A stretch of DNA of 52,563 bases from Planctomycetota bacterium (lineage in GTDB: Bacteria > Planctomycetota > Planctomycetia > JALXBF01): NCBI GenBank assembly GCA_026991575.1, contig JALXBF010000115.1, positions 1-52,563 of the forward strand. The letters run 5' to 3'. The notes beneath the pieces were generated by a model. The model worked only from the letters and a program-made list of their open reading frames with translations, made no database searches and was not told where the DNA came from. The first letter of the stretch is position 1. Each line of letters starts with the position of its first letter. Shown here one piece after another: positions 1 to 52,563 of the stretch. The position numbers and the translations under genes are program-made.

Positions 1-538
1 CCTCGTCGATCTGGATCACATCCGCATGGATTCCCCGAACCTGGTTCGCAAGCACCTGCGCGATGGCCATCGTCAACCGTTCCCGGTCCCGATAGTAGGC
101 ATCCATTAGGACCTGCGCGAGCATGAACGGGCTGGTGACGGTGAACTTGAGTGGCTTGTCGGTTAACCGGCGGACCAGGGCGAAGTCGTCCGGCAAATGC
201 AGCGAACCCTCGCCAATCGGACCGCGCACGATGCCGGCCGGTTTCAAGCGGTACGCCGTGTCCTGACGACGGCGGTACTCCTCCAGCTCGGCCCGCGTGA
301 GCGACTCGTCTATGCCGCTCATCGCGCGCACAAAGTACTCGATCATCCCGTTCGTTTCCGGATGGTTCACGTCAAACCGCATCAACTCGCCATCGGTTAC
401 CACGTCGATGCCCGCTAACTCTTGAGTCTTCAACACGACCATGACCGCATCGATCAGCGACTGACGTGTCGGATAGACCTTCAACCACTCGGGCATCGGA
501 TAGGAACCAACGACGGTGGTCCGTAGCTGGATCGCCAT
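1..538 (-). CDS. Cobalamin-independent methionine synthase II family protein (single-barrel MetE-like), 5' part, truncated by the window edge
   Basis: Not in the ORF track. Manual translation from ATG 538 gives MAIQLRTTVVGSYPMPEWLK...KTQELAGIDVVTDGELMRFD (TTxVGSYP and QExAGxDxxTDGE motifs). GAGGAGG RBS upstream; metF nearby. Confidence 0.85.
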   Translation of the reverse strand, partial: MAIQLRTTVVGSYPMPEWLKVYPTRQSLIDAVMVVLKTQELAGIDVVTDGELMRFDVNHPETNGMIEYFVRAMSGIDESLTRAELEEYRRRQDTAYRLKPAGIVRGPIGEGSLHLPDDFALVRRLTDKPLKFTVTSPFMLAQVLMDAYYRDRERLTMAIAQVLANQVRGIHADVIQIDE

Positions 539-726
539 GGCCTGCCTCCTCAGTTGGTCGATCGGTGCTCCGTCTATAGGATTCTCCGGCGCATCCGTCC
601 GAGCCGGACAGGGGCGTGTTGTCGCGGCCGGGCTGGTCGCGCAACCATATTAAACTAAACTCCCTGCGGTCGCCCTCGGAACCGAGAACTACTGCAGGCA
701 GTTGCGAGCGCATGAGGTCGGCTGCC

Positions 727-1974
727 ATGCTCGGTCGAGCACGCGCGTGGACAATTGCCATTCTGTTGCTCTGGGCCCTAGCAGCTAGCTGGCTTGCCAT
801 CAGCGGTCACCGGCCGCAGCCGCTTGATGCAGACCAGCCCGACCCGCCGGCAGAGCGCGCCACCGACAGGGAGCTCCAGAAGATCAAGGATGAACTCACC
901 AAGTGGCGCATCCTGGTGACCGGCAACGCCGAGCTGGGCTGGGAAGAGGCGCAGACCAAGCTTGAGTCGCTCCGGCAGCGGGCGGCCTCGTTGCCGAACA
1001 CCGCGGTGCAGGAGCAGCCGTCGCTGCTGCAGGCGTACGCCGACGCGCTGCAGCGCATCGCCACGTTGGAACGAGAACTGACCGAGCTGCGCGGCCAATT
1101 GCGTACCGCTCAGCTGGCAGCACAGCACCCGGCGACGGCCCAAGCCGTGGACGAGTACGTCCGAGAACTCCATGAGGAGCGACTCGAGGAGCAGCAACGG
1201 ATGCTGGCGGTCATCAGGGAACGAGAGCGGCGAATTCAGTCGCTTGCGGACCGGGTTCAGACGTTGGCGAAGCGGCTGCGTGATGAGCGGCAGGACAAGG
1301 CAAGGCTCGAAGCAGAACTGCTCCGCGAGCTAGACCGGCTCCGCACCGCTCTGGAAGAACTCCGCCGCTACCGGCCGAAGCCGGCCGGCGTCGTGCGCCT
1401 GGAGCCGGACGGCAGGGTGGTTCGGGCCAATAACGTGCAACGCGTCGTCTGGATCAGCCTGGGCCGACGTCACGGTGTGCAACCGGGCATGACGTTCAAC
1501 GTCTGGCCCAGTACGGCGTCCGTTGCGCTGGACAAACCAAAGGCGAGTATTGTCGTCAGCCGGGTGATCGACCGGAGCCTGAGCGAGGCGCGGATCGTAG
1601 CGGCCGATCCACGACATCCGATCGTCGACGGCGACCTGATCTGCAACGCCGCTTTCGACCCCGATCGGCCGACAACGTTCGTGCTGGCGGGCGTCATCGA
1701 CATCGATGGCGATGGCAAGGACGACCGCGCGATTGTGCGCAACTGCATCAAACGCTCAGGGGGCAAGATCGTGGCGGAGTTGCTGCCGGACGGCACGGTG
1801 CAGGGAGAGGTGCGGGCGGAGGTGCGGTACTTCGTGCGAGGGGAGGCTGCCGGCGCGGTCCGCATGGCTCGCGATCGGCTGGAGGCGGAAGCACGCGATT
1901 TCGGGGCATACGTACTGACCGTCGATAAACTGATCGATTTGCTCGGCCTGCCGCGCGTGCGGCGGTTCCGCTGA
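727..1974 (+). CDS. Hypothetical membrane-anchored coiled-coil protein with a C-terminal beta/BRCT-like region
   Basis: N-terminal hydrophobic helix (WTIAILLLWALAASWLAI), long E/R/L-rich coiled coil, then DGRVVR..VWISLG..GV.PGMTF and a BRCT-like tail (IKRSGGKIV...VRYFVRG). Start uncertain (616/712/727). Confidence 0.6.
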   Translation: MLGRARAWTIAILLLWALAASWLAISGHRPQPLDADQPDPPAERATDRELQKIKDELTKWRILVTGNAELGWEEAQTKLESLRQRAASLPNTAVQEQPSLLQAYADALQRIATLERELTELRGQLRTAQLAAQHPATAQAVDEYVRELHEERLEEQQRMLAVIRERERRIQSLADRVQTLAKRLRDERQDKARLEAELLRELDRLRTALEELRRYRPKPAGVVRLEPDGRVVRANNVQRVVWISLGRRHGVQPGMTFNVWPSTASVALDKPKASIVVSRVIDRSLSEARIVAADPRHPIVDGDLICNAAFDPDRPTTFVLAGVIDIDGDGKDDRAIVRNCIKRSGGKIVAELLPDGTVQGEVRAEVRYFVRGEAAGAVRMARDRLEAEARDFGAYVLTVDKLIDLLGLPRVRRFR

Positions 1975-1994
1975 CCTAATCGAGACGTCGACCG

Positions 1995-2912
1995 ATGGCA
2001 CGAACCTTTGCGGATTTCTACCGAGAGAAGCAACCGGTAGTGTCGTTCGAGGTGTTTCCGCCTAAGACAGAGGCGGCCGAACAGAATCTCTACCGCGTCC
2101 TGCCGGAGCTCATCGCGCTTCGCCCCGACTTCATGACCGTCACCTACGGCGCGATGGGTTCGACGCGGGAACGGACCGTTGAGATTGCGGCGTTCATCAA
2201 ACGGGAGTACGGACTGGAGACCGCTTGTCACCTGACGTGCGTCGGCTCATCCCGAGCAGAGCTGGTGACGATCGTCGAGGAGATCTACGCCAACGGCATC
2301 CGCAATATCGTGGCCCTTCGAGGTGATCCGCCCCGAGGCGAGACGACGTTCACGCCACCGAAGGACGGGCTAGCGCACGCCAACGAGCTCGTCACCCTGA
2401 TCCGCGAGCTCCAGCGCCAGCGCGGCTGGGAGCAACTGGGCATTGCCGTGGCAGGCTATCCGGAAAAGCACCAGGAAGCGCCGGACATGGAGACAGACAT
2501 CCGCTACTTGAAGCAAAAGGTCGACGCTGGGGCGGACGTCGTTATCACGCAGCTGTTCTTCGACAATCAGGACTTCTTCACGTTTCGTGAGCTGGCAGTT
2601 GCTGCCGGGGTGCGAGTGCCGATCGTACCCGGGCTGTTGCCCATCGTCTCGGCCAAGCAAATCAAGCGGATCGCGTCCCTGTGTGGGGCACGGATCCCGG
2701 AGGCGCTCGCCCGGCAGTTGGATGCGGCAGAAGGGGATGACGCGGCGGCTGAGGCGATTGGTGTGCGTCAGTGTATTGAGCAGGCCAGGGAGTTGCTGGA
2801 GGCCGGTGTTCCCGGCATCCACTTCTATGTGCTTAACCGCTCAAGCCACATGAAGCAGATCATCGCCGCCCTGCGGCCTTACCTTAAACAAGACCACCAG
2901 ACGGCCCGGTGA
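1995..2912 (+). CDS. metF: 5,10-methylenetetrahydrofolate reductase
   Basis: Motifs SFEVFPPK, VTYGAMG, HLTC, ALRGDPP, AGYPEKH, ITQLFFD, GIHFYVLN. Confidence 0.96.
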   Translation: MARTFADFYREKQPVVSFEVFPPKTEAAEQNLYRVLPELIALRPDFMTVTYGAMGSTRERTVEIAAFIKREYGLETACHLTCVGSSRAELVTIVEEIYANGIRNIVALRGDPPRGETTFTPPKDGLAHANELVTLIRELQRQRGWEQLGIAVAGYPEKHQEAPDMETDIRYLKQKVDAGADVVITQLFFDNQDFFTFRELAVAAGVRVPIVPGLLPIVSAKQIKRIASLCGARIPEALARQLDAAEGDDAAAEAIGVRQCIEQARELLEAGVPGIHFYVLNRSSHMKQIIAALRPYLKQDHQTAR

Positions 2913-3069
2913 ACCATCCGCGGCGCACTCCGGCTGTCCCAACTGCTTCCCTCACCGCCAATCATGCGCACGGGCCTGGATCAGAGCACCCGCTCCCAGC
3001 AAGGGATGCAGCCGGCGAGCTCCCGGTGTTGAGTTCGCCAAACTGCATCCCCGTCGAATCCTGTGCGGA

Positions 3070-3498
3070 TCAGTTATTCGGCAAGATCGAAACGAGTTCC
3101 AGTTCGAAGATCAACGTCTTGCCGGCGCATGGATGGTTGGCATCGAGCACGGCCGTTCGATCACGGAGCTCTTTAACCCAAACGGTGATCCGTTGCGGAC
3201 CGACCTGTGCGCTCAGCCGGTCGCCAACTGCCACGTCGGGCGGAAGCATGGCGCGATCCACCTCGTACTGAAGCTCAGGCTCATGGGGCCCGAATCCCTT
3301 CTCCGGCGGCACCGTCACCGTCTTCTTCTCGCCCTCCTGCATGCCGATCACCGCCTCTGACACGCCTTCGATGACGTCAGAACTGCCGGCCACGAACTCA
3401 ATCGGCTCGCGCCCCGCAGAACTGTCAAACACGTTCCCGTCTTCAAAACGTCCCACGTAATGCACTCGAACCCTGTCGCCTGGTTGTACCACGGCCAT
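3070..3498 (-). CDS. FKBP-type peptidyl-prolyl cis-trans isomerase (SlyD/SlpA-like, no His-rich tail)
   Basis: GDRVRVHYVGRFEDGNVFDSS, VPPEKGFG, LDANHPCAGKTLIFELEL. ATG 3498 with GGAG RBS. Confidence 0.92.
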   Translation of the reverse strand: MAVVQPGDRVRVHYVGRFEDGNVFDSSAGREPIEFVAGSSDVIEGVSEAVIGMQEGEKKTVTVPPEKGFGPHEPELQYEVDRAMLPPDVAVGDRLSAQVGPQRITVWVKELRDRTAVLDANHPCAGKTLIFELELVSILPNN

Positions 3499-4005
3499 TG
3501 CTCCTACTCCGAACCAACAGTTGCCGACCAAAGCGGCCGGACCACAAGAGACAGACCACGCAGAGTACACCACAAATCCGACTAGCCGCGGTGCAACTCA
3601 GTGGGCGATCAGATGGAACTGGCCGGGAGAGGATCGGAGAGATGGTCCGGCAACCGACAGACGTCTCACCAAACCCAACCTGGCCCGCTTTCCAATCCGC
3701 CCGCGAGCCACCGTCCCACCGGGACCTATGTCACTCTGCAACCACACGTGCTCGCAGCGCTTGCTGCCAGCACTACCTAAGCATACGCTAAAGCCACCCG
3801 AAAAGCTAGGCCGAAAGGCACGAAGCCTCCAAATTGGTCTGTGCATTGCGGTTGGGCGCCGCTTTGGCCGCAGCACCGCCCCAGGTGCCATGCTGAAACG
3901 GTGAGGCCGGGCTCGTCGACGGCGGCTCGCGGCCAGGCTCCTCATACGATAGGAACGAACGCAGCATGGCCGCCAAGAAACACGCCGGACGAGCCCGCGT
4001 GACGA

Positions 4006-5154
4006 ATGGTTGCCATCCTGGGAGATCCACCAGCTTTCCCGGACGGGCCACCTGCGTGGCCCCGCACCACACCCGCCATTCGACGGGCCCTTCAAGATGC
4101 GCTCCGTGACCACCAGTGGGGCACGTACGACGGCCCGCACACCGATAGGCTTCAGCGCGCGTTGAGAGACTTCTACGGGGTCGACTACGTGGTGCTCACT
4201 GCTAGCGGCACGTTTGGCATGGAGCTCGCGCTACAGGCTGCGCGGGTCCGCCCTGGCTCGTCCGTCGTCATGGCGGCCTATGAGTTTCCGGGCAATTTCC
4301 TGTCAGTTCTGAAGCTCGGTGCCACGCCGCTGCTTGTCGATGTCCGAGCAGACGATGGCCAGATGGATGTGGACCAGGTGGAGCTGGCCATGCGTCGTAA
4401 GCCCACCGCGGTGATTGCCACTCACCTGCACGGCGGCATGGTCGACGTTGCGCGGCTCCGAACCATCTGCGAGGACAACAGTGTGACGCTCATCGAGGAT
4501 GCCGCGCAGATGCCGGGCGCAACCATCGCCGGTCGGCGCGCCGCTACCATCGGACACATCGGCGTCATCAGCTTCGGGGGTTCCAAGCTGATGAGCGCCG
4601 GGCGTGGCGGAGCCGTGCTGACAGACGTTGCCGTCTGCCACCAGCGAATCCGCCTTCTGTCCACCCGGGCCAACGATCTGGTCTGCCCGCTGTCGCAGCT
4701 TCAAGCCGTCGTGCTCGTGCCGCAACTCCACGAGCTCGAGACACTGGAGCGGCGGCGGGCATCTGCAGTGGCGTGGCTTTCCAAAGGCCTCGAAGAAGAG
4801 GTGCCGGGACTAAGCGTTCTGCGTTCCAGCTTGCCTGGCCGACCAGGCTACTACAAGGTGGGCCTCTTGTTCGACCCTGCCGCTTTCGCGCCGCTGACCC
4901 GGGAAGCCTTCGTGCAGGCGGCCCAGGCGGAAGGAATTGCCGTCGATGTCGGTTTCCGGGCACTCCACTCGGGCCGGTCGAGGAGCCGCTTTGAGCAAGT
5001 TGACCGGTTGTGCAACGCGGAACGATTTGCTCAGCGAATACTCGTGCTGCACCATCCCGTGCTGCTCGAATCCCGGCGCACGCTCGAACGGCTGATCGAA
5101 GCCCTGGGCGACATCTACCGGGCGCGTGACCGGATCGCCAAGCTGTTCGCCTAG
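4006..5154 (+). CDS. DegT/DnrJ/EryC1/StrS family PLP-dependent aminotransferase
   Basis: SGTFGMELAL, THLHG, LIEDAAQ and SFGGSKLMSAGRGG (PLP lysine motif). Confidence 0.88.
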   Translation: MVAILGDPPAFPDGPPAWPRTTPAIRRALQDALRDHQWGTYDGPHTDRLQRALRDFYGVDYVVLTASGTFGMELALQAARVRPGSSVVMAAYEFPGNFLSVLKLGATPLLVDVRADDGQMDVDQVELAMRRKPTAVIATHLHGGMVDVARLRTICEDNSVTLIEDAAQMPGATIAGRRAATIGHIGVISFGGSKLMSAGRGGAVLTDVAVCHQRIRLLSTRANDLVCPLSQLQAVVLVPQLHELETLERRRASAVAWLSKGLEEEVPGLSVLRSSLPGRPGYYKVGLLFDPAAFAPLTREAFVQAAQAEGIAVDVGFRALHSGRSRSRFEQVDRLCNAERFAQRILVLHHPVLLESRRTLERLIEALGDIYRARDRIAKLFA

Positions 5155-5285
5155 CACGATCCCCCCGCGCGTCGGCTAGCCACTGCGCCAGGAAACGCGA
5201 CCCTACGTGGCAGAAACCGCTACGCCTAAAGCGCTTCGCGTGTGGTCGTCGCGCAAGCGGCTGCGGACCGCTCCGCGCGCGGCCG

Positions 5286-7493
5286 TCACCGTGATCGGGT
5301 CAGTACTGCCTTCAGCCACCGGTACGCCTGCCGTTTCTCACGCTCTGGGAAATCATGGCCGGAGTTCGGGTAGACGACCACCAGCCGGTCCACGGCACCA
5401 AACAGCCGATACACAGGCCGCACGGCAGCAATCACCTCGCGTACCCCGGCGTTGTCGAAATTGCCGTCATTCAGGGGGGCGTTGACAAACAGCGGTCGGG
5501 GTGCGATGGCAGCCAGCACTTCGTGGAAATCAAACGGCATCCGTTTCGGATCCATGGCATACGCGGTGCGGATCCGCGGCATGTAGCGATCGCTGGTCCA
5601 ACCACGCAGGTTGCCGCCGTAGTAGTTGGGAAAGGCCGTGAACCCGCAGCTGGTGACGACTGCCCGGATCCTCTGATCAAACGCCGCGGTGAACAGCGCG
5701 TTGTGGCCACCCAGGCTGTGCCCGAAAGCGGCGATCGCGTCCCGATCGACCTCGGGCCGAGACTCCAGCAGGTCGATAGCGCGAATGTTGTTCCAGATCG
5801 CTTTCATGGTGCCGGAAACGTACTCCGGATGCGTGCGGAAGTCGTAGCGATACTCACCAAAGCTCGGGTAATCGGGCACCAGGCAGACGAAGCCTTCTCG
5901 AGCCAGCTCATCCGCGTAGCGTCGGTTGGCACGGCCGGCCAGGCCGACCAGTTCATCCTTGCCGTGCGGGTTCGTTTGGTGCAGCACAAGTACGGCCGGA
6001 GCGGGGAGCTTCACACGGAGAGGCACCAGCAGGTAGGCTGGCACCCGGTCACCCGGATCGGCCGTGTAGAACAGCTTGATCCGGCGGTAGTACTGCGTGT
6101 CCACCTCTTCGACGATCTGCACATCTAACGGCACGCGCCGCTGCGGTCCTGGCAGCGGCCCCATGACCTTTTCCATGTTTCTCAGGATCTGGAACCGCCT
6201 GCGCCCCCAATCGAAAAGGTTCTCCCGGCGGATGTGTCGGAGCGTTCCACGCGGAGTTCGATAGATCAGCAGATTGCTGCGGTCATGGTAGACGGGCACC
6301 TGGTCAGCAGGCGGCACCGGATCGCGGTAGGCCTCCCCCTGAGCGGATCGGTTCTCGAAGCAGTACAGCCCGTTGCGCGTGGGGCCGATCAGGTCCAGGT
6401 CGCCATCGCCGTCCAGGTCGACGACTTCTGGATCAAGATCCCAGCCGCCGCTGTCCCATGCGATGGTGGCTGCATGCCACGATCTGGTCTTTCTGGAGAA
6501 CTGGTACGCTCGCACCAGCAGTGGGTCGTACTCACCGGGGTCGCGGCCGTCGTGGCCCAGGTAGCGGCGGGCGGCGACAAGCTCGGGCCGACCGTCTGCA
6601 TTGAGATCGGCCCAACGGAGGGCGTGCACCTGGGATATCGTGTGGTCAATGCAATGCAGCTGCCAGGTTCGCCGACCGCCGCTAGCCCGTTGCTCGAGCC
6701 AGTAGACGCCGATGTCGTGTCCTCGGCCCCAGATGAGGTCCGAGTCGCCATCGCCGTCAACGTCGACGACCAGGATGGGGATGGATGCATCGCGGTGCAG
6801 CGTGAACTCTGCCAGCCACTGCCAGCGGATGGTGCCCCCTGGGCCGGGCACCTGTCTGGCCCAACCCCTCTGACCGACAACGTCCACCAGTCCGTCCCCG
6901 TCCACGTCACCGGCCCCGATGCCATGGGCCCGGACCTGGTCGGGCAGGGGGCGTCTGGCGGTGGCGAAAGAAGCGACCCCGGGACCTGCCGGCAGAACGT
7001 ATCGCTCGTACCACGCGGCGTAGTCAATTCCGTTGGGGAGGATGTCCGGCAATCCGTCCCCGTTGATGTCTACCAGCAGAGCAGTCTCCGCACGACCAAG
7101 CCGTTCGACCTCAATGACCTGCCAGCTCTGTCCCAGGGCCGACGGGTTAATGGCCACCCGGACGGTGCCGCTGCGGTAGTTGACACTGACGATGTCTAGA
7201 TCACCGTCGCCATCGACATCGACCGGCAGGTTGCTGTAATCGTCGTAGCGGCCGCGGATTACCGGCACGTCGCGCAGGCGTATCAGTCGCCAGTGCGGGG
7301 CGAGGTAACCGAATGCACCGCAGACGATATCGCGATGCCCGTCGCCGTTGAGGTCCAGGGTGGTCGCAGCAGGAAACCGCGAGCCCGGGTGGATGACCAC
7401 CGTCCGGAACGGGGGTGGCCTGTAGTCGTCGCCACCGGCCGTGCTCGTAACGAGAACCATCAGCACGGTGCAAAGGGCCACAAGGAACGCCAC
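5286..7493 (-). CDS. Secreted FG-GAP/VCBS-repeat protein fused to an alpha/beta hydrolase (dienelactone hydrolase/esterase-like)
   Basis: Signal peptide; repeated DxD/NGDGxxD motifs; C-terminal VPAYLLVP, LHQT, GHSLGG nucleophile elbow and GHDF His. Confidence 0.85.
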   Translation of the reverse strand: MAFLVALCTVLMVLVTSTAGGDDYRPPPFRTVVIHPGSRFPAATTLDLNGDGHRDIVCGAFGYLAPHWRLIRLRDVPVIRGRYDDYSNLPVDVDGDGDLDIVSVNYRSGTVRVAINPSALGQSWQVIEVERLGRAETALLVDINGDGLPDILPNGIDYAAWYERYVLPAGPGVASFATARRPLPDQVRAHGIGAGDVDGDGLVDVVGQRGWARQVPGPGGTIRWQWLAEFTLHRDASIPILVVDVDGDGDSDLIWGRGHDIGVYWLEQRASGGRRTWQLHCIDHTISQVHALRWADLNADGRPELVAARRYLGHDGRDPGEYDPLLVRAYQFSRKTRSWHAATIAWDSGGWDLDPEVVDLDGDGDLDLIGPTRNGLYCFENRSAQGEAYRDPVPPADQVPVYHDRSNLLIYRTPRGTLRHIRRENLFDWGRRRFQILRNMEKVMGPLPGPQRRVPLDVQIVEEVDTQYYRRIKLFYTADPGDRVPAYLLVPLRVKLPAPAVLVLHQTNPHGKDELVGLAGRANRRYADELAREGFVCLVPDYPSFGEYRYDFRTHPEYVSGTMKAIWNNIRAIDLLESRPEVDRDAIAAFGHSLGGHNALFTAAFDQRIRAVVTSCGFTAFPNYYGGNLRGWTSDRYMPRIRTAYAMDPKRMPFDFHEVLAAIAPRPLFVNAPLNDGNFDNAGVREVIAAVRPVYRLFGAVDRLVVVYPNSGHDFPEREKRQAYRWLKAVLTRSR

Positions 7494-7514
7494 AGCCGAT
7501 CCTCCCGCTGGAGA

Positions 7515-8795
7515 TTACGGGGCGAGCCGGGGGGCCAGCCGGTGCACGGTTTCAGGGTACAGGCCGGCCAGGTTGATGCGTTCTTCCGGGTCGAGGTCGA
7601 TGCGAAACAGAGCGGTGGACGTTGGCCCGAACCGGCCGGTAGCCCGTTTGGTTGGTTCCACCAGCTTCCAGTGGCGAGTGATGACACAGCGGAACAGCAG
7701 GCTTGCCTTCGGATCCGCCAGATCGTGGATGTCGTGGTCGTAGATTTCCGCCCGCAGGTACTCTCGCCTCTGCACGGCTTCGGGTGATAGCAGGTTGACG
7801 CCCGGCAAGTCGATGGGGGGGTTGATTCCGAGGATCGACAGCACGGTGGGGACGAAGTCGATGGAGCTAGCCAGGTTGACTTTGTCCCGCCGCGGCTTGA
7901 CTCGCCCGGGCCAGCGGATCATGATCGGCGTGCGCAGTCCGCCGTCGTAGGCGGATCGCTTGCCACGGAGCCCCCCGAACGCTCCTCCCGCGCTGTCCGG
8001 TCGCTGAACCCAGCCATTGTCGCAGATGTAGAAAACGATCGTGTTCTCCGCCAGCTGCTTCTGCTGGAGGTAATCGAGCAGCTTTCCGCACACGGCATCC
8101 CACCACTCGCACATGGCGTAGTACCGCGCTATGGGCTCGGGCAGGCTGAGTTGCTGATATCGGCGCAGGTAGTGCTCGGGCGGGTTGTGAGGCAGGTGCG
8201 GCATCATGGGGGCGAACCAGATGAAGAAGGGGCGGTTGGAGGCAACGGCCAGGTCGATGAAGTCGTAGACGGGCTTCATGGTGCGCCGTCCGATGGTCAG
8301 CCCCACATCTCCGTGCCGGCCGCCGCGGCGCAAGTCGCCGTGGGTCATGCCGTGCGTGAAGCCTCCGTTACGATGATTGCCCTCCCACCACTTGCCGCAC
8401 TGGAAGGTCAGATAGCCATTGCGCGCAAGGATCGCTGGCAGCCGCGGGTTCAGCAGGAACCGCTGGACGATGGCATTCCGCTGAGCAGGGTCGCGGCGAC
8501 CCCGTGCCGGATCGTTGCCGGTGATCCCATGTTGACTGGGGTAGAGACCGGTGATCAGGCTGGCCAGCGACGGACGACAGAGTGACGTGGGCACGTAGCC
8601 ACGTTCAAAGACTAACGACTGAGACGCCAGCCGGTCGAGATTGGGGGTGCGGATCCAGGGATGGCCCATGAACGAGTAGTCGTCCCAGCGTTGGTCGTCG
8701 GCGATGATCCAGACGATGTTGGGGCGTTCGGCTGCGATGGCACAGCAAGCAAGAAAAGAGAACCCCGTGAGCACGACCGCTTGCAGTTGCTTCAT
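7515..8795 (-). CDS. Formylglycine-type (S1) sulfatase
   Basis: RPNIVWIIADD, TPNLDRLA, LCRPSLASLITG, GKWW, DNGW, GKRSAYDGGLRTP; signal peptide. Confidence 0.92.
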   Translation of the reverse strand: MKQLQAVVLTGFSFLACCAIAAERPNIVWIIADDQRWDDYSFMGHPWIRTPNLDRLASQSLVFERGYVPTSLCRPSLASLITGLYPSQHGITGNDPARGRRDPAQRNAIVQRFLLNPRLPAILARNGYLTFQCGKWWEGNHRNGGFTHGMTHGDLRRGGRHGDVGLTIGRRTMKPVYDFIDLAVASNRPFFIWFAPMMPHLPHNPPEHYLRRYQQLSLPEPIARYYAMCEWWDAVCGKLLDYLQQKQLAENTIVFYICDNGWVQRPDSAGGAFGGLRGKRSAYDGGLRTPIMIRWPGRVKPRRDKVNLASSIDFVPTVLSILGINPPIDLPGVNLLSPEAVQRREYLRAEIYDHDIHDLADPKASLLFRCVITRHWKLVEPTKRATGRFGPTSTALFRIDLDPEERINLAGLYPETVHRLAPRLAP

Positions 8796-9070
8796 CGCGT
8801 GCGCCCTCCTCGGTGCGTCTCAACGGTGGCAGACACTCTCGTTGCTCAAGGGGGGCAGCGACGGTCCACGTCACATGGTGGCCGCTGCCGTAGCCGGTAC
8901 CGTCGGCCCGGCAGCCGGCCGGCCAACGGAAGCGATTGTAACACGCGCGGGGCTTCAAGGGGGGACATGAGGGGGGCAGATCGGGAATCGGTCCCCGCCG
9001 CTTGTCCGCACACCGCCCGCTGCTTCTGCTACTGGCACCAGCACCCCAACAACGGCCATAGCGGACGGTG

Positions 9071-11503
9071 TCACTCAGCACGCGCGCCCGTGTCGTTCTG
9101 GCGAGCGGCACGGCGGAGCCGCTGGATCGTAGCACGAATGGCGGGCTTGAGCCGATCAGGCGCTCGCTCCAATGCCGATTCTAACGCACTGATGACATCC
9201 GGCGACGGCGGTATCTCCTCGATCTGAGTCAGCAGCGCAGCCGCCGTGACACGCTTGACCGGGTCCCGACGCCGTAGCAGCTTCAGCAGCACCGGACGGG
9301 CTTCTGGCGTCACCGTTCGGATGCGGCGGATCGCTCGCAAGGCATCCGACATGTCGTCGCGCGTGGTAAGCAGACGGGTCAGGATCGCGGGCATGGCCGC
9401 AGCAGCCTGCGGACCGAACTCCGCCAGCTCCTGGTACATCGCCCGGCGCACCGACCAACTCGCTTCTACTGGCAGTGCATCGGCCAGCACACGCACCGCC
9501 TCCGACCGCGGCAGGACGCGGGCTACGGCTCGGACCGCTGCCTGCCGCACAGCCTCCGACTCATCACGCAACGCTTCTTGGATCGCTGCCAGCAGCTTTC
9601 TGTCCCCCGAACCCCCTACGGAGAGTGTCTGTACCGCTTCAAGCGCTCGCACGCGTACGGACGCAGCCCGATCGCGCAAGAGCACCGCGACGGCCGACCG
9701 GGCGGTCTGCTCGTCTAGCGTACCGCCGTAGGCCCTTACAAGCTCGATCGCTGCAGCACGGATCGCTGGGTCAGGATGTTCGACGGCGGCCGCGACTGTC
9801 TTGCGTACCGCCCGCCGGTCCGGCCGCTCTGGCCGCACGGTCACCATGTACTGGACGGCCGCACGCACGATGTCGTCGCGTGGTGCGCTGGCCACCAGCG
9901 TGGCTGCTGCGTCGAACAAGGCGGGGGTGGTGAGCCGGCGGGCCACAAGCGCGTCGAGGACGGTCAGCTTGAACTCTTCGTCGGTTTCCGATGCCGTGTT
10001 ATCGGTCAACACCCGCCGGGCCACCTGGGCAGCCTGCGGGGCTTCGGCCCACAGGATCGCACCCCGGATGGCGGCCAGACGCACACGTGGATCCTCGGCG
10101 CTGAGCGCCTCGGCCGCGAGCCTGGCCGCCTCGGTCCTGCTGACCAGGCCGCGGTCCACCAGGGCCGCGATCGCCATCAGGCCGGCGGCACGCACCTGCG
10201 GTCGGGCATCGTGTGCCGCCCGCAGCACCGTGTCGCGCGCGGACCTGAGGTCGCCTTCCAATGTGGCCAGCGTCGTCAGAGCGGCAGCTCGAACCTCGGG
10301 GACCGAGCTCTGTGCGAGCCGGATGATGGGCGCGGTGGCTGCCGGCCCGAAGCGCGCAAGCAGCGACACCAGTGTGGCGGCGCGCGCACCAAGCTCGTCA
10401 ATCATGACGGTCACCGTCTCAACCGCAGGATGGCCGATGGCCGTAATCGCCTCGGCCAGAGCGCGACGTTCTTCCGGGGTCTCTGCTGTCAGGTAGCTGC
10501 GAGCGAGTTCTTCGGTTGCTGCCGCCGCGGCAGGTCCGAGCCGCTCGAGCAACGCAGCCAGTTCCTGCCGCCGTTGCGGGGGGCTCGTTGCTACCAGGGC
10601 ACCAGCGCGGGCAATCAGCTCCCGGGCATCCTCGCCGTAACTGAGGATCACATCCATGGCCGCAAAGCGAACCTCCTGTTCCTCAGCCTGTAGCGCAGCG
10701 ATCACCGCAGCCTGCCGTCCCGCAGTCAGCGTCGGACGGATCTCCGCCAGGCATCGCAGGGCCGCAGCCCGAACCTCCGGCGATTGGTCTGCTGAGGCGA
10801 GAGTGGTGATCCGCTCCAGGATGTCTTCATCCTGCGGCCGTAACCGGGCGAAGACGTTGAGCGCGGCGACCCGGGCCGCCGGCTTCTCGTGGTTCAGGTA
10901 AGGTTTGACGACCGCTATGGCCGGGCGACCGGCAGCCGCCAGGGCAAGCACCGCCTGATGCCGCACGACTTCGGCAGCATCGGCCAGCAGTCCGGCGAGT
11001 GCTCCGGCAGCTTCAGCGGCACACGGGGGGTTGAACGAAAACGCCAGCGCTGCGCCAGAACGCACCCGTTCGTCCCGATGTTCGAGCGCTGCGAGCAGCT
11101 TCGGTACAGCCGCTTTGCCGATGCGACCAAGGGCATAAGCGGACCGGTACCAGCGCTGGCGGCCCCCGCGGGCCAGGTGCCGAATCAGCGCGTCTGTGGC
11201 CGGGGCAGCGGCCGGCCCGATGTTGGCCAGCGCATCGACCGCGTAAAACCAGACCTGGGGATCGCGGTCCTCAAGCGCTTGGACCAGCGCGTCCACGGCG
11301 TCGGCCGCCTTGGGGCCGAGCTTACTCAGTCGATACGCGGCCTCGCGACGCTGGTCGCGGGTGCCTTCCAGCAGGTCGCGTGTTAGCTGGTCGATGGAGG
11401 GTGAGGCCTCTTGCTGCGCCGCACGGGCAGCTGCCCAATCCAGCACAGCAGAAGGCGCGAAGAGAACGACCAACGGCAGCAACAGGCAGACAGAACAGCG
11501 CAC
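9071..11503 (-). CDS. Secreted HEAT/PBS-lyase repeat protein
   Basis: Signal peptide plus many repeats of the type D..VR..A..AL..IG..A..A; Ala-rich all-helical composition. Confidence 0.85.
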   Translation of the reverse strand: MRCSVCLLLPLVVLFAPSAVLDWAAARAAQQEASPSIDQLTRDLLEGTRDQRREAAYRLSKLGPKAADAVDALVQALEDRDPQVWFYAVDALANIGPAAAPATDALIRHLARGGRQRWYRSAYALGRIGKAAVPKLLAALEHRDERVRSGAALAFSFNPPCAAEAAGALAGLLADAAEVVRHQAVLALAAAGRPAIAVVKPYLNHEKPAARVAALNVFARLRPQDEDILERITTLASADQSPEVRAAALRCLAEIRPTLTAGRQAAVIAALQAEEQEVRFAAMDVILSYGEDARELIARAGALVATSPPQRRQELAALLERLGPAAAAATEELARSYLTAETPEERRALAEAITAIGHPAVETVTVMIDELGARAATLVSLLARFGPAATAPIIRLAQSSVPEVRAAALTTLATLEGDLRSARDTVLRAAHDARPQVRAAGLMAIAALVDRGLVSRTEAARLAAEALSAEDPRVRLAAIRGAILWAEAPQAAQVARRVLTDNTASETDEEFKLTVLDALVARRLTTPALFDAAATLVASAPRDDIVRAAVQYMVTVRPERPDRRAVRKTVAAAVEHPDPAIRAAAIELVRAYGGTLDEQTARSAVAVLLRDRAASVRVRALEAVQTLSVGGSGDRKLLAAIQEALRDESEAVRQAAVRAVARVLPRSEAVRVLADALPVEASWSVRRAMYQELAEFGPQAAAAMPAILTRLLTTRDDMSDALRAIRRIRTVTPEARPVLLKLLRRRDPVKRVTAAALLTQIEEIPPSPDVISALESALERAPDRLKPAIRATIQRLRRAARQNDTGARAE

Positions 11504-11554
11504 GGTGTTGCCTCTTGAGTTCGCGGGCCTCTGTGCAGTGGTGGGAGAAGCTTC

Positions 11555-12949
11555 CTAGCCGAGGTCAGTGAGTTCGCCCGTGCTGTCGCCAAAGCGTTCC
11601 ACGGGAACTCCGGCCCGTCGCAGCATGGCCACGAACAAATTGCACATCGGAGTTTCCCACTGCACCTTCACGTGGCGACCAGTGCGGACGGTTCCCCCGC
11701 CTCGGCCGGCAAACACGACGGGCAGGTCTTCGTTGTTGTGCCGATTCCCGTCACTGATGCCCGACCCATAGACGATCATGCAGTTGTCTAGCAAGGTCGA
11801 GTCACCCTCACGGATTGCTTTCAGCCGGCGCAGGAAGCGGGCAAACATGGCTACGTGGAACCGGTTGATCTCGGCGATCTTGCGGAGCTTCTCAGGGTTG
11901 CCGCCGTGGTGGGACAGATCGTGATGGCCGTCGGGCACGTTGATGAAACGATAGCTCCGGTTGCTCCCCGCGTTCGCGAACATGATCGTGCCGATCCGGG
12001 TCAGATCGGCCTGGAATGCCAGTACAAGCATGTCGGTCATCAGACGGATGTGTTCTGCGTACTCGCGCGGGATGCCCTTCGGCCGCGGATAGCTGAACGG
12101 CTGGTCGTCGTCGGACGGCTCATAGGCCTGGGCTGCGGCCATCTCGAGTCGTCGCTCGATCTCACGGATGCTCGTAAGGTACTCATCCAGTTTCCGTTGG
12201 TCGCCGGCGCCGAGTTGCCGCTTCAGACGGCGGGCGTCTTCGAGGGCGAAGTCCAGGATGCTGCGGCGGTATCGCTCGCGCAATGCCCTTTGCGTTGCGA
12301 CCTCGGTGCCGGTGCCATGGCTGAATAGACGCTCAAAGACCAGCGCTGGATTGATCTCTTTGGTGGCCGGAGTGTACGGGTCGCGCCAGGAGATGTTCGA
12401 CGAGTAGGCGCAGCTGTATCCGGAGTCGCAACTGCCAGCATTGGCACTGGGGTCGCAGCCTAGTTCCAGCGACGGAAACAGCGTCTCCTTGCCAATGTAC
12501 CGGGCCGCGTACTGGTCAACCGAGATCCCGACGCGGATGTTGGCGCCGTTGGTCTTGACGGGCTGGCAGCCGGTCAGAAACACCGACGCACTGCGGGCGT
12601 GATCTCCCGGACCGTCGCCGTTGGCTCGGCCCTTGTCATGCGTGAGACCGGAGAGAATCAGGATCTCGTTGCGGACGTCACGTAGCGGTTCAAGGATGTA
12701 GGGCAAGTCGAAGAAATAGCCGGTACGTTTCGGCGTCCAGTGGGCGAGGTTTACCCCATTGGGAACGAAAATGAACGCCATCCGGACGGGGGGCTTGCCC
12801 GTGGACCCGCCCGCTGCTGCTGCGGCGGCGGCGCGGGCAACGGCGGGGAACATGGCGTCGAGCACAGGCAATGCGATAGCAGTGCCCAGACCGCGCAGCA
12901 CGGTTCGCCGAGACAGGGAGACGTTCTTGAGGGCAATCTTCGGGGCCAT
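11555..12949 (-). CDS. DUF1552 family protein (Tat-exported)
   Basis: SRRTVLRG Tat-like motif, IALPVLDAM, FVPNG, ISVDQ, SLELG, CDSGYSCAYSSNISW, HHDLSHH, DGNRH. GGAGGAG RBS before ATG 12949. Confidence 0.92.
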   Translation of the reverse strand: MAPKIALKNVSLSRRTVLRGLGTAIALPVLDAMFPAVARAAAAAAAGGSTGKPPVRMAFIFVPNGVNLAHWTPKRTGYFFDLPYILEPLRDVRNEILILSGLTHDKGRANGDGPGDHARSASVFLTGCQPVKTNGANIRVGISVDQYAARYIGKETLFPSLELGCDPSANAGSCDSGYSCAYSSNISWRDPYTPATKEINPALVFERLFSHGTGTEVATQRALRERYRRSILDFALEDARRLKRQLGAGDQRKLDEYLTSIREIERRLEMAAAQAYEPSDDDQPFSYPRPKGIPREYAEHIRLMTDMLVLAFQADLTRIGTIMFANAGSNRSYRFINVPDGHHDLSHHGGNPEKLRKIAEINRFHVAMFARFLRRLKAIREGDSTLLDNCMIVYGSGISDGNRHNNEDLPVVFAGRGGGTVRTGRHVKVQWETPMCNLFVAMLRRAGVPVERFGDSTGELTDLG

Positions 12950-13751
12950 AGGTCTCCTCCAGGCTTGCTCCACGCTGCCTGGCCCTGGCACACCTTGCCG
13001 ATGCCGGTGGGGTGCACACCAGTCGCAGCGCCGTTTCTCACGCGGAGGCGGGCGGGGATCCAGAAGCATGCACTCCCATTATCGTCCGGCCCGCCTGGTC
13101 AATCAACATAGGATCATGCGTCCGATGCGACCCAGCCGCATGCACCCACCGGCCCCGATCGGCAGAATTGCTGAGGGGATCGATCGTACGTCCGGTCGTC
13201 CCGATCGGCCACGTGCGTAATCGCAGATGAGCGCGGCAACGGGCGGCCCGCTACGTGTTCCTCCCCGAACGCTGACCCCAGCCGTTTGCCGGATATGCTA
13301 GCGCTAACGCCTAGCGCGAACGCCGCAGCGGAACTAGGTTCCGATGCCCTGCAGATCCGCTGCCCGCACCGTCTGCGGTTCCAATCAGCACTTGCGCACA
13401 ACCTTCTGCGGCTGGTTTCTCGACAGGCAGGCAAGGGGCCGGCAGGGGCCAGACCAAGGCTGGGCTGGGCCCGGCCGAGTCGGCATCTATCCGGGCGGCC
13501 ATCCTGTCCCGGCGTTCCGGGGAAGGAAGAGACTGCTGCCTGGCCCACCGAGCGGACAGGGCTTTGCACCGAACCACGGTCGGTGTTCTGCTCGGCACCC
13601 GAGCAGCCCGCATGCGCTCGACGGGGGTGTCGCTTGCCCAGGGCCTTCCAGGTACAGTGCAAGCCCGATCGGTAGCTGTGCGCACTTAGGCCGGCGACTG
13701 GCTATGATTTAGTGGGGCGGACGTGTGGTTGCCACGTGACGAGGTCTGTGC

Positions 13752-15209
13752 ATGGCAGCAACGGCGCAGCCGGTAAGCGATAGCGATCAGCTCACCGAGA
13801 CCGTTTCCGTTCTGATCGTTGACGACGACGCTGCGTTTCGCAGCCTTGTGGCTCGTCGGCTGGCGCGGCGCGGTTACGCGGTGCAGGATGCGCCGGACGC
13901 TGAGACTGCCCTGGCGATGGCCCGGGAGCGACATTTCGACGTTGCAATTCTGGACATCGCTCTGCCCGGCATGGACGGAGTGCAGCTGCTGGAGCAGCTC
14001 CGTATCGTGGACCCCGATACACAAGCCATCATGCTGACAGGGCATGCCACGGTGGAGACGGCCATCCGGGCGATGAAGCTGGGGGCGTACGACTACCTGA
14101 CCAAGCCGTGCGAACTTGCGGAGCTGGAGCTGCACGTGCAGCGGGCGTACGAGAGGCTGCGGCTGGCGCGCGAGAACGACGCCTTGCGCACAGCGCTGCG
14201 ACGCAGCGAGCACAGCCTGGAGATCGTCGGGGACAGCCCGGCGATCCGGCAGGTGCTGCATATGATCTCGCGCGTGGCGCCCACGGACAGCCCGGTGCTG
14301 ATTCTGGGCGAAAGTGGCACCGGCAAGGAGCTGGTGGCGCGGGCCATCCACCGAGCGAGCAAACGTGCCCACCGCCCGATGGTGGTCATCAACTGCGCCG
14401 CATTGCAGGAAACGCTGCTCGAAAGCGAGCTGTTCGGGCATGAGCGCGGCGCGTTCACCTCGGCCGTGACCAGCAAGCCGGGCCTTTTTGAGCTGGCCAA
14501 CGGCGGCACGCTATTCATTGACGAGGTCGGCGAGATGGCTGCCAGCGTGCAGGCGAAGCTGCTGAGGGTGCTGGAGGACGGGTCCTTCCGACGCGTGGGG
14601 TCGGTAAAGGAAATCCGGGTCAACGTCCGCATCATTGCGGCGACCAACAAGGACCTGGCGGCCGAGGTGGCCGAGAAGCGGTTCCGTGATGACCTGTACT
14701 TCCGGCTCAACGTGATCACGATCCACGTGCCACCGTTGCGTGAGAGGCGTAGCGACATCCCGCTGCTTGTCCGCCACTTTCTGCAACGTGACCCGCGCGG
14801 CCCTCGGCACATCGAGCCCGAGGCCATGCAGAGGCTGATTGAGTACGACTGGCCGGGCAACGTGCGGGAACTGGCAAACGTGATCGAGCGGGCAAAGATC
14901 CTGTGTGACGGGGAGGTGATCACAGTTCAGGACCTGCCCCCGGACATCATCCACCGCCGCTCGCTGCTGCCCGGTGCCAATCGCCCTGTAGTCGTGCCGG
15001 GAGCTAGTTCGGCGATTCCGACGCCGTCTTCTGCAGTGCAGCCCGGCAACGGCGCTTCGACGCTGGCAGAGATCGAAAAGGCGCACATTGTCAGCGCCCT
15101 GGAACGGCACGGCTGGAACAAAGCTCAGGCCGCGCGCGCCTTGGGCATCAGCCGCCGCCGGCTCTATCGACTGATCGAAAAGTACGGTATCACACGCCGC
15201 CCGTCATAG
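13752..15209 (+). CDS. Sigma-54-dependent response regulator (NtrC/AtoC family: REC-AAA+-Fis HTH)
   Basis: VDDD..ILD receiver, GESGTGKE Walker A, ESELFGHERGAFTSA, FIDE, DLYFRL, WPGNVREL, NKAQAARALGISRRRLY. Confidence 0.95.
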   Translation: MAATAQPVSDSDQLTETVSVLIVDDDAAFRSLVARRLARRGYAVQDAPDAETALAMARERHFDVAILDIALPGMDGVQLLEQLRIVDPDTQAIMLTGHATVETAIRAMKLGAYDYLTKPCELAELELHVQRAYERLRLARENDALRTALRRSEHSLEIVGDSPAIRQVLHMISRVAPTDSPVLILGESGTGKELVARAIHRASKRAHRPMVVINCAALQETLLESELFGHERGAFTSAVTSKPGLFELANGGTLFIDEVGEMAASVQAKLLRVLEDGSFRRVGSVKEIRVNVRIIAATNKDLAAEVAEKRFRDDLYFRLNVITIHVPPLRERRSDIPLLVRHFLQRDPRGPRHIEPEAMQRLIEYDWPGNVRELANVIERAKILCDGEVITVQDLPPDIIHRRSLLPGANRPVVVPGASSAIPTPSSAVQPGNGASTLAEIEKAHIVSALERHGWNKAQAARALGISRRRLYRLIEKYGITRRPS

Positions 15210-15575
15210 GCTGCCGGTCCGCCCAGGCGAACTCCGCGTTGGGGGGAAGTCTCAGGTTTTTTGCGGACCCGCTCTTGGGACGGGTCGTTGCGAAGCAGTG
15301 CCGGAAACGGCCTTGGGAGTAGCCCCGGGCGCGTGTGGCCGTGCGGATTCCGCTTCCCAGCCCTGTCGGATGACCGACCGAGGAAAAGCCTCGCGCTCGC
15401 CCGTGTGCGCAAGCGATAGCACGAAACCACCTTCTGGCTGCCCGTAAACCTGACGGTCACGCTCGCCGCGCCAGCGGGACACAGCCGGGCCCTGCTTTTG
15501 CTGCTATCGCCCTCTCCGCATCGGAAGGCCAGATTGCTCCCTGCGGTGACTATCCCCGGCGAGCACCCCCGTGCC

Positions 15576-15619
15576 AAAAGAAAAACGCCCGCTGGCCGGC
15601 AACCATTGCCGGCCAGCGG
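15576..15619 (-). terminator. Intrinsic terminator downstream of tmRNA
   Basis: 14-bp stem CCGCTGGCCGGCAA/TTGCCGGCCAGCGG with a 3-nt loop (15589-15619), followed after a short spacer by TTTTTCTTTT on the minus strand. Confidence 0.85.
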
Positions 15620-15632
15620 ACGCGGTCGTCAG

Positions 15633-15992
15633 TGGAGGCGGCGGGAATCGAACCCGCGTCCCGCGACAGCTCGGTGAGGGCTTCTACGTGCGTAGCCGGT
15701 CTAGTTCGTCTCGCCCAGCCGGCTCTGACCGGCAAGAGCACAGCTGAGCCAGTCCGGAGTGGTTTCTCGTCGGAGCCTCCCCGGACACCGGCTCCGACCA
15801 GCCCGGTTCACGGCCTCTTGCAGGTTCCCCCGGGCGAAGGATCCTGCAGAGGGGCTACGTGTTTCGCTTACGCAGCCAGAGCATAAGAAGGAGTCGCACT
15901 TATTGTGCAGTCGGCTTGATAACGGGGCCTGCCGACCAACCCCGGCACGCCACCTCTCACCTCGTCTGCCCGGTCGATACCAATTCGCCCCC
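15633..15992 (-). ncRNA. ssrA: tmRNA (one-piece), tag reading frame (A)ATPSYALAA*
   Basis: 5' GGGGGCG..TATCGAC, 3' T-arm GCGGGTTCGATTCCCGC and acceptor CGCCTCCA with a G.U pair. Internal ATAAGT-GCG resume context; tag at 15897-15868. Adjacent to smpB. Confidence 0.95.
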
Positions 15993-16222
15993 GAGCAATC
16001 CGGTGAGGTTGGCTTCCACTGTATTCTATCGTCTTGACTCCCGAAATCTGACAGAAGTTCCCGAGCTGGATCGCATCGCGAGGACTTTACCGACATCGCC
16101 AGCGGCGGTAGTCCCCGGTGCGTTTGCCGCCTGAGCTGCCGCAAGCCAGCTCGGGTGGGCAGGCAGCGGCGGCATGCTGGCTGAAAGCGGCGTGGCCGAT
16201 GCCTGATTGGCAGCAGCGCAGC

Positions 16223-16693
16223 CTATCTTCGCTTCAGCATCCGCTGGCGGATCGCCTTCTTGGCCTCGCGTTCCCTGATCTTCTCCCGTTTGTCGTACTG
16301 GCGTCGTCCGCGTGCCACGGCGAGCTCCACCTTGGCCAGGTGTCGTTTGAAGTAGATCCGCAGCGGGATCAACGTGTAGCCCTTTTGCTGGACGCGGCTG
16401 GCCAGCTTCTCGATCTCGCGCCGATGCAGCAGGAGTTTCCTGGGGCGCTTCGGCTCGTGGTTCATGGCGCCGGCTTCCGGATAGATCGGAATGTCGGCGT
16501 TGACCAGCCACACTTCGCCGTTCTTGATGCGCGCAAACGCTTCTTCTATGGAGGCCTTACCACGACGCAAGCTCTTGACCTCCGTGCCCATCAGCGCCAT
16601 GCCAGCCTCGATCGTTTCCAGGATGTCGTAGTCGTGTTTGGCCTTACGGTTCCGGCAGACGATTTGTACGGCCTTGGTGTTTTGGGCGGCCAT
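16223..16693 (-). CDS. smpB: SsrA-binding protein SmpB
   Basis: NRKAKHDY, EAGMALMGTEVKSLR, RKLLLHRREI, YDKRE. Confidence 0.97.
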   Translation of the reverse strand: MAAQNTKAVQIVCRNRKAKHDYDILETIEAGMALMGTEVKSLRRGKASIEEAFARIKNGEVWLVNADIPIYPEAGAMNHEPKRPRKLLLHRREIEKLASRVQQKGYTLIPLRIYFKRHLAKVELAVARGRRQYDKREKIREREAKKAIRQRMLKRR

Positions 16694-16732
16694 GCTCTGG
16701 CATCCGTGGCAGGCTCGCGCGGTTTCTGCAGG

Positions 16733-17746
16733 CTAGAGCGCTCTGCCGATTGCATCGGCCACTCGGGCACACTCCAGCATCATACGTTCGAAGGCTTCCA
16801 AGTTTAGTGACTGATAGCCATCGCTCCAGGCCTCGTCCGGTCTGGGATGGACCTCGACCAGGAGTCCGTCGGCGCCGGCAGCCACGGCGGCTCGGGCCAT
16901 GGCCGGCACCAGCGACGCCTTGCCCGTGCCGTGGCTCGGGTCGACGATGATCGGCAGGTGAGTCCGCTCTTGGAGGTAGGGGACGGTCGCCAGTGGCAGC
17001 GTGAAGCGGGTGTGCGTTTCGAACGTGCGGATGCCGCGTTCGCAAAGGATCACCTGGCGGTTGCCGCGGTCCAGGATGTATTCGGCAGCGAGCAGGAACT
17101 CGTCGACCGTTGCGCCGTGGCCGCGTTTCAGAAGCACCGGTTTGTCCAGCTCGCCAACGGCCTGTAGCAGCAGGTAGTTTTGCATGTTGCGGGCGCCGAT
17201 CTGGAGGACGTCGGCGTATTCGGCGACGAGCGGAACCTGTTCTGGCGCGAGTACTTCGGTCACCACAGCCAGTCCGGTTTCTTCGCGTGCCCGGGCCAGC
17301 AGCTCAAGGCCTTGTTTGCCGAGGCCCTGGAAGCTGTACGGGCTGGTACGCGGCTTGAACGCGCCGCCGCGCAAGGCAGTAGCCCCGGCTGCTTTGACCG
17401 CCCGGGCCGTGGCGAGGATCTGTTCTTCGGTTTCGACAGAGCAGGGGCCTGCGATGACAGCGACGCGGCTGCCGCCGACCTCAAGGGATCCGGTGCGAAC
17501 GATCGTCTTCTCGGGGCGGACTTCACGCGAGGCGATCTTGTACGGGGCAAGGATCGGCACGACCTGCTCAACACCGTCCATCGTCTCCAGCGCTTCGCGC
17601 GCACCGTCGCGCTTCTCACCAATCGCCGCCACGACGGTCCGCTCGGTACCGACGATCACGTGCCCTTTCATGCCCATTGCTTCAATCCTCCGGACCACCG
17701 CGTCGATCAAAGGTTGCGGGACCTTGGGTTTCATGACGACAACCAT
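16733..17746 (-). CDS. aroF: DAHP synthase (type I-beta, N-terminal ACT-like regulatory domain)
   Basis: [52 protein letters not shown] 17746 with GGAGG RBS. Confidence 0.95.
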
Positions 17747-17777
17747 CGCGTTAGCCTCCCTCGTGTTTCGAAAACGC

Positions 17778-17817
17778 AAAAGAAAAAGCCCTGAGGCTTC
17801 TCTGGGCCTCAGGGCTT
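17778..17817 (-). terminator. Attenuator terminator in the aroF leader
   Basis: 12-bp perfect stem AAGCCCTGAGGC/GCCTCAGGGCTT followed by a U-rich tract, about 30 nt upstream of the aroF start. Confidence 0.88.
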
Positions 17818-17848
17818 GGATTGCTCGACTGTTCGGTCAGGCGGTGGT

Positions 17849-17941
17849 TCAGTCGACCGAAGAGCCGGCGCTGCCCTGCGACCCAGCAGGGCTAAAGTAG
17901 AACCACCACCAGCTAAATCGCCGGTCTTCGTGGCTGCGCAT
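17849..17941 (-). CDS. Aromatic amino acid attenuator leader peptide MRSHEDRRFSWWWFYFSPAGSQGSAGSSVD
   Basis: Manual translation: F-S-W-W-W-F-Y-F run directly upstream of the terminator and aroF. An in-frame alternative ATG lies at 17974. Confidence 0.82.
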   Translation of the reverse strand: MRSHEDRRFSWWWFYFSPAGSQGSAGSSVD

Positions 17942-18151
17942 CCGGCTCACTCGGCTTCGGTTAACCACCACCATGCACGCAGGGGACAGGCCACCAGAGC
18001 CTGTTCACGAACAAGAATACCCACCCCTGCCCCCGATGTCAACCCGAACCGCGCAGGCGCGCGGGTTTCCGTGTCGAACGTCGATGGCGGCATCCCTGTG
18101 CACAGCGACATAGCCGACGGATGGTGCGATCCACAGACCCGCCGCCGCACT

Positions 18152-19468
18152 TCATCCGTACACGACCAACTTCTCCGTAAACGGAACAGCCATCCCCTCC
18201 TTGGAGCGGTGCCTGATGTACACGGCTCGATCACCTGGCCGACGAACGGAAACGTACATCTCGATGGTCATCTCCTTGGTGCCGGGAGTCAGATCGACCA
18301 CGACCTGACCCTCCGGGACGTTGCTAAGCCACTGATCTCTTAGCCCTTGCTGAGCCTCCACGAGCCGATCAGGGCTATCGAACTCGCAGAACACCCAGCG
18401 AGGTGACCGGGCAATCAAGCCTCTGGAGAAGCGTGCCACAAGGTCCCGAATCTCCTCGGCCTTCTGCCTCATGTTCTGCGTGTACAGCAGCAGCACCCGG
18501 TCCGGCTGTGTGGCGACGACGCTATAGAAAGCCGAAGCAGCGTTGCCGCTGGCGATCGTGACCAGCGTGTCCGCCGACTGCTGGCCCGTCTGCTGCAGCC
18601 ACTGCTCCCGCAACGCTGCAGCAACGCGGGGCATTACGACCCGCTGATAGTACGCCCTGGCTTTCTCATACTGTCCGGACGAAATCAGACGATCGAAGTA
18701 CTTTTGATGCTCTTGCGGCGGGGCGTCGGCTCGCGGGGCGGGCGGAAAGAGGTCCTTGCACGCCCGGAGCACCTCCCGAAGATCACGGTGCCGGCAGCTT
18801 AGCGAAACGATCTTCAACTCAGCACCCAGTTCTGCGCGCTTCCGCTCCGCTTCTTCTCGATTGAGCTCCGGAACCAGCAGTCGCTCTGCGCCGAGCTCCA
18901 CCGCAAGCTCGACCTTCTGAGGGATTCCCTTCACCGGAAGCACGCCAGACTCAGGGGACCACTCACCCGTGGCAAGACAGCGCAGCGGAGCCTCCAGCGT
19001 ATCCGCAACATCCAACAACGCGATCGCCGCGGGAACCCACCCGGACTCCCATCGCACCAGACTTGCGTCTGTCAGCAGCTCCACCGCCTCTTTCGATACC
19101 CCCTCGGGGGCACATAGGCGCCAGCCAGGCACGTCGAGGCTTCGGCTGACGCGGTCACCGAACGGCAGCACCAGACCGTCATCAGCTGCACCCGCCCGGC
19201 GCCACACAACCGGCAGCGCAATAGCCTGCCGCAGCAGCGGCACCTCCGCCAGCAGCACAAACAGAATCGCAGTGCGCCCTTCCCCGGTTGCTTCGGCCAG
19301 GTCCATCCTGTGGCTGTTGCCAAAGAGTTCATCCAGCCGGCGGAGCGCAGCCGGACACAAGATCCAGACACTCCACGGGCCGAAGGCTCGGGCAACCTGC
19401 GTTAACCGGCCCGGGGTCAACGCATCCAGTTCGGTATCGACTAGACGCAAGAGATCCGATCGAGTCAT
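18152..19468 (-). CDS. Lon-type (S16) protease domain fused to a C-terminal CARF-like domain, no AAA+ module (copy 1)
   Basis: WESGWVPAAIALL...LATGEW...GVLPVKGIPQKVELA..LGAERLLVPELN. Ser codon 19043-19045 and Lys codon 18914-18916 are 43 residues apart. The C-terminal ~140 aa has TLVTIASG..PDRVLLLYT..VVVDLTPGTK..AVYI. Start could be GTG 19540. Confidence 0.8.
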   Translation of the reverse strand: MTRSDLLRLVDTELDALTPGRLTQVARAFGPWSVWILCPAALRRLDELFGNSHRMDLAEATGEGRTAILFVLLAEVPLLRQAIALPVVWRRAGAADDGLVLPFGDRVSRSLDVPGWRLCAPEGVSKEAVELLTDASLVRWESGWVPAAIALLDVADTLEAPLRCLATGEWSPESGVLPVKGIPQKVELAVELGAERLLVPELNREEAERKRAELGAELKIVSLSCRHRDLREVLRACKDLFPPAPRADAPPQEHQKYFDRLISSGQYEKARAYYQRVVMPRVAAALREQWLQQTGQQSADTLVTIASGNAASAFYSVVATQPDRVLLLYTQNMRQKAEEIRDLVARFSRGLIARSPRWVFCEFDSPDRLVEAQQGLRDQWLSNVPEGQVVVDLTPGTKEMTIEMYVSVRRPGDRAVYIRHRSKEGMAVPFTEKLVVYG

Positions 19469-19584
19469 CGGAGTGCTCTTGCTCCGCTTCGATTGTTCCC
19501 CCGTTGTCGCCGGCGACAGCTCTCGTCCTCGAGATACCACTCGCCGGCCACCCCCGTGCGCTTACTGTCGTTACGCCAACAGTG

Positions 19585-20757
19585 TCAGCCTGTCGATTCA
19601 GGCCTCTCGTCCTGTTCGACCACACGCTGGGCTTCGCGCAGGGCGTCCAGGTCCGGCGGCCACTCCAGCGGCTCTGTTCCCGGTATGCTCACCTCAAGCC
19701 GCACCGGGGTGTCTTCAGCCAGTTGCCGGCGAAGTTCACGGACTGAGAACGAACAACGGCCTGATTCGTCGATGGTGGTCGTGACGCCGGCCAGTCGAAC
19801 CAGGCCCCCGGCCAGTTCCGTCGCCTCACTGCCGTCCGAATGGCGCACGAACAGCATTCGGATCTCGTCTTCGTCGCTCAGCGGATAACGGATTCTGCTC
19901 TCGGCACGGTACCGCCGCTGTGGATCGTGCCAGACGAGCCAGACCGGGATCCCGGTTCCGCGAGCAGCGGCTCGCACGGTGATGAGACCTGGCGGAAAAC
20001 GGGGATACTCCGGCTCGGGCCGTGGGGGCTCCATTGCGTAGACTACCGCTTCCGCCTCTGCGGCGGTGGCAGCGGCTGCCGTGAGCCGAGCGGTTAGCTG
20101 CTGCAGATCGCGTTCAACGTCACGTGCCAGGGCCTCGGCTGCTTCATCCAGGCCCGGCCCCAGCCACCACGGGGTCTCGTGGGCGTACTCGGGCACGATC
20201 GCGTCGCGCCAGCGCTTCAGCAGCGGGTTGCCGCGAACGGTGCACAAAACGTCGACCTGCTCACGCAGCGCTCGGTCGTACTCATTGAGCGCATCAGTCA
20301 GGCGCCCGACCAGCCCCAGGAACTCCTCATCGGTCACTTCCCCTGCGTCGACCGCCTCAAGCAGTCTGTGTGTCAGCCCGGTATAGACCGCCTGGGCTTC
20401 CATGCGGTTGACGAGCGCGTCCAGACAGAGCTGTTCGCGCCGGGTGAAGTCCTCTTCCGCATCCCACTGCTGGCCGAGCTTACGGGCCTGGTCGGCAAAC
20501 GCCAGAAAGGCTTCGGTGGCTTGGGCCGTACCTAGTCGAACCAGGTGCAACGGGATCTGGCCAGGCAGCTGGTCCTGGGCAACCCCGAACAGAAGACACT
20601 CGCCCAGTGCTCGGGCCGCCGTGTAAGCGACGCGACGAGCCTCTGCGTCGTCCGTGGTCGGTTCGGTCACGGCCTGGTGTCGGAGTGCCTCAGCCAGTTC
20701 CCGTAACGGGGAAGCCGTCAATTGTTCACGCAGTCGCTGGATCTCTTCTGTGTTCAT
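19585..20757 (-). CDS. Uncharacterised protein, putative anti-sigma factor/protease substrate (copy 1)
   Basis: Long ORF with GGAG RBS lying between the sigma-like and Lon-CARF genes. Its C-terminal domain is visibly homologous to that of 50959-52140. Function is inferred from context only. Confidence 0.6.
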   Translation of the reverse strand: MNTEEIQRLREQLTASPLRELAEALRHQAVTEPTTDDAEARRVAYTAARALGECLLFGVAQDQLPGQIPLHLVRLGTAQATEAFLAFADQARKLGQQWDAEEDFTRREQLCLDALVNRMEAQAVYTGLTHRLLEAVDAGEVTDEEFLGLVGRLTDALNEYDRALREQVDVLCTVRGNPLLKRWRDAIVPEYAHETPWWLGPGLDEAAEALARDVERDLQQLTARLTAAAATAAEAEAVVYAMEPPRPEPEYPRFPPGLITVRAAARGTGIPVWLVWHDPQRRYRAESRIRYPLSDEDEIRMLFVRHSDGSEATELAGGLVRLAGVTTTIDESGRCSFSVRELRRQLAEDTPVRLEVSIPGTEPLEWPPDLDALREAQRVVEQDERPESTG

Positions 20758-21023
20758 GGCTGCTCCGGCGGAAAATCCGCGTTTCCAAGACAAACCGTTC
20801 CAAACCAACCGGTCGGGGTCAGTTCAGCCACTGCCTCTGCCTGCATTTGTTACGACCCAGGGCGCAGACTCCTGACAGGAACCAGCCGCCACGTCTGCCG
20901 GGAGTCGCCGGCGGAGCCGGTCGCTTCCGGTCCTTGCCAGCCTGCCGGTACCATGGGCGGCGGCATGTGCACGTCGTGCTTCCGTCACGATGGCTGCCTC
21001 TGGGGTAACGTGACCGGTGCGCG

Positions 21024-21791
21024 TCAGCCGCGCAAGTTCTCGCGGAGTTCCTGAATCGCTTTAAGCTGCAGGAGATATCGCTTCTTCCGGCTCCACACGG
21101 CGTGCACCACAGCGGGGGAAACGCCTAGTTCCTGAGCCAGCGCCGTAGCGCGTCCGTGTTCCCACCCGGGATGGTCCAGATGAGGGGGTGGAAAGGATGC
21201 CGGGAGCTTGGCTTCGCTGCACCACTGGGCCCACACGACCGCTGGCACCTTGCGGTGCATTCCGGCCAGCACAAGCAGGATGATCCGGTCGCGTACCGGG
21301 ACCGACGCGAGAACTTCCAGGTCGTGCTGGCAAAACGGCTCGTTGCGTGCGGCGGTTTCGGCCGGTCCTGGAGCCGGGTCGTGCGGATCAAGGTGCGGGG
21401 CAGAACCGCCGTCATCGTGTTTGCGACCACCGCCGGTTGCAAGCTGCTCCCAGGACAGCTCTCGTCTTCTTTTCTTGACGAGATCGAGCAGGGCATTCTT
21501 CAGCACCCGGCGCGCCCAACCGACGAAGGGACTGCCGGCGCTGGGATTGTACGCTCCCTGCAGTACCTTCACCATCGCGTCCTGAACAACGTCCTCAAGC
21601 GTGGCGTCGTCGAAGCGGTTGCCGAAATGCAGTGCGTTCAGCATTCGCGACACCTGCATGAGCGCGTCGCGTACCCGGAGCGCAGCCGCGTCCTCTTGAT
21701 GCGGTGAAGCAGTTGGGTTGAGCAAAGTGGATACGGCAGCGTGTAACGCCGTTTGCTGCCCGGATGTCTGTTGCCCTTGACCCGCTGCCAT
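21024..21791 (-). CDS. ECF-like sigma-70 family sigma factor (copy 1)
   Basis: Region 2: LEDVVQDAMVKVL..YNPSAGSPFVGWARRVLKNALLDLVKKRRR. Region 4-like: LASVPVRDRIILL and ALAQELGVSPAVVHAVWSRKKRYL. Start could be GTG 21803. Confidence 0.8.
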   Translation of the reverse strand: MAAGQGQQTSGQQTALHAAVSTLLNPTASPHQEDAAALRVRDALMQVSRMLNALHFGNRFDDATLEDVVQDAMVKVLQGAYNPSAGSPFVGWARRVLKNALLDLVKKRRRELSWEQLATGGGRKHDDGGSAPHLDPHDPAPGPAETAARNEPFCQHDLEVLASVPVRDRIILLVLAGMHRKVPAVVWAQWCSEAKLPASFPPPHLDHPGWEHGRATALAQELGVSPAVVHAVWSRKKRYLLQLKAIQELRENLRG

Positions 21792-21996
21792 TGGAACTCC
21801 CACGTTCTCTCAGCGCAACCGTCCGCATCAGTGAGTACAAGCCGGGGGTTCAGCGTGCCACCACAGAGGCTGGCCACGCGATCGGCTGCCCTGTCGCGGC
21901 CGACAGCAACAGCAGGCCGTTCCCGGGTGCCCGACTGCCTGTCTCGCGGGCGTGACGCGTTCGGGTTTGCTTGCCCCGCGACCGAAGGCGCCCGCT

Positions 21997-22005
21997 AGTG
22001 TAGCA
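21997..22005 (-). promoter_or_regulatory. Possible extended -10 promoter element upstream of the sigma/partner/Lon-CARF unit
   Basis: TGCTACACT (TGn + TAnnnT) on the minus strand about 200 nt upstream of the sigma gene; motif match only. Confidence 0.25.
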
Positions 22006-22618
22006 GCGCGCACCTGCTGGAGACAGATGCCGGCCGTTCCCCGCCCCGGTTAGTCCGGACCCAACCGGGCACCGTACTTCGGCCGAGCGCGGAACGCGAA
22101 GGATCGGCCCCGGCGCGCGTCGAAGCACCGTGTGCCAGGGCCGGCTCCACGCAGCGCGCCCTGGAGGCTCGGGATTGTGGAGTGTGCCGGCTCCGTGAGA
22201 CTCTGCAGCGTCGTGCCGTGACGAGGGGCCGTCAGAGGCTGGCAGTGGGGGCCTTGCGATGCACTCCGCCCAAAGGCAGGCGCCTTTCTGAGGCTGCCAA
22301 TGCATGCCCCAGGTTGCTCGGCCCTCGGTACATGACACGGACGAAGCGGCGAGAGCACTCCAACGCAACGAGCGTGCCAGGTCAGGTCAACGTGGCGCGG
22401 CGACACTCGCGCGAGACTCATCTACAAGGCCAGCCAACCGGCCGGCAGTCGGGACACCGCACGGATGAGTCGGGCCGTCTGCAACCCCCGGGATCCGAAC
22501 CAGGGGTCACGACGTGTCCTGTTCGTTGACCGTATGCTGCGGGTGCCGGTATACTTGCGATCCGTAACCCGGTGCCCCAGGAGGATGCCGGGGGTCATCA
22601 CCAAGAAAGGAGCACGGC

Positions 22619-23557
22619 ATGGCAGACCGAAAGCGTGAGCTCGACAGCAACCAGCTGGCTGTCTGGCTGAGCCGCGTCATCACGCAGTACGGTACGGCAC
22701 TGAAGATCGGCGGTGCTGTGCTGGGCGTGCTTGCCCTTGCGTACCTGATCTTCCAGCTCATGGCGGCCACCGAGAGGCACCGGCTCGCGAAGAGCTGGGA
22801 AGAGTACCTCGTGGCTACCGGTCCGGAGGACTACGAGAAGATCATCAACGAGTATAAGGGGTACCGAGTTGAGCTGTGGGCGATGCTCGACCTGGCCGAC
22901 ACCTACTACAGCGAGGCACTCGGTTCCTTCACTTATAGACGCGATGAGGCGCTGACGCGAATCAAGCAAGCGCTGGAGCTGTACCAGAGAGCAGCTCGTG
23001 AAGCGGAACGTTTCCCCGATATTGCCCAACAGGTCAAGTCCCGGGCGTTATTGGGTGCCGCACAGTGCCACGAAAGTCTGGGACAGCGCGACAAGGCTCT
23101 GGAGCTGTATCGCCGGCTAGCGGAGGAATTCCCGAACACTTGGGTTGCTGAGCGCGCCCAGCAGAAGATCGATCAGCTCAGCTCGCCCGGCGCAGCGGAC
23201 TTCTACGCCCAGCTGAATAAGCTGCAGCTTGCCGCACCCAAGGCCGACAGCAGTGAATCGCTGCTACCCCCGGTGCCCGGCACCGAAGGCAACCGGTCTC
23301 AGGGCGGCGAGAAGTCAAGCCCGCAGCCGACGCGGGCCGGCGAAGAACGTGGCCAAGAGCCCGACCAAGCCGAAGCGCGCCAGCCGAAGGACCGGCCGCA
23401 GGAAAAAGTGCCGTCGAAGACATCGCCGTCATCGCAGAAGAAGCCAGATCAGCCCGACGCCCACGGCCGCCGGTCTGCCACCGGGGATGAGTCGCAGGCT
23501 GAGCCCGAGAAGAAGACCGGGGAGAGCCAGGCTGGAAGCCAGGACCAAGAAGACTAG
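22619..23557 (+). CDS. Membrane-anchored tetratricopeptide-repeat protein (YfgM-like) with a low-complexity tail
   Basis: One N-terminal TM helix; TPR-like ALLGAAQCHESLGQRDKALELYRRLAEEFP; AAGGAG RBS. Confidence 0.78.
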   Translation: MADRKRELDSNQLAVWLSRVITQYGTALKIGGAVLGVLALAYLIFQLMAATERHRLAKSWEEYLVATGPEDYEKIINEYKGYRVELWAMLDLADTYYSEALGSFTYRRDEALTRIKQALELYQRAAREAERFPDIAQQVKSRALLGAAQCHESLGQRDKALELYRRLAEEFPNTWVAERAQQKIDQLSSPGAADFYAQLNKLQLAAPKADSSESLLPPVPGTEGNRSQGGEKSSPQPTRAGEERGQEPDQAEARQPKDRPQEKVPSKTSPSSQKKPDQPDAHGRRSATGDESQAEPEKKTGESQAGSQDQED

Positions 23558-24160
23558 TTTCTGCGGGCGCGACACGGCAGAGCCCGGCCTTGCAGTGGAG
23601 GACTTCTCCCCAGCGTCGGTCGGACGCACCCCTGTTTGCGGACGCAGCCACGGCGTCGGGTGCCACGCCCCGCATCGGGGGGCATTGCCTTTGCCGCCGA
23701 TGCCATGTCGCGTAGTCGAAGAGCCCTCGGAGAACGCGGCGGCCTGTTTGGTGCGGCATGGCCCGACCACGCCGCGCGTGCCACGCACAGGCCGCGTCCG
23801 CCCGCGGCACAGCACAAAGGAACGAACTCTTCTGGGATCAGCGGCGCTGGCCAGTGAACCTGGCCGGGCGGAAGCGCAAGCCCCGCTGGAAGCCTCATCA
23901 GGGCAGGCCATCGCGCGAAGCGACTTCCCCACCCCCATGGGGGCCGATCGCCGGGACCGACATCGCGCAGGACACCCCCAAGGACCTCGCGCAGCGGCCT
24001 CCCCCCGCCGATGCCACGGAGAGTGAATTGGCCCGAGCTGCGGGACGACTCCGGTTGGCTTTCGCATGCGTGCAGGCTTCGCTATACTCGCTGTAGCTGC
24101 CTGATTGCGATGCTTCGGACTGGAACGTATGTTCAGACCGCTCCCTGGAGGCATCCGACC

Positions 24161-24961
24161 ATGAACCGACGCGAATTCCTGGGCGCGGCAGCAGCAGCTG
24201 CACTTGCGGCCGGATCAGCTCGCTCTGCCGAGCGGGAGATCAACGTCCTGGTCTGGGACGAGCAACAGGATCGCCAGGTTAAGAGCGGCGCCTACGACAA
24301 CTACCTCGGCAATGCGATCGCCGCGTTCCTGAGTAAGGTTCCGGGGCTGCGGGTTGTGAGCGCCAACATCAACGAGCCGCAGCAGGGCTTGTCGGCTGAG
24401 CGGATTGAGGCCGCCGACGTCATCCTCTGGTGGGGCCATGTCCGGCATGGCGACGTGGACGATTCCCGCGTCGAGTCCATCGTATCCCGGGTCAAGCGGG
24501 GACAGGCTGCCTTTGTGGCCCTGCATTCGGCGCACTACTCCAAGCCGTTCAAGCGGCTGCTTGGCACACGCTGCGGCTTCGCCTACGTGGACTCCAACCG
24601 CGGCCGCGGCTACCGCGAGCGGCTGGTCATCACGAATCCCAACCATCCGATCACACGCGGGCTGAAACCGTTCGAAATACCGCGCACGGAGATCTATGCA
24701 GAACCGTTCGAAGTGCCCTATCCGGACAAAGTTCTTCTTTACGGCTATTGGGACAACGGTCATAGCTTTCCTGACGTGTGCTACTGGTCGGTCGGCCCAT
24801 CTGGGGTTGCGACGCTGGCGAAGCAGCGGGTACGCCAGCCGGGCAAAGTCATCTACTTCCGGCCCGGACACGAGACGTTCCCGATTTTCCACCAGCGCGA
24901 AGTGCAGCAGTTGCTCACCAGGATTGTGCTCTGGGCAGGTCAACAGGTGAAGAAGGCCTAG
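24161..24961 (+). CDS. ThuA (trehalose utilisation/class I GATase-like) domain protein, Tat-exported
   Basis: MNRREFLG Tat signal, VLVWDE, DVILWWGHVRH, LHSAHYSKPF, YFRPGHET; GGAGG RBS. Confidence 0.88.
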   Translation: MNRREFLGAAAAAALAAGSARSAEREINVLVWDEQQDRQVKSGAYDNYLGNAIAAFLSKVPGLRVVSANINEPQQGLSAERIEAADVILWWGHVRHGDVDDSRVESIVSRVKRGQAAFVALHSAHYSKPFKRLLGTRCGFAYVDSNRGRGYRERLVITNPNHPITRGLKPFEIPRTEIYAEPFEVPYPDKVLLYGYWDNGHSFPDVCYWSVGPSGVATLAKQRVRQPGKVIYFRPGHETFPIFHQREVQQLLTRIVLWAGQQVKKA

Positions 24962-25069
24962 CCGTTGCCAGCGTAGCGGGCTGCTCTCTGTGTGGGGGGG
25001 CGGTCGGCCAGGGCCCGGCCCCCCCTTCGGCTGCGCTCCGTTGGCTGCAACGGGGGCAGCGGCGCAGCG

Positions 25070-28012
25070 TCAATCGTTAGGCTGCGGGTTCGTGCGCACG
25101 CGCAGCAGGAAGGCCAGCAGGTCAGCAAGCTCTTGAGGCGTCAGCTTCTCACCGAAGCCCGTCGGCATCAGGGATATGCCCAGCGGTTGGATCTGCTCGA
25201 TGTCGGCCCGCTGGATTAGCTCGCGGCTTCCGTCCTGAAGCACCAATTGGATCGACTCGCCCGACTCGTGCTCAATCGCGCCGGCGAGCGATCGGCCGTC
25301 GCGGAGCAGGACGCTGTACTGCACGAATTCGGGGGCGATCTCGCGGTTCGGGTCCAGAATGTGCATGAGAACCTCAGCTGGTCCTCTCCGCCGCACGGAC
25401 GCCAGATCCGGTGCGATCGGCTGGCCGATGCCTTCCAGCCGATGGCACGCGGAGCACTCGCGGCGAAAGAGCTCACGGCCCCGACGCACGTCGCCGTTCA
25501 GCCTCAGCACTTTCGCAACCACGCGCTGGACTTCAGCGGAGGAGACGTTTGTCGCGCCGAGCGACCCGAAGAGCCGTTTGGCCCGGTGTGCGATGGCCTC
25601 GGAGGGATGCTGTGTGAGAAGCCAGCGGCGCTGAGCGGGCACTGCCTGCACAGGTAGCCGCCCGGTTTCAACCGCGTCGAACACCAACTCGATCCACGTT
25701 GTGCGTCGCAGCAGTTGCAGGATCACAGCGGTGCGTAGCGGGCCGTTTACGTCGTGCCACAGCGCGAGCAGATCCTCACCAGCCACACGATCAGCGAACG
25801 TTCCAATCGTGCGCACGGCTGGCCCGGCCAGATCAGGGTCGCCGCACCGGGCCAGTTCCAGGAGCATGCGCCGCGCCTCGGTGTAGGTGGCCACTGTGCG
25901 CAGCGCGTCCAGGGCCCTGGCCAGCTCCGCTGGCTCCGTCGCGCGGCGCACGGCATCTAGAGTGAGCCGTACCAGGCGCTTGCGCTCCGCTTGGAGCTCC
26001 GGATCGTTCAGGACCCCCCTGCGACGCAGCTCGCCCATGGCGGCCGTGGCCAGCAGCAAGCGCAGCGGCTCGGGCATGCCAGCAAGCCCTTGCAGAAGCG
26101 ACGCTGCCTGCTGGGGCGTCGCTTCGCGCGCAGCCGTGGCGACCAGCAGCTCTAGCAGCTCACGGTACTCAGGCAGCACGCTACGTGGCGCGAGCTGACG
26201 AAGCACGCCGTTATAGAGCTGCATCGCGCGGCCAGCCGCAGACGAAGCAATCGCTGTCGCGAACCAGCGGTCTCTGCCGTCGGCGACCGCTAGTTGAATC
26301 AGCGCATCAGTCGCGCGTGGTTCCTGAGTGAGCTCTCCCAAGACCAACGCCAGCCGGAAGCGGACGCGGACGGCGGGATCGCGGGCCAGCCGTAGCAGAG
26401 CTGCCTGCACGGGGGCCCGATCCAGGTAGGCCTCGGCCACGCGCACGGCCTGCTCACGCACGTGCCGGTCCGGGTCTTGCAGTGCCCTGCCTAGCTCGAT
26501 TTCGCTCAGTCCGCCCAGGCGGTGCAGCGCCCAGAGGGCGAGCAGTCGGCCGCGTGGCGTGCGAGCCGTCCCGACAGCCTGGCGTAGCAGCGGCACCGCT
26601 TCCTGATGCTGACGTTCGATCAGCAACCGATGAGCGGTCTCGGACCACCACGCCGCCGGGTGATCCAGCAACTCGACCAGCCGAGCTGGCGAGGCGCTGC
26701 GGAGCTGCGGCCGTGCCCGAGGGCGAAAGCCGTCCGGTTCCAAACGATAGAGCCGTCCCCGATCCACACCGGAGACCAGGTCCAGTTTGGCCAGTAGCTC
26801 ATCGGGAATCGACCACGGATGCTCGATGACCTCCCGGTACATGTCCACAATGTGCAGCGTTCCGTCCGGCGCGTTGCAGAAGTTGACGGGGCGGAACCAG
26901 TTGTCGGTGCTGGCAACCACTTCACTTGCCTCGTCAATACGCTCGGAACGGAACGTCACACCCGCTTCGATCAGACGCCGACGGTGCACGAGGTTGTTGG
27001 CCACTTCGGCAATGAAGACCTGGTTCCGAAACGACGCCGGATACGCGTCCCCTCGATAGACGGTTATCCCACAAGCCGACGTGAAGAAGCCGATGCCGAC
27101 CAGTTCGCTGCGTGGAATACCCCGCGGATCGACGGCCCACCGGCGTGCGCGCAGCAAGCGCCACGGCTCGGGCTTCGCAATCGGGTAGACCGGCACCTGG
27201 TCCCCCGCCTCGGCCACGTCGGTCATTCCACTCCGAATCGCGGTGATCGGATTCCGCGCCAGGTATCGGTAGTCGATGACGATGTGCAGCACCGGGTTTC
27301 GGATATTGCAGATGAAGCGGTTGCCCCAGTCGTCGAAACAGTTCCCGAATCGTCCAGCCCCAGTCTCCACGCGGAATTGCTCGGTCAGTGGATCGAACGA
27401 AAAGTCCTGACGCCTCAAGCTCAGGGTCCGGCCATTCCAGCGTAAGAGGCCGCCGTTGCCTGAGCCGGCTCCGTAGAAACGGCCGTCAATGGCCCACTTC
27501 AGGTTGTTCGCTACTGCTTGGACGTTGTACGTGCCAAAACCGGTGCAGACTCGGCGGCGAATGTCGGCAATCCGATCGCCGTCGGTGTCCTTCAGGTACC
27601 AGAGGTCTGGGGGGGCAAGCACGTACAACCCACCGCGCCAGACAGCCACGGAAGTCGGCCAGTGCAGGCCGTCGGCAAAGATCTTGCTGCGGTCAAAGAC
27701 ACCGTCGCCGTCTTCGTCCCACAGCACTCGGATGCGCCCCGCCGGCGTGCGGTGGTCGTTGGCCGGATACGGATAGCCACGCATCTCGGCTACGTAAGCC
27801 AAGCCGTTCTCGTCGTAGACCAGGTCAACCGGGTCTGTAACCAGTGGCTCGGCCGCAAGCAACCGCATACGCATCCCGTCTGCTACCCGAAACGTCCGCA
27901 GCGCATCCCGCGGTGCCAACGGCGGAACACGCGGCACCTGCTGGGCAACGGCCACGGACCCAGTTGCCATCGCTGCGATCGCCAGGATCCAGATACGCAC
28001 CATCTGCTCCAT
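25070..28012 (-). CDS. PVC-type heme-binding CxxCH membrane-bound dehydrogenase-like protein
   Basis: LLAAEPLVTDPV, EMRGYP, DxDGDG repeats, WFRPVN..APDG..VDMYR..IEHP, HEAT-like middle, CSACH heme motif, ILDPN, SLMP. Confidence 0.92.
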   Translation of the reverse strand: MEQMVRIWILAIAAMATGSVAVAQQVPRVPPLAPRDALRTFRVADGMRMRLLAAEPLVTDPVDLVYDENGLAYVAEMRGYPYPANDHRTPAGRIRVLWDEDGDGVFDRSKIFADGLHWPTSVAVWRGGLYVLAPPDLWYLKDTDGDRIADIRRRVCTGFGTYNVQAVANNLKWAIDGRFYGAGSGNGGLLRWNGRTLSLRRQDFSFDPLTEQFRVETGAGRFGNCFDDWGNRFICNIRNPVLHIVIDYRYLARNPITAIRSGMTDVAEAGDQVPVYPIAKPEPWRLLRARRWAVDPRGIPRSELVGIGFFTSACGITVYRGDAYPASFRNQVFIAEVANNLVHRRRLIEAGVTFRSERIDEASEVVASTDNWFRPVNFCNAPDGTLHIVDMYREVIEHPWSIPDELLAKLDLVSGVDRGRLYRLEPDGFRPRARPQLRSASPARLVELLDHPAAWWSETAHRLLIERQHQEAVPLLRQAVGTARTPRGRLLALWALHRLGGLSEIELGRALQDPDRHVREQAVRVAEAYLDRAPVQAALLRLARDPAVRVRFRLALVLGELTQEPRATDALIQLAVADGRDRWFATAIASSAAGRAMQLYNGVLRQLAPRSVLPEYRELLELLVATAAREATPQQAASLLQGLAGMPEPLRLLLATAAMGELRRRGVLNDPELQAERKRLVRLTLDAVRRATEPAELARALDALRTVATYTEARRMLLELARCGDPDLAGPAVRTIGTFADRVAGEDLLALWHDVNGPLRTAVILQLLRRTTWIELVFDAVETGRLPVQAVPAQRRWLLTQHPSEAIAHRAKRLFGSLGATNVSSAEVQRVVAKVLRLNGDVRRGRELFRRECSACHRLEGIGQPIAPDLASVRRRGPAEVLMHILDPNREIAPEFVQYSVLLRDGRSLAGAIEHESGESIQLVLQDGSRELIQRADIEQIQPLGISLMPTGFGEKLTPQELADLLAFLLRVRTNPQPND

Positions 28013-28361
28013 TGCCGCTGACCTCGCTCGTTCGCGTAAGCAGCTCAGCGCGAGCCGCACTACGATGCGAAGTGCCTTCCCAAAGCATGGGGAACCTACC
28101 ATGGCGCGCTGCGCACGTGGCAACCAAGCACACTCCGCGAGAGCAGCTTGCAGCCGGCAACTCCGCGCCGGCCCAGGCGCACGCCGAGCGTTACAACTTC
28201 GATCATATGGCACCGCCGGGGCCGACCATACGGCAGGGCCGCCACTGACCAGAGGGGGACCGTGGCACGCAGCCGTCCCATCGCCTTAAGACGAGACGAA
28301 CAACCGGCCGGGGGCGATCTATCGGGGTTTCCTCACGGTGCCGGCGGTCCGGCGGCAGCAC

Positions 28362-29861
28362 CTAACGGAGTCGGATCGCCGGTTTGATCGTCCAGGCCTG
28401 CCGCTTAGCCAACTCCATCATCTCCGGCGCACGGAAGCCCGGCGGGAAGATCACCCAGCCCCAGAGGCCGGCTTGGTCATCAGCCACGTAGGAAGCTGCG
28501 GTCAGGGTCGCTGGCTCAATGAGCACACGCTCGTCCGGCCCCGGCACTTCGCCGCGGGCAACGTAACGGGCAAGCGCCATGTAGAACGACTCCGGTGCGA
28601 CCACCTTGCTACCCAGCCACACCGCGGGAGGCACGGCGCGGTGGTAGCGAACGTAGTCCAGCACGTCGCGTACCGTGCGGTTGAACTGGCTGCCATCGGT
28701 CTCCACAGCTTCGTGCTCGACAGTTGGCTCGGTCGGGCCCAGCGGTGTGAAAGGTAGTGTAGGCCGCGGACTCGAGGCCCCGTCCAGGCGAGCAGCATGG
28801 GCAGCCAGCATCAGGTAGAAGATTTCCGACGCGCTCAGCGCATAGATCCTCCGGTGCACCTGCCACGTCACGCCACGCTCCAGTGCCGCGTCTGCCAGCG
28901 GTTCGGCAAGGAACCGGTGCCCGATGCTGCGGTCCTCGTACAGTGTGACTGCGTCGCGGGCCGTCATGAACCTTACATTGGCGTGGTCCTTGATAAAGCG
29001 CACGTACTGCTCGAAGTTCCGGAACGCCAGTTCGATCTGTTCTGGACGTTTCATCGGAGGAACCTGCCAGCGCTGGCGTGGCGGATTGGCCCCGCGGCTG
29101 AAGTTCACGCCGTCCCAGAACTTGGCGTGGACGAACTCACACGGATGGTAGACGATGCTGACCGGTCCACCCCCTTCGCCGATCAGTTGTCGGTAGTGCT
29201 GCTCGAACTCCGCCTTGCCCTCGGCGAGCTGCTCGGGGCGGTCCAGTTCGCAGCGAATCGTAGCGGTGAGGGCATAGAGGTTCAGGATGCCGCAGTACCA
29301 GAAAGGCTTGCCATCGAGTTGCACGTGTCGGCCTGCGTCGAGATAGACGGGGATGCGCCAGTGGCGCATGGCTCCATACTGCTGCGGTCCCCAGGAGCTG
29401 CCGGGTTGCCCGTAACAGCTCGGCAGCATCCCGAAGATCCGGGCAACGTCACGTACGCCCGGTCCTTCGCGCCGGATGAACTCACGCACACCTTCGTGCC
29501 AGCCGAGCCGCGACAGGTACAGTGCAGGCGTCGGCTGAACGCTGTGGTAGTTAGCGTGAAAGCCGATATCGTGCCGCTTCAGCGCCTCGATCACGTCCTG
29601 TCTGCCGCGTGCCTCAAGGACGCGCGCCTTCTCGCCGACCAGCTTGAACGTGGCCCGCACGCCCAGGCCTGTCAGGAACTCTGCCAGCCTCTTGGCAGCG
29701 TCGTCAGACTGTGGCAGGAGATAGTCTTCGGTATCGAACCACAGGTAGACGTCGACGACCGACCGCTTCCCAGGTGCCTGGCCTGGGACCGCTGTCGCGC
29801 TGGACACGACAGCGAGCGTTACCAGGGCGGTGACCACACAACGCATCAGCCTGTGCACCAT
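28362..29861 (-). CDS. Polysaccharide deacetylase (NodB/CE4-like) domain protein
   Basis: LWFDTED, GVRATF, HDIGFHANYHS metal-binding motif, YHPCEF; signal peptide. Start uncertain. Confidence 0.65.
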   Translation of the reverse strand: MVHRLMRCVVTALVTLAVVSSATAVPGQAPGKRSVVDVYLWFDTEDYLLPQSDDAAKRLAEFLTGLGVRATFKLVGEKARVLEARGRQDVIEALKRHDIGFHANYHSVQPTPALYLSRLGWHEGVREFIRREGPGVRDVARIFGMLPSCYGQPGSSWGPQQYGAMRHWRIPVYLDAGRHVQLDGKPFWYCGILNLYALTATIRCELDRPEQLAEGKAEFEQHYRQLIGEGGGPVSIVYHPCEFVHAKFWDGVNFSRGANPPRQRWQVPPMKRPEQIELAFRNFEQYVRFIKDHANVRFMTARDAVTLYEDRSIGHRFLAEPLADAALERGVTWQVHRRIYALSASEIFYLMLAAHAARLDGASSPRPTLPFTPLGPTEPTVEHEAVETDGSQFNRTVRDVLDYVRYHRAVPPAVWLGSKVVAPESFYMALARYVARGEVPGPDERVLIEPATLTAASYVADDQAGLWGWVIFPPGFRAPEMMELAKRQAWTIKPAIRLR

Positions 29862-29910
29862 CTTCGGTAACTCCACGGAAAGGACAGCGGGGCGGTAGGC
29901 CAGGTTGTGG

Positions 29911-31749
29911 TTAGACGTCGATCGGTTCTTCTTCATACTCAAGGATTACCCGATGGCGAGGTTTCAGATACCCGCGACGCACGGCTTCCTCGGAGAGGCG
30001 TACCGTATCGCGTGGCAGAGTATCGTCCGGCTCGCCAACCACAGCATGGACGGACCGCAAACCCCCTAACCACCAACGCGCGTCGCACACGTAGACAACA
30101 TCACCTTGCTGGAGGTCCAGTTCCTTCATGGTCTCCGGATGCAGATGCAGCCGCGGATCGGTTCCGGGGACGACCTGCACTCGAAATCGACGGTGCCAGA
30201 TGTCGTGCCGCGCCCGACGTCGCGCCGGCCGGGGTCGCGGGATGTGGAACCACGTGAGGCGGTCTGCAGCGCTCTCGGCAGCCGGGACCAGGTAGGTCGC
30301 GGCGACGGCGATAACCAACGAGGTCACCAGCCCGAACAGGCTACGCATGTGGGAGTAACCTTCGGAGGGATCAACCCCGTGGGCAAAGGGGGTTACCAGC
30401 GCGGGGTAGTTCAGAGCGGTGATCATCAGGATCATGCCCAGCACCATGGCGATGATGGCCGCGCGAGCGTGGAAGCGAGGCCAGAGCATCGCCAGCGCCA
30501 GCGGCACGGCCAGCGGAGGTGCCACGGTGGAGAGAAAGTCGCTGAGTGCCTGATAGATCGTGTCGTAGTGTTGGAAGACCGGAATGAGACTGATGCCGAG
30601 AACGGCTGACACGATAGCCACGATCCGAGCGACGGTCAGGTAATGCTGGTCGCTCCGGCCCGGCAGGACGGGTCGGTAGACATCGTTGACGCCGATGGCA
30701 GCTACAGCGGTGATCAGCGTATCGAGCGTACTCATCAGAGCGGCCACCACTGCGGCCAGAACCAGCCCCTGGAAGCCGGGGCCGCACACCTTACCGGTCA
30801 CCGCCACGAAAATGTTGCCTGCATCGACGTCCTCGGGCAGAATACCCCGCTCGACCATGGCTCGTCCGGCCCAACCGGCGCCGCTGACCGCCACCGCCGC
30901 AACGGGCATAAGCACCACGACGACGAACAGCATCGCTTTGCGCCCCTCACGCACCGAGCGGGCTGACAGGAACCGCATCAGCACCCCCTGGTTGATGAAG
31001 TAAAACGCGAACGTGGCGGTCATGGCATCGTTCCAGAAATTCCCCACGGCATGCAGATAGGGAGGCGTATTGAACCGGGCAAACGGGAACCTGTGATGGT
31101 AGGGCAACGCCGCCCAAAACTCGGCCAGGCCACCCACTTCGGCGATACCCAACAGGAAAACGCCAATGCCGGCGGCCAGCAACAGAAGTCCCTGGAACAC
31201 GTCGGTGGCGAGAACGGAAGTCTGGCCACCGGCATGCAGATAGATGCCCGAGATCAGCGCCATCAGCGCGGCACCGTACACCTCAGGCATGCCAAAGACG
31301 CCCTTCATGATCCGGCCGATCGTCAACAGGTTCACTGCCACGTAGCCCTGCAGGTAGACCAGCAGGATGAGTGTCACAACGAAACGGACCTGCCAGTTGA
31401 ACCGGCCGTGAAAGTATTCGGGGACGGAAGTGATCCGGTGGTAGTACATCAGAGGGAACCAACCGAACAGGAACAGCGGCAGGACGAACCATTCGTTCGT
31501 GTACGGCGTCATCGCGCAGAAGCCGTACTTGAAACCCACCTCAGAGTACTGGACGAAGCTGTACGATCCGACGAGTGTGGCCACGCAGGACATTGCCAGC
31601 ACCCACCAATGGAACCGGCGTCCTGCGAAGAAGAAGTCGGCCGTACTCTTGGTAAACTTGCCGAACCAGGTGCCGATGGCCAGGACAAGCACGAAATAGA
31701 GCGCTACGACGATGTAATCGGCCAGCACCAACTCGGTGGCACGGCTCAT
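29911..31749 (-). CDS. Sodium:solute symporter (SSS) with a soluble C-terminal extension
   Basis: DFFFAGRR, SVPEYF..RF, TDVFQG, AALMST motifs; many TM helices. Confidence 0.92.
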   Translation of the reverse strand: MSRATELVLADYIVVALYFVLVLAIGTWFGKFTKSTADFFFAGRRFHWWVLAMSCVATLVGSYSFVQYSEVGFKYGFCAMTPYTNEWFVLPLFLFGWFPLMYYHRITSVPEYFHGRFNWQVRFVVTLILLVYLQGYVAVNLLTIGRIMKGVFGMPEVYGAALMALISGIYLHAGGQTSVLATDVFQGLLLLAAGIGVFLLGIAEVGGLAEFWAALPYHHRFPFARFNTPPYLHAVGNFWNDAMTATFAFYFINQGVLMRFLSARSVREGRKAMLFVVVVLMPVAAVAVSGAGWAGRAMVERGILPEDVDAGNIFVAVTGKVCGPGFQGLVLAAVVAALMSTLDTLITAVAAIGVNDVYRPVLPGRSDQHYLTVARIVAIVSAVLGISLIPVFQHYDTIYQALSDFLSTVAPPLAVPLALAMLWPRFHARAAIIAMVLGMILMITALNYPALVTPFAHGVDPSEGYSHMRSLFGLVTSLVIAVAATYLVPAAESAADRLTWFHIPRPRPARRRARHDIWHRRFRVQVVPGTDPRLHLHPETMKELDLQQGDVVYVCDARWWLGGLRSVHAVVGEPDDTLPRDTVRLSEEAVRRGYLKPRHRVILEYEEEPIDV

Positions 31750-31997
31750 GCGCGTGTCTCCGCGGTCAGTGCCACTGCGGCTTGATCACTGACTGGTGGT
31801 TCCTGGGACGCGGCCCAGATCCAGATGGCGTGGACGGTTGCAAACAACAGCAGCCCTGCCACCAGGGCCAGCAGCGTGCGGCGGTCGGCAGGACGGTTCA
31901 AATCGATGGCGCCAGCCCGAACGCCGGCCACCAGGCTAGCCAGAAACACGCAGCCGCCGACGCCGTAGACGTACACGTACGGCAACCACGGCCCCAT
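31746..31997 (-). CDS. Small two-TM membrane protein, translationally coupled to the SSS transporter
   Basis: GGGAGG RBS, two hydrophobic segments, ATGA overlap with the SSS start. Small partner genes upstream of SSS genes are a known arrangement. Confidence 0.65.
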   Translation of the reverse strand: MGPWLPYVYVYGVGGCVFLASLVAGVRAGAIDLNRPADRRTLLALVAGLLLFATVHAIWIWAASQEPPVSDQAAVALTAETRA

Positions 31998-32695
31998 AGG
32001 CACTAACCTCCCTTCAGTCCACGTGTGGTTCGGCACAAGCGTACCCGAACACCCGGACCAAGGCAAGCTTCGGAGAGCGTTGGGGGGTGATGCCAACCCT
32101 GCCGGGGCTCGGTACAGCCGGCCACCTGGATTAGCCCATGTTCCGTAACCGGGGACGGTCACGACCACGGAACCAGTGACGTGGGCATGCTCGGTCGGCC
32201 AGGCACCTCTTCAGGAGCCCGTAGCGAGGGGTGAACGATCGGAGTCCGCAAAACGATCGGCTGCGCGGCGATCAGGACGGCAAGCGGCCGCAAACGCGCG
32301 CAGCGCAACCTGGCCTGCGAGGCCACGCGTACCCGTTCTGAACTGTCAAAGGCCACTGCCGATCCGGTGACCTCTGGCATCTGGGGCAACGGCGGTTGAA
32401 CTGCCATCCGGGTGCGGTGTTCGCGGTTAGCCCAGCAGAAACGGGGGCGCCACACCGATGTCAGCTGGCCGGTGGTGGGCTGACGGGACACGGCGAACAA
32501 ACTCCAGACGCCGACGTCCGCAGCCTGCTCAGTCGAACCTGCCCTCGGCAGCGATGCCGCACGGCATCGGGACAAGCAGTGCACACCATAGGCTGCTCCG
32601 TGTCTTTGTGCCCCGATCCTTTCTCAATGGGGACGACACGTTCATCGGCCCTTCCGCGCAGGGGGAGCGCTTGTGAGCTCAACTGCGACCGCTTC

Positions 32696-33806
32696 TCAGA
32701 GCTCGTTCCGCCGTAAACCAGGGTCCGAGACGGTGGTCTCTACCGTTGGCGCTCGGCGGCGTGTCGGCTCTTGCGCCGGGCGGTTGTTACGAGGGGCTCG
32801 CAGGATCTGGCGGATGGCTTCCGAACGGAGCTCGTGACGCTTCTCCTCTACCTCAAGCCACCGCTTGCGTAACCGGTCGGTCAGCCGTTGCTCGAGCAGA
32901 TCGAGTTCAGAACGCACCCTGCTGACGAACCTGTCCCTTGTAGCTCTTCGGTAGGCCCAGTCAATCAGCAGCCCGACGACTCCGGTGTGAACCACAGTGA
33001 TAGGTGCCGTCCGTGTCAATTCAACTAGAAGGTCCGTGACCAGCTTCTTGACCAGCTGATTGCCTAGTTCGGCGCCGAGCTTCCCACCGGCCTGCCGTGC
33101 AGCCTGGCGCAGAGCGGACTCGTAGGCTTGCTTAACCTGGATGCTAGTTGCACCCTCGGGAAAGCCACTGGATCCGGTTCGCAGCTCCCGTTGAAGGGCC
33201 CGCAGGAGCTTTTCCTCTTCACGTTGCAATAGCGTCACATACCTCTCCGTCGCCCTGCGCACAGCCAGTTCAACGGCGTCTTCACTCAGCACCTTCTCCG
33301 AGAACTCCTTCGCCACGGCTCTCGAGAGTTCCGCCTTCCGGCCCGTGACGACACACCGCAGCACATAGACCCGCCAGGACCAGGACATGAGCCCGTCGAC
33401 GAATTCGGGCACGCGCGCCTTGGCCCGATCAATCGCTGCATGCACAGGAATCAGGCAATAAGGCAGCCTGTGCTTCACGTTCAAGTGGGTTTCACGCAGC
33501 AGTGCCTCGATCTTGGGGGGTAAAGGCTTTCTACGCGGGTGCTTCTTGCCCTGCAGCCTCGCCGTACGGTCGGCCTCCTTTGCTGAGCCGGATCTGTTGC
33601 GGCCGCCCTCTTGGGACCGCACACCGAACGACGGGTTGCCTGGAGTCTGTGACACGCAGAAGCGTGCGGCACCGCCAGCTAAACTGCCACGTTCCGGGAC
33701 ACAGGAGAGCCGCTCAGCACGGGCCCAAGGTGTTGACTCGCTTGCCACGCTGACCAGGAACCAGCACAGCAACGCCGCGAACTCGGCGGAACTCGCGGAA
33801 CTCATG
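32696..33806 (-). CDS. Hypothetical helical protein
   Basis: Long ORF with a protein-like helical core (AAIDRAKARVPEFVDGLMSW...). Start poorly defined; no family recognised. Confidence 0.5.
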
Positions 33807-34342
33807 CCATTTCCCCCATGACGACCACTAGCGGACGGCCTGCAGTCTTGCCCAGATCCGCACCGCAAACAGGGCATGCCCCTCGGGGGCTCACCAGGCT
33901 ATACGATCCAATTTAACAAATTCGCCAGGACTGGCACCTCGCGGCTGCACGCACCAAGCCATCGGTGAGCCATCCGGTACGGGCGTGCGGCAGGCACGGC
34001 GTAAGCCGGGCGGTCAAGGAAAGGGGCTGCAGGCGCCGCTTCGCGGGGCCCAGCAAGGCAACCCGGCGTTCGCTCTTGGGCCGCCCGGGCGACAGCCAGA
34101 GTCGCTACCGCGTCTTTGCGCGAACCGAGGCGCTGGGCTGCCTACTGCCGCATCTCCGCATCGAGCGTCGTCCACAGAGTCTCCAGCGCTTCCTCAGGCC
34201 GGGCATAGCGGAGCCCGATCTCCCCGTCAGCCATTAGGCACCATTGCGTGAGCTCGCGTGCCAGGCCGGCGTGCGCCAGAACGTTGACGCGGCCGTTGGC
34301 GCATCCAGCGCGGCTGGTTTGAAGGGTCTTCCGGATGCGTGA

Positions 34343-35512
34343 CTAGCTCAGCGTTTGTAGCGAGCGCCTTACGACTCGCGTCGCCAGAAGCACCGCGGCC
34401 GCAGCAAAGGCCGCGAGAGCGGCCAGGTTCGGCAGCAGCACCTCGAAGACATCACCAGCCAGAAACGCTGTCTGCAGACAGCTCACCAGATACCTGGGCG
34501 GGAACAAATAGGTTGCGTACTGCAGAGCGGTTGGCATGGAGCGGATCTCAAACACGAACCCTGACAACATGAACGATGGCAGGAAAGCGATGATCATCGT
34601 CGCCTCCGCGGAGACGAACTGAGATTTCGCCACGGTGGAAATCGTCAGCCCGACGGCCAGCGAGACGACCAGGTACAGGGCGCTTGCTGCCGCCAGCACC
34701 CAGTAGCTTCCCCTGAACGGCACGCCAAAGACGACGATTGCCATGACAAACGTGAACGCTGCCCCTGCAGTGCCGAGCACGAAGTAGGGGGCAAGCTTTG
34801 CCAGCACCAGCTCGGCCGGCCCCAGCGGCGTACTTTGCAGTTTTTCGATTGTTCCCTGCTCATACTCGCGCGCCACGACCAACGCGGTTAACATCGCACC
34901 TAGCAACGTCAGAATCACGGCCGTGGTCCCGGGCACCAGGTAGTAGCTGCTGTCCACGCGCTGGTTGAACCACAGCCGTCCTTCCAGGTACACCCCCCCG
35001 CGGCTGGTGTTTGCCTCGGCCAGCCGAATTGCTGCCGAAAGGTAGGCGCGCGCGAGCTGGGCCGTATTGGCATCCGTCCCGTCAACCAGAACCTGAACCT
35101 CGCCCCCTCGGCCCAGGCGGTGCATGCGAGCGGGGAAGTCAGAGCGGATGCGGACGATTGCCAGAACGTCACCTCGTGCCAGCAGCCGCTCCGCGTGCGC
35201 CATCCCCGCGACAACCCTCGGTTCGATGTATGGCGATCCCTCAAGACGCGCCAGGACCTCGCTGACCGAGGGTGTGAGTCCGTCGTGGACCACGGCCACC
35301 GGTAGGTGCTCCAGATCGAGCGAGACGCCGTACCCGAACAGGACAAGCAGCAGAAGCGGCAGCACAAACGCGATCCCGAAGCTGCTCGGGTCTCGCACGA
35401 TTTCGATCAGTTCCTTGCGGCCCATTGCCAGGACGCGACGGACCGCACCCCCGTGGCGAACGCTACGGGCCATGTTCTGAGCACTCCGCCCTCGAGCTTG
35501 CATCCTCTTCAT
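34343..35512 (-). CDS. ABC-2 type exporter permease (YbhS-like)
   Basis: KELIEIVRDPSS, VQVLVDGTDANTA, WFN, AREYEQGTIE, MLSGFVFEI. Confidence 0.9.
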   Translation of the reverse strand: MKRMQARGRSAQNMARSVRHGGAVRRVLAMGRKELIEIVRDPSSFGIAFVLPLLLLVLFGYGVSLDLEHLPVAVVHDGLTPSVSEVLARLEGSPYIEPRVVAGMAHAERLLARGDVLAIVRIRSDFPARMHRLGRGGEVQVLVDGTDANTAQLARAYLSAAIRLAEANTSRGGVYLEGRLWFNQRVDSSYYLVPGTTAVILTLLGAMLTALVVAREYEQGTIEKLQSTPLGPAELVLAKLAPYFVLGTAGAAFTFVMAIVVFGVPFRGSYWVLAAASALYLVVSLAVGLTISTVAKSQFVSAEATMIIAFLPSFMLSGFVFEIRSMPTALQYATYLFPPRYLVSCLQTAFLAGDVFEVLLPNLAALAAFAAAAVLLATRVVRRSLQTLS

Positions 35513-37334
35513 GTTCGATCAGCGCAACGTACGCGTCCTCCAGCGTGCGCACCGACGGATCGAACTGCCGGGCCCGTGCGCGAATCTCGGCGGGCGATCC
35601 TTCGGCGAGCAGCCGGCCTGCGACAAGAATGACCATGCGGTCGCAGTACTCTGCTTCCTCCATGAAGTGAGTCGTTACCAGGACGGTCTTGCCGGCGGCC
35701 GCGAAGCCGTTGATCCGCTGCCAGAACTCGCGTCGCGCAAGTGGGTCGACGCCGGAAGTAGGCTCATCCAGGAAGATCATGTCCGGATCGTGTACCACGG
35801 CACAAGCTAGCGACAACCGCTGCTTGAAGCCCAGCGGCAGCGAACCACTACGCACGTCGCTGTATGGCGTGAGTCCGAAGCTGGCTAGCAGCGATGGCAC
35901 CCGTGCCGCTAGCTGGCGACGGCTCAGCCCATACGCGCGACCGTAGAACCAGAGGTTTTCCTCTGGTGTCAGATCGCCATAGAGCGCGAACTTCTGGGCC
36001 ATGTAGCCGATTCGGCGGCGCAGCGCGATCGGCGAACGGGTCGCGTCGATGCCCGCCACGCGAAGTTCGCCGGACGTCGGCCGCAGTACCCCGCACAGCA
36101 TGCGGAACAGCGTCGTCTTGCCGGCGCCGTTTGCGCCCAGCAGCCCAAAGATTTCCCCCTTCTGCACGGTAAACGTCACGCCCTTGATCGCCTCGAACCG
36201 GCCAAACCGCTTTCGGACGTTGTTGACCTCAATTGCCGGCTGTTGCCAACGTGCTCTCTCTGGCGTGTGCTGCAGCTCGTGCGTCGGCCCCCCCGCACTG
36301 CCCGTCGCGTTGCCATCGGCGGCCTCTTGGCTCGAGCGGCTCGCCGGTGCGAATGCCGGCGGCACTGTTGGCTCCCGCTGCTCACTCAAAGCCAGCGCAA
36401 AGGCTTCGCCGAAACGAGGCTCGGCGACGTGCGCTGTACATCGGCCTGTTTCCCGAGCTGCTGACCGCAACCGCTCAGCCACTTCTTCGGCCCGTTCGGT
36501 TACCAGCACACGAACCTCATCCCCTTCGACCACAGCATCCAAGACCCCCGGGACAGACGCAATCCGAGCCGCCAAGAGCCGCGGCTGCAACGCTCCGTCT
36601 CGACAACTGAGCACTCGACCACGCGCCTGGGCTGTGAACTGATCCGGTGGTCCGCTGTAGAGTAAGCTGCCACGGTCCAGCACCACGGCGTAGTCCGTCG
36701 CAGCCACCTCATCCATGTACGTGGTAGAAAGCACCACCGTGACGCCGCGTTGGACAGCCTGCCGGTAGATCCCCCACATGTCCCGCCGCGACATGACGTC
36801 GACGCCCACGCCAGGTTCATCCAACAGAAGCAACTGCGGGTTGCTGAGCAGTGAACAGATCAGGGCAAGTTTCTGACGCATTCCTCCCGACAGATGCCGC
36901 GCCAGTCGCGACTGAAACTGACCCAGCCGGGCAACCTCCAGCAGTTCCTGGATCCGATTCTTCCGCTCCCTGCCACTGACCCCATACAACGTGGCGAAGA
37001 GCTCTACGTTTTCACGCACACTGAGGTTGTCATACACTCCGCCCGTCTGTGGCATATAGGCGACGTGCCGCTTCAGCTCGGCCGCAGCCGTGCGGATGTC
37101 CCTGCCCAGCACGGTCACCGTACCATCGGCCGCGCCGACGATGCCGGCCAGCAGCCGCAGAAGCGTGGTCTTGCCGGCACCGTCAGGGCCGACAATACCA
37201 ACGATGCGTCGCCGCGGCAGTTGTACTGTGAGCTCGCGCAGAGCCATCGTTCCGCGCCGGCCCGAACGGTACTGGACCGAGACGCCGACCAGCTCGACGG
37301 CAACCTCACTGCTTACATTGCTCACTGCGCTCAT
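35463..37334 (-). CDS. ABC transporter ATP-binding protein with two ATPase domains (YbhF-like)
   Basis: GPDGAGKTT/LSGGMRQK/LLDEP and GANGAGKTT/LPLGFKQR/FLDEPTSGVDP, THFMEEAE. Confidence 0.92.
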   Translation of the reverse strand: MSAVSNVSSEVAVELVGVSVQYRSGRRGTMALRELTVQLPRRRIVGIVGPDGAGKTTLLRLLAGIVGAADGTVTVLGRDIRTAAAELKRHVAYMPQTGGVYDNLSVRENVELFATLYGVSGRERKNRIQELLEVARLGQFQSRLARHLSGGMRQKLALICSLLSNPQLLLLDEPGVGVDVMSRRDMWGIYRQAVQRGVTVVLSTTYMDEVAATDYAVVLDRGSLLYSGPPDQFTAQARGRVLSCRDGALQPRLLAARIASVPGVLDAVVEGDEVRVLVTERAEEVAERLRSAARETGRCTAHVAEPRFGEAFALALSEQREPTVPPAFAPASRSSQEAADGNATGSAGGPTHELQHTPERARWQQPAIEVNNVRKRFGRFEAIKGVTFTVQKGEIFGLLGANGAGKTTLFRMLCGVLRPTSGELRVAGIDATRSPIALRRRIGYMAQKFALYGDLTPEENLWFYGRAYGLSRRQLAARVPSLLASFGLTPYSDVRSGSLPLGFKQRLSLACAVVHDPDMIFLDEPTSGVDPLARREFWQRINGFAAAGKTVLVTTHFMEEAEYCDRMVILVAGRLLAEGSPAEIRARARQFDPSVRTLEDAYVALIEHEEDASSRAECSEHGP

Positions 37335-37870
37335 TCGCTGCCGCAGCGCGTGCCACTCCGGAAGAAACACAGCCAGCTGGTGGTCTGGCCATGCAGGGGC
37401 TTCAGGTGGCGGGTCTGCCAGCTGGTATGCAAGACCGAGCTTCCCTCTCCAGGCGCCACTGCACACCGAGCCCTAAAGCGCGATCACGTGGTGCTAGCTT
37501 CGCTGTATGCTAGGAACCGACGGTGTCTCGTTCAACGATTGCGTTCGCACCCGGTCACGTTCAGTCTTTCTGGACAGGGAACGACGGCGGGTTGGATCCG
37601 CAGGCGGTGGCCCCAAGTTGTCCGACGAGCGCCCGCGCCAGGTGCGGCGGCTTCGACACCGGCTCGAACCGTCAGGGTGCGTCTATCCATGGACAACGAA
37701 GTGTGCCCCGCCACGATCGGCCCTGCTGTCGGGTGGGACGGAAGAAGACCAACCTGCGGCTCATTGCGTCGTGAACCTGCGCGGGGCGCCGCCGAGAGGG
37801 CTCGGTAAGGTGGGGTAGCTTGGCGCCAATCGTCTCGCCGTCCCACGTGTGGGAACGGGATCAGAGCGTC

Positions 37871-38932
37871 CTACTTATGAACCGCCTGATTCTTTTTCTC
37901 TGTGTCCGCTTGCTGCTTTTCCTGTTGGTGTTGAGGCTTGGTTGAACGCAGTGGCACGAAGACATCCACCGGTTGGCCCAGTCTCAAGCGACCCTCGTGG
38001 TTCGACACCCAGACCCGCATCTCGTAGACCAGCTGCGTGCGGAGCTCGGGCGTCTCCACCGTACGTGGCGTAAACTCGGCGACCGGTGCGATATGCCCGA
38101 TCTTCCCCTCAAAGCGTTCGTCCGGATAGGCGTCCGAACGGATCGTGACCCTCATGCCCGGCCGGACACGACCGAGATATGGTTCGGGCAGGAACGCTCG
38201 CACCCAGACCGGATCACTCAGGGCGAGCACGAACACAGGCCGATCCGGTGCTGCGTAGTCGCCTTTCTCCAGCAGCCGCTCTTCGATGATGCCTTTCCCG
38301 GGGGAGCGAAGTTCGGTCTGTTGCAGGCGGTATTCGGCCAGCGCCAGGGCTGCTTCGCGGCGGCGTAGCTCGGCCCTGGCCGCCTCGATATCCTCGACCC
38401 GCGGGCCGGCCAGGACCAGGTCGAGCGTTGCCTTGGCCGCGTTGTACCGGGCCTGCGCCAGGGACAGTGCTGCCAGAGCGTCGTCCACGTCCTGTTGCGA
38501 AGCGGCGCGCGTTTCCAGCAGCCGCACCAGCCGTTGGTAGCGTCGCCTGGCATCGGTCAGCTCCGCCTCGGCACCGGCCACATCCGCCTTCGCTTTACGG
38601 ATCTCTTCCGGTCGGCTGCCGGCCTGCAACGCGGCCAGCTTCTGGCGCTGCTGTTCCAGTGCGCTGCGGGCCTCAAGCACGGCCAGATGGTACGGCTCTT
38701 GACGCAAGCGAGCGAGCACATCGCCGGCCTCAACCTCGTCCCCCTCATCCACCAGCAGCTCGTCGATGAGCTCGGCGACGGCGAACGACAGGTGTACCTC
38801 GCGTACTTCGACATGGCCGCTCAGCCGCAGCTCATCCGGATCAGACCGGTCCCGCAGCCAATCGGCAGGCAGGCACCCCACCGCCGTCAGCGCAAGCGGA
38901 ACAAGCAAGGTCCGTACCCAGCGCCGTGCCAT
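37871..38932 (-). CDS. HlyD family efflux membrane fusion protein (YbhG-like)
   Basis: LSGHVE, VDEGDEVEAGDVLA, GSRPEEI, AEFTPRTVETPELRTQLVY, LRLGQPV. True start ATG 38932 (GGAG RBS). Confidence 0.9.
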   Translation of the reverse strand: MARRWVRTLLVPLALTAVGCLPADWLRDRSDPDELRLSGHVEVREVHLSFAVAELIDELLVDEGDEVEAGDVLARLRQEPYHLAVLEARSALEQQRQKLAALQAGSRPEEIRKAKADVAGAEAELTDARRRYQRLVRLLETRAASQQDVDDALAALSLAQARYNAAKATLDLVLAGPRVEDIEAARAELRRREAALALAEYRLQQTELRSPGKGIIEERLLEKGDYAAPDRPVFVLALSDPVWVRAFLPEPYLGRVRPGMRVTIRSDAYPDERFEGKIGHIAPVAEFTPRTVETPELRTQLVYEMRVWVSNHEGRLRLGQPVDVFVPLRSTKPQHQQEKQQADTEKKNQAVHK

Positions 38933-38970
38933 CGGGCCTCGGTCTCCGCGGCGGTCACTCAGGCAGTCGG

Positions 38971-40533
38971 TCACACGGCTAATGGTACGCGATCGCGTGC
39001 CGCCGCGCGGTGCTGACGGATGGCAATCCAGGTACCGAACGCGCCACCGACGGTCCCGAGGAACACGCTGTCGATCGACGGCACGCGGCCGACGAATCCC
39101 TGCAGTGTCTCCAGCAGTGCAGCCACGACCAGTGTCAGCACGGAACCGACGATGATCGCGCTGGGACGACTCTTGCCCGCAGCCAGCCTGCCGGATGCAA
39201 CGGCCCAGCCGATCGGTATCATCATCGCAAACCATTCGAACACGTTCAGCACCAGCTCGATGCGGCCCGAACTGCGCTCCAGGCCCCGGGAAGGGACGAA
39301 GCTCCAAAAGCCGGCCGCTGAGGGCGTTACGGTCCCGGGGCTCAACAGTTGGGTAGCCGCGTAACCGATCGCAGCCACTACCACCGCGATGACGACCAGC
39401 GTGCGGTGCAACCGGATGATCCGCCAAACGACCGGACCGATCACCCCCGCCGCGGCGGCGATTAGCACGACGTTGATGTCGGCACACTCATGAGGGACGA
39501 GAAGTTGCAGGCCTTCGACCGTGGCCGCAAGGAGCGTTACGGCAAGCGGGCAAAGGAGCAAGTCAACGACAAGCCGTCCGCGACGCCAGGCTGCCAGCGC
39601 TGTGGCAAGCGCCACGTACAGGAAAGCAAACCCCGCGAGCTCGTGAGCGTAACGCAGCGGGGTCAGGTCCTGCCAGAACCGAACCGCGCGGTAGGGACTG
39701 TCGTCAATGGCGAAGCCCAGCTCACGCAGTTGAACGGCAAGATGAGTCCCCGGCATGCGCAGCGGGATGACGTTCGCTTTGGCTGCATTTCGAAGCACCT
39801 CACCATAGACGGCCGAGACTTCCCTGGGAAACAGACAGTGGATGAACAGGTAAGCGATCAAGAAGACAGTCGCCAGGCCGGCCGGCGAGCGAAGAAGTGA
39901 TTCCATGAGAGGCTGCCAGAGGCGGTCCCAAAGAAGCCGCCCCAGTAGCAGCGCCAGGATCGTCGCCACGATCGAACCGGCCGAGATCGTGACGATATCA
40001 GTTGGCGTAGCGACACGTCCCACGACACCTACTTGGATGACTTCCATGGCGGTCGCAGTGAGAAAGCCTTGTAAGCTGGCCAGCACAAGCGCAAGCAGGT
40101 ACGAGCCGGTTGCCCGTCGCCAGCCGATTGCCGCATACCAGCCCAGCAACAACCCGGCGGAAAAGTTCACCGCAGCGTTGCTGATGGAGAAATAGAACCC
40201 GAAGGTTGGCCGGTCACGGTCGAAGAAAGGCGTGCGCCACAGAACACGGAGGATCACGTCGGGTTGCCACCACTCCGGCCGGAACTCAAACGGCAAGAAT
40301 GCACTGTAGGCGTACAAGGCCGATAAGAGGAGGGCGATCCTTAGAGGCCAGTTCGCCTGCCGCCGTGAGACCCGGCCCTCCGGAAAGCTCGTGGCGTTGG
40401 TTGCCATTGCCTGAGATGCCGACTGGTTGCCGCCGTCACGCTTGCTTGCTACGGTCTCCGTATCCAAAGTGGTACGTTGTGCATCGAGTGGTGTCACAAG
40501 GCCCGAATCGAGCTCCTGGGTATCCGCGTTCAT
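38971..40533 (-). CDS. Multi-pass membrane protein with repeated VanZ-like domains
   Basis: Three ExxQ....R/H...D/S segments (MEVIQVGVVGR, VEGLQLLVPHE, LETLQGFVGR) each set among TM helices; PFEF motif. Confidence 0.7.
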   Translation of the reverse strand: MNADTQELDSGLVTPLDAQRTTLDTETVASKRDGGNQSASQAMATNATSFPEGRVSRRQANWPLRIALLLSALYAYSAFLPFEFRPEWWQPDVILRVLWRTPFFDRDRPTFGFYFSISNAAVNFSAGLLLGWYAAIGWRRATGSYLLALVLASLQGFLTATAMEVIQVGVVGRVATPTDIVTISAGSIVATILALLLGRLLWDRLWQPLMESLLRSPAGLATVFLIAYLFIHCLFPREVSAVYGEVLRNAAKANVIPLRMPGTHLAVQLRELGFAIDDSPYRAVRFWQDLTPLRYAHELAGFAFLYVALATALAAWRRGRLVVDLLLCPLAVTLLAATVEGLQLLVPHECADINVVLIAAAAGVIGPVVWRIIRLHRTLVVIAVVVAAIGYAATQLLSPGTVTPSAAGFWSFVPSRGLERSSGRIELVLNVFEWFAMMIPIGWAVASGRLAAGKSRPSAIIVGSVLTLVVAALLETLQGFVGRVPSIDSVFLGTVGGAFGTWIAIRQHRAAARDRVPLAV

Positions 40534-40644
40534 AGTGTACGTCTTCGTTGCCAGGTACAGTCCGCTAGATTCTGCAATCCGCTGACGTGAGCGCCGGCCG
40601 ACGGCTGCGACTTCGCTTGGGCGACTGCTGCTTGCGGCAGCGGC

Positions 40645-41625
40645 CTACTGAGCGCTTGCCCGTGTGCCGGCGCGTAATAGTTGTTCGGCGAGCTCCAGCG
40701 CGTCAGCCGGCCAGTACTCCGGGGGTCGAGGATGACGGCAGCGCGGGTTGGAGCGATCGGGCCGGCATTGCGTAATCGTCCGCACCCAGCGGTCAGGGAC
40801 GGCTTTCAGCCCGTAGACCGCTCCCAGCAGGGCGCCGCAAATGGCGGCGTTCGTGTCCGTGTCTCCGCCGCTCATGACCGTCTCTACAAGGGCTGCTTCC
40901 AGCGACGGCGCGTGTAAGAGCTGGTACATCGCGTTCTGCAAGGCAATGAGAACCCACCCCTGCTGCGTCAGGTAATCATCGGGGGGTTGCTGGGCGGCAG
41001 CGCGCAGGGCCTCCCGGACCGGGGCGAGAACCGACCGTTCCTCGGCCCAACCAATTACGTTCCGATACAACACCTCCGGCGACGGGCCGCGGCGGACGGC
41101 GTCGGCAACCGCCATCGCAAACAGGGCGCTGCACTGGCAACAGACCGGGTTGGGATGAGTGATCGCAGCGTCCCGTTCAGCCCAGTCGCCGACCTGGTGT
41201 ACCGGGAAGGCGGCACCGAAGATGCCCAAAGGGCTGATTCGCATGAGGGCTCCGTTGGACTGGCTGTCGTGGTTGGGCTGACCGGCCAACCCGGCAGCGG
41301 TGGTCAGCCCGCAGTCAAACGGACCGGAGTTCAGCCAGCGAACATAGGCCTGCCGGATCGCCTCCAGATCGAACCGCCCCACGCGGACCAGCGTTCTGGC
41401 CAGCGCCAGGGCCAGTTCAGAGTCGTCGGTTGGTTGGCCGGCCAGCGTGCCCCAAGTGCCCCCGTCCTGCAGGTCGTGTACCCCGTCCGGATAGAGTGCC
41501 CGGATGCTTTCTGGTGTCTGGAACTCGACGAGGCTCCCGAGACTGTCCCCTGCGAGCTGTCCCAGCAGGCAGCCTTGAGCCCGTTCCAGTTGGCCGGTGT
41601 GAGCGGTAGCGTTCGAGTGCCCCAT
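40645..41625 (-). CDS. ADP-ribosylglycohydrolase (DraG/ARH family)
   Basis: GCLLGQLAGDSLG..VEF, TDDSE, SNGALMRISP, THP, GGDTDTNAAICGALLGA. Confidence 0.93.
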   Translation of the reverse strand: MGHSNATAHTGQLERAQGCLLGQLAGDSLGSLVEFQTPESIRALYPDGVHDLQDGGTWGTLAGQPTDDSELALALARTLVRVGRFDLEAIRQAYVRWLNSGPFDCGLTTAAGLAGQPNHDSQSNGALMRISPLGIFGAAFPVHQVGDWAERDAAITHPNPVCCQCSALFAMAVADAVRRGPSPEVLYRNVIGWAEERSVLAPVREALRAAAQQPPDDYLTQQGWVLIALQNAMYQLLHAPSLEAALVETVMSGGDTDTNAAICGALLGAVYGLKAVPDRWVRTITQCRPDRSNPRCRHPRPPEYWPADALELAEQLLRAGTRASAQ

Positions 41626-42572
41626 TGTGGCCCCCCGTTGGATTCAGTGCTGTCGGACCAGCGCCGTGAATTGACGTCAACGCGACGCACATTCGGTTCC
41701 GCCGCGACGGTGGTGGCGGTCATCAGACCTGTCATCTCCGGCGTCGGCCGGCAGCGCAACCGCTGCATGGTTAACATCCTACCCGCGCGCCGTCGCCTGT
41801 GGGGTCGCGGGCCAGCCGACACGCTTGCCCAGGAAGCTGACCGCTACTGCAGACAGCGCTCCCAACCACGAAAACCGCGTCCGACGTCCGGATAGGCGCT
41901 GACCGTTGGCGTGCAGCATGTGATTTCCGGCATGGTTTGGGGACCTGAGCCGTCCGGCCAGCTACTGTGGCAGGTGTGCGTCTGCCCGTCGCCTGGGCTT
42001 GTTTGGGCGGCCGCGGAGACGAGCACGGGGCCGGTTGCTGGCAGGTGGTCGAGGAACTGCCCCCTGGAGTGCGCCCCCGGCGGTTTAGGTGAGCCGAGGC
42101 GGAGTCTCCGCTCGGGCGGTCCCGCTGGGCTGCCGACGGCGGCTGCAAAGCGTCAACGACCGCCAGGTCGTGCAAGGTGTTTCGGAGAAACACGTTAGCT
42201 GTGTCCCTGTTGGGTCGTAGGAGCCAGCAATCGACACGAGCCAGGCGACGCCATCTTTTCGTTAGGGGGGCCAGCGGGCCAGCAACAGCTGAGCCGGGCG
42301 CCGGGGCACGATCGGCCTTGAACTAGAGCCGCGAGGGCCGTATGAATAAGGTGACTTAGGCACTCGTACGCGTGATCGTAGCGACCACGCGAGACTGCGG
42401 CCGAATTGGGCCGAGCGTGGTACTGTTGGCTCCAGCCGTCGAAATGTCGTATGTGCGGAGGCGGTTGGGGCTAAGTGAGAGGCATTGTTTCCGCAGGTGG
42501 CGTGAGCGAGTGCCTAGCTGGGGTGTGCTCAGCTCACGGCGGGTCCCGCCGCCGCTATTCCCCGCGTTGTGT

Positions 42573-42645
42573 TCCCCGGTAGCTCAATTGGTAGAGCGGG
42601 CGGCTGTTAACCGCTAGGTTGCAGGTTCGAGTCCTGCCCGGGGAG
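42573..42645 (+). tRNA. tRNA-Asn (GTT), CCA not encoded
   Basis: Acceptor TCCCCGG/CCGGGGA, D-arm AGCTCAATTGGTAGAGC, anticodon arm GCGG-CTGTTAA-CCGC, T-arm GCAGGTTCGAGTCCTGC. Confidence 0.96.
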
Positions 42646-43619
42646 CTTCGGTTCGCCGACGGGCTAGCCCACCAGGCCTATGCCACCGCTCTACTGCTCT
42701 TGATCTTTCCTGTCCGCATGTGACGTCCACGGGGTAGCCCGCGTTACCTCTCGCAGTGGCCGTCGATTGACCACTTCGTTGCACATTGGCCACGTAGTTG
42801 GGCAGGGGCGAACAGGACAGTTTCCCTGTTGCTGCGGTTGTCCGCCGACTGGAGGCTTTGCACCGGGGCGTCCTTTCGACCCAATTCCCGTCAATAGCAT
42901 CTGCGTCGTGCCTTCGCAGGATTGCCGTGCGGCACTTCTCGCTGCTGGCCCATCATCCCTGCAGAAGGTGGCCGTGCTCGGAGCGCGGCAGGAGAGTACG
43001 CTGTTGCTCGCCTGGTATACGACCAGCTCTGCACAGGACGGCAGGGTCAGTAGCCTTGCTGGCAGGCCTGAGGTGCTCTGTTTTCCGTTGCCTGTGGTGT
43101 TGAGCCAGGCGGGGCCAGTTCAGCGTCTGCGCACACGATCGCTGGCCGAACGACAGGAAGACACGCCGGAGGGCATCGGGCTCAGGTTGCCATCCGGTGC
43201 CGTTCCGTTCTCGAGGGACATGCATGATGCTGCCCAACCCCGGACGAAGAGCCTGGGAGCTGGGCCCGGCACGTCCGGGGCTGCCCCAACGCGGTTCCGA
43301 GGCCGTCTTGCCGGGCATTGCGGTGGTCAGCCAGGCAGGCACCGCGGTCGCCGCTGCCCGAGCCGGGACGACCGCGACACCCCCGCTCCCGCTGGCCCGC
43401 CACGGCTTGGCGTAGACTGTGTGGTCGGGACGGCTTTGGATGGGACTTGCGAGACGAACGGTCTCGGGCGCGTCCGAGACGGCTCCGCTCCGAGGGCCCC
43501 ATCCGAGTCGGCCACGAACGCTTTCCTCCGCTCCGCGCCGTGCCAAAGATAAAGGGAACGCGGGGAAGCTGCCGCACCTGCGCGCGTGTTCGAAGAGCCC
43601 TTCTGGGAGAACCCTACCG

Positions 43620-44735
43620 GTGCTCTCGAGGCTCCTATCGCTTGTCTACAAGGAGTTCGTCGTGCTGCTGCGCGATCCGCGCAGCCGGTTCTTCGTTATA
43701 GCCCCCCCGATTATCCAGCTCATCGTCTTCTCCAATGCAGCCACCTTTGACCTAATCGAGGCCCCGCTGGCGATCTTCGATGAGAGCCGCACCGAGTTGT
43801 CCCGCGCACTGGCTGCGTCGTTCGACGCCTCAGAAGCGTTCGAAATCGTGGCCTGGATCCACGACGACCAGCAAGTCCGCCAGCTCCTGGATTCCAAGAC
43901 ATGCCTGGCCGTGGTGCGAATCCCGCAGCGGTTCGCCGCCGACCTGGCCCGGCACCAGCCGACCCCGGTGCAGGTCTTGCTCGATGCACGTAACTCGAAC
44001 ACTGCACTGCTAGCTCTTAGCTACACCCAGCAAATCGTTGACCGGTTCAACCGACAACTTGCCGGGCGTGACATCAGACGATCGACTGGCCCGCGGATCG
44101 AGGTCGTTTCGCGCGCTTGGTTTAACCCGAACCTCCTTAGCCGCTGGTTCTTCGTGCCCGGTATCGTTGCCCTCGTGACCCTGGTCACTTCGCTGATTGT
44201 CACGGCGCTGTCGGTTGCGCGAGAGCGCGAACAGCTCACGCTGGAGCGTGTGCTTGTCACCCCGTACCAGCCCATCGAACTGCTCATCGGCAAGACGATT
44301 CCTGGTGTGCTTATCGGGCTGACCTCAGCCAGCATCGTGATCTTCGTCGCGCTGATCGTGTTCCGGATCCCATTGCGCGGTTCCCTGCCTGCCCTTTACC
44401 TCGGTCTGACCACCTTCTTGCTCTCGTGTGTCGGCATCGGCCTGTTTGTCTCCTCCCTCGCGCGCAGCCAGCAGCAGGGGCTGATGGGGGCGTTCATCTT
44501 CTTCGTACCGGCCGTGATTCTTTCGGGCTTCGCCACGCCAGTGCACAATATGCCGGCCTTCTTCCAGTACGTTGCGTACATCGACCCGCTGTACTACTGC
44601 CTTAGGGTCGTGAGGGCCGTTTTCCTGCAGGGGGCCACGGTAGGTGATGTGGCAGCCGAGCTGGCCGCGATGACGGCACTCGGTTTGGGGGCGCTTTCGC
44701 TGGCGGCGCTGTTCTTCCGCCGAGCGACAGGCTAA
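43620..44735 (+). CDS. ABC-2 type exporter permease (YbhR-like)
   Basis: KEFVVLLRDPRSR..PPIIQL, QVLLDARNSNTA, WFNPNL, SVAREREQLTLE, LSGFATPVHNMP. GTG 43620 with GGAG RBS. Confidence 0.9.
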   Translation: MLSRLLSLVYKEFVVLLRDPRSRFFVIAPPIIQLIVFSNAATFDLIEAPLAIFDESRTELSRALAASFDASEAFEIVAWIHDDQQVRQLLDSKTCLAVVRIPQRFAADLARHQPTPVQVLLDARNSNTALLALSYTQQIVDRFNRQLAGRDIRRSTGPRIEVVSRAWFNPNLLSRWFFVPGIVALVTLVTSLIVTALSVAREREQLTLERVLVTPYQPIELLIGKTIPGVLIGLTSASIVIFVALIVFRIPLRGSLPALYLGLTTFLLSCVGIGLFVSSLARSQQQGLMGAFIFFVPAVILSGFATPVHNMPAFFQYVAYIDPLYYCLRVVRAVFLQGATVGDVAAELAAMTALGLGALSLAALFFRRATG

Positions 44736-44762
44736 CGAGCCGGCACACTGGGGAGCGATCTA

Positions 44763-45431
44763 GTGAGCGAGCAGATTACCGACGTTCTCCTCAGATCGCT
44801 GCACGTCTCCGGGCTGGCCACGGCGATCGCCTGTTTGCTGGGGGTTCCAGCAGGGGTGCTGCTGGGGCGATCGCGCAGGCGGTGGGCCAGGCTGGCCCGG
44901 CTGCTTGCGCACACGCTGCTGGCGCTGCCGCCGGTCGTTGTCGGACTCGTGCTTTACATCGTTTTTTCACGCAGCGGACCGCTGGGCAATTGGGGATGGC
45001 TGTTCACGACGCGAATCATGGTACTGGCCCAGGTTATCCTGGCAACGCCGTTTGTGGTTTCGGTCGTAGCCAGCGCGATGTCAGCGGTGCCGGTGGAACT
45101 TGAGCTGCAGCTGCAGGCTATTGGAGCAAGCCGTTTGCAGGCCCGGCTGCTGGCCCTGCGTGAGGCCCTACCCGGCATCGCACTTGCCGCAGCGGCTGCC
45201 TTCGGGCGAAGCATCTCAGAGGTAGGTGCTGTGCTGATGGTAGGCGGCAACATCGAACAGCACACGCGTGTGTTGACCACGGCGATCGTCCTGGAGACCG
45301 GGCGTGGCCATTTTCGACTGGCGTTGCTGCTTGGGGCCATCCTGTTGACGCTGGCCCTGGCGGCCAACGCTGCACTGCTTGCTTTGTCTGCTCGCACCGG
45401 AGTCGCGCTGCCGCGAGCCGCGGCCGAATGA
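44763..45431 (+). CDS. Tungstate-type ABC transporter permease (TupB-like)
   Basis: LPPVVVGL..SRSGPLG..LFT, AQ, FGRSISEVGA.LMVGGNI..TRVLTTAIVLET. Confidence 0.85.
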   Translation: MSEQITDVLLRSLHVSGLATAIACLLGVPAGVLLGRSRRRWARLARLLAHTLLALPPVVVGLVLYIVFSRSGPLGNWGWLFTTRIMVLAQVILATPFVVSVVASAMSAVPVELELQLQAIGASRLQARLLALREALPGIALAAAAAFGRSISEVGAVLMVGGNIEQHTRVLTTAIVLETGRGHFRLALLLGAILLTLALAANAALLALSARTGVALPRAAAE

Positions 45432-46180
45432 CCGAGAGAAGACTAGGGGGCGTCGCCGTGAGCGCAGCAACTGAGCTGCTGGTGGCCGAAGGGCTGAGGC
45501 GAAGTCGAGGCCGAACATTCCAGCTTGCGGTGGACCGGCTCACGCTCCGTGCCGGCGAAATACTCTGTGTGCTCGGCCCCACGGGTGCGGGCAAGAGCAC
45601 GCTGCTGCGGCTGCTGGCCGGCATCGAGCGTCCGGATGAAGGCTGCGTGACGTGGCCCGGGGGGGATGGAGCCGGGCGCCGTGGCCGCCCGCTTCTGGTG
45701 CCCCAACGACCACTCTTGGTCACCGGCACGGTCCGCTACAACGTGGCGCTCGGCCTTCGCTTCCGGAAGACGGCCACTGCTGAGCTGACCAGGCTGGTCG
45801 ATCGGGTGGCCGAGCGTTTGGAGCTGACCGCATTGCTGGATCGGCCGGCACGGCAGCTGTCCGGCGGCGAGACCCGGCTGGTAGCCTTGGCCCGGGCACT
45901 GGTGCTGGAGCCTGACGTGTTGCTGGTCGATGAGCCGACGGCGGATCTGGACCCAGGCCGGGGCGCGTTGGTTGAGCGGGTGCTGACGGAGACCGCTCGC
46001 CGGCGAGGTGCCGGCGTCGTGTGGACGACACACAACCTGTTCCAGGCACGACGCGTCGCAACGACGGTGATGTTGCTGTGCGGTGGTGAGGTGGTCGAGG
46101 TGGGCCCGGCGGAAGCGTTCTTTCGGACTCCGCGCACGCCGCTGGCACGCCGCTTCCTGGAGGGCGAGCTGCTGTATTGA
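45428..46180 (+). CDS. ABC transporter ATP-binding protein (TupC-like)
   Basis: GPTGAGKST, LSGGE, VDEPTADLDP, TTHNLFQARR; ATGA-coupled to the permease. Confidence 0.85.
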   Translation: MTERRLGGVAVSAATELLVAEGLRRSRGRTFQLAVDRLTLRAGEILCVLGPTGAGKSTLLRLLAGIERPDEGCVTWPGGDGAGRRGRPLLVPQRPLLVTGTVRYNVALGLRFRKTATAELTRLVDRVAERLELTALLDRPARQLSGGETRLVALARALVLEPDVLLVDEPTADLDPGRGALVERVLTETARRRGAGVVWTTHNLFQARRVATTVMLLCGGEVVEVGPAEAFFRTPRTPLARRFLEGELLY

Positions 46181-46263
46181 GCTGTCCTAGCAGGGGCCTG
46201 CTCAACCGCACGGACGCGTGCAGCCATCCGCGGACGACGCGCCCCCTCGTCGTCACTCCCGGC

Positions 46264-47298
46264 CTAGCTTTGCCACTCCTCAATCAGCCTCTGGTAGATG
46301 CTCAGGTAGTCCGATGCCATACGTTCCACCGTGAACCGTTCCTCGAACACTTCGCGGATCTTGCGGCGGTCCAAATCAGCCACGTTCCGCGTTGCTTCAA
46401 TTGCCTCCTCCAGCGTCGTGACCACGAAGCCGGTGACTCCGTCAACCATGACCTCGGGCACCGAGCCGCGACGGTAGGCGATGACCGGAGTCCCGCAGGC
46501 CATTGCTTCGATCATGACCAGCCCGAACGGCTCGGGCCAATCGATCGGGAACAGCAGCGCGTAAGCGTTGCCCAGAAACTCGTCCTTTTCCCCCTCGCCG
46601 ATCTCGCCGATGTACTCAATCAGCGGACTGTCCATCAGCGGCCGGATCACCGTGTCAAAGTACTCCTTGTCTACCCTGTCGACCTTCGCGGCAATCTTCA
46701 GCGGCATGCCCAGGGCTCGGGCAATCAGGATTGCCCGATCGCAGCGTTTCTCGGGCGAGATCCGGCCCAAAAAGGCCAGGTACTTGCCGTGGTCCGGTCG
46801 AAACCGGTACAGGTCACGCGGCAACCCGTGATACACCGTGCCAACCCAGCGCACGTGCGGCAACGGCTCACGCTGGGCGTTGGAGATCGAGATCACAGGC
46901 ATGTCGGTGAACTCCTGGTAGAGGTTCTCCAGATCGGCCAGGTCGAGCCGGCCGTGCAGCGTGGTGACGTGGGGCACGTTGTGGCGACGGGACAGGGGGT
47001 AGTGCAGGTAATCGATGTGGTAGTGGACGATGTCAAATTCGTGAATGCGCTGGAAGACCATCTCCAGCTCGAGGATGTGGTGCGCGATGTGGTCAACAGC
47101 GTTCTTGTCCAGACGCAGGGCTCGGCGGCACGGTGCGACGAGCCGGGCCTTGGTCTCGGAGTCACCGCTAGCAAAGAGCGTCACCTCGTGGCCGCGGCGC
47201 ACGAGCTCTTCAGTCAGGTACGAGACGATCCGCTCCGTGCCGCCGTAGTACTTCGGCGGCACAGCCTCGAACAACGGCGAAACCTGTGCAATCCGCAT
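46264..47298 (-). CDS. Glycosyltransferase family 4 protein
   Basis: MRIAQVSP..VPPKYYGGTER, FLGRISPEK, WPEPFGLVMIEAMACGTPV; GGAGG RBS. Confidence 0.94.
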   Translation of the reverse strand: MRIAQVSPLFEAVPPKYYGGTERIVSYLTEELVRRGHEVTLFASGDSETKARLVAPCRRALRLDKNAVDHIAHHILELEMVFQRIHEFDIVHYHIDYLHYPLSRRHNVPHVTTLHGRLDLADLENLYQEFTDMPVISISNAQREPLPHVRWVGTVYHGLPRDLYRFRPDHGKYLAFLGRISPEKRCDRAILIARALGMPLKIAAKVDRVDKEYFDTVIRPLMDSPLIEYIGEIGEGEKDEFLGNAYALLFPIDWPEPFGLVMIEAMACGTPVIAYRRGSVPEVMVDGVTGFVVTTLEEAIEATRNVADLDRRKIREVFEERFTVERMASDYLSIYQRLIEEWQS

Positions 47299-48004
47299 CG
47301 TCAGCGGACCTCCACGCGATGAGTTCCCTCGTTGATGTATCCTACCGCCTCCATGCAAATTAACTCTCTACCCCATCCTAGCTCGTTTGCCTGCCGATGT
47401 TGTTCTTCTGGCCCGTCACGCAGGGGGATGGCAGACGTACTCCGGCGTGCGCCGGCGAGAACAACCGCGGTACGAGCAGTCGTCGCTACCTTTGCCAAGG
47501 CACACGGTGAGAACGGTAGCGTGCTCGAGGCAGGTCAACGCGCCCGTCCAGATCAGGCACACCGTTGGAACCGGGCGCAGCGTACGGAAGGAAGCTCTCG
47601 GGACAATGGTACGGCCTGCGATTCCGTGGCGGCTATTCGGCACAGTTGGACGGGCCAGCAGGCGTGGTTACCGGAGAGCTTTGCCCGGTTCGGTTTCTCA
47701 AAGGTAGGCGCAGATCGTTGGCAAGCAGGGAGAGGGCCTGCGTGCGCGTTGTCACCGGCGCGCGCGGCCGACGCGTTGGGACAGCGAACGTGTGCGGGGA
47801 CGGGAGCTTGCGCGGCTGGGTGAGTGCTGAGGCTTTGCCGACTCCCGCACCGAAGCTCGCGGCCATGGCAGAGCAGGTCGTTGCTGCTCGCTCGGACTCA
47901 GCCCCCTGAGTAGAAGCCCGCTTGGCGGCTCGTCGCCCCCTCCCGGTGAGGGCTGCCTATGGCCGTGCCTGCGGAAGCTCAACCAGGTCGGTGCACAACG
48001 TAAA

Positions 48005-49483
48005 ATGAACCACTTCCGTACTGCTGTTCGCCAGGTCGCGCCGGACAGAACATCTGGTCGACGCACAATGCATGGGGTCACGATTTCAAGGGAGACGTTC
48101 GATTCCCTCGCGGAGCTTGCCGAAGAATACGGCCGTCGTCCCCGGTTGCGGCCATACATCGCAGAGAAGGCCTGTGATCTGGTGCAAGCCTTCGCTCCGT
48201 GGTGGCTAACGGCCGAGGCCCTGGCACAGGCCAGCCGCAGTGGTACTCCGCCCGCAGATGCGGTGGATCCTGCAAGGTTCACCACTCACGGCCTGGCCCG
48301 CATCCTTTGCCTGTGGCCGACGGCACTGGCCGCGACCATCGAACGAACGGCACCCGCGCGGGACGGTGCTCGCTTGTTACGCGACGCTTGCGTCTTGCCC
48401 GTGCGGTGGGTTCTTGGTGCTTCGCGGCCTGTCAATCCTCTTCCCGATCCACTGGCTCAACTCGCTGAGACTGTCCGATGCGAACTACGGGAAGTCGGCC
48501 TGTTGGCGCACGGCCAGGAAGTCACCCTGGAGTGGTGCCTGGGCCCCTATCGCTTGAAGAGCCCCATCGAGTTCTGTGATGTACAGCTAAGTCTTGCGTC
48601 CGGCTTCGTCCCTTTGGCCTCGGCACTGATTGTGGCAGCGAACGGAGGCGAGCCTGCCGTGGGCGTGTGGTCCACGGGAGCGTGGAACGCGGAGTTCAAC
48701 TTTTGCGAGAACGTGGACGGCGTGCCGCAAAAGGTGCGGACAGCGCTTTCGTTTGGTGCCGAACACGTTTTCGTCCCCTCCGGAAACTACCACGAAGCAG
48801 CAAGGGAAGCAGCCAGGCCCGAGCAGGTGCATGCGCTGGCCGTGGGGCCATCGCTGGACCGAGTGCTCGCGCCGCTGTTGGTGGCCTATCGGGCAGAGCC
48901 ACCTGCCAACGCCTCCTACGAGGAGAAACGCGCGTACTACGTGTACACAGCCGAGTACGATCCGTCGCGCGCACGACGGTACTACGACCGGGCACTCCTG
49001 GAAGACGTCGCGGCCCGAGTGACGCAACGGATGGATGCCCAGCTTTGCTCGCTTGTGGAAGGCCGCTGCGCTCTGGTAACCGTGGCCAGCCAGAGTCCAG
49101 GTGTCGTGTTGCTGGCGGCTTTGGTATTCCGCCCTTGCCGAATCGTGCTCGTGTACGACGATGCGCAGGCCGCCAAGCAGGTGAATGACGAACTGAGGCA
49201 ACGCGGTTACAGCAACGTGGTATGCCTGAGGCTGGACGAAGACCATTTGGGCACAGTGAGGCAGCTCGCCGCAAAGATCAACGAGTGCACAGCGGGCCTG
49301 CCTGTCATCATTGACCTGACTCCGGGTAGCAAGAGCCACACGCTTGCGCTCTACCGGGCACCTGTACAACGGGCCCATCGCGTCTATCTGAGGAACCGCT
49401 GGACCCAGCCGTCCCGAAAGGGGGCGCGGGGGATCGAGGACCCCGACACGATGCAATACGTGACGGTGACAGACGACCAGTAG
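48005..49483 (+). CDS. Lon-type (S16) protease domain fused to a C-terminal CARF-like domain, no AAA+ module (copy 2)
   Basis: LASGFVPLASALI...WSTGAW...VDGVPQKVRTA..FGAEHVFVPSGN. Ser codon 48599-48601 and Lys codon 48731-48733 are 44 residues apart. C-terminal ALVTVASQ..PCRIVLVY..IIDLTPGSK..RVYL. Start may be ATG 48068. Confidence 0.78.
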   Translation: MNHFRTAVRQVAPDRTSGRRTMHGVTISRETFDSLAELAEEYGRRPRLRPYIAEKACDLVQAFAPWWLTAEALAQASRSGTPPADAVDPARFTTHGLARILCLWPTALAATIERTAPARDGARLLRDACVLPVRWVLGASRPVNPLPDPLAQLAETVRCELREVGLLAHGQEVTLEWCLGPYRLKSPIEFCDVQLSLASGFVPLASALIVAANGGEPAVGVWSTGAWNAEFNFCENVDGVPQKVRTALSFGAEHVFVPSGNYHEAAREAARPEQVHALAVGPSLDRVLAPLLVAYRAEPPANASYEEKRAYYVYTAEYDPSRARRYYDRALLEDVAARVTQRMDAQLCSLVEGRCALVTVASQSPGVVLLAALVFRPCRIVLVYDDAQAAKQVNDELRQRGYSNVVCLRLDEDHLGTVRQLAAKINECTAGLPVIIDLTPGSKSHTLALYRAPVQRAHRVYLRNRWTQPSRKGARGIEDPDTMQYVTVTDDQ

Positions 49484-49573
49484 CTGCTGGTGCCACGGCC
49501 TCCAGAGGCTACGGGATCGACTGCTGGGACACCAGAACGGGGTGGCGTCGGTAGCGTAGCAGAGCAGAAGGTG

Positions 49574-50605
49574 ATGAGTGAGACCACACTTTACGGCTAC
49601 ACCTGCGAACAGTTGCAGAATCTCATCACGCGCGCCCGCAGCCTGGAAGACAACGACGCAGTCAGCGAGTTGCAGGGGCTGCTGACGAGGCTCGTGGAGA
49701 GTTTCCTCACGGGAGTTCCAGTGCCCCCCGGTCATTCCAGCGTAGAGTTCCAGAAATTCTTGGCGTTAGAGATCGTCCAAGAGCTCCTCTGCCATATCGT
49801 CTGGCCGCGGTCAGACGGTCGATACGCTTTCGACATCGGAAAAATGGACTCTGTCGACTCGCTGCGGGCGTGGGTCAGGGAGTGCGTGCGGCGGTGGCGC
49901 CGCAGGCAAGGCAGCGAGCGCCGCGTGAAACGGTTCACGGATCTGAAACGGGACGACAACGACGACGACACGGAACCGCCCAGCGTCAGTTTGGTTGATC
50001 CGAAGAGTCGACACCCGGTCGAAGCGATCGAACCGGACCCTCCGGCCCGGTACGTGTCCATCATGGGGTGCCTTTTTGATATCACCCAGTGGGCCGCGAG
50101 GCGACTGGCCAGCAAGAAATCGCTTGCGCAGGAATGGGTTGTTCGCTATTGGTTGTACGTCCGGCTGCGCTTGTACCAGCTGCTCTGTCGCCATGAGGAG
50201 AAGACGGTACGGCGCCCCTTGATTCTCCGCCTGGCCGAACGGTACATACCGTGGGATCCAGCCGTGGAGAACGTACCGTTGGCCAGGGACTGGCCAACGC
50301 TGGGGATGTGCTGGCAAGGCTTCGCCCGCCGAGCGGAAAGGCAGGAGACCTACGCGCAAACCTGCCTCATTGAGACCGTGTACGACCATCGCGCAGCGCA
50401 GGAGCCTTTCTCGGCTACGGACGAAGAGGCGGTGAAGAGAGCGATTCGAAATCAATGGGACCAGTGGTGCAGCCGGCTGCGCCGGCACCTCAAGGAGGCA
50501 GTAAGCGGTGTCTGCCCCTGGCACGAACCGGACGATACTCAACGCCAGGCTATGGAACTCTGGCACGCCGTTGCCTTTGGGGTACCGGAACGAGCCACCG
50601 AGTGA
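49574..50605 (+). CDS. Highly divergent ECF-like sigma factor (copy 2)
   Basis: Region-2-like EIVQELL..AFD..SLRAWVRECVRRWRRR, acidic linker, and C-terminal NQWDQWCSRLRRHL resembling copy-1 AVWSRKKRYL; same module context. Confidence 0.55.
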   Translation: MSETTLYGYTCEQLQNLITRARSLEDNDAVSELQGLLTRLVESFLTGVPVPPGHSSVEFQKFLALEIVQELLCHIVWPRSDGRYAFDIGKMDSVDSLRAWVRECVRRWRRRQGSERRVKRFTDLKRDDNDDDTEPPSVSLVDPKSRHPVEAIEPDPPARYVSIMGCLFDITQWAARRLASKKSLAQEWVVRYWLYVRLRLYQLLCRHEEKTVRRPLILRLAERYIPWDPAVENVPLARDWPTLGMCWQGFARRAERQETYAQTCLIETVYDHRAAQEPFSATDEEAVKRAIRNQWDQWCSRLRRHLKEAVSGVCPWHEPDDTQRQAMELWHAVAFGVPERATE

Positions 50606-50958
50606 GTCGTAAAACGTTGAAGATGCCCCGGGGCGGTCTCAGCCGCGTTGCGCTTCCGTGTCAACAGCACTCGGCCCGGAAGGGTCAGAGCCGGTGGCAA
50701 CGATTGGACACCGCCTCTGCGGGTGGCCAGCATGGTTGGGAACCCGCCAGGAGGACCGGCGAGCGGTGTCGCATGAGGCCGTGGTCACGCTGAGGCGTCG
50801 AGTGGGAGCACGGCTGATGCGTCAGAAAACGCCGCGCTCTGCCCTATGAGGATGGAGAGGTGTACTGCCGGGCCTGCCCCGGCCTCTTCACGGTTCGGAA
50901 GGAGCCGGCCAAGTGTTATCAGACGTGGAAGGATCGTTACAGAGCGGAGCGACACAAG

Positions 50959-52140
50959 ATGGCTTCAATGAGAGTCGAGGCACAGCTGGCACGCCTGCAC
51001 AGCGAGTTCAACGTAGTCCTGCCCGATCCGGCCCGTTTGCTGCGCTGCTGGATCACAGAGTTCACGGAACTGTTGCCCAGGTTGCCCGAAGCGCTTGATG
51101 GGGACGATCCCACAGTTGCGCGGCGGCTGCTTACGTCCTGGGCTCGTCTCATGCGTGCCAAGCCCGCGCTTGTTGCGGCGGCTGCCGGCAGGCCACCTGA
51201 GCCAGGCGGGGGGGTGGCAGAGCAACTCGGGCTTCCGGAGCTGGCCGCGTGGGAGAGGCGTCTGCGAGATGAGCACATGGCGGCACTCGTTGAGAGGGCG
51301 AAGGCCACGGCCAACCCGAAGGCCTGGTCGGAGAGGCTCCAGGTGCTTCGCCGCGCCGTGGATGCGGCCGAGGAACCTGAGGACCTGCCGGATCGTACCG
51401 TCGAGCTTCTCAACGATCTGGACGAGCAGGAACTCCTCGACGCCTGCGCCGTGTACGCAGGCAGAACCGACCTGTCCTCGGAGGCGCTACTCGGTGTGCT
51501 CCGGGCTGCGGTGTGCGCGGAGGTTGACCTGTTCCTGCCGGCACGCGAGTACGTTCTTGAGGTCGCCCAAACACTACCGGGTGAACCCACGCACGCGGCG
51601 TTCGCTCCAACGTACTCGAAGTTCGAAGCGATCCTGGACGAGATTCTGGCAGCTGAACTGTTCGCCGAGGGACCGGCCGCGCCATCCTGGTTCCGAACCG
51701 AGCAACTCTTGGCCGAGACCATGCTGATCGGGATTGTCGCCGCCCTGCTGGAAGCGTATCGAGCCCAGCGGCCGGCGGTCCTGGCCGCTGCTGGTGAAGC
51801 CGAACGCGAAGAGTACCGCTCGGCACTCTGGCTCAGCCCTGATAAGCGGTTTGTGGCGCAACTGAGATGGGCACCTGCGGATGCGGCGCGACGCAAGCTG
51901 CCGATCCTCTTTCGCCACGCCTCGATGGTCCAGCGGCAAGTAGTACCGACAGATGCTGCCAGTGAGCTGGCGGGTGCCCGCGTTGAGTTCGCCGGTGCGA
52001 CGGCCGTCATCGACGAGCAGGCGACGGCCTGGTTTGACGTGGATGCGCTTGCGCCGGTCGAGAAAGAGCGAAGCTGGCAACTTGCCCGGCTGGTCGTGCG
52101 CCGCAACGGAACGACAGAGACGTGGACTTTGACCAAGTAG
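50959..52140 (+). CDS. Uncharacterised protein, putative anti-sigma factor/protease substrate (copy 2)
   Basis: Long ORF. C-terminal LAAAG..LWLSPDKRF..ILFRH..ASELAGARVEFAG..IDEQ..F matches the C-terminus of 19585-20757. Confidence 0.6.
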   Translation: MASMRVEAQLARLHSEFNVVLPDPARLLRCWITEFTELLPRLPEALDGDDPTVARRLLTSWARLMRAKPALVAAAAGRPPEPGGGVAEQLGLPELAAWERRLRDEHMAALVERAKATANPKAWSERLQVLRRAVDAAEEPEDLPDRTVELLNDLDEQELLDACAVYAGRTDLSSEALLGVLRAAVCAEVDLFLPAREYVLEVAQTLPGEPTHAAFAPTYSKFEAILDEILAAELFAEGPAAPSWFRTEQLLAETMLIGIVAALLEAYRAQRPAVLAAAGEAEREEYRSALWLSPDKRFVAQLRWAPADAARRKLPILFRHASMVQRQVVPTDAASELAGARVEFAGATAVIDEQATAWFDVDALAPVEKERSWQLARLVVRRNGTTETWTLTK

Positions 52141-52215
52141 CCGACAGTGTCCGGAGCGCCGCGCTATGAGAGGCCAGTTCAGCTTCTGGGTTTAGAAGCT
52201 TCGGGGGGAGAGCCC

Positions 52216-52563
52216 CACGGCTGACGCACTTCAAATCGTGGGCAGGGAGCCCGTACAGAGCAGTTCTAGCAGATCGTTCGGGTTGGACGCGAGTCGCAAG
52301 CGAACGGAGTCAATGCTTTCCTCGGGACCGATTGCACCTCGGAGTAAGGACAACGCTAATCGGTTTACCAATGCCATATTCTGTGCCGACACGAGATGCC
52401 GAATGCGCATCTGGTCCTCGCGAAATGAAACATCCGAAACCCAGTGCAGCTGGTTCTCGATCGACCAGTGGTTTCGAATCACCTTCGCATGGAGCTCAGC
52501 ATCCGGCTCGGCGCTGGATACGTAGTAACGTACCTGCTCTGTCCTACGCCCAGACGACAGATG
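52216..52563 (-). mobile_element. ISAs1 family insertion sequence, 3' end (transposase C-terminus 52231->52563; probable terminal inverted repeat 52216-52228)
   Basis: RYYVSS..IRNHWSIENQLHWVSDVSFREDQMRIR signature of ISAs1 transposases. CACGGCTGACGCA just past the stop resembles ISAs1-type ends. Confidence 0.88.

Follow-up and report, generated by a model that had tools for sequence, protein, structure and literature searches.

A candidate sigma factor, partner and Lon-CARF protease switch in a Planctomycetota genome, CalpL/T/S-like in its predicted working

Could three neighboring genes of a Planctomycetota bacterium encode a protease-gated sigma factor switch that works like CalpL/T/S but is not a member of that family? 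In CalpL/T/S, described from Sulfurihydrogenibium and Ca. Cloacimonas, a type III SAVED-Lon protease links cOA to anti-sigma cleavage and transcription (PMC11417357; 10.1101/2024.05.08.593097; PMC11229360), and the system was reported in 17 of the 1113 loci of one survey (PMC11229360). The window, by which we mean the whole 52,563-nucleotide stretch of DNA that was analyzed, contains three intact minus-strand open reading frames (ORFs), all in the same orientation, for a sigma factor, a partner protein and a Lon-CARF protease. A sequence-only reading had proposed just such a trio, an ECF-like sigma factor, a protein of about 390 amino acids and a Lon-CARF protein, and the ORFs were found as follows.

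21024-21803, minus strand, ECF-like sigma factor gene, 259 aa
about 21462-21611, minus strand, sigma region 2
about 21027-21326, minus strand, sigma C-terminal, region-4-like part
19585-20757, minus strand, partner gene, 390 aa from the ATG at 20757 (start as in P0006)
19585-20808, minus strand, partner ORF, open to 20808, 407 aa
20023-20757, minus strand, helical N-domain of the partner
19948-20037, minus strand, partner linker, low-confidence and length-variable
19654-19950, minus strand, beta-rich C-domain of the partner
18152-19468, minus strand, Lon-CARF protease gene, 438 aa from the ATG at 19468 (start as in P0001)
18152-19540, minus strand, Lon-CARF protease ORF, open to 19540, 462 aa
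about 18749-19291, minus strand, Lon proteolytic domain
19043-19045, minus strand, protease Ser166 codon
18914-18916, minus strand, protease Lys209 codon
about 18155-18586, minus strand, single CARF domain
18269-18295, minus strand, CARF loop DLTPGTKEM
17786-17817, minus strand, terminator-like hairpin 3' of the protease gene, 12-bp stem and T-run, consensus match only
48005-49483, plus strand, second Lon-CARF paralogue, 492 aa
49490-50605, plus strand, 371-aa protein of the second module, perhaps very divergent sigma-like (weak)
50860-52140, plus strand, 426-aa protein of the second module, the partner's C-terminal domain on a different N-terminal part

The hairpin at 17786-17817 likely marks the end of the operon, in a terminator consensus search that returned 4 sites against 3.3 expected in shuffled sequence. 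A Pfam scan of 31 other ORFs of the window indicated genes of housekeeping type and zero cas genes, and the type III loci of the genome lie on other contigs. The description of the module as stand-alone, with no adjacent cas locus, therefore holds for the 52.6-kb window but not for the genome, which has type III CRISPR-Cas with a cyclase-competent Cas10.

Gene products and a predicted sigma-partner complex

The sigma factor matched the Pfam family Sigma70_r2 (E 2.9e-9; 37 bits against a cut-off of 24) and also TIGR02937 (E 1.2e-8), the latter with 34.8 bits and thus under the cut-off of 42.9. The solved structures closest to it are those of the ECF factors SigE and SigH. ECF (group 4) sigma-70 factors consist of regions 2 and 4 only, and both regions had been expected; region 2 was recovered above its cut-off, but region 4 was not recognized by Pfam. 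Orthologues share the C-terminal part, in which there is an insertion, and were found upstream of partner genes at other loci. Searches for a promoter motif of the sigma factor yielded nothing robust.

The protease matched PADLOC model PDLC01981, "CARF_m2--CARF_LON," over residues 25-461 and model positions 1-406 of 408 (E 2.3e-81). Alignment with the LonB proteolytic domain of A. fulgidus placed S166 of the motif WESGW and K209 of the motif IPQKV on the catalytic dyad. Both residues were invariant in 9/9 aligned family members, as were the T-G-K residues of the CARF loop among the aligned members, and no AAA family was detected in the protease by Pfam at an E value of ≤1. A profile search of the PDB returned LonB (1z0e; E 1.5e-11) and Csm6 (E 1.4e-9), as well as Cam1, Can2, Card1 and Crn1. 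The AF2 model of the protease had a pLDDT of 87.7, and Foldseek matched T. thermophilus Csm6 (E 3.7e-9), cA4-bound Cam1 (E 4.4e-7), the Lon domain 1z0e (E 3.3e-7) and Can2 (E 4.6e-5); the Pfam family CARF_Card1 gave an E value of 0.001, under its cut-off. The protease has one CARF of about 145 aa as its sensor and no SAVED, for which there was no Pfam match; the nearest solved relatives of the CARF among the matches listed (TtCsm6, Cam1, Can2, Card1 and Crn1) are cA4 binders. The family match, the retained dyad and the fold bear out both the proposed order, a Lon proteolytic domain followed by a CARF-like domain, and the proposed use of CARF in place of SAVED. We conclude, as judged from sequence, that the protease is a full-length CARF_m2 CARF-Lon member with its catalytic dyad intact.

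The partner, correctly given as a protein of some 390 aa belonging to no familiar group, matched zero Pfam, NCBIfam or PADLOC families at an E value of ≤1 and zero PDB sequences at an E value of ≤10, and a profile search likewise returned no relative. Its AF2 model was of high confidence (pLDDT 94.0), with two domains joined by a linker, and when that model was used as the Foldseek query there were zero matches at an E value of ≤1e-3 and no convincing fold match. Sequence families, the PDB and fold searches gave nothing recognizable as a known anti-sigma domain such as ASD/ZAS, RskA or NepR, and Pfam, NCBIfam and PADLOC detected no nuclease, toxin or enzyme family. Relatives of the partner nonetheless number at least 541 representative proteins.

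Three runs of complex prediction for the sigma factor and the partner gave ipSAE values of 0.89, 0.89 and 0.90, and the best of 3 controls gave 0.00. In calibration, 116 of 157 solved complexes attained the ipSAE mark, as did 2 of 215 mismatched pairs; the calibration is only approximate here because the alignments were custom-made. The runs shared at least 73% of contacts, with a partner pLDDT of at least 84, and the contacts joined partner residues 95-229 to sigma residues 47-64 and 92-109 (region 2) and 213-253 (C-terminal region). Clamping of regions 2 and 4 is the classic inhibitory mode of anti-sigma factors. Consistent with that mode, the partner is predicted to touch both sigma regions, and the proposed sigma-partner binding is thus supported at the level of prediction. 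We read the 390-aa partner as a putative anti-sigma-like substrate of the Lon-CARF protease.

Recurrence of the cassette and its links to type III CRISPR

Conservation was assessed in sampled genomes of the phylum and in a metagenome sample of 74 loci anchored on the partner. The partner profile matched 3 of 401 sampled genomes, and all 3 were among the 6 that encode a full-length Lon-CARF. In the metagenome sample, Lon-CARF lay downstream of 37/37 two-domain partners whose downstream sequence spanned at least 300 bp, and the sigma factor lay upstream of 27/27 whose upstream sequence spanned at least 1800 bp; these counts overstate independence because many of the loci are near-duplicates. The co-occurrence of the three genes in other genomes, suggested earlier as a check, is therefore seen in both samples, and the gene order of sigma factor, partner and Lon-CARF recurs in distant lineages. 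Partners without the C-domain and with at least 600 bp downstream (n = 23) had no Lon-CARF match in 16 cases and only weak ones in 7 (E 8e-4 to 2e-10), of which 5 fell in ORFs of 1082-1549 aa and 2 in ORFs cut by contig ends (265 and 501 aa). Thus, at partner-anchored loci, the C-domain occurs only where Lon-CARF follows. Conversely, among 16 Lon-CARF loci examined, 12 encode a protein bearing the C-domain of the partner. Metagenome loci also hold short N-domain-only proteins with neither sigma factor nor protease nearby, and the N-domain is therefore not exclusively an anti-sigma module. The usual cassette has four genes, and 24 of the 27 metagenome cassettes include the fourth. That gene was found neither at this locus nor anywhere in the genome, and as it is missing, this copy could be reduced or could work differently.

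Relatives of the protease matched PDLC01981 with E values from 3.9e-152 to 1.4e-25, and some were found in type III surroundings. One locus (L039) has a partner-like gene, Lon-CARF, RAMP and Cas10 genes in succession; elsewhere, Lon-CARF adjoins a Csm6-like CARF-HEPN protein (G082), lies near Cas6-RT-Cas1 as a fusion with a Csx16/B116-like ring-nuclease domain (G210), or is fused to Cas10 (G135). Another locus (G330) has housekeeping flanks and no cas genes nearby.

The genome itself encodes two further Lon-CARF paralogues, one of them within the window. The second copy, at 48005-49483, matched PDLC01981 with an E value of 2.2e-67 and is 30% identical to the first. Its 426-aa neighbor matched the partner by BLASTP (E 1e-5) and hhalign (probability 92.5%; E 4.8e-7) and matched the HMM of the partner's C-domain with an E value of 1.1e-13. 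The 371-aa neighbor had no Pfam or PADLOC match. It gave a phmmer E value of 1e-5 to the sigma factor of another locus (L036) but an hhalign E value of only 0.04 to the sigma alignment, and Sigma70_r2 occurs in 13% of the members of its Atlas neighbor cluster; it is possibly, and weakly, a very divergent sigma-like protein. The third copy, on contig C183 (PDLC01981; E 6e-77), adjoins an ECF sigma factor and Ser/Thr kinase pair, and the C-domain HMM found no C-domain protein beside it. Six proteins of the genome carry the partner's C-terminal domain, and among these paralogues the same C-domain is joined to unrelated N-terminal parts. Two of the six directly adjoin cas genes, namely RAMP/Cas10 genes and RT/Cas1, and the other four lie in ordinary chromosomal contexts or, on C34 and C117, in unannotated ones. 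Contig C183 also bears a Cmr locus (Cmr6/1, Cmr4, Cmr3 and a Cas10 with GGDD), and C32 bears a second RAMP/Cas10 locus, also GGDD. The genome further has four CRISPR arrays, RT and Cas1 on C96, and a Can2-like CARF nuclease on C162. We conclude from this gene content that the genome, with two type III loci encoding GGDD Cas10, can make the cOA signal.

A candidate cOA-gated switch and its alternatives

We favor, with a probability of roughly 0.62, a reading in which the trio acts as a switch that cleaves the anti-sigma factor under cOA control, working like CalpL/T/S without belonging to that family; the ligand and the cleavage are the conjectural parts. In the resting state, the partner's helical N-domain would clamp sigma regions 2 and 4 and keep the sigma factor off RNA polymerase, and comparative genomics suggests that the C-terminal beta domain serves as the handle recognized by Lon-CARF. 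When type III complexes meet target RNA, GGDD Cas10 would make cOA, most likely cA4. The cOA would bind the CARF of the ATPase-less Lon-CARF, itself probably dimeric, and activate the Ser166-Lys209 dyad. The protease would then cut the partner, probably in the flexible interdomain linker, and the sigma factor would either be freed directly or be released once housekeeping proteases had cleared the leftover fragment, as in an analogy drawn for CalpL/T/S (10.1101/2024.05.08.593097). The freed sigma factor would presumably drive a regulon. Signaling in trans is an assumption here, as the locus has no cas neighbor.

The same surroundings could mean that the sigma-release switch is real but is triggered by another nucleotide or metabolite, or by cOA of another source, as part of a general stress ECF pathway that adjoins cas genes only now and then. 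Both this locus and that of G330 sit among housekeeping genes and lack cas genes close by, and the ECF sigma factor and kinase pair beside the third paralogue is a typical non-defense arrangement. To our knowledge, however, cOA sensing is the role established to date for such CARF domains, and the closest solved relatives listed are type III ancillary proteins. Moreover, the fusions to Cas10 and to a ring-nuclease-like domain, the placement of relatives in type III loci and the cas-adjacent C-domain paralogues of this very genome all point toward type III, and we consider a trigger of another kind improbable.

We give an outside chance to a different target or end point, in which the protease degrades the sigma factor, with the partner as adaptor or activator, so that transcription is switched off, or in which the cleaved partner fragment is the effector and the sigma factor only controls the operon. 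The partner's fold is without a convincing match, its N-domain also stands alone without a sigma factor, and CalpT was itself first read as a toxin precursor (PMC9704534; 10.1101/2021.12.06.471393). Because the partner paralogues join this C-domain to other, unrelated N-terminal parts, what is released could in some cases be something other than a sigma factor. Against these versions, the interface as predicted spans sigma regions 2 and 4 in the inhibitory manner, every two-domain partner with enough upstream flank has its sigma factor, and no nuclease, toxin or enzyme family was detected in the partner. It is very improbable that the adjacency is meaningless, the protease being a CRISPR accessory gene, decayed or orphaned, that lies beside a sigma factor by chance: the missing fourth gene and the lack of a local cas locus would fit such an account, but none of the three ORFs is disrupted, conservation extends to the catalytic and CARF loop residues, and the gene order recurs across distant lineages.

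Beyond the cOA-gated switch itself, we tentatively raise a broader possibility, that Lon-CARFs and C-domain proteins together constitute a modular proteolytic network with multiple outputs, acting downstream of type III, with the C-domain as a portable "cut-me" handle and with three proteases and six tagged substrates across the chromosome. If so, the cargos of this domain of about 100 residues would include a new sigma-binding helical domain and other regulators, and CRISPR sensing would be wired into several transcriptional programs at once. Copies far from cas genes raise the question of how far a CRISPR second messenger reaches across the chromosome. If the switch is real, the predicted CARF-Lon family gains a concrete substrate and output, at least 541 unannotated representative proteins get a family name, and the compact set of ligand, protease and substrate might be used as a cOA-triggered switch.

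Comparison with known systems

According to a review (PMC9704534), Makarova et al. 2020 predicted CARF-Lon fusions when classifying CARF proteins. In the section "CARF-Lon effectors" of that review, the family is called uncharacterized, host killing by essential or promiscuous cleavage is speculated upon, and no sigma factor or dedicated substrate is mentioned. We found no paper linking CARF-Lon to the sigma factor or partner, although Makarova et al. 2020 or its supplements may contain a neighborhood note. The sequence-only reading, which did not recognize a characterized system here, thus holds for the sigma-partner link but not for the protease family, which was predicted earlier and has a PADLOC model.

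In Craspase/Csx29 and SAVED-CHAT, CRISPR activity sets off a protease whose target is a regulator or pro-enzyme (PMC10028731; 10.1101/2023.06.23.546230). Those proteases are caspase-like CHAT enzymes that target RNA or SAVED/cA3 switches on, whereas the enzyme here is Lon-type with a CARF. In Craspase, the Csx29 substrate Csx30 is reportedly bound to the sigma factor RpoE. Release of a sigma factor by cutting of its inhibitor, as supposed here, is analogous to RseA/sigmaE, in which DegS, RseP and ClpXP, proteases of the envelope stress response, act on a membrane-spanning anti-sigma factor. Here, the trigger would be a nucleotide and the three proteins appear soluble, with no membrane-family match.

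The closest likeness is to CalpL/T/S. Both proteases are ATPase-less Lon-type Ser-Lys enzymes with an N-terminal helical part, a Lon domain and a C-terminal nucleotide sensor, both are encoded with an ECF-like sigma factor and a two-domain protein predicted to hold it, and both have a link to type III CRISPR, here in the genome and in relatives. CalpL, in contrast, has a pseudo-dimeric, oligomerizing SAVED4, whereas a single CARF probably needs to dimerize to form the cOA site, and no CalpL chain appeared in the PDB sequence and profile searches (best 60 of 68 matches listed) or among the Foldseek rows listed. CalpT has a MazF-like N-domain and a DUF2080 C-domain; the partner has a helical N-domain and a beta C-domain and gave no MazF-like or DUF2080 Pfam signal, and it is therefore, as far as testable, not homologous to CalpT, in addition to being larger, as had been proposed. 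The Lon-CARF cassette also usually has its fourth gene, and this copy lies away from cas genes. The precedent of CalpL/T/S is that type III CRISPR answers infection by transcriptional reprogramming instead of nucleic acid destruction. Should the same logic, from cOA through anti-sigma cleavage to a transcriptional response, operate by analogy here with a CARF sensor and an unrelated sigma inhibitor, then protease-to-sigma signaling would be recurrent and not a one-off.

Gene content and surroundings of the module

The sequence-only reading had proposed three co-oriented genes, and open reading frame (ORF) analysis confirmed them on the minus strand. The module and its neighbors in the window are as follows.

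Features of the window
21024-21803, minus: sigma factor ORF, 259 aa
19585-20808, minus: partner ORF, 407 aa; 390 aa if translated from 20757, the ATG chosen in database record P0006
18152-19540, minus: Lon-CARF protease ORF, 462 aa; 438 aa if translated from 19468, the ATG chosen in record P0001 and the point where the family model match starts
17817-17786: terminator-like hairpin, 3′ of the three ORFs
15632-15992 and 16226-16693, minus: tmRNA (tag ATPSYALAA) and smpB genes, lying downstream of the module at a distance of 2 kb
21987-22074, plus: tRNA-Ser(GGA), 184 bp upstream of the sigma gene
48005-52140, plus: second module, encoding a 492-aa Lon-CARF paralogue and two further proteins of 371 and 426 aa

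A Pfam scan of 31 further window ORFs found no cas gene, and the rest of the window was of housekeeping type. The module had been called stand-alone, without an adjacent cas locus, a description that held for the window but not for the genome, in which type III loci lie on other contigs. The flanking tRNA-Ser and tmRNA genes raised the possibility of a genomic island, a reading that is not favored here: no integrase gene was found among the scanned ORFs, and base composition was uniform along the window. An overlapping second tmRNA call at 15366-15723 appears spurious.

The protease was covered end to end by the PADLOC model PDLC01981 'CARF_m2--CARF_LON' (E = 2.3e-81), and its best single-sequence match among PDB sequences was the Archaeoglobus fulgidus LonB proteolytic domain. 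In the alignment to LonB, S166 (in WESGW) and K209 (in IPQKV; numbering of the 462-aa ORF) fall on the catalytic dyad, and both residues, as well as the T-G-K of a 'DLTPGTKEM' loop, were invariant in an alignment of nine family members. A confident AlphaFold2 (AF2) model (mean pLDDT 87.7) was resolved by Foldseek into a Lon proteolytic domain, which matched 1z0e (E = 3.3e-7) and then many LonA and LonB chains, and a C-terminal CARF domain, which matched TtCsm6 (3.7e-9), cA4-bound Cam1 (4.4e-7) and Can2 (4.6e-5). The family profile agreed, with matches to LonB (1.5e-11) and Csm6 (1.4e-9) followed by Cam1, Can2, Card1 and Crn1. No CalpL chain was among the matches listed in the PDB sequence search or Foldseek, or among the best 60 of 68 in the profile search. 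The sensor is a single CARF of approximately 145 residues rather than SAVED, and the AAA+ module is absent. PADLOC, the PDB profile and AF2/Foldseek all bore out the Lon and C-terminal CARF domains initially read from the sequence, and the end-to-end model match places the protease fully within the predicted CARF-Lon family.

Sigma70_r2 scored above the Pfam cut-off in the sigma factor, NCBIfam ECF models matched below their cut-offs, and SigE and SigH were the best solved relatives. Regions 2 and 4 had been expected for the ECF-like sigma factor; region 2 was upheld, but region 4 was not recognized by Pfam. Sigma orthologues share a common C-terminal part with an insertion and end in an HTH-like stretch.

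The partner protein and its predicted complex with sigma

The partner matched no named family in Pfam, NCBIfam or PADLOC and no PDB sequence, whether the search used its sequence alone or a profile of 81 rows. A profile search of 1.84 billion representatives nevertheless returned 541 proteins at E ≤ 1e-3, including 396 that also passed E ≤ 1e-10; of 10 that were looked up, 9 had no name and 1 was called 'hypothetical protein'. By its sequence relatives, the partner is far from an orphan despite the absent family annotation. The AF2 model, built with 81 relatives in the alignment, had a pLDDT of 94.0 and consisted of a helical N-domain (residues 1 to 245) and a beta-rich C-domain (270 to 368) followed by a terminal helix. 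The linker between the domains was of lower confidence (blocks at 66 to 72) and highly variable in length among relatives. Foldseek gave no match to the model at E ≤ 1e-3, and a VIA wide search gave nothing beyond generic three-helix bundles. In one Pirellulaceae metagenome-assembled genome (MAG; locus L034), the partner gene at 5789-6915 occupies two overlapping frames, with the N-domain at 5789-6727 and the C-domain at 6361-6915, due to either a frameshift or an assembly error.

Complex prediction was performed with sigma residues 30 to 259 and the entire partner, each with its own alignment. The predicted complex had ipSAE values of 0.89, 0.89 and 0.90, whereas the best of three controls reached 0.00, in support of the partner-sigma binding that had been anticipated. 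In calibration, 116 of 157 solved complexes attained the ipSAE mark, as did 2 of 215 mismatched pairs; these counts hold only roughly because custom alignments were used. The runs shared at least 73% of contacts, with a partner pLDDT of at least 84. Confident contacts involved sigma residues 47 to 64 and 92 to 109, within region 2, and 213 to 253, within the C-terminal region, and partner residues 95 to 229, such that the C-domain stayed free in the model. Anti-sigma factors work by means of a helical domain in contact with both sigma regions, and the partner is predicted to bind sigma in an anti-sigma-like manner.

Conservation of the cassette

PDLC01981 matched at E ≤ 1e-10 in 11 of 401 sampled genomes of the phylum and across most of its length in six of them: the genome of the window, with three copies, and genomes G330, G282, G082, G210 and G135. 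A scan of genome contigs added eight further Lon-CARF loci in Planctomycetota, Pirellulaceae and Gemmatales MAGs. Of the resulting 16 Lon-CARF loci, 12 encode a protein bearing the partner's C-domain (both window modules, L027, L028, L029 [weak, E = 6e-4], L032 to L037 and L039); none was found at contig C183 of this genome, L030, L031 or L038 (a 3-kb contig). Sigma of the same type was present at seven loci (window, L027, L032, L034, L035, L036 [weak] and L037), and the L033 contig stops 216 bases before the partner. The common gene order was sigma, a fourth gene, partner and Lon-CARF; L032 and the window's second module begin with the protease. Moreover, the partner profile matched 3 of the 401 genomes (that of the window, G330 and G282), each of which encodes a full-length Lon-CARF. 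The G330 cassette is surrounded by efflux and glycosidase genes, a setting likened to that of the window.

The cassette was also recovered with the partner as anchor. A metagenome scan with a motif of the N-domain gave 74 loci, and hidden Markov models of the N-domain, C-domain, sigma, fourth gene and protease were run on their ORFs. Both domains were present in 40 of the 74 partners, and a same-strand Lon-CARF match followed the two-domain partner in all 37 cases with at least 300 bp downstream. When at least 1,800 bp was available upstream, two-domain partners were accompanied by sigma in 27 of 27 cases and by the fourth gene in 24 of 27. The C-domain was lacking in 34 partners, 23 of which had at least 600 bp downstream; 16 of the 23, mostly proteins of 229 to 300 aa with the N-domain alone and without sigma, had no Lon-CARF match, and the remaining 7 had only weak ones. 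Five of the weak matches lay in ORFs of 1,082 to 1,549 aa (L105, L106, L109, L119 and L131), and two were in ORFs ending at a contig edge (L092, 265 aa; L121, 501 aa). These counts overstate independence, as near-duplicates occur among the loci (the 41 regions upstream of sigma reduce to 31), and indicate that the C-domain tracks Lon-CARF and that the two-domain partner tracks sigma. We conclude that the three genes co-occur in other genomes and metagenomes, as the sequence-only reading had expected.

Four of the metagenome loci encode sigma, the fourth gene product and a partner with the N-domain but another C-terminal part, followed by a giant ORF that matches the Lon-CARF profile at E values of 3e-5 to 4e-10. 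The giant ORFs of these variant cassettes may represent a different protease or sensor architecture.

Giant ORFs of variant cassettes
L105:5932-10578
L109:1686-6227
L119:4329-7574
L131:622-5133

The fourth gene encodes 190 to 270 aa (188 to 267 aa in the examples listed below) and lies between sigma and partner in most relatives, and its product carries an invariant 'E-WG' motif close to the C-terminus. No Pfam family matched the product, and the gene has no copy in the window's module and no relative anywhere in this genome. Its Atlas neighbors scored 0.85, under the tool's lead threshold; one is a cluster named as Barnase/EndoU/RelE-like nuclease, from which no function is assigned here.

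Examples of the fourth gene
L027:12523-13293
L037:5106-5846
L034:4933-5565
L035:4871-5674
L032:4385-4951

A promoter shared by sigma genes was sought in their upstream regions. A 10-mer present twice upstream of the window's sigma gene was rejected for lack of enrichment, as 36 sites were expected in the genome and 28 were found. One of its two upstream copies sits within the tRNA-Ser gene. The pattern 'GGAAA N15-18 CAA' was found in 8 of 31 non-redundant upstream regions, while shuffles (n = 20) reached at most 4 to 6, and a GCGGAAA-like element was found in about 14 of 32. An GCGGAAAC-like element, followed 15 to 17 bases on by CCAAC/ACAAT-like bases, recurs 5′ of sigma genes in L034, L037, L060, L069, L077, L093, L114 and other loci; in the window, at 21924 on the minus strand, the first half alone is clear. 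The pattern is suggestive of an autoregulated ECF-type promoter in some lineages and is not convincing for this window.

Paralogues, type III CRISPR loci and relation to known systems

Three Lon-CARFs are encoded in this genome (window 18152, window 48005 and C183:32245-33669), as are six C-domain proteins (two in the window and one each on contigs C34, C117, C32 and C96). Contig C12 ends with a second sigma of the same type and contig C34 with a second full partner, and the two may be adjacent in the real chromosome. In the second module, the 426-aa protein joins the partner's C-domain to a different N-terminal part. The 371-aa protein, which has no named family, is possibly a very divergent sigma, a weak assignment: it aligned to sigma with an hhalign E value of 0.04 and to a single divergent sigma with a phmmer E value of 1e-5, and gave one Atlas lead. 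The third Lon-CARF (L013:12245-13669 in the extracted locus) has no C-domain protein alongside and lies approximately 21 kb from a Cmr locus on the same contig. It is divergent from genes for a 217-aa ECF sigma and for a 706-aa protein that by eye resembles a Ser/Thr kinase carrying TPR repeats. We conclude that in this genome the module is apart from cas loci and has multiplied into a small network.

The Cmr locus on C183 encodes a Cmr6/Cmr1 fusion, Cmr4, Cmr3 and a Cas10/Cmr2 whose GGDD motif is intact and whose first 200 residues show no obvious HD motif. On C32, five RAMP genes accompany the gene of a short, GGDD-containing Cas10, and a 524-aa C-domain protein is encoded directly after them. 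On C96, genes for Cas1 and then a reverse transcriptase come after a CRISPR array; next are a 413-aa C-domain protein and a protein related to the second module's 371-aa protein. The genome has four CRISPR arrays, which share a single repeat family and contain 7, 8, 15 and 20 repeats. A search of this genome for SAVED proteins gave no match but is uninformative, as control genomes were equally silent.

Further features of this genome
C32:13289-14863: 524-aa C-domain protein
C96:30571-30943: CRISPR array
C96:35077-38488: C-domain protein and relative of the 371-aa protein
C162:2531-3550, minus: Can2-like CARF/PD-(D/E)xK nuclease, within a 500-aa open frame
C27:74184-74666, minus: third Cas10-like ORF, 564 aa, with GGDD motif

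Lon-CARF is also found beside type III genes in relatives. At L039, a partner-like gene, Lon-CARF, RAMP and Cas10 are consecutive, and in G082, Lon-CARF adjoins a Csm6-like CARF-HEPN. In G210, Lon-CARF (L030:9091-11163, plus) carries a C-terminal Csx16/STIV B116-like domain (Pfam E = 3.4e-20), and a Cas6-RT-Cas1 fusion gene lies 2 kb away; this form of the protease would be self-limiting. In G135, one 1,118-aa ORF within a RAMP gene cluster (L031:7828-11184, minus) joins Lon-CARF (PDLC01981, E = 1.4e-25, residues 155 to 539) to the N-terminus of Cas10 (E = 6e-53, residues 566 to 1016), which would place a cyclic oligoadenylate (cOA) synthase and a cOA-sensing protease in one polypeptide.

In the best-supported reading of these components, Lon-CARF would be activated by cOA from the type III systems. 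The cOA species would likely be cA4, because the nearest solved CARFs bind cA4 and one relative is fused to a ring-nuclease-like domain of Csx16/B116 type. The protease would dock on the partner via the C-domain and cut it, probably in the linker, and cleavage would free sigma to direct a putative regulon. The domain identities, the conservation of the cassette and the cOA machinery in the genome are direct observations; together with the predicted sigma-partner complex, they support, with corrections, the earlier proposal of cyclic-nucleotide-gated proteolytic sigma release. On this reading, the module combines a CARF-gated Lon protease and an ECF-like sigma with an anti-sigma-like substrate, the family of which has no detectable homology to CalpT and would share a portable C-terminal domain.

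The expected working logic would resemble that of CalpL/T/S, as described in PMC11417357, 10.1101/2024.05.08.593097 and PMC11229360. The module differs in two defining features, as its sensor is a CARF whereas that of CalpL is SAVED, and its substrate gave no MazF-like or DUF2080 signal. CalpL itself was formerly named 'Lon-CARF', until SAVED4 was recognized as its sensor (10.1101/2021.12.06.471393). The system had been put forward as unrecognized, which does not hold for the protease family: a PADLOC model exists, and CARF-Lon was already predicted bioinformatically, with a host-killing role speculated on in PMC9704534. In the full-text literature, by which subscription journals are largely uncovered, no CARF-Lon was found with a sigma or dedicated substrate, and the search returned CalpL, SAVED-CHAT and ring-nuclease papers only. 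The predicted CARF-Lon family and the logic of CalpL/T/S were already known, and what appears to be new here is the linkage of a sigma and a putative dedicated anti-sigma-like substrate to CARF-Lon.

Follow-up and report, generated by a model that had tools for sequence, protein, structure and literature searches.

The window analyzed here, a stretch of 52,563 nucleotides from a Planctomycetota bacterium, encodes two copies of a protein in which a Lon-type protease is followed by a C-terminal domain of about 140 residues. This raises the question of what the C-terminal domain is, and by what signal and in what arrangement it might control the protease. An initial annotation had read it as a CARF-like sensor that is activated by ligand at a CARF dimer rather than by stacking of SAVED filaments, possibly with self-limiting ring-nuclease activity.

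Domain Layout and Family of CARF-Lon

The first copy of the gene and its domains are located as follows:

18152–19540, minus strand: CARF-Lon protease gene, copy 1 (open reading frame, 462 amino acids from a GTG start)
18746–19360, minus strand: Lon-type (S16) protease domain, residues 61–265 (phmmer and VIA)
18587–18721, minus strand: two helices preceding the CARF core, residues 274–318 (structural and profile alignment to TtCsm6)
18155–18586, minus strand: CARF core domain, residues 319–462 (AlphaFold2 domain model, pLDDT 95.1)

The database version of copy 1 starts at M25 (19468) and has 438 amino acids. In the AlphaFold2 model of the full-length protein (pLDDT 93.5), residues 1–60 and 274–318 are helical and residues 61–265 adopt the Lon fold. 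The C-terminal domain shows the alternating beta-alpha pattern that the initial annotation had noticed, in the order b1 (325–329), a1 (334–344), b2 (348–354), a2 (355–375), b3 (381–387), a3 (390–403), b4 (413–416), a4 (422–432), and b5 (438–443), followed by a hairpin and b6 (457–461).

The protease domain aligns with that of A. fulgidus Lon (1z0e; phmmer E 1.4e-4), the catalytic Ser and Lys being matched in the alignment, and in structural comparison with VIA it matches the protease domains of Lon and RadA with Z scores of ~14. The dyad is formed by S166 (19043–19045) and K209 (18914–18916), both of which are invariant (139/139) in the family alignment. With this dyad intact the protease is predicted to be live. 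No AAA+ match was found in copy 1 with Pfam. Copy 1 is an ATPase-less Lon (Ser166-Lys209) fused to a C-terminal single canonical CARF domain of the TtCsm6/Crn1 type.

A word-indexed search for homologues returned 5 relatives and an exhaustive profile search 1068; in the latter, the sequences with E <= 1e-30 form 307 clusters at 50% identity. The alignment of 139 family members used throughout has an average column identity of 19%. The genome encodes three paralogues, all of which are matched end to end by the PADLOC model PDLC01981 (E 2e-81, 6e-77, and 2e-67; ~400 of 408 positions). For copy 1 the match to this model, named CARF_m2--CARF_LON, has E 2.3e-81 and spans profile positions 1–406 of 408. 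As the whole protein is covered, the architecture is one that has already been catalogued: the PADLOC entry has the same layout of helical N-terminus, Lon protease, and one C-terminal CARF, with no structural difference to the protein described here. A review describes CARF-Lon fusions as "bioinformatically predicted," speculates on promiscuous proteolysis, and credits Makarova et al. 2020 with having predicted them (PMC9704534). The literature searched yielded no experimental work on CARF-Lon proteins; in it, "Lon-CARF" appears only as the former name of CalpL.

The C-terminal Domain Is Predicted to Be a Genuine CARF

Comparison of the domain model with 48,161 PDB representatives (VIA) placed CARF proteins ahead of all other folds: all 23 chains with Z >= 8 are CARF proteins, led by TtCsm6 (8jbc; Z 14.9, rmsd 2.0, 132 residues aligned), with Can2 (Z 14.8 and 14.5), Can1 (14.6), and Card1 (13.4) among the other matches. 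Beneath these 23, the first chain of a different kind is a universal stress protein with Z 7.8. Foldseek gave a concordant picture, its best rows being Cam1, TtCsm6, Card1, Cdn1, Can2, and Crn1 and its top 49 rows all CARF proteins; against 8jbb, the TMq is 0.80 and the rmsd 2.3. The assignment proposed in the initial annotation is therefore upheld, in that solved CARF structures outrank other Rossmann-like folds (Z 14.9 vs. 7.8) and the best structural matches are not non-CARF Rossmann proteins.

Sequence profiles point the same way. The CARF-Lon family profile finds TtCsm6 among the PDB sequences with E 1.5e-13, covering residues 20–191 of its chain, followed by Cam1 (1.4e-6) and Can2 (2e-4), and PADLOC CARF models match residues ~303–460 of copy 1 with E 4.5e-12 to 1e-6. 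Two models score copy 1 below their cut-offs, Pfam CARF_Card1 with 19.5 bits (cut-off 24.6) and TIGR02710 with 31.6 (cut-off 83.9). Models and profiles together indicate that the C-terminal domain is a genuine CARF, not a generic Rossmann fold.

The likeness to TtCsm6 extends beyond the core. Residues 274–462 of the copy 1 model superpose on residues 3–185 of TtCsm6 with Z 17.6 (173 residues, rmsd 2.5), and since the helices of residues 274–318 are matched by those at the N-terminus of TtCsm6, the homologous sensor unit is residues 274–462 (~18155–18721). The range first given for the sensor, 18152–18575, corresponds correctly to residues 322–462 plus the stop codon; as a boundary of the sensor module it is too short.

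One CARF Rather than a SAVED Pair

That the sensor consists of one CARF of ~140 residues, as originally proposed, is borne out by the whole family: the C-terminal domain measures 132–169 amino acids (median 147) in 139/139 relatives. The full model of copy 1 contains only one beta-alpha core (residues 325–461), and the rest of the chain is taken up by the N-terminal helical part, the Lon fold, and the two helices, so that the sensor is a single CARF and not a SAVED domain with two fused CARF-like halves. Because the last 140 residues are a genuine single CARF, we regard the protein, by sequence and by analogy, as a putative CalpL-like protease switch in its catalogued CARF form.

Pfam SAVED (PF18145) has no match in this genome, and the control genomes are equally without a match. 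CalpL or SAVED chains are not among the matches listed by Foldseek for the full model, by VIA run on the Foldseek top 1000, or by VIA for the CARF domain (best 50), nor is a chain of either kind among the matches listed in sequence searches of the PDB, including the best 60 of 75 profile rows; such an absence from lists is compatible with agreeing folds.

The arrangement in which such a single CARF acts may be judged by comparison. The only characterized cOA-controlled Lon proteases are described as using SAVED-mediated oligomers or filaments, with cleavage occurring on assembly (10.1101/2024.05.08.593097; PMC11229360), and the N-terminal helical part and Lon domain of CARF-Lon are ordered as in CalpL. 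By extension, a real CARF could be activated through higher-order assembly rather than as an allosteric closed dimer, with stacked ligand-bound CARF dimers or ligand-bridged chains bringing the Lon site of one protomer onto the partner of the next. We hold this to be unlikely: with a single CARF there is one symmetric interface, a second CARF-like half for head-to-tail stacking is absent, and the single-CARF effectors among the structural matches (TtCsm6, Can2, Card1) are described as dimers round one ligand. Homodimer action of CARF-Lon would itself follow only by analogy, from how the ligand site is built in known single-CARF effectors; a homodimer prediction from two copies of the domain with the family alignment scored 0.25 (mark 0.42), which, as a prediction made without controls, is neutral on the dimer.

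Conservation of the Putative Ligand Site

According to the definition reportedly given by Makarova et al., strand 1 of a CARF is followed by motif I, a small or alcoholic residue, and strand 4 by motif II, a [DN]x[ST]xxx[KR] sequence. Both have counterparts in copy 1:

18548–18565, minus strand: strand 1 LVTIAS, residues 326–331, with S331-G332-N333 as CARF motif I
18275–18295, minus strand: CARF motif II DLTPGTK, D416–K422, after strand 4 (translation, family conservation, and TtCsm6 alignment)
18209–18220, minus strand: Y441-I-R-H444, counterparts of TtCsm6 Y161 and N164 (profile alignment)

The second copy carries the corresponding motifs:

48005–49483, plus strand: CARF-Lon gene, copy 2, 492 amino acids (PADLOC PDLC01981, E 2.2e-67)
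49073–49090, plus strand: LVTVAS of copy 2 (translation)
49313–49333, plus strand: DLTPGSK of copy 2 (translation)

Copy 2 is 26% identical to copy 1. The initial annotation had named LVT(I/V)AS in strand 1, placed DLTPGTK and DLTPGSK at these positions, and taken these two sequences for the CARF ligand-loop motif; each was found where it had been described, and DLTPGTK indeed aligns with motif II of TtCsm6, DLTSGTK, its Lys falling on K137. When the whole genome was translated in all six frames (9.9 million residues), D[LIVMH]TPGxK turned up three times, in all cases within the three CARF-Lon paralogues, which together with its conservation in 139 family members argues that the motif is not there by chance. 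Across these 139 sequences the motif II columns are D in 138, T in 128, P in 122, G in 138, and K in 123 with R in a further 8; the Ser that ends strand 1 (S331) is kept in 129.

In the profile alignment with TtCsm6, T418, G420, and K422 correspond to T133, G135, and K137, and motif I (S331-G332-N333) to G58-T59-S60, motif positions in TtCsm6 that agree with those given in the account of PMC10897365. The further counterparts are T354 for T81, Y441 for Y161, H444 for N164, and E456 for E179, of which T354 is conserved in 92 of the 139 sequences, Y441 in 113, H444 in 97 (with N in a further 9), and E456 in 104. In TtCsm6 such residues are described as binding and cleaving cA4 in a dimeric CARF site: mutation of K137 abolishes cA4 binding, T81 binds adenine, and Y161 and N164 act in cleavage (PMC10897365). 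Since these binding and cleavage residues have counterparts in CARF-Lon, it is plausible from sequence that CARF-Lon senses cA4 and limits its own response by ring-nuclease activity. T59 and S60, which TtCsm6 requires for cA4 cleavage along with K137, Y161, and N164, are represented by G332-N333 in copy 1 and in most of the family by x-S or x-N (S in 70 and N in 37 of 139), and copy 2 has no counterparts of T354 and E456; ring-nuclease activity, and even the choice of ligand, may therefore differ between the copies.

The loss of some ligand-site counterparts from copy 2, like the scores of Pfam CARF_Card1 and TIGR02710 below their cut-offs, would fit a CARF that has degenerated into a nonsignaling scaffold, with the Lon domain regulated in some other way. 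We consider this very improbable, as motif II is nearly invariant across sequences that average so low a column identity, the Lys that TtCsm6 needs for ligand binding is kept, and conserved residues in surface loops imply a ligand.

Gene Neighborhood and the Partner Protein

Two genes lie upstream of copy 1 on the same strand, and two follow copy 2:

19585–20808, minus strand: 407-aa partner T1, directly upstream of copy 1, a candidate substrate or anti-sigma
21024–21803, minus strand: ECF-type sigma factor gene, heading the same-strand trio (Pfam Sigma70_r2 E 2.9e-9, over the cut-off)
49490–50605, plus strand: 371-aa protein without a family (open reading frame 6 bases after copy 2)
50860–52140, plus strand: 426-aa partner T2 of copy 2, with a C-terminal domain common to T1

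The sigma factor gene is also matched by TIGR02937 (E 1.2e-8). Sigma, T1, and Lon follow one another, separated by 215 and 44 bases, and the trio resembles CalpS-CalpT-CalpL in its arrangement. T1 and T2 are related through their C-terminal region (BLASTP E 1e-5). Among the neighbors of copy 2 no sigma gene was recognizable by Pfam or by comparison with the sigma of copy 1, and the 371-aa protein has no match in Pfam, PADLOC, or NCBIfam and no similarity to that sigma. Both copies are situated amid housekeeping genes, including smpB, DAHP synthase, ABC transporters, and a glycosyltransferase.

A search with a 6-sequence alignment led to 8 related planctomycete loci, in 7 of which a T homologue adjoins the Lon gene and in 5 of which a sigma homologue or Sigma70_r2 gene is found. 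The 8 aligned members of the T family have ~370–420 amino acids and share a conserved Ala-rich "AAAGE" segment ahead of the C-terminal domain. T1 has no match in Pfam (E up to 1), PADLOC, or NCBIfam, and T2 and six other members have Pfam matches at chance level only; Pfam and PDB sequence searches revealed no MazF, DUF2080, or recognizable anti-sigma domain in the partner. A profile search of the PDB gave as its best hit a SAVED-named chain with an insignificant E of 0.2, and the ESM Atlas contained no usable match.

Association with Type III CRISPR

Another contig of the same genome, C183, encodes Cmr3, Cmr4, and Cmr6/Cmr1 along with a Cas10 with a GGDD motif. By its sequence, this Cas10 is assigned to type III-B (Cmr2 type) and predicted to be cyclase-competent; Csm1_B (PF18211) has no match in the genome, and Tandem Repeats Finder detected no array in C183:1-20000. 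The third CARF-Lon copy is also encoded on this contig (PDLC01981 E 6e-77), ~21 kb from Cas10, and copies 1 and 2 are near no cas genes. The other CARF effectors of the genome, one a CARF-PD-(D/E)xK protein and one a CARF-HEPN protein, likewise lie away from the cmr genes, so dispersal appears to be a habit of this genome.

At the level of genomes, Cas10 is present in all 8 of those that hold the close relatives, whereas of 401 genomes sampled from the phylum no more than 45 have it. It was further found in 4 of 6 sampled genomes with CARF-Lon; of the two without a Cas10 match, one is 75% complete and the other has a weak CARF-Lon match. These two genomes, the housekeeping surroundings of both window copies, and the lack of a cas gene within 10 kb of CARF-Lon in 7 of the 8 related loci could be taken to mean that the CARF responds to something other than a Cas10 product, such as a different nucleotide or the end of an RNA, in line with proposals for housekeeping CARF regulators, and that the trio is a stress switch independent of CRISPR. 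The chances of this seem to us small: besides the enrichment of Cas10 among the close relatives, one related locus (L021) directly adjoins Cas10, Csm3, Csm4, and Csx1, the residues that contact cA4 in TtCsm6 are conserved, and scattering away from the cmr genes is shared by the other CARF effectors of this genome.

A Model for CARF-Lon Signaling

We consider it probable, with room for doubt, that CARF-Lon is a protease which is signaled by Cas10, switched by a CARF dimer, and reset by cleavage of its ligand, and which frees an ECF sigma factor. In this model, the type III-B Cas10 (GGDD, encoded on the other contig) would meet foreign RNA and produce cyclic oligoadenylate, most likely cA4, one molecule of which would be clamped by two CARF domains across a two-fold axis. 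Contacts to the ligand would be made by motif I (S331-G-N), T354, motif II (T418, G420, K422), and the loop of Y441, H444, and E456. Dimerization, or the rearrangement of a pre-existing dimer, would then turn on the Lon domain, which would cut the co-encoded 407-aa partner and so free the neighboring ECF sigma, a transcriptional alarm like that of CalpL-CalpT-CalpS. Slow ligand cleavage at the CARF site could plausibly reset the switch.

A more detailed reading, which we put forward as tentative and on balance doubtful, combines these steps with the family data: a ligand-induced two-fold CARF dimer would activate Lon and a His-containing ring-nuclease site would reset it, previously undescribed partners of ~400 amino acids would be cut, possibly at "AAAGE," to free the ECF sigma, and a single type III-B system would be connected to three diverged paralogues at unlinked loci, which differ in their partners and to some extent in their ligand-site residues.

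Comparison with Known Systems

CalpL, CalpT, and CalpS have been described as a SAVED-Lon protease, an anti-sigma, and an ECF-like sigma of type III CRISPR (Rouillon et al., Smalakyte et al., Binder et al.). CARF-Lon shares with CalpL an ATPase-less Ser-Lys Lon that is preceded by a helical N-terminal region and followed by a C-terminal cyclic-nucleotide sensor from the CARF/SAVED superfamily, and like the Calp system it is encoded with a partner and an ECF-type sigma (for copy 1; copy 2 is without a recognizable sigma) and co-occurs with type III CRISPR. The sensors differ: CalpL has a SAVED4 domain of two fused CARF-like halves, whereas CARF-Lon, having one CARF of ~140 residues, would need a second chain to build a symmetric site. 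CalpT has MazF-like and DUF2080 anti-sigma domains, whereas the partner T has no sequence match to either, and in contrast to Calp most of the CARF-Lon genes have no linkage to cas loci.

Among solved structures, TtCsm6 (TTHB152; PDB 5fsh, 8jbb, 8jbc, and 8jh1) is the nearest relative of the sensor module, preceding helices included. With TtCsm6 and with Crn1 ring nucleases (Sso2081), CARF-Lon has in common motif I, motif II, and the counterparts of T81, Y161, N164 (His here), and E179. It departs from TtCsm6 in the placement of the effector, which there is a HEPN RNase C-terminal to the CARF and here a Lon domain N-terminal to it, and copy 1 has G-N for T59-S60 and H444 for N164.

CalpL has made clear that type III CRISPR can respond with proteolysis and altered transcription, beyond the destruction of nucleic acid. 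CARF-Lon belongs to a large family, listed since 2020, and its partner T matches no known family by sequence in Pfam, PADLOC, or NCBIfam; the genes are best named CARF-Lon, not CalpL or SAVED-Lon. A natural comparison is offered by the two kinds of protein, the same protease output being joined in one to a half-site sensor that would need pairing and in CalpL to a pseudo-dimeric SAVED that stacks. The distribution of the family indicates that effectors encoded far away from cas genes nonetheless follow Cas10 at the level of the genome, here with three paralogous modules in one organism. If the more detailed reading given above is true, CARF-Lon would be activated neither through SAVED filaments, as in CalpL, nor through an AAA+ ring, as in classical Lon, and one CRISPR alarm would feed several separate transcriptional or proteolytic outputs.

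Copies and Motifs of CARF-Lon

The initial annotation described a C-terminal CARF-like sensor with a DLTPG(T/S)K motif in two proteins of the window, and the places given for the motifs in both copies were confirmed by script. The region annotated in copy 1 corresponds to its final 141 codons and stop codon, and a third paralogue is found on another contig, C183.

CARF-Lon open reading frames and motifs
18152–19540, minus: CARF-Lon ORF, copy 1 (462 aa)
18275–18295, minus: DLTPGTK, copy 1 (residues 416–422)
18548–18565, minus: LVTIAS, copy 1 (residues 326–331)
48005–49483, plus: CARF-Lon ORF, copy 2 (492 aa, 26% identity to copy 1)
49313–49333, plus: DLTPGSK, copy 2
49073–49090, plus: LVTVAS, copy 2
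C183:32245–33669 (L012:14245–15669), plus: third paralogue (474 aa; PDLC01981, E 6e-77)

Translating the whole genome in six frames (9.9 million residues) yields three occurrences of D[LIVMH]TPGxK, one in each of the three paralogues.

The C-Terminal Domain Is a CARF Domain

For structural modeling, we used an alignment of 139 sequences, which comprises the three paralogues, the relative P0002, and 135 of the 150 profile-search matches listed; excluded were P0001, P0014, P0022, P0070, P0088, P0118, P0122, P0124, P0127, P0138, P0140, P0147, and P0149–P0151, these 15 being fragmentary, matched only in part, far longer, or the protein of the window itself. AlphaFold2 models reached a pLDDT of 93.5 for the full-length protein and 95.1 for the domain (residues 319–462), whose elements are ordered b1-a1-b2-a2-b3-a3-b4-a4-b5-hairpin-b6. 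A search of 48,161 PDB representatives with the domain model returned 23 chains at Z >=8, all of them CARF proteins; the highest non-CARF chain was a universal stress protein (Z 7.8).

Best structural matches of the domain model
TtCsm6 (Thermus thermophilus CARF-HEPN protein), 8jbc: Z 14.9, rmsd 2.0, 132 aligned
Can2, 8bao: Z 14.8
Can1, 6sce: Z 14.6
Can2, 7bdv: Z 14.5
St Csm6': Z 13.7
Card1: Z 13.4

Foldseek with the same model agrees (Cam1, E 4.8e-8; TtCsm6 8jbb, TMq 0.80, rmsd 2.3), and the family profile matched the PDB-chain sequences of TtCsm6 (E 1.5e-13), Cam1 (1.4e-6), Can2 (2e-4), and Card1 (0.013). Curated single-family models gave weak matches (19.5 bits for Pfam CARF_Card1, cut-off 24.6; 31.6 for TIGR02710, cut-off 83.9). 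As the top matches in both structure and sequence are CARF proteins rather than other Rossmann folds, the assignment of the domain to CARF is secure.

The sensor had been described as a single unit of about 140 aa. One CARF is indeed found in all 139 sequences, with 132–169 residues (median 147) from strand 1 to the chain end, but the homologous unit is longer: the top match overall of the full model aligns TtCsm6 residues 3–185 with residues 274–462 (Z 17.6, 173 aligned, rmsd 2.5), so the two helices preceding the CARF core belong to the same unit. The rest of the chain is made up of a helical segment at the N-terminus, a Lon fold (residues 61–265) that matches the protease domains of Lon and RadA at Z about 14, and these two helices (about 275–318). 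The contrast drawn with CalpL, the SAVED-Lon protease of type III CRISPR, is real: its sensor is a SAVED domain, whereas that of copy 1 is one CARF. As a lone CARF generally forms half of a symmetric site, CARF-Lon would be expected to act as a CARF dimer.

The Ligand Site Compared with TtCsm6

As described for TtCsm6, cA4 is held across the CARF dimer and its binding is lost in K137A; adenine is bound by T81, cleavage and activation require T59/S60, the role of Y161 and N164 is mainly in cleavage, and E179 belongs to a mobile loop closing over the ligand (PMC10897365). In the profile alignment, DLTSGTK of TtCsm6 is matched with DLTPGTK of copy 1, and the pairs K137/K422 and Y161/Y441 are fixed by the chains of the K137A and Y161A mutants.

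TtCsm6 residues, their copy 1 counterparts, and occurrence in the 139 sequences
G58: S331; S in 129
T59: G332; variable
S60: N333; S in 70, N in 37
T81: T354; T in 92, S in 8
T133: T418; T in 128
G135: G420; G in 138
K137: K422; K in 123, R in 8
Y161: Y441; Y in 113
N164: H444; H in 97, N in 9
E179: E456; E in 104, Q in 20

In the alignment, copy 2 lacks counterparts of T354 and E456, and motif II of the third copy reads DHTPGPK. Since ligand-site residues of TtCsm6 have counterparts here, cA4 is our best guess for the ligand, and the ring-nuclease activity suggested in the initial annotation is plausible.

The Lon Protease and Its Neighboring Genes

The catalytic dyad of archaeal Lon is matched in the alignment by S166 and K209, both invariant in all 139 sequences; no ATPase domain was found in copy 1 by Pfam search. 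Copy 1 closes a trio of genes on one strand, behind those for a sigma factor and a 407-aa protein.

Genes upstream of copy 1
21024–21803, minus: ECF-type sigma factor (Sigma70_r2, E 2.9e-9)
19585–20808, minus: 407-aa partner, no family match, between the sigma gene and copy 1

A homologue of the 407-aa protein adjoins the protease gene in seven of eight related planctomycete loci, the eighth being a 3-kb contig, and a sigma gene lies near it in five. Copy 2 is followed by genes for a 371-aa protein with no family match and then a 426-aa protein (50860–52140, plus), which shares a C-terminal domain with the 407-aa protein (E 1e-5). Eight partner proteins of 370–420 aa from the two window loci and from L014–L021, aligned as one family, gave no match in Pfam, PDB, or the Atlas; given the absence of a Pfam or PDB match, the partner of copy 1 is unlike CalpT by sequence. 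The family shows a conserved C-terminal domain, a preceding Ala-rich segment (consensus AAAGE), and a central WD..EEP motif. From gene position, the partner is a candidate substrate or anti-sigma factor, and one may speculate that the AAAGE segment is a Lon cut site.

In one relative, on a 3-kb low-coverage contig (L020:106–1470), CARF-Lon reads as two ORFs (Lon 106–1014, CARF 1018–1470); this could be due to a stop codon, frameshift, or misassembly, or the gene may be naturally split. Beside the copy 1 operon lies a DAHP synthase gene (16733–17779), with a tmRNA gene and smpB just downstream.

15632–15992, minus: tmRNA (ARAGORN; tag ATPSYALAA), adjoining smpB
16223–16693, minus: smpB

A second tmRNA-like ARAGORN call (15366–15723) overlaps the first and is probably spurious. 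An ORF running off the contig end (52231–52563, minus) presumably resembles a transposase C-terminus, which would explain why the contig stops just after the copy 2 module.

Type III Systems and Cas10 Co-occurrence

The genome is 97.8% complete in 191 contigs, of which C115 is covered in full by the window. On C183 it encodes Cmr6/Cmr1, Cmr4, Cmr3, as well as a Cas10/Cmr2 whose GGDD motif is intact, about 21 kb from the third CARF-Lon copy; one tandem-repeat scan of C183:1–20000 found no CRISPR array. BLAST found no homologue of the partner for the third copy; about 1 kb upstream, on the opposite strand, are an ECF sigma gene (L012:12603–13256, minus) and a Ser/Thr kinase-like gene. Genes for two more candidate cOA effectors lie on yet other contigs, distant from the cmr genes, so scattered effectors are usual in this genome.

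C162 (L022:600–2099), minus: CARF-PD-(D/E)xK protein, Can2/Card1-like
C27 (L023:1809–3416), minus: CARF-HEPN protein, Csx1/Csm6-like

Among the eight related loci, cas genes lie within 10 kb of CARF-Lon only in L021, where the protease gene abuts Cas10, Csm3, Csm4, and Csx1; on its other side (L021:531–6782) is a type I-G/I-U set (Cas3g, Cas8g, Cas7g, Cas5/6g). All eight genomes have a Cas10 match: near full-length in six (E <=6e-49), two partial pieces in one, and weak with the same model in another, where a Csm1-type Cas10 lies inside the locus (E 2e-64 with another model). Of 401 genomes drawn evenly from across the phylum, 45 have a Cas10 match at E <=1e-10, an upper bound as many weak matches span the palm region only; CARF-Lon occurs in six, four of them with Cas10. 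Because kin are not independent, this co-occurrence is an indication rather than a statistical test.

A Catalogued Family

By exhaustive profile search, the relatives number 1068 at E <=0.001, 557 at E <=1e-10, and 307 at E <=1e-30, every one of them representing a 50%-identity cluster. Some matches lie in much longer open frames (P0022, 853 aa; G135:C1:363567–364721 in a frame of 1127 aa; G210:C12:17135–18520 in one of 738 aa) and could be fusions of CARF-Lon with other domains.

The PADLOC model PDLC01981 (CARF_m2--CARF_LON) covers all three paralogues end to end (E 2.3e-81 for copy 1 and 2.2e-67 for copy 2), and a review names CARF-Lon effectors as fusions predicted by bioinformatics, with reference to Makarova et al. 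2020 (PMC9704534). In the literature searched, we found no experimental work on any CARF-Lon protein, and "Lon-CARF" was used there solely for CalpL, as its earlier name. The architecture is thus already catalogued, and copy 1 is a further member of a known, uncharacterized family, for which the proposed mechanism is sensible and testable. Unusual here are the three paralogues in one genome, the partner family without a match, and the separation from cas genes despite co-occurrence with Cas10.

Follow-up and report, generated by a model that had tools for sequence, protein, structure and literature searches.

The locus analysed here raises the question of whether the Ala-Ala-Ala triplets in two paralogous proteins encoded beside CARF-Lon proteases are a selected feature or a by-product of GC-rich coding DNA, and what purpose such a feature might serve. 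The window, by which we mean the whole stretch of 52,563 nucleotides of Planctomycetota DNA that was analysed, contains two loci in which a Lon-CARF protease gene is accompanied by a gene for a two-domain protein, hereafter partner A and partner B. The first-pass annotation of the window had noticed that the triplets of the two partners lie at equivalent positions shortly before a shared C-terminal domain, and it had proposed that cutting there exposes an ssrA-like degron on an N-terminal, sigma-binding fragment. CARF-Lon is a predicted effector of type III CRISPR systems, and its target and output are undescribed in the literature that we searched. No description of a CARF-Lon substrate was found in that literature, in which subscription journals were not covered. 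A 2022 review of CARF and SAVED proteins goes no further than the speculation that CARF-Lon might cut proteins of the host or be a promiscuous protease; a dedicated substrate, a link to sigma factors and a cleavage motif are not named there (PMC9704534). The features of the window that are discussed below are listed in Table 1.

Table 1 Features of the two partner loci and the tmRNA gene, in nucleotide positions of the window
Feature	Position	Strand	Basis and remarks
tmRNA gene	15632-15992	-	ARAGORN; tag ATPSYALAA
Lon-CARF protease A	18152..19540	-	PADLOC CARF_m2--CARF_LON, 2.3e-81, model positions 1-406 of 408; 462-aa ORF
Partner A gene	19585-20808	-	407 aa as longest ORF; database copy P0002 of 390 aa, start Met18
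C-terminal beta-sandwich of partner A, with stop codon	19585..19950	-	Common to partner B
Interdomain linker of partner A	19951..20031	-	P0002 residues 243-269; coil, AlphaFold2 confidence below that of either domain
AAA of partner A	19963..19971	-	Translation; inside GLITVRAAARGT; residues 280-282 of the 407-aa ORF, 263-265 of P0002
Helical N-terminal domain of partner A	20032..20757	-	AlphaFold2; from the likely start Met18; putative sigma-binding (anti-sigma-like) domain
ECF-like sigma factor	21024..21803	-	Pfam Sigma70_r2, 2.9e-9; directly upstream of partner A
Lon-CARF protease B	48005..49483	+	PADLOC CARF_m2--CARF_LON, 2.2e-67, model positions 8-392 of 408
371-aa protein	49490..50605	+	Between protease B and partner B; no Pfam or PADLOC match
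Partner B gene	50860-52140	+	426 aa as longest ORF; database copy P0006 of 393 aa, start nt 50959
AAA of partner B	51784..51792	+	Translation; inside PAVLAAAGEA; residues 309-311 of the 426-aa ORF

Position of the triplets in the partner proteins

Translation places both triplets at the positions given in Table 1, as the first-pass annotation had them. An alignment of six sequences puts them in shared columns; of its 25 invariant columns, one is that of the third Ala. The earlier observation of equivalent positions is therefore correct, with one exception concerning the spacing. The triplets had been said to lie 8–11 residues before the conserved Trp of the C-terminal domain. This holds for partner A, in which 10 residues intervene between the last Ala and the Trp, but is slightly off for partner B, in which 12 residues intervene. 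The triplet of partner B lies within a block of 14 residues that a relative with 56% identity shares without any change, and the C-terminal domain of this protein starts at approximately nt 51820.

The C-terminal beta domain that had been described as common to the two partners was recovered in both comparisons of this region. BLASTP aligned 76 residues at 32% identity (E 1e-5), and hhalign of two small family alignments gave 93% probability over 93 columns. By pairwise methods, only the C-terminal ~90 residues are common to A and B. Partner B matched the family profile described below over positions 37–357 (E 1.4e-22).

The AlphaFold2 model of P0002, which was built on a 108-sequence alignment, has a pLDDT of 94 and a pTM of 0.71. 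Residues 1–242 are all-helical, residues 243–269 form a coil linker, and residues 270–384 form a beta domain with a closing helix. The AAA of P0002 lies in the coil linker, 4–5 residues ahead of the first beta strand, and the 10-residue blocks near residues 241–250 and 261–270 have mean pLDDT values of 67 and 72, compared with 94 overall.

Searches for known relatives of the partner returned little. A Foldseek search of the PDB with the whole protein found no match at E ≤ 1e-3, and the same threshold gave no match for the C-terminal domain. In VIA wide, the whole protein matched spectrin-like bundles only, with Z up to 12 over residues 67–177; this likeness of the N-terminal domain is within the noise for helical proteins and was discarded. 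The best match of the C-terminal domain in VIA wide was CrdA (Z 6.1), followed by MG/Ig-like sandwiches (Z 4–5). The chain of CalpT, the anti-sigma component of CalpL/CalpT/CalpS signalling, was not among the listed fold matches of the C-terminal domain, although the two may nevertheless be alike. Pfam gave no meaningful match over the 108 family members that have this domain, and searches of PDB sequences and of the ESM Atlas found no relative. Ten family clusters that were looked up are named only 'hypothetical protein'. The partner is not recognisably related to CalpT, and the analogy with CalpT drawn below therefore rests on context.

Conservation of the linker motif in the partner family

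A profile search against 1.84 billion cluster representatives identified 428 representatives of the partner family (50% identity) at E ≤ 1e-3, 220 of which were found at E ≤ 1e-10. The family analysis used the best 150 of these 428 together with the window's own copies, giving 152 proteins, 108 of which have the C-terminal domain. For the conservation test, each relative was anchored on the conserved Trp, and the 18-residue window from −26 to −8 was inspected. Expected counts were taken from other windows of the same proteins, and the Ala-rich and GC-rich baseline is thereby controlled. Three groups do not enter the counts: 44 of the 152 proteins, which gave no match to the C-terminal domain and of which many are short or cover the N-terminal part alone; the six seeds; and matches that fall short of the first three positions of the model.

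The motif columns were still part of the first HMM, with which 98 non-seed proteins were scored: AA was present in 90 (30.5 expected), [LIVMF]AA in 76 (8.2 expected) and AAA in 56 (6.9 expected). Because this HMM is circular with respect to the motif, the anchor was rebuilt from the Trp onward with the motif excluded, and 92 non-seed proteins could then be anchored. Conservation in homologs had been set beforehand as the check on the first-pass annotation, and the motif is retained: AA occurs in 84 of the 92 relatives (28.3 expected), [LIVMF]AA in 72 (7.6 expected) and AAA in 52 (6.6 expected). The Ala frequency reaches its maximum of 0.64 at offset −15 from the Trp, against a background of ~0.12.

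A MAFFT alignment of 108 sequences resolved the motif by column. In P0002, A264 and A265 mark two columns that contain Ala in 96 of 107 sequences each, with Gly or Ser making up most of the rest. The column before them is the hydrophobic one (L 44, A 18, M 17, V 13), and the column after them has A 47, D 15, E 10 and K 8. Other linker columns near the motif are variable. In the family alignment, the triplet of P0002 thus reads as one residue in the hydrophobic column (263) and two in the family-wide Ala columns (264–265).

Eight of the 92 relatives lack AA and have small residues there instead, as in VSAS, LAGD and GGAPG. In a FastTree phylogeny with HMM-anchored labels, nine AA-less members are scattered among AA-bearing neighbors. 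A paralog of the P0004 type from the same genome, on contig C34, has LVA-K and also lacks AA. Among 20 distinct linkers taken from metagenome loci, some of which duplicate family representatives, 19 contain AA.

These counts bear on the simplest alternative, namely that Ala runs are common in DNA of this composition and that the two triplets coincide by accident. The GC content of the window is 64.5%, Ala makes up 13–18% of partners A and B (15% of the partner family), and each of the two proteins contains one further Ala run, at residues 244–246 in A and 106–108 in B. Against coincidence stand the excess of AA and [LIVMF]AA over the counts expected from the same proteins and the persistence of two columns of 90% Ala across sequences with a median pairwise identity of 0.30. 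Moreover, the other Ala run of partner A sits in an insertion found in just 5–8 of the 108 aligned relatives. The family-wide counts therefore exclude chance, to which we assign a negligible probability. The hydrophobic-Ala-Ala motif is a real, strongly conserved feature of the partner linker.

Genomic context of the partner family

Lon-CARF proteases A and B share 30% identity over 293 residues, and both have, as CalpL does, a Lon domain without an ATPase and with a Ser/Lys dyad. The database copy of protease A (P0154) starts at Met25 (nt 19468); the candidate dyad, Ser166/Lys209 of the 462-aa ORF, corresponds to Ser142/Lys185 of P0154 and is invariant in an alignment of 10 sequences. In a profile search of the PDB, the Lon part matched Lon protease domains, among them that of Archaeoglobus (1z0e, 9e-11), whose catalytic Ser and Lys line up with the dyad; the C-terminal part of Lon-CARF matched the CARF proteins Csm6, Cam1, Can2, and Card1. 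The sensor part gave matches to CARF models only and is not classed as SAVED. CalpL was absent among the 67 PDB sequences matched by the protease profile at E ≤ 1.

At locus 2, no recognisable sigma factor adjoins partner B. The only relative found of the 371-aa protein encoded at this locus lies upstream of another partner paralog, on contig C96. BLASTP of the window sigma factor against the 371-aa protein gave no match, and hhalign against the sigma family gave 17% probability. The 371-aa protein is possibly a very divergent sigma-like protein.

The gene order was further analyzed in metagenomes, from which 80 loci were obtained with a sub-alignment of the family; they contain 29 partner ORFs with the C-terminal domain. 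A Lon-CARF gene follows the partner on the same strand in 23 of the 24 loci that have at least 1000 nt downstream, and in the 24th (L047) it is present too, just beyond the distance window used. A sigma homolog is encoded upstream of the partner in all 17 metagenome loci with at least 2500 nt upstream. Most metagenome loci also have a fourth conserved gene, encoding ~250 aa, between the sigma factor and the partner; this gene is absent from the genome studied here. Among 400 further Planctomycetota genomes that were sampled, Lon-CARF was found in 5 (E ≤ 1e-20) and the partner in 3 (E ≤ 1e-5); all 3 belong to the 5 with Lon-CARF, and in each the partner adjoins the protease. The partner family sits in a conserved sigma/partner/Lon-CARF operon.

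The genome from which the window derives encodes three Lon-CARF genes and six partner paralogs. When the proteases were used as query against genome contigs, only 2 related loci were found. One partner paralog is located directly after type III-D cas genes (contig C32), one beside an RT-Cas1 gene (contig C96), and one after a CARF-HEPN gene (contig C117). The contig that encodes the third Lon-CARF, C183, also has a Cas10/Cmr2 gene. The association with type III CRISPR is thus found at the level of the genome, and no cas genes adjoin the two window loci. The host also encodes ClpX (594 bits, over the cut-off), and its tmRNA tag, which had been read as ending in YALAA, was predicted by ARAGORN with this same ending.

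Candidate cleavage site and proposed degradation pathway

Cleavage sites have been reported for two CalpT proteins. According to the preprint by Smalakyte et al. (10.1101/2024.05.08.593097), CCaCalpL cuts CCaCalpT within LAAA, between A204 and A205, and this cleavage alone does not set CalpS free in vitro. In E. coli, the LAA terminus created by the cut works as a C-degron, an effect that is lost in A204D; the same preprint cites VAA as the end exposed on RseA and LAA as the end of ssrA (10.1101/2024.05.08.593097). SsCalpT is cut at VLRHVA/ST, the S1 pocket of SsCalpL admits only Ala or Gly, and the C-terminal fragment of SsCalpT remains on the protease, as described by Rouillon et al. (10.1101/2021.12.06.471393).

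The partner family shows the same pattern as the CalpT sites: in a coil between the two domains, a hydrophobic residue and two Ala precede an Ala or a polar residue. By this analogy, and given its retention in about nine out of ten relatives, the hydrophobic-Ala-Ala linker motif is a candidate, and very probable, cleavage site of Lon-CARF. Taking the motif and the operon together, we favor, with moderate confidence, the reading that the partner is a dedicated substrate of Lon-CARF, in which a cut in the linker would generate an AA C-degron, lead to degradation by ClpXP, and thereby release the sigma factor. The interpretation given in the first-pass annotation is supported in part: the conservation and the genomic setting agree with it, whereas the cut, the degron and the docking of the C-terminal domain on the protease are inferred by analogy, and sigma binding by the N-terminal fragment from synteny.

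Partners A and B are paralogs in an unannotated two-domain family, which in this pathway would serve the CARF-Lon proteases as dedicated substrate. The helical N-terminal domain may hold the neighboring ECF-like sigma factor, as synteny suggests, and the C-terminal beta-sandwich may tether the protein to the protease, by analogy with CalpT. CARF-Lon would act as a type III CRISPR sensor of cyclic oligoadenylate, and binding of this ligand to the CARF domain would be the first step. The Lon domain would then cut after the conserved Ala-Ala in the exposed linker, where a small residue would occupy P1. In partner A, the scissile bond would most likely lie after A282 of the 407-aa ORF, leaving an end of ...VRAAA. 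The cut in partner B would leave ...LAA or ...LAAA. A point against this pathway is that Arg precedes the triplet in partner A, and a cut there would leave RAA or AAA instead of LAA. The AA-less relatives, the C34 paralog and the lack of a recognisable sigma factor at locus 2 likewise count against it. The N-terminal fragment, ending in (hydrophobic)-Ala-Ala-COOH, would carry an ssrA-like C-degron and could be degraded by ClpXP while the sigma factor is still bound, and in the final step the sigma factor would be set free.

Two other readings of the conserved motif were considered. The first is that it is conserved for a reason other than cleavage by Lon-CARF: the motif might serve the linker as a hinge or in packing, occupy and hold the Lon active site of the resting complex as a pseudo-substrate, or be the site of another protease. 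In the AlphaFold2 model, the motif is so close to the first beta strand that it could contact the domain or the surface of the protease. In addition, some members of the partner family are encoded beside proteins other than Lon-CARF. In L061 the neighbor has a weak CHAT match, and in L068 and L079 the neighbors are STAND-type proteins; the partners at these loci nevertheless keep AMAAAEG or RIAAS after the N-terminal domain. However, the model shows a coil with lowered confidence at the motif and not a packed element, and the flanking linker columns vary whereas the two Ala columns do not. The match to the proven CalpT motifs, the equivalent interdomain position, and the intact Ser/Lys Lon domain encoded alongside also make packing unlikely. 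We therefore consider a role other than Lon-CARF cleavage quite improbable.

The second reading agrees with the favored pathway on the cut and differs in what follows. The motif would be the cleavage site of Lon-CARF without any role as a degron, cleavage alone would release or activate the output, and the conserved pattern would reflect S3–S1 subsite preference. This would fit the narrow S1 pocket of SsCalpL and the HVA/S site of SsCalpT, which does not leave an AA end. It would also fit the AA-less family members, which keep small residues at this place, and the LVA-K of the C34 paralog. Nevertheless, two successive Ala at 90% each, preceded by a hydrophobic residue, represent more constraint than a small P1 residue needs, and the host's own ssrA tag ends in this very three-residue pattern. 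In CCaCalpT, moreover, the cut by itself did not bring about sigma release in vitro, and in vivo the AA end was needed (10.1101/2024.05.08.593097). A cleavage site without a degron role is a plausible but less probable reading, and we retain the one in which the cut exposes an AA C-degron.

A broader proposal can be attached to the favored pathway, although we regard it as tentative and doubtful in its full extent. The sigma/partner cassette may be a portable 'cut-here-then-degrade' module that is independent of CalpT and plugs into several sensor proteases. Its neighbors in the metagenome loci include Lon-CARF, a 1082-aa protein containing Lon_C, proteins of the STAND-NTPase type and a CHAT-like protein. 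The three Lon-CARF genes and six partner paralogs of this genome could then form a branched network that turns CRISPR cyclic-nucleotide alarms into several transcriptional programs, and the AA C-degron would be convergent with those of CalpT and RseA.

Implications for CARF-Lon

CARF-Lon gains a candidate dedicated substrate family, comprising the 428 representatives without annotation, and a conserved operon. It also gains a candidate for the scissile bond at the level of residues and a proposed second step, in which an AA C-degron would deliver the fragment to ClpXP. If confirmed, the scheme in which an anti-sigma factor gains a degron on being cut would have arisen no fewer than two times in evolution, each time from proteins unrelated to the other, and the multi-paralog network of this genome would provide a model for branched CRISPR signaling. 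Protein switches triggered by cyclic oligoadenylate (cOA) could also be designed around the short hydrophobic-Ala-Ala linker.

Comparison with known systems

The system described here would be a functional analog of CalpL/CalpT/CalpS assembled from different parts. Like CalpL, Lon-CARF is an ATPase-less Lon protease with a Ser/Lys dyad that is fused to a sensor of the cyclic-oligoadenylate type; unlike in CalpL, this sensor is CARF and not SAVED. Like CalpT, the partner is a two-domain protein encoded beside the protease as well as an ECF-like sigma factor, and it has an Ala-rich motif in its interdomain linker (LAA/A and HVA/S in CalpT). An AA end, if exposed on the partner, would resemble the ssrA degron, as it does in CalpT. 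The domains themselves appear to differ. The N-terminal domain of the partner is all-helical in the AlphaFold2 model and not MazF-like, the MazF fold being a beta barrel, and the C-terminal domain resembles only generic beta-sandwiches in the fold searches and has no Pfam match, DUF2080 included. As with CalpL/CalpT/CalpS, type III CRISPR genes occur in the same genome, but neither locus of the window adjoins cas genes, and the usual Lon-CARF operon has a fourth conserved gene between the sigma factor and the partner.

CARF-Lon effectors were predicted in surveys of CARF and SAVED proteins and are represented by a PADLOC model, to which proteases A and B each align over practically its full length. 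With RseA and ssrA, the partner would share the final step: a cut would expose a C-terminal ...AA and hand the sigma-bound fragment to ClpXP. In the RseA pathway, membrane site-1 and site-2 proteases make the first cut, whereas in the partner this would be the task of a Lon domain that is cytoplasmic and activated by nucleotides. The system belongs with protease-to-anti-sigma-to-sigma signaling of the CalpL-T-S type and is not a new category.

Partner-family genes and their neighbours in the same genome

The genome from which the window comes encodes six partners, members of a two-domain protein family with a predicted helical N-domain, usually an Ala-Ala linker, and a predicted beta C-domain, against three Lon-CARF proteases. 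Four of the partner paralogues have no adjacent Lon-CARF gene (table). The C32 paralogue is immediately preceded by type III-D cas genes (Cas5_IIId, Csm3, and Cas7_IIId) and followed by a MkoA-like helicase gene. The third Lon-CARF gene, on contig C183, is adjoined by neither a partner nor a matching sigma gene; its neighbours are a divergent pair (ECF sigma and Ser/Thr-kinase-like) and a 2408-aa protein, and the contig also carries a Cas10/Cmr2 gene, at a distance of approximately 22 kb.

Coordinates of genes related to the partner and Lon-CARF systems (L, related loci; C, other contigs of the window's genome)
Feature	Location	Strand	Remark
Third Lon-CARF gene	C183:32311-33606 (= locus L004 7246-8670)	+	own genome
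Partner paralogue	C34:23632-24966	-	own genome; Lon-CARF not adjacent
Partner paralogue	C117:4712-5848	+	as above; preceded by CARF-HEPN (Csx1/Csm6-like) gene
Partner paralogue	C32:13220-14860	+	own genome; Lon-CARF not adjacent
Partner paralogue	C96:35080-36351	-	as above; RT-Cas1-like gene adjoins
Partner-like + large downstream protein	L061 4791-8229		
Partner-like + large downstream protein	L068 4818-7941		
Partner-like + large downstream protein	L072 3188-7574		
Partner-like + large downstream protein	L079 4815-10545		
Fourth operon gene	L019 11526-12308	-	conserved
Fourth operon gene	L012 4322-4948	+	conserved
371-aa protein	window 49490-50605	+	flanked by protease B and partner B

Additional genes of the operons

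In the usual operon, a conserved fourth gene (~250 aa), also present in most of L036-L115, lies between the sigma and partner genes. A Pfam scan of two copies gave no match, and an iterated search of the window's own genome found no copy. A family search likewise found no match for the 371-aa protein, which is possibly sigma-like but highly diverged (hhalign probability 17%); the searches yielded a single relative, encoded upstream of the partner paralogue on C96. An ORF immediately downstream of partner B (52231-52563, minus strand) continues past the window end. Elsewhere in the window, ARAGORN called a second "tmRNA*" (15366-15723, minus strand) with an implausible tag, which overlaps the normal tmRNA and is probably an artefact.

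Partner N-domain with other C-termini

Partner-like proteins in four loci (L061, L068, L072, and L079) have the same N-domain with a different C-terminus and are encoded upstream of other large proteins, which gave a weak CHAT match and STAND-NTPase-type matches; one, of 1082 aa, has a weak Lon_C match. The Ala-Ala motif following the N-domain is retained in two of the four. These loci suggest that the cassette has been combined with several sensor proteases.

Follow-up and report, generated by a model that had tools for sequence, protein, structure and literature searches.

A planctomycete three-gene module that looks like an undescribed CARF-based cousin of CalpL/CalpT/CalpS

Gene content and order

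The window analysed here, i.e., the whole 52,563-nt stretch GCA_026991575.1 JALXBF010000115.1:1-52563 of a Planctomycetota bacterium, holds two modules, each of three genes, for a protease of the CARF-Lon type, a sigma-like protein and a partner protein. Copy B (48005-52140, plus strand) comprises three intact ORFs: LonB (48005-49483; 492 aa), the SigB-like protein (49490/49574-50605; 371/343 aa, the frame being open from the GTG at 49490) and the partner ParB (50860/50959-52140; 426/393 aa, open from the GTG at 50860). The true start of LonB may be the ATG at 48068, and its relatives align from residue ~22 onward in an alignment of CARF-Lon sequences. Copy A (18152-21803, minus strand), 26.2 kb upstream, consists of SigA (21024-21803; Pfam Sigma70_r2 E 2.9e-9, TIGR02937 E 1.2e-8), ParA (19585-20808) and LonA (18152-19540; PADLOC PDLC01981 E 2.3e-81, Pfam CARF_Card1 E 0.001). 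Intact ORFs at both sites thus confirm the initial annotation in that three kinds of gene occur on both strands in differing order (sigma, partner, protease in copy A; protease, sigma-like, partner in copy B).

LonB is preceded by a 646-nt non-coding stretch, and its stop codon lies only 6 to 90 nt from the SigB-like frame, so the two genes are probably co-transcribed. The boundary of copy B is formed, 91 nt after ParB, by an IS transposase fragment at the contig end (DDE_Tnp_1, Pfam E 7.6e-6; 52231-52563, minus strand), further copies of which lie on contigs C27 (97% identity) and C26 (83%). No cas genes adjoin either module in the window, where the neighbours are housekeeping genes and the IS element.

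Architecture and kinship of the three proteins

LonB is a CARF-Lon protein, wherein an N-terminal helical part comes first, then the Lon S16 domain and, at the C-terminus, CARF. It matches the PADLOC model PDLC01981 (‘CARF_m2--CARF_LON’) at E 2.2e-67, with residues 40-467 covering positions 8-392 of the model's 408, and LonA, LonB and LonC, the third CARF-Lon of this genome (E 6e-77), all match that model near full length. By alignment, a putative S199/K243 dyad has counterparts in two chains of Lon protease, 1z0e and 1z0c. Ser199 (codon 48599-48601, plus strand), a candidate for the catalytic serine, falls on the serine of ‘GDSAS’ in Lon of A. fulgidus, which we take to be the catalytic serine of that enzyme; Lys243 (codon 48731-48733, plus strand; within GVPQKV), a candidate for the catalytic lysine, falls on the K of ‘GGVTQKIEAA’ in 1z0e. 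Both residues are invariant in 7/7 CARF-Lon sequences. The profile of these seven sequences matches the archaeal Lon protease domain 1z0e (E 1.1e-8) and Csm6 5fsh (E 1.1e-6), and also Cam1, Crn1, Can2 and Card1. On the sensor side, LonB residues ~320-468 match PADLOC Csx1 and CARF models, its CARF-loop region matches the CARF models of Csx1, Csm6 and Can1, and the loop itself, DLTPGSK (residues 437-443; 49313-49333, plus strand), retains T439, G441 and K443 in 7/7 sequences. A SAVED sensor was considered for LonB and rejected, as the sensor matches CARF rather than SAVED models. Pfam and NCBIfam yielded no AAA family match (AAA+ ATPase domain) in LonB, and searches of PDB sequences gave no sequence match between CARF-Lon and CalpL.

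The SigB-like protein (343 aa) consists of an ECF-type sigma region-2 domain (~5-126), a disordered linker (128-155) and a helical, family-specific C-terminal domain (157-335). A sigma fold in 49574-50605, on which the initial annotation depended, is present in the form of region 2: the first 11 rows of a fold search (VIA-align) with the AF2 model (pLDDT 85.4) are sigma region-2 structures (Z 8.3-6.9), the best being 9m84_F (Z 8.3, rmsd 4.2, 98 aligned) and 8x6g_H (Z 8.0, rmsd 2.7, 89 aligned), and the family profile retrieved 22 PDB sequences at E<1e-3, all of them sigma factors (best, SigE 2q1z, 1.1e-11). Alone, the protein from the window has no Pfam match; of 66 scanned representatives of its family, drawn from the best 150 of 176 family matches, 21 match Pfam Sigma70_r2 with E<=0.01, the 24-bit cut-off being reached or passed by 11 of these, and region 2 retains the typical ECF consensus across 65 family members. 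Pfam found no Sigma70_r4 in the SigB-like protein or in the 66 scanned relatives, nor was region 4 found in it by a profile search against PDB sequences, and the protein may therefore be an incomplete sigma factor; residues 157-335 were scarcely probed by the fold search. SigA likewise lacks a Pfam region-4 match and ends in a helix-turn-helix-like stretch.

In ParB (393 aa), residues 1-~270 form a helical N-terminal domain and residues 288-393 a beta-rich C-terminal one, with an Ala-rich linker in between; its AF2 model (pLDDT 83.8) is all helical over residues 1-285. The protein matched nothing in Pfam, PADLOC, NCBIfam or the PDB sequences, nor did the first three reveal an enzymatic or membrane signature; neither a MazF/PemK-like N-domain nor a DUF2080 C-domain was matched in the partner by Pfam at E<=1, and no similarity to known anti-sigma factors was found, the fold matches being generic three-helix bundles (Z<=8.5), with no fold assigned to the C-domain. 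We nevertheless propose that ParB is both anti-sigma factor and protease substrate, and that the partner probably holds the sigma-like factor captive. The modelled complex supports binding of the SigB-like protein by ParB: its median score is 0.83 against 0.03 for the best control, a mark reached by 116/157 solved complexes and 2/215 mismatched pairs, although these benchmark counts hold only roughly because custom alignments were used. The runs share at least 69% of contacts, with a partner pLDDT of at least 83, and the predicted interface involves SigB-like residues 21-34, 69-80 and 158-340 and ParB residues 120-257 and 369-376, such that the partner would touch both halves of the sigma-like protein.

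Within the linker, the motif VLAAA (residues 274-278; 51778-51792, plus strand), at the edge of a low-confidence stretch (277-285), is a candidate cleavage site that resembles the LAAA site of CalpT; ParA carries RAAAR. In 13/14 partners of both families, the W of WxSPD is preceded, at a distance of 9-20 residues, by a phi-A-A motif (background, 0.17 per 22-aa window), the 13 cases not being independent because these are Ala-rich proteins of related lineages. The C-terminal domain of ParB (51820-52137, plus strand) is common to the ParA and ParB families (hhalign 97.9%, E 3.8e-13, 94 columns) and is proposed to serve as the docking domain for the protease.

Pairwise alignment separates the three protein pairs. 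LonA and LonB are significantly alike along their length (BLASTP, 88/293 identities or 30%, E 6e-21), and the five blocks listed in the initial annotation (LLRQAIALPVVW/LLRDACVLPVRW, GIPQKV/GVPQKV, ARAYYQR/ARRYYDR, LVTIAS/LVTVAS and DLTPGTK/DLTPGSK) all align column for column, GxPQKV containing the invariant Lon lysine and DLTPGxK being the invariant CARF loop. By BLASTP, the sigma-likes are not significantly similar (E 0.17) and the partners are so only locally (76 aa, E 9e-6); their homology between copies required profiles and covers one domain each, namely sigma region 2 (hhalign 98.4%, E 5.8e-15, 123 columns; C-terminal halves, probability 2.7%) and the last ~100 aa of the partners (N-terminal ~270 aa, hhalign 0.3%). 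The term paralogous copy is hence too broad, as it fits only the proteases throughout. Nor does phylogeny bear out a reshuffled duplicate: LonB groups with LonC and the protease of the sister genome G401 (100/99), with LonA outside on a long branch, which indicates two old subtypes instead of a local duplication. Insulation of the two cascades is plausible at the sigma/partner contact, since the diverged parts are those predicted to touch; the shared partner C-domain, for its part, would make cross-cleavage between the copies possible.

Distribution and CRISPR context

The view that the three genes form one functional unit is strengthened by the recurrence of the trio in other genomes, in addition to the controls passed by the sigma-partner complex model. 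The order sigma, partner, CARF-Lon is found in G401 (B-type, locus L022) and in G330, L033, L035 and L029 (A-type); the module at L028 is cut at a contig end. Among the trios found, copy B is the only reordered one, the others having sigma, partner and protease in that order. Among 401 Planctomycetota genomes, the partner C-domain occurs in two (six copies in this genome, G000, as counted with C-domain profile A9, and one in G330) and CARF-Lon in four, which include both of the former; this co-occurrence, too, supports a single functional unit. This genome has three CARF-Lon proteases but, of these families, six partner and four sigma-like genes, so that no one-to-one wiring is apparent.

Also encoded in this genome is a type III-D CRISPR system; its Cas10 carries GGDD (residue 294) and lacks an HD domain, and several partner genes are found close to CRISPR components. 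On contig C32, a ParB-like gene closes the cas effector operon (cas10, cas7, csx10, cas11); RT-cas1-cas2 and a CRISPR array on C96 follow a SigB-like/ParB-like pair; and on C117, a ParB-like gene comes after a CARF-HEPN gene. In other genomes, CARF effectors flank the module (e.g., Csx1 in L026 and CARF_m8 in L024). The type III-D locus with its GGDD Cas10 would fit cyclic oligoadenylate as the activating ligand of LonB, although the Cas10 of some III-D systems produces SAM-AMP instead of cyclic oligoadenylate, according to the abstract of PMC13294483.

Proposed signalling route, alternatives and related systems

The closest counterpart is the CalpL-CalpT-CalpS system. Both CalpL and CARF-Lon are ATPase-less Lon proteases fused to a cyclic-oligoadenylate-type sensor, and each is accompanied by genes for a two-domain partner and an ECF-related sigma factor; in both systems, an Ala-rich linker joins the small C-terminal domain of the partner to an N-terminal part, which binds sigma in CalpT and is predicted to do so in ParB. 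The differences are likewise clear: CalpL has a SAVED sensor and forms cA4-glued filaments, whereas CARF-Lon has CARF, so that a dimer is likely here; the partner, at ~400 aa, has an all-helical N-domain in place of anything matching MazF/PemK or DUF2080; the sigma-like protein carries, in the place of a recognisable region 4, a long C-terminal domain of its own; and the modules of the window do not adjoin cas genes. According to bioRxiv 10.1101/2024.05.08.593097, CalpT is cut in LAAA, whereby an LAA degron is exposed. In the passages of the review PMC9704534 that were covered, the CARF-Lon family is a bioinformatic prediction only, for which promiscuous action or cleavage of essential host proteins is guessed, and no partner or sigma factor is mentioned there; the original classification (Makarova et al. 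2020) may say more.

We favour, with some reserve, the reading that copy B works as a three-gene signalling module like CalpL/CalpT/CalpS but is built from different parts. The SigB-like protein would be held inactive by the helical N-terminal domain of ParB. Upon recognition of phage RNA, the type III-D Cas10 (GGDD, no HD) would synthesise cyclic oligoadenylate, which would bind to LonB's CARF domain, probably as a dimer, and activate the Ser199/Lys243 protease to engage the partner via the common C-terminal domain. LonB would then cut within the Ala-rich linker (VLAAA), the N-terminal fragment of the partner would be left with an LAA-type degron end and be removed by housekeeping proteases, and the released sigma-like protein would redirect RNA polymerase. 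The analysis itself establishes the identities of the domains, the conservation of the candidate catalytic and CARF residues and of the trio across genomes, a type III system competent for signalling and a modelled contact of sigma and partner that passes its controls; we infer that the ligand binds, that the partner is cut and where, that a degron results, that RNA polymerase is bound and that a regulon responds. Copy A would represent another, likewise old subtype of this device, with a sigma/anti-sigma contact of its own.

A more tentative extension of the same route is a multi-branch proteolytic ‘bus’, in which one III-D cyclic-nucleotide signal feeds three CARF-Lon proteases and six partners, each caging a private sigma-like factor; as a similarly speculative part of it, the common docking domain and the LAA-type linker would be what is recognised, while the sigma interface evolves fast. 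With two of the partners built into cas operons, infection would in this scheme turn on effector expression and the acquisition of spacers through released sigma factors, and the modules would constitute an undescribed CARF-Lon-based transcriptional arm of CRISPR immunity. Somewhat doubtful, by comparison, is a single shared network wherein any of the three CARF-Lon proteases cuts all six partners and one signal frees several sigma-likes, and the corollary that copies A and B differ only in output is to be treated with the same doubt. Such sharing would suit the conservation of only the C-terminal domain and linker motif between partner families, the six partners facing three proteases (three or four of them, on C32, C96, C117 and C34, without an adjoining protease) and the position of LonC without an adjoining partner; against it, the protease, where present, adjoins its own partner, in other genomes and twice in the window, and the identities of 30% between LonA and LonB and of only 23-33% among the C-domains across partner families leave room for private recognition.

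It is improbable that the sigma-like protein, having lost region 4, is a chaperone, inhibitor or adaptor and that the partner or a fragment thereof is the real effector freed by cleavage. Region 4 did escape Pfam and the profile search, the fold search gave no fold for residues 157-335 (which it scarcely probed), and the partners on C32 and C117 have no sigma-like neighbour; yet the ECF region-2 consensus is kept across the 65 family members, SigA shows that a missing Pfam region-4 match can accompany a helix-turn-helix-like end, and the partner bears no enzymatic or membrane signature. Equally hard to credit is copy B as an accidental composite, with LonB ending one module whose first two genes were lost and the SigB-like and ParB genes starting a second, the protease of which, on this improbable account, was severed by the IS element at the contig end. 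The prevailing gene order, the IS fragment and contig end just where a protease gene would be expected, and the long non-coding stretch before LonB would all fit; however, the C-domain profile found no partner remnant upstream of LonB, where the only tblastn match was weak (E 0.018, 1.7 kb database), the short gap between LonB and the SigB-like frame suggests co-transcription, and no fourth CARF-Lon was found in the assembly (97.8% complete). Least probable, and indeed very unlikely, are CRISPR-independent modules in which CARF senses another nucleotide or a housekeeping signal and controls a stress regulon, for although both copies in the window lie far from cas genes among metabolic genes and LonC adjoins an ECF sigma and a Ser/Thr kinase, the cas effector operon includes a partner gene and another immediately precedes RT-cas1-cas2, the module elsewhere has Csx1 or a different CARF effector as its neighbour, and the CARF profile best matches cA4-binding CARF structures.

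The favoured reading, that of a CalpL/CalpT/CalpS-like module, also invites comparison with ECF sigma/class I anti-sigma pairs (e.g., SigE-ChrR, SigW-RsiW and AlgU-MucA), whose region 2 is homologous to that of the SigB-like protein. Anti-sigma domains contact both sigma halves, like the modelled partner. The partner, in contrast to class I anti-sigma factors, has no anti-sigma signature and no zinc motif and is not membrane-bound, and release here would be effected by a nucleotide-gated cytoplasmic protease. A CRISPR-triggered protease likewise frees or processes a sigma factor in the Craspase TPR-CHAT/Csx30/CASP-sigma (type III-E) and SAVED-CHAT/PCaspase/PCc-sigma (III-B) systems; these, however, employ caspase-like cysteine proteases instead of Lon together with unrelated partners, and in III-E activation is by the effector complex itself, not by a diffusible nucleotide. 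CASP-sigma is suggested, in bioRxiv 10.1101/2023.06.23.546230, to act on cas1, which recalls the sigma/partner pair before RT-cas1-cas2 on C96.

Layout and ancestry of the two copies

The three-gene module at the end of the window is best read as a CARF-sensor version of a protease/anti-sigma/sigma switch with an unrelated partner, present in this genome as two old subtypes embedded in a wider network that is linked to a type III-D system. Copy B (48005-52140) consists of three intact plus-strand ORFs with normal third-position G+C, namely the CARF-Lon protease LonB (48005-49483), a sigma-like protein, SigB-like (49490-50605; database version from 49574, 343 aa), and the partner ParB (50860-52140; database version from 50959, 393 aa). 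Copy A lies 26 kb upstream on the opposite strand and comprises SigA (21024-21803), ParA (19585-20808), and LonA (18152-19540), so that copy B reads Lon, sigma, partner and copy A reads sigma, partner, Lon; the ORF positions thereby bear out the initial annotation, which had described the same three components on opposite strands and in different orders. The assembly (4.96 Mb, 191 contigs, 64% G+C) is of planctomycete type, and the window is one entire 52.6-kb contig (C115), in which the neighbours of the two copies are smpB, DAHP synthase, transporters, a glycosyltransferase, and an IS fragment at the contig end; no cas genes adjoin either copy. The contig is closed 91 nt past ParB by a truncated DDE_Tnp_1 transposase (52231-52563, minus strand), copies of which occur on contigs C27 (97% identity) and C26 (83%). 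The 646 nt 5' of LonB (47359-48004) hold no credible ORF and are unique within the genome. A weak tblastn match to the partner C-domain of contig C117 was seen there (E 0.018 in a tiny database), but the idea of a decayed partner gene was rejected, as the C-domain profile had no match across the six-frame window. Scanned for promoter and terminator consensus sequences, 47300-52563 showed no excess of matches over chance.

Both proteases match PADLOC profile PDLC01981 'CARF_m2--CARF_LON' almost end to end (LonB, E 2.2e-67; LonA, E 2.3e-81) and are 30% identical to each other over 293 residues (E 6e-21). Across seven aligned CARF-Lon proteins, drawn from five genomes or contigs, few positions are invariant. 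Among them are the residues of the Lon Ser-Lys dyad, S199 and K243, which align with 'GDSAS' and 'GGVTQK' of A. fulgidus Lon protease chains, and T439, G441, and K443 in the CARF loop (DLTPGSK). The five sequence blocks listed in the initial annotation all proved to be true aligned columns. The family profile matches the archaeal Lon protease domain (E 1.1e-8) as well as the CARF domains of Csm6, Cam1, Crn1, Can2, and Card1, and no AAA+ domain was found in the proteases. A four-sequence protease alignment used as query retrieved three related loci in genomes and six in metagenomes.

When 11 CARF-Lon proteins are placed on a maximum-likelihood tree, LonB clusters with LonC, the third CARF-Lon of the genome, and with the protease of G401, the only other genome of the same family among those searched (support 100/99); LonC is sister to the G401 protease (98/96). 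LonA falls outside this cluster on a long branch that the tree does not place firmly, and is at most 27% identical to anything. Because LonB falls with LonC and the G401 protease and LonA falls outside, the two copies are old subtypes; the split between LonB and LonC is older than that between the present genome and G401, and the tree shows no sign of a recent duplication in the window. The proposal that copy B is a reshuffled paralogous copy of copy A thus stands in part: the proteases are homologous, and the sigma-like proteins share only region 2 and the partners only a C-terminal domain. On the whole, what had been observed was upheld and how it had been interpreted was only partly supported. 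Further copies do exist: the genome encodes three CARF-Lon proteases and, from the two families, six partners and four sigma-like proteins.

The sigma-like and partner proteins

Searched alone, SigB-like had no match in Pfam, PADLOC, or the PDB sequences, a word-indexed homologue search found one relative only, and a pairwise BLASTP comparison with SigA was not significant (E 0.17), while a shallow profile comparison of the sigma-like proteins (five vs three sequences) was weak (19.5%). A profile built from five relatives picked up 176 representatives (E<=1e-3) in a set of 1.84 billion proteins. Pfam Sigma70_r2 was matched at E<=0.01 by 21 of the 66 SigB-like relatives scanned, and 11 of these scored no less than the curated 24 bits; none matched sigma region 4. 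A 65-sequence profile, the consensus of which is textbook ECF region 2, matched 22 PDB sequences at E<1e-3, all of them sigma factors and nearly all ECF, with R. sphaeroides SigE as the best match (E 1.1e-11). Comparison of the SigB-like and SigA families by hhalign gave 98.4% (E 5.8e-15, 123 columns; 97.3% in another run), and the first 11 structural neighbours of the N-terminal domain (residues 5-126) of the AlphaFold model (pLDDT 85.4) were all sigma region-2 domains, at Z 8.3 to 6.9 (VIA-align). The 65-sequence profile against the PDB, the alignment to the SigA family, and the neighbours of the model together establish that SigB-like carries sigma region 2, which answers the doubt, raised initially, whether 49574-50605 has a sigma fold.

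The remainder of the protein, a helical C-terminal domain (157-335), is family-specific. No sigma region 4 was found in SigB-like in searches that used the whole-protein model; Foldseek with that model returned no match, VIA-align returned nothing beyond the region-2 domain, and the ESM Atlas held unnamed clusters only, one with Sigma70_r2 on 13% of its members. Homology of the C-terminal halves of SigB-like and SigA is unsupported (hhalign 2.7%).

ParB belongs to a family that is very rare in databases: it had no family, PDB, or ESM Atlas match, and word-indexed searches found two close relatives outside the genome, the second of them with a ParB alignment as query. Its model (pLDDT 83.8) shows a helical domain of ~270 residues, a low-confidence linker, and a beta-rich C-terminal domain (288-393). 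Searches with the whole model, which barely cover that C-terminal domain, yielded nothing but generic three-helix bundles (top match 4hwh_A, Z 8.5, rmsd 3.2, 81 aligned), and Foldseek gave nothing at E<=0.001. The ParB and ParA families have only the C-terminal domain in common (hhalign 97.9%, E 3.8e-13, 94 columns), their N-terminal halves being unalignable, with homology unsupported (0.3%). Directly before the shared domain, 13 of 14 partners from both families carry a phi-A-A motif (e.g., LAAA, VAAD, RAAAR, and SVAAE), as compared with a background frequency of 0.17 per 22-aa stretch; because the partners are related sequences, the 13 cases do not count as independent. The ParB version of the motif, V274-L-A-A-A278, sits at the margin of a disordered stretch (277-285).

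Recurrence of the trio and the modelled complex

The trio recurs outside the genome. In G401 (locus L022), a SigB-like gene, a 279-aa ORF, a ParB-like gene, and a CARF-Lon gene stand in a row, and the A-type row, composed of a SigA-like gene, a ~250-aa gene, a ParA-like gene, and CARF-Lon, is found in the genome G330, in three near-identical metagenome contigs, and at loci L033, L035, and L029, the last a Gemmataceae contig; on a Thermogutta contig (L028), the module ends within the partner at the contig cut. The order is sigma, partner, protease in every other module seen, copy B of the window alone being reordered. The ~250-aa fourth gene is conserved between sigma and partner in all A-type modules outside the present genome (L024 11523-12293, minus strand; L029 3988-4713 and L031 2772-3542, plus strand; L033 189-956; L035 2673-3563). 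PADLOC has no match for it, and the present genome contains no homologue; copy A is therefore a reduced form. The 279-aa ORF of G401 (L022 11636-12475, minus strand) likewise lies between sigma and partner, and a 36%-identical homologue of it (contig C170, 36042-36791) is found here away from module genes.

The proteins also co-occur. CARF-Lon was detected in 4 of 401 Planctomycetota genomes searched and the partner C-domain profile in two of the same 401 (six copies in the present genome, one in G330), both of which hold CARF-Lon; ParB was found in 2 of 61 relatives. A predicted complex of SigB-like and ParB obtained a median score of 0.83, the best of three controls reaching 0.03. The score expresses model confidence and is not a measurement; 116 of 157 solved complexes attained it, as did 2 of 215 mismatched pairs, counts that are only rough because our own alignments were used. 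Contact agreement between runs was at least 69% and partner pLDDT at least 83. In the model, ParB 120-257 touches region 2 (21-34 and 69-80) and the C-terminal domain (158-340) of SigB-like, and the ParB loop 238-251, disordered in the free model, forms part of the interface. The prediction supports binding of SigB-like to ParB. Fitting with this, the modelled contact parts (partner N-domain and sigma C-domain) are those diverged beyond recognition between the copies, and the parts expected to face common machinery, i.e., sigma region 2, the partner C-domain, and the linker, are conserved. Given the recurrence of the trio, the co-occurrence, the complex model with its controls, and this pattern of divergence, the sigma-like, partner, and CARF-Lon genes belong together, as had been proposed when they were first described as one functional unit.

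A candidate switch and its type III-D context

In the CRISPR system CalpL/CalpT/CalpS, as outlined in a preprint, the SAVED-Lon protease CalpL, once activated by cA4, cleaves the anti-sigma CalpT within an LAAA linker; the newly exposed LAA terminus serves as a degron, and the ECF-like sigma CalpS is released (bioRxiv 10.1101/2024.05.08.593097). By analogy, cyclic oligoadenylate from a GGDD Cas10 would activate CARF-Lon, which would dock on the shared partner C-domain and cut at the phi-A-A linker, and the caged sigma-like protein would be released; the sensor is CARF here, whereas it is SAVED in CalpL, and the partner is unrelated to CalpT. The domains, conserved residues, synteny, co-occurrence, and modelled sigma-partner interface make such a switch probable, with ligand, cleavage, degron, RNA polymerase binding, and regulon inferred by the same analogy. 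A shared network with cross-cleavage, which overlaps with this reading, is less likely; the C-domain and linker motif common to both partner families speak for it, and the low identity of LonA and LonB (30%) against it. It is improbable that SigB-like is a pseudo-sigma and the partner the effector; that region 4 was not found among the scanned relatives favours this reading, and the ECF consensus of region 2 disfavours it. Assembly of a composite cluster by an IS element seems quite unlikely too, with an IS fragment at the contig end in its favour and the lack of a profile match to a partner remnant upstream of LonB against it.

The genome has a full type III-D system. The effector operon on contig C32 (4971-19182; loci L008/L006) runs cas10, cas7, csx10, cas11, and three more cas7, and ends with a ParB-like gene (13289-14863) and an MkoA-like helicase of 1366 aa; its Cas10 is short (549 aa), with GGDD at 294 and no HD domain. 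The same kind of helicase lies 3' of the sigma-partner-CARF-Lon module of G401 (L022 4281-8279). On C96, a SigB-like gene, a ParB-like gene, RT, cas1, cas2, and a CRISPR array follow one another on the minus strand (30571-38488; L002 2609-9489), and three further arrays in the genome have the same repeat. Since the pair lies directly upstream of RT-cas1-cas2 on the same strand, these type III adaptation genes may be controlled by the SigB-like/ParB-like switch. On C117 (L003 2486-5851), a 707-aa CARF9-HEPN (Csx1-like) gene precedes a ParB-like gene 57% identical to the window ParB, with no sigma-like or Lon gene beside the pair. Contigs C12 and C34 share an exact 127-nt end overlap and, when joined, give a second SigA-like gene (L005 7995-8729) followed by a second ParA-like gene (L004 11630-12907), with no protease downstream. 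LonC (C183; L001 4500-9670) stands head to head with a divergent ECF sigma (Pfam Sigma70_ECF) and a TPR-repeat Ser/Thr kinase, and has no partner gene beside it. A signal unrelated to CRISPR is very unlikely: the window copies have no cas neighbours, which would fit it, but partner genes lie inside cas operons elsewhere in the genome.

Since 2020, CARF-Lon fusions have figured in lists of type III CRISPR effectors. A review that discusses CARF-Lon treats it as a bioinformatic prediction of unknown target, with promiscuous proteolysis as a guess (PMC9704534), and the 2025 CRISPR classification includes Lon-family proteases among cOA effectors; 'sigma' is absent from its main text, and CARF-Lon families may already be named in its Supplementary Table 2 (PMC12669027). 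The literature searched assigns no substrate or output to CARF-Lon, and the full texts searched do not link it to sigma or anti-sigma, a prior mention being possible in Makarova et al. 2020 and the CalpL Nature paper. The regular grouping of CARF-Lon with a sigma-type protein and a partner bearing a conserved, putative docking domain and an LAA-type linker provides a concrete, testable substrate and output, and points to a second origin of protease-gated sigma release, built on a different sensor and an unrelated anti-sigma. With two divergent subtypes, a third protease, and partner genes inside cas operons, the organism is a natural test bed in which the organisation of specificity and cross-talk in cyclic-nucleotide signalling could be studied, along with the question whether the interference signal induces CRISPR adaptation. 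Other CARF proteins were seen near these genes in two further genomes: a Csx1-type CARF-HEPN gene lies directly downstream of CARF-Lon in G082 (L026, contig C124, 1574-4296), and a CARF_m8 protein adjoins the module of G330 (L024 6290-8698).
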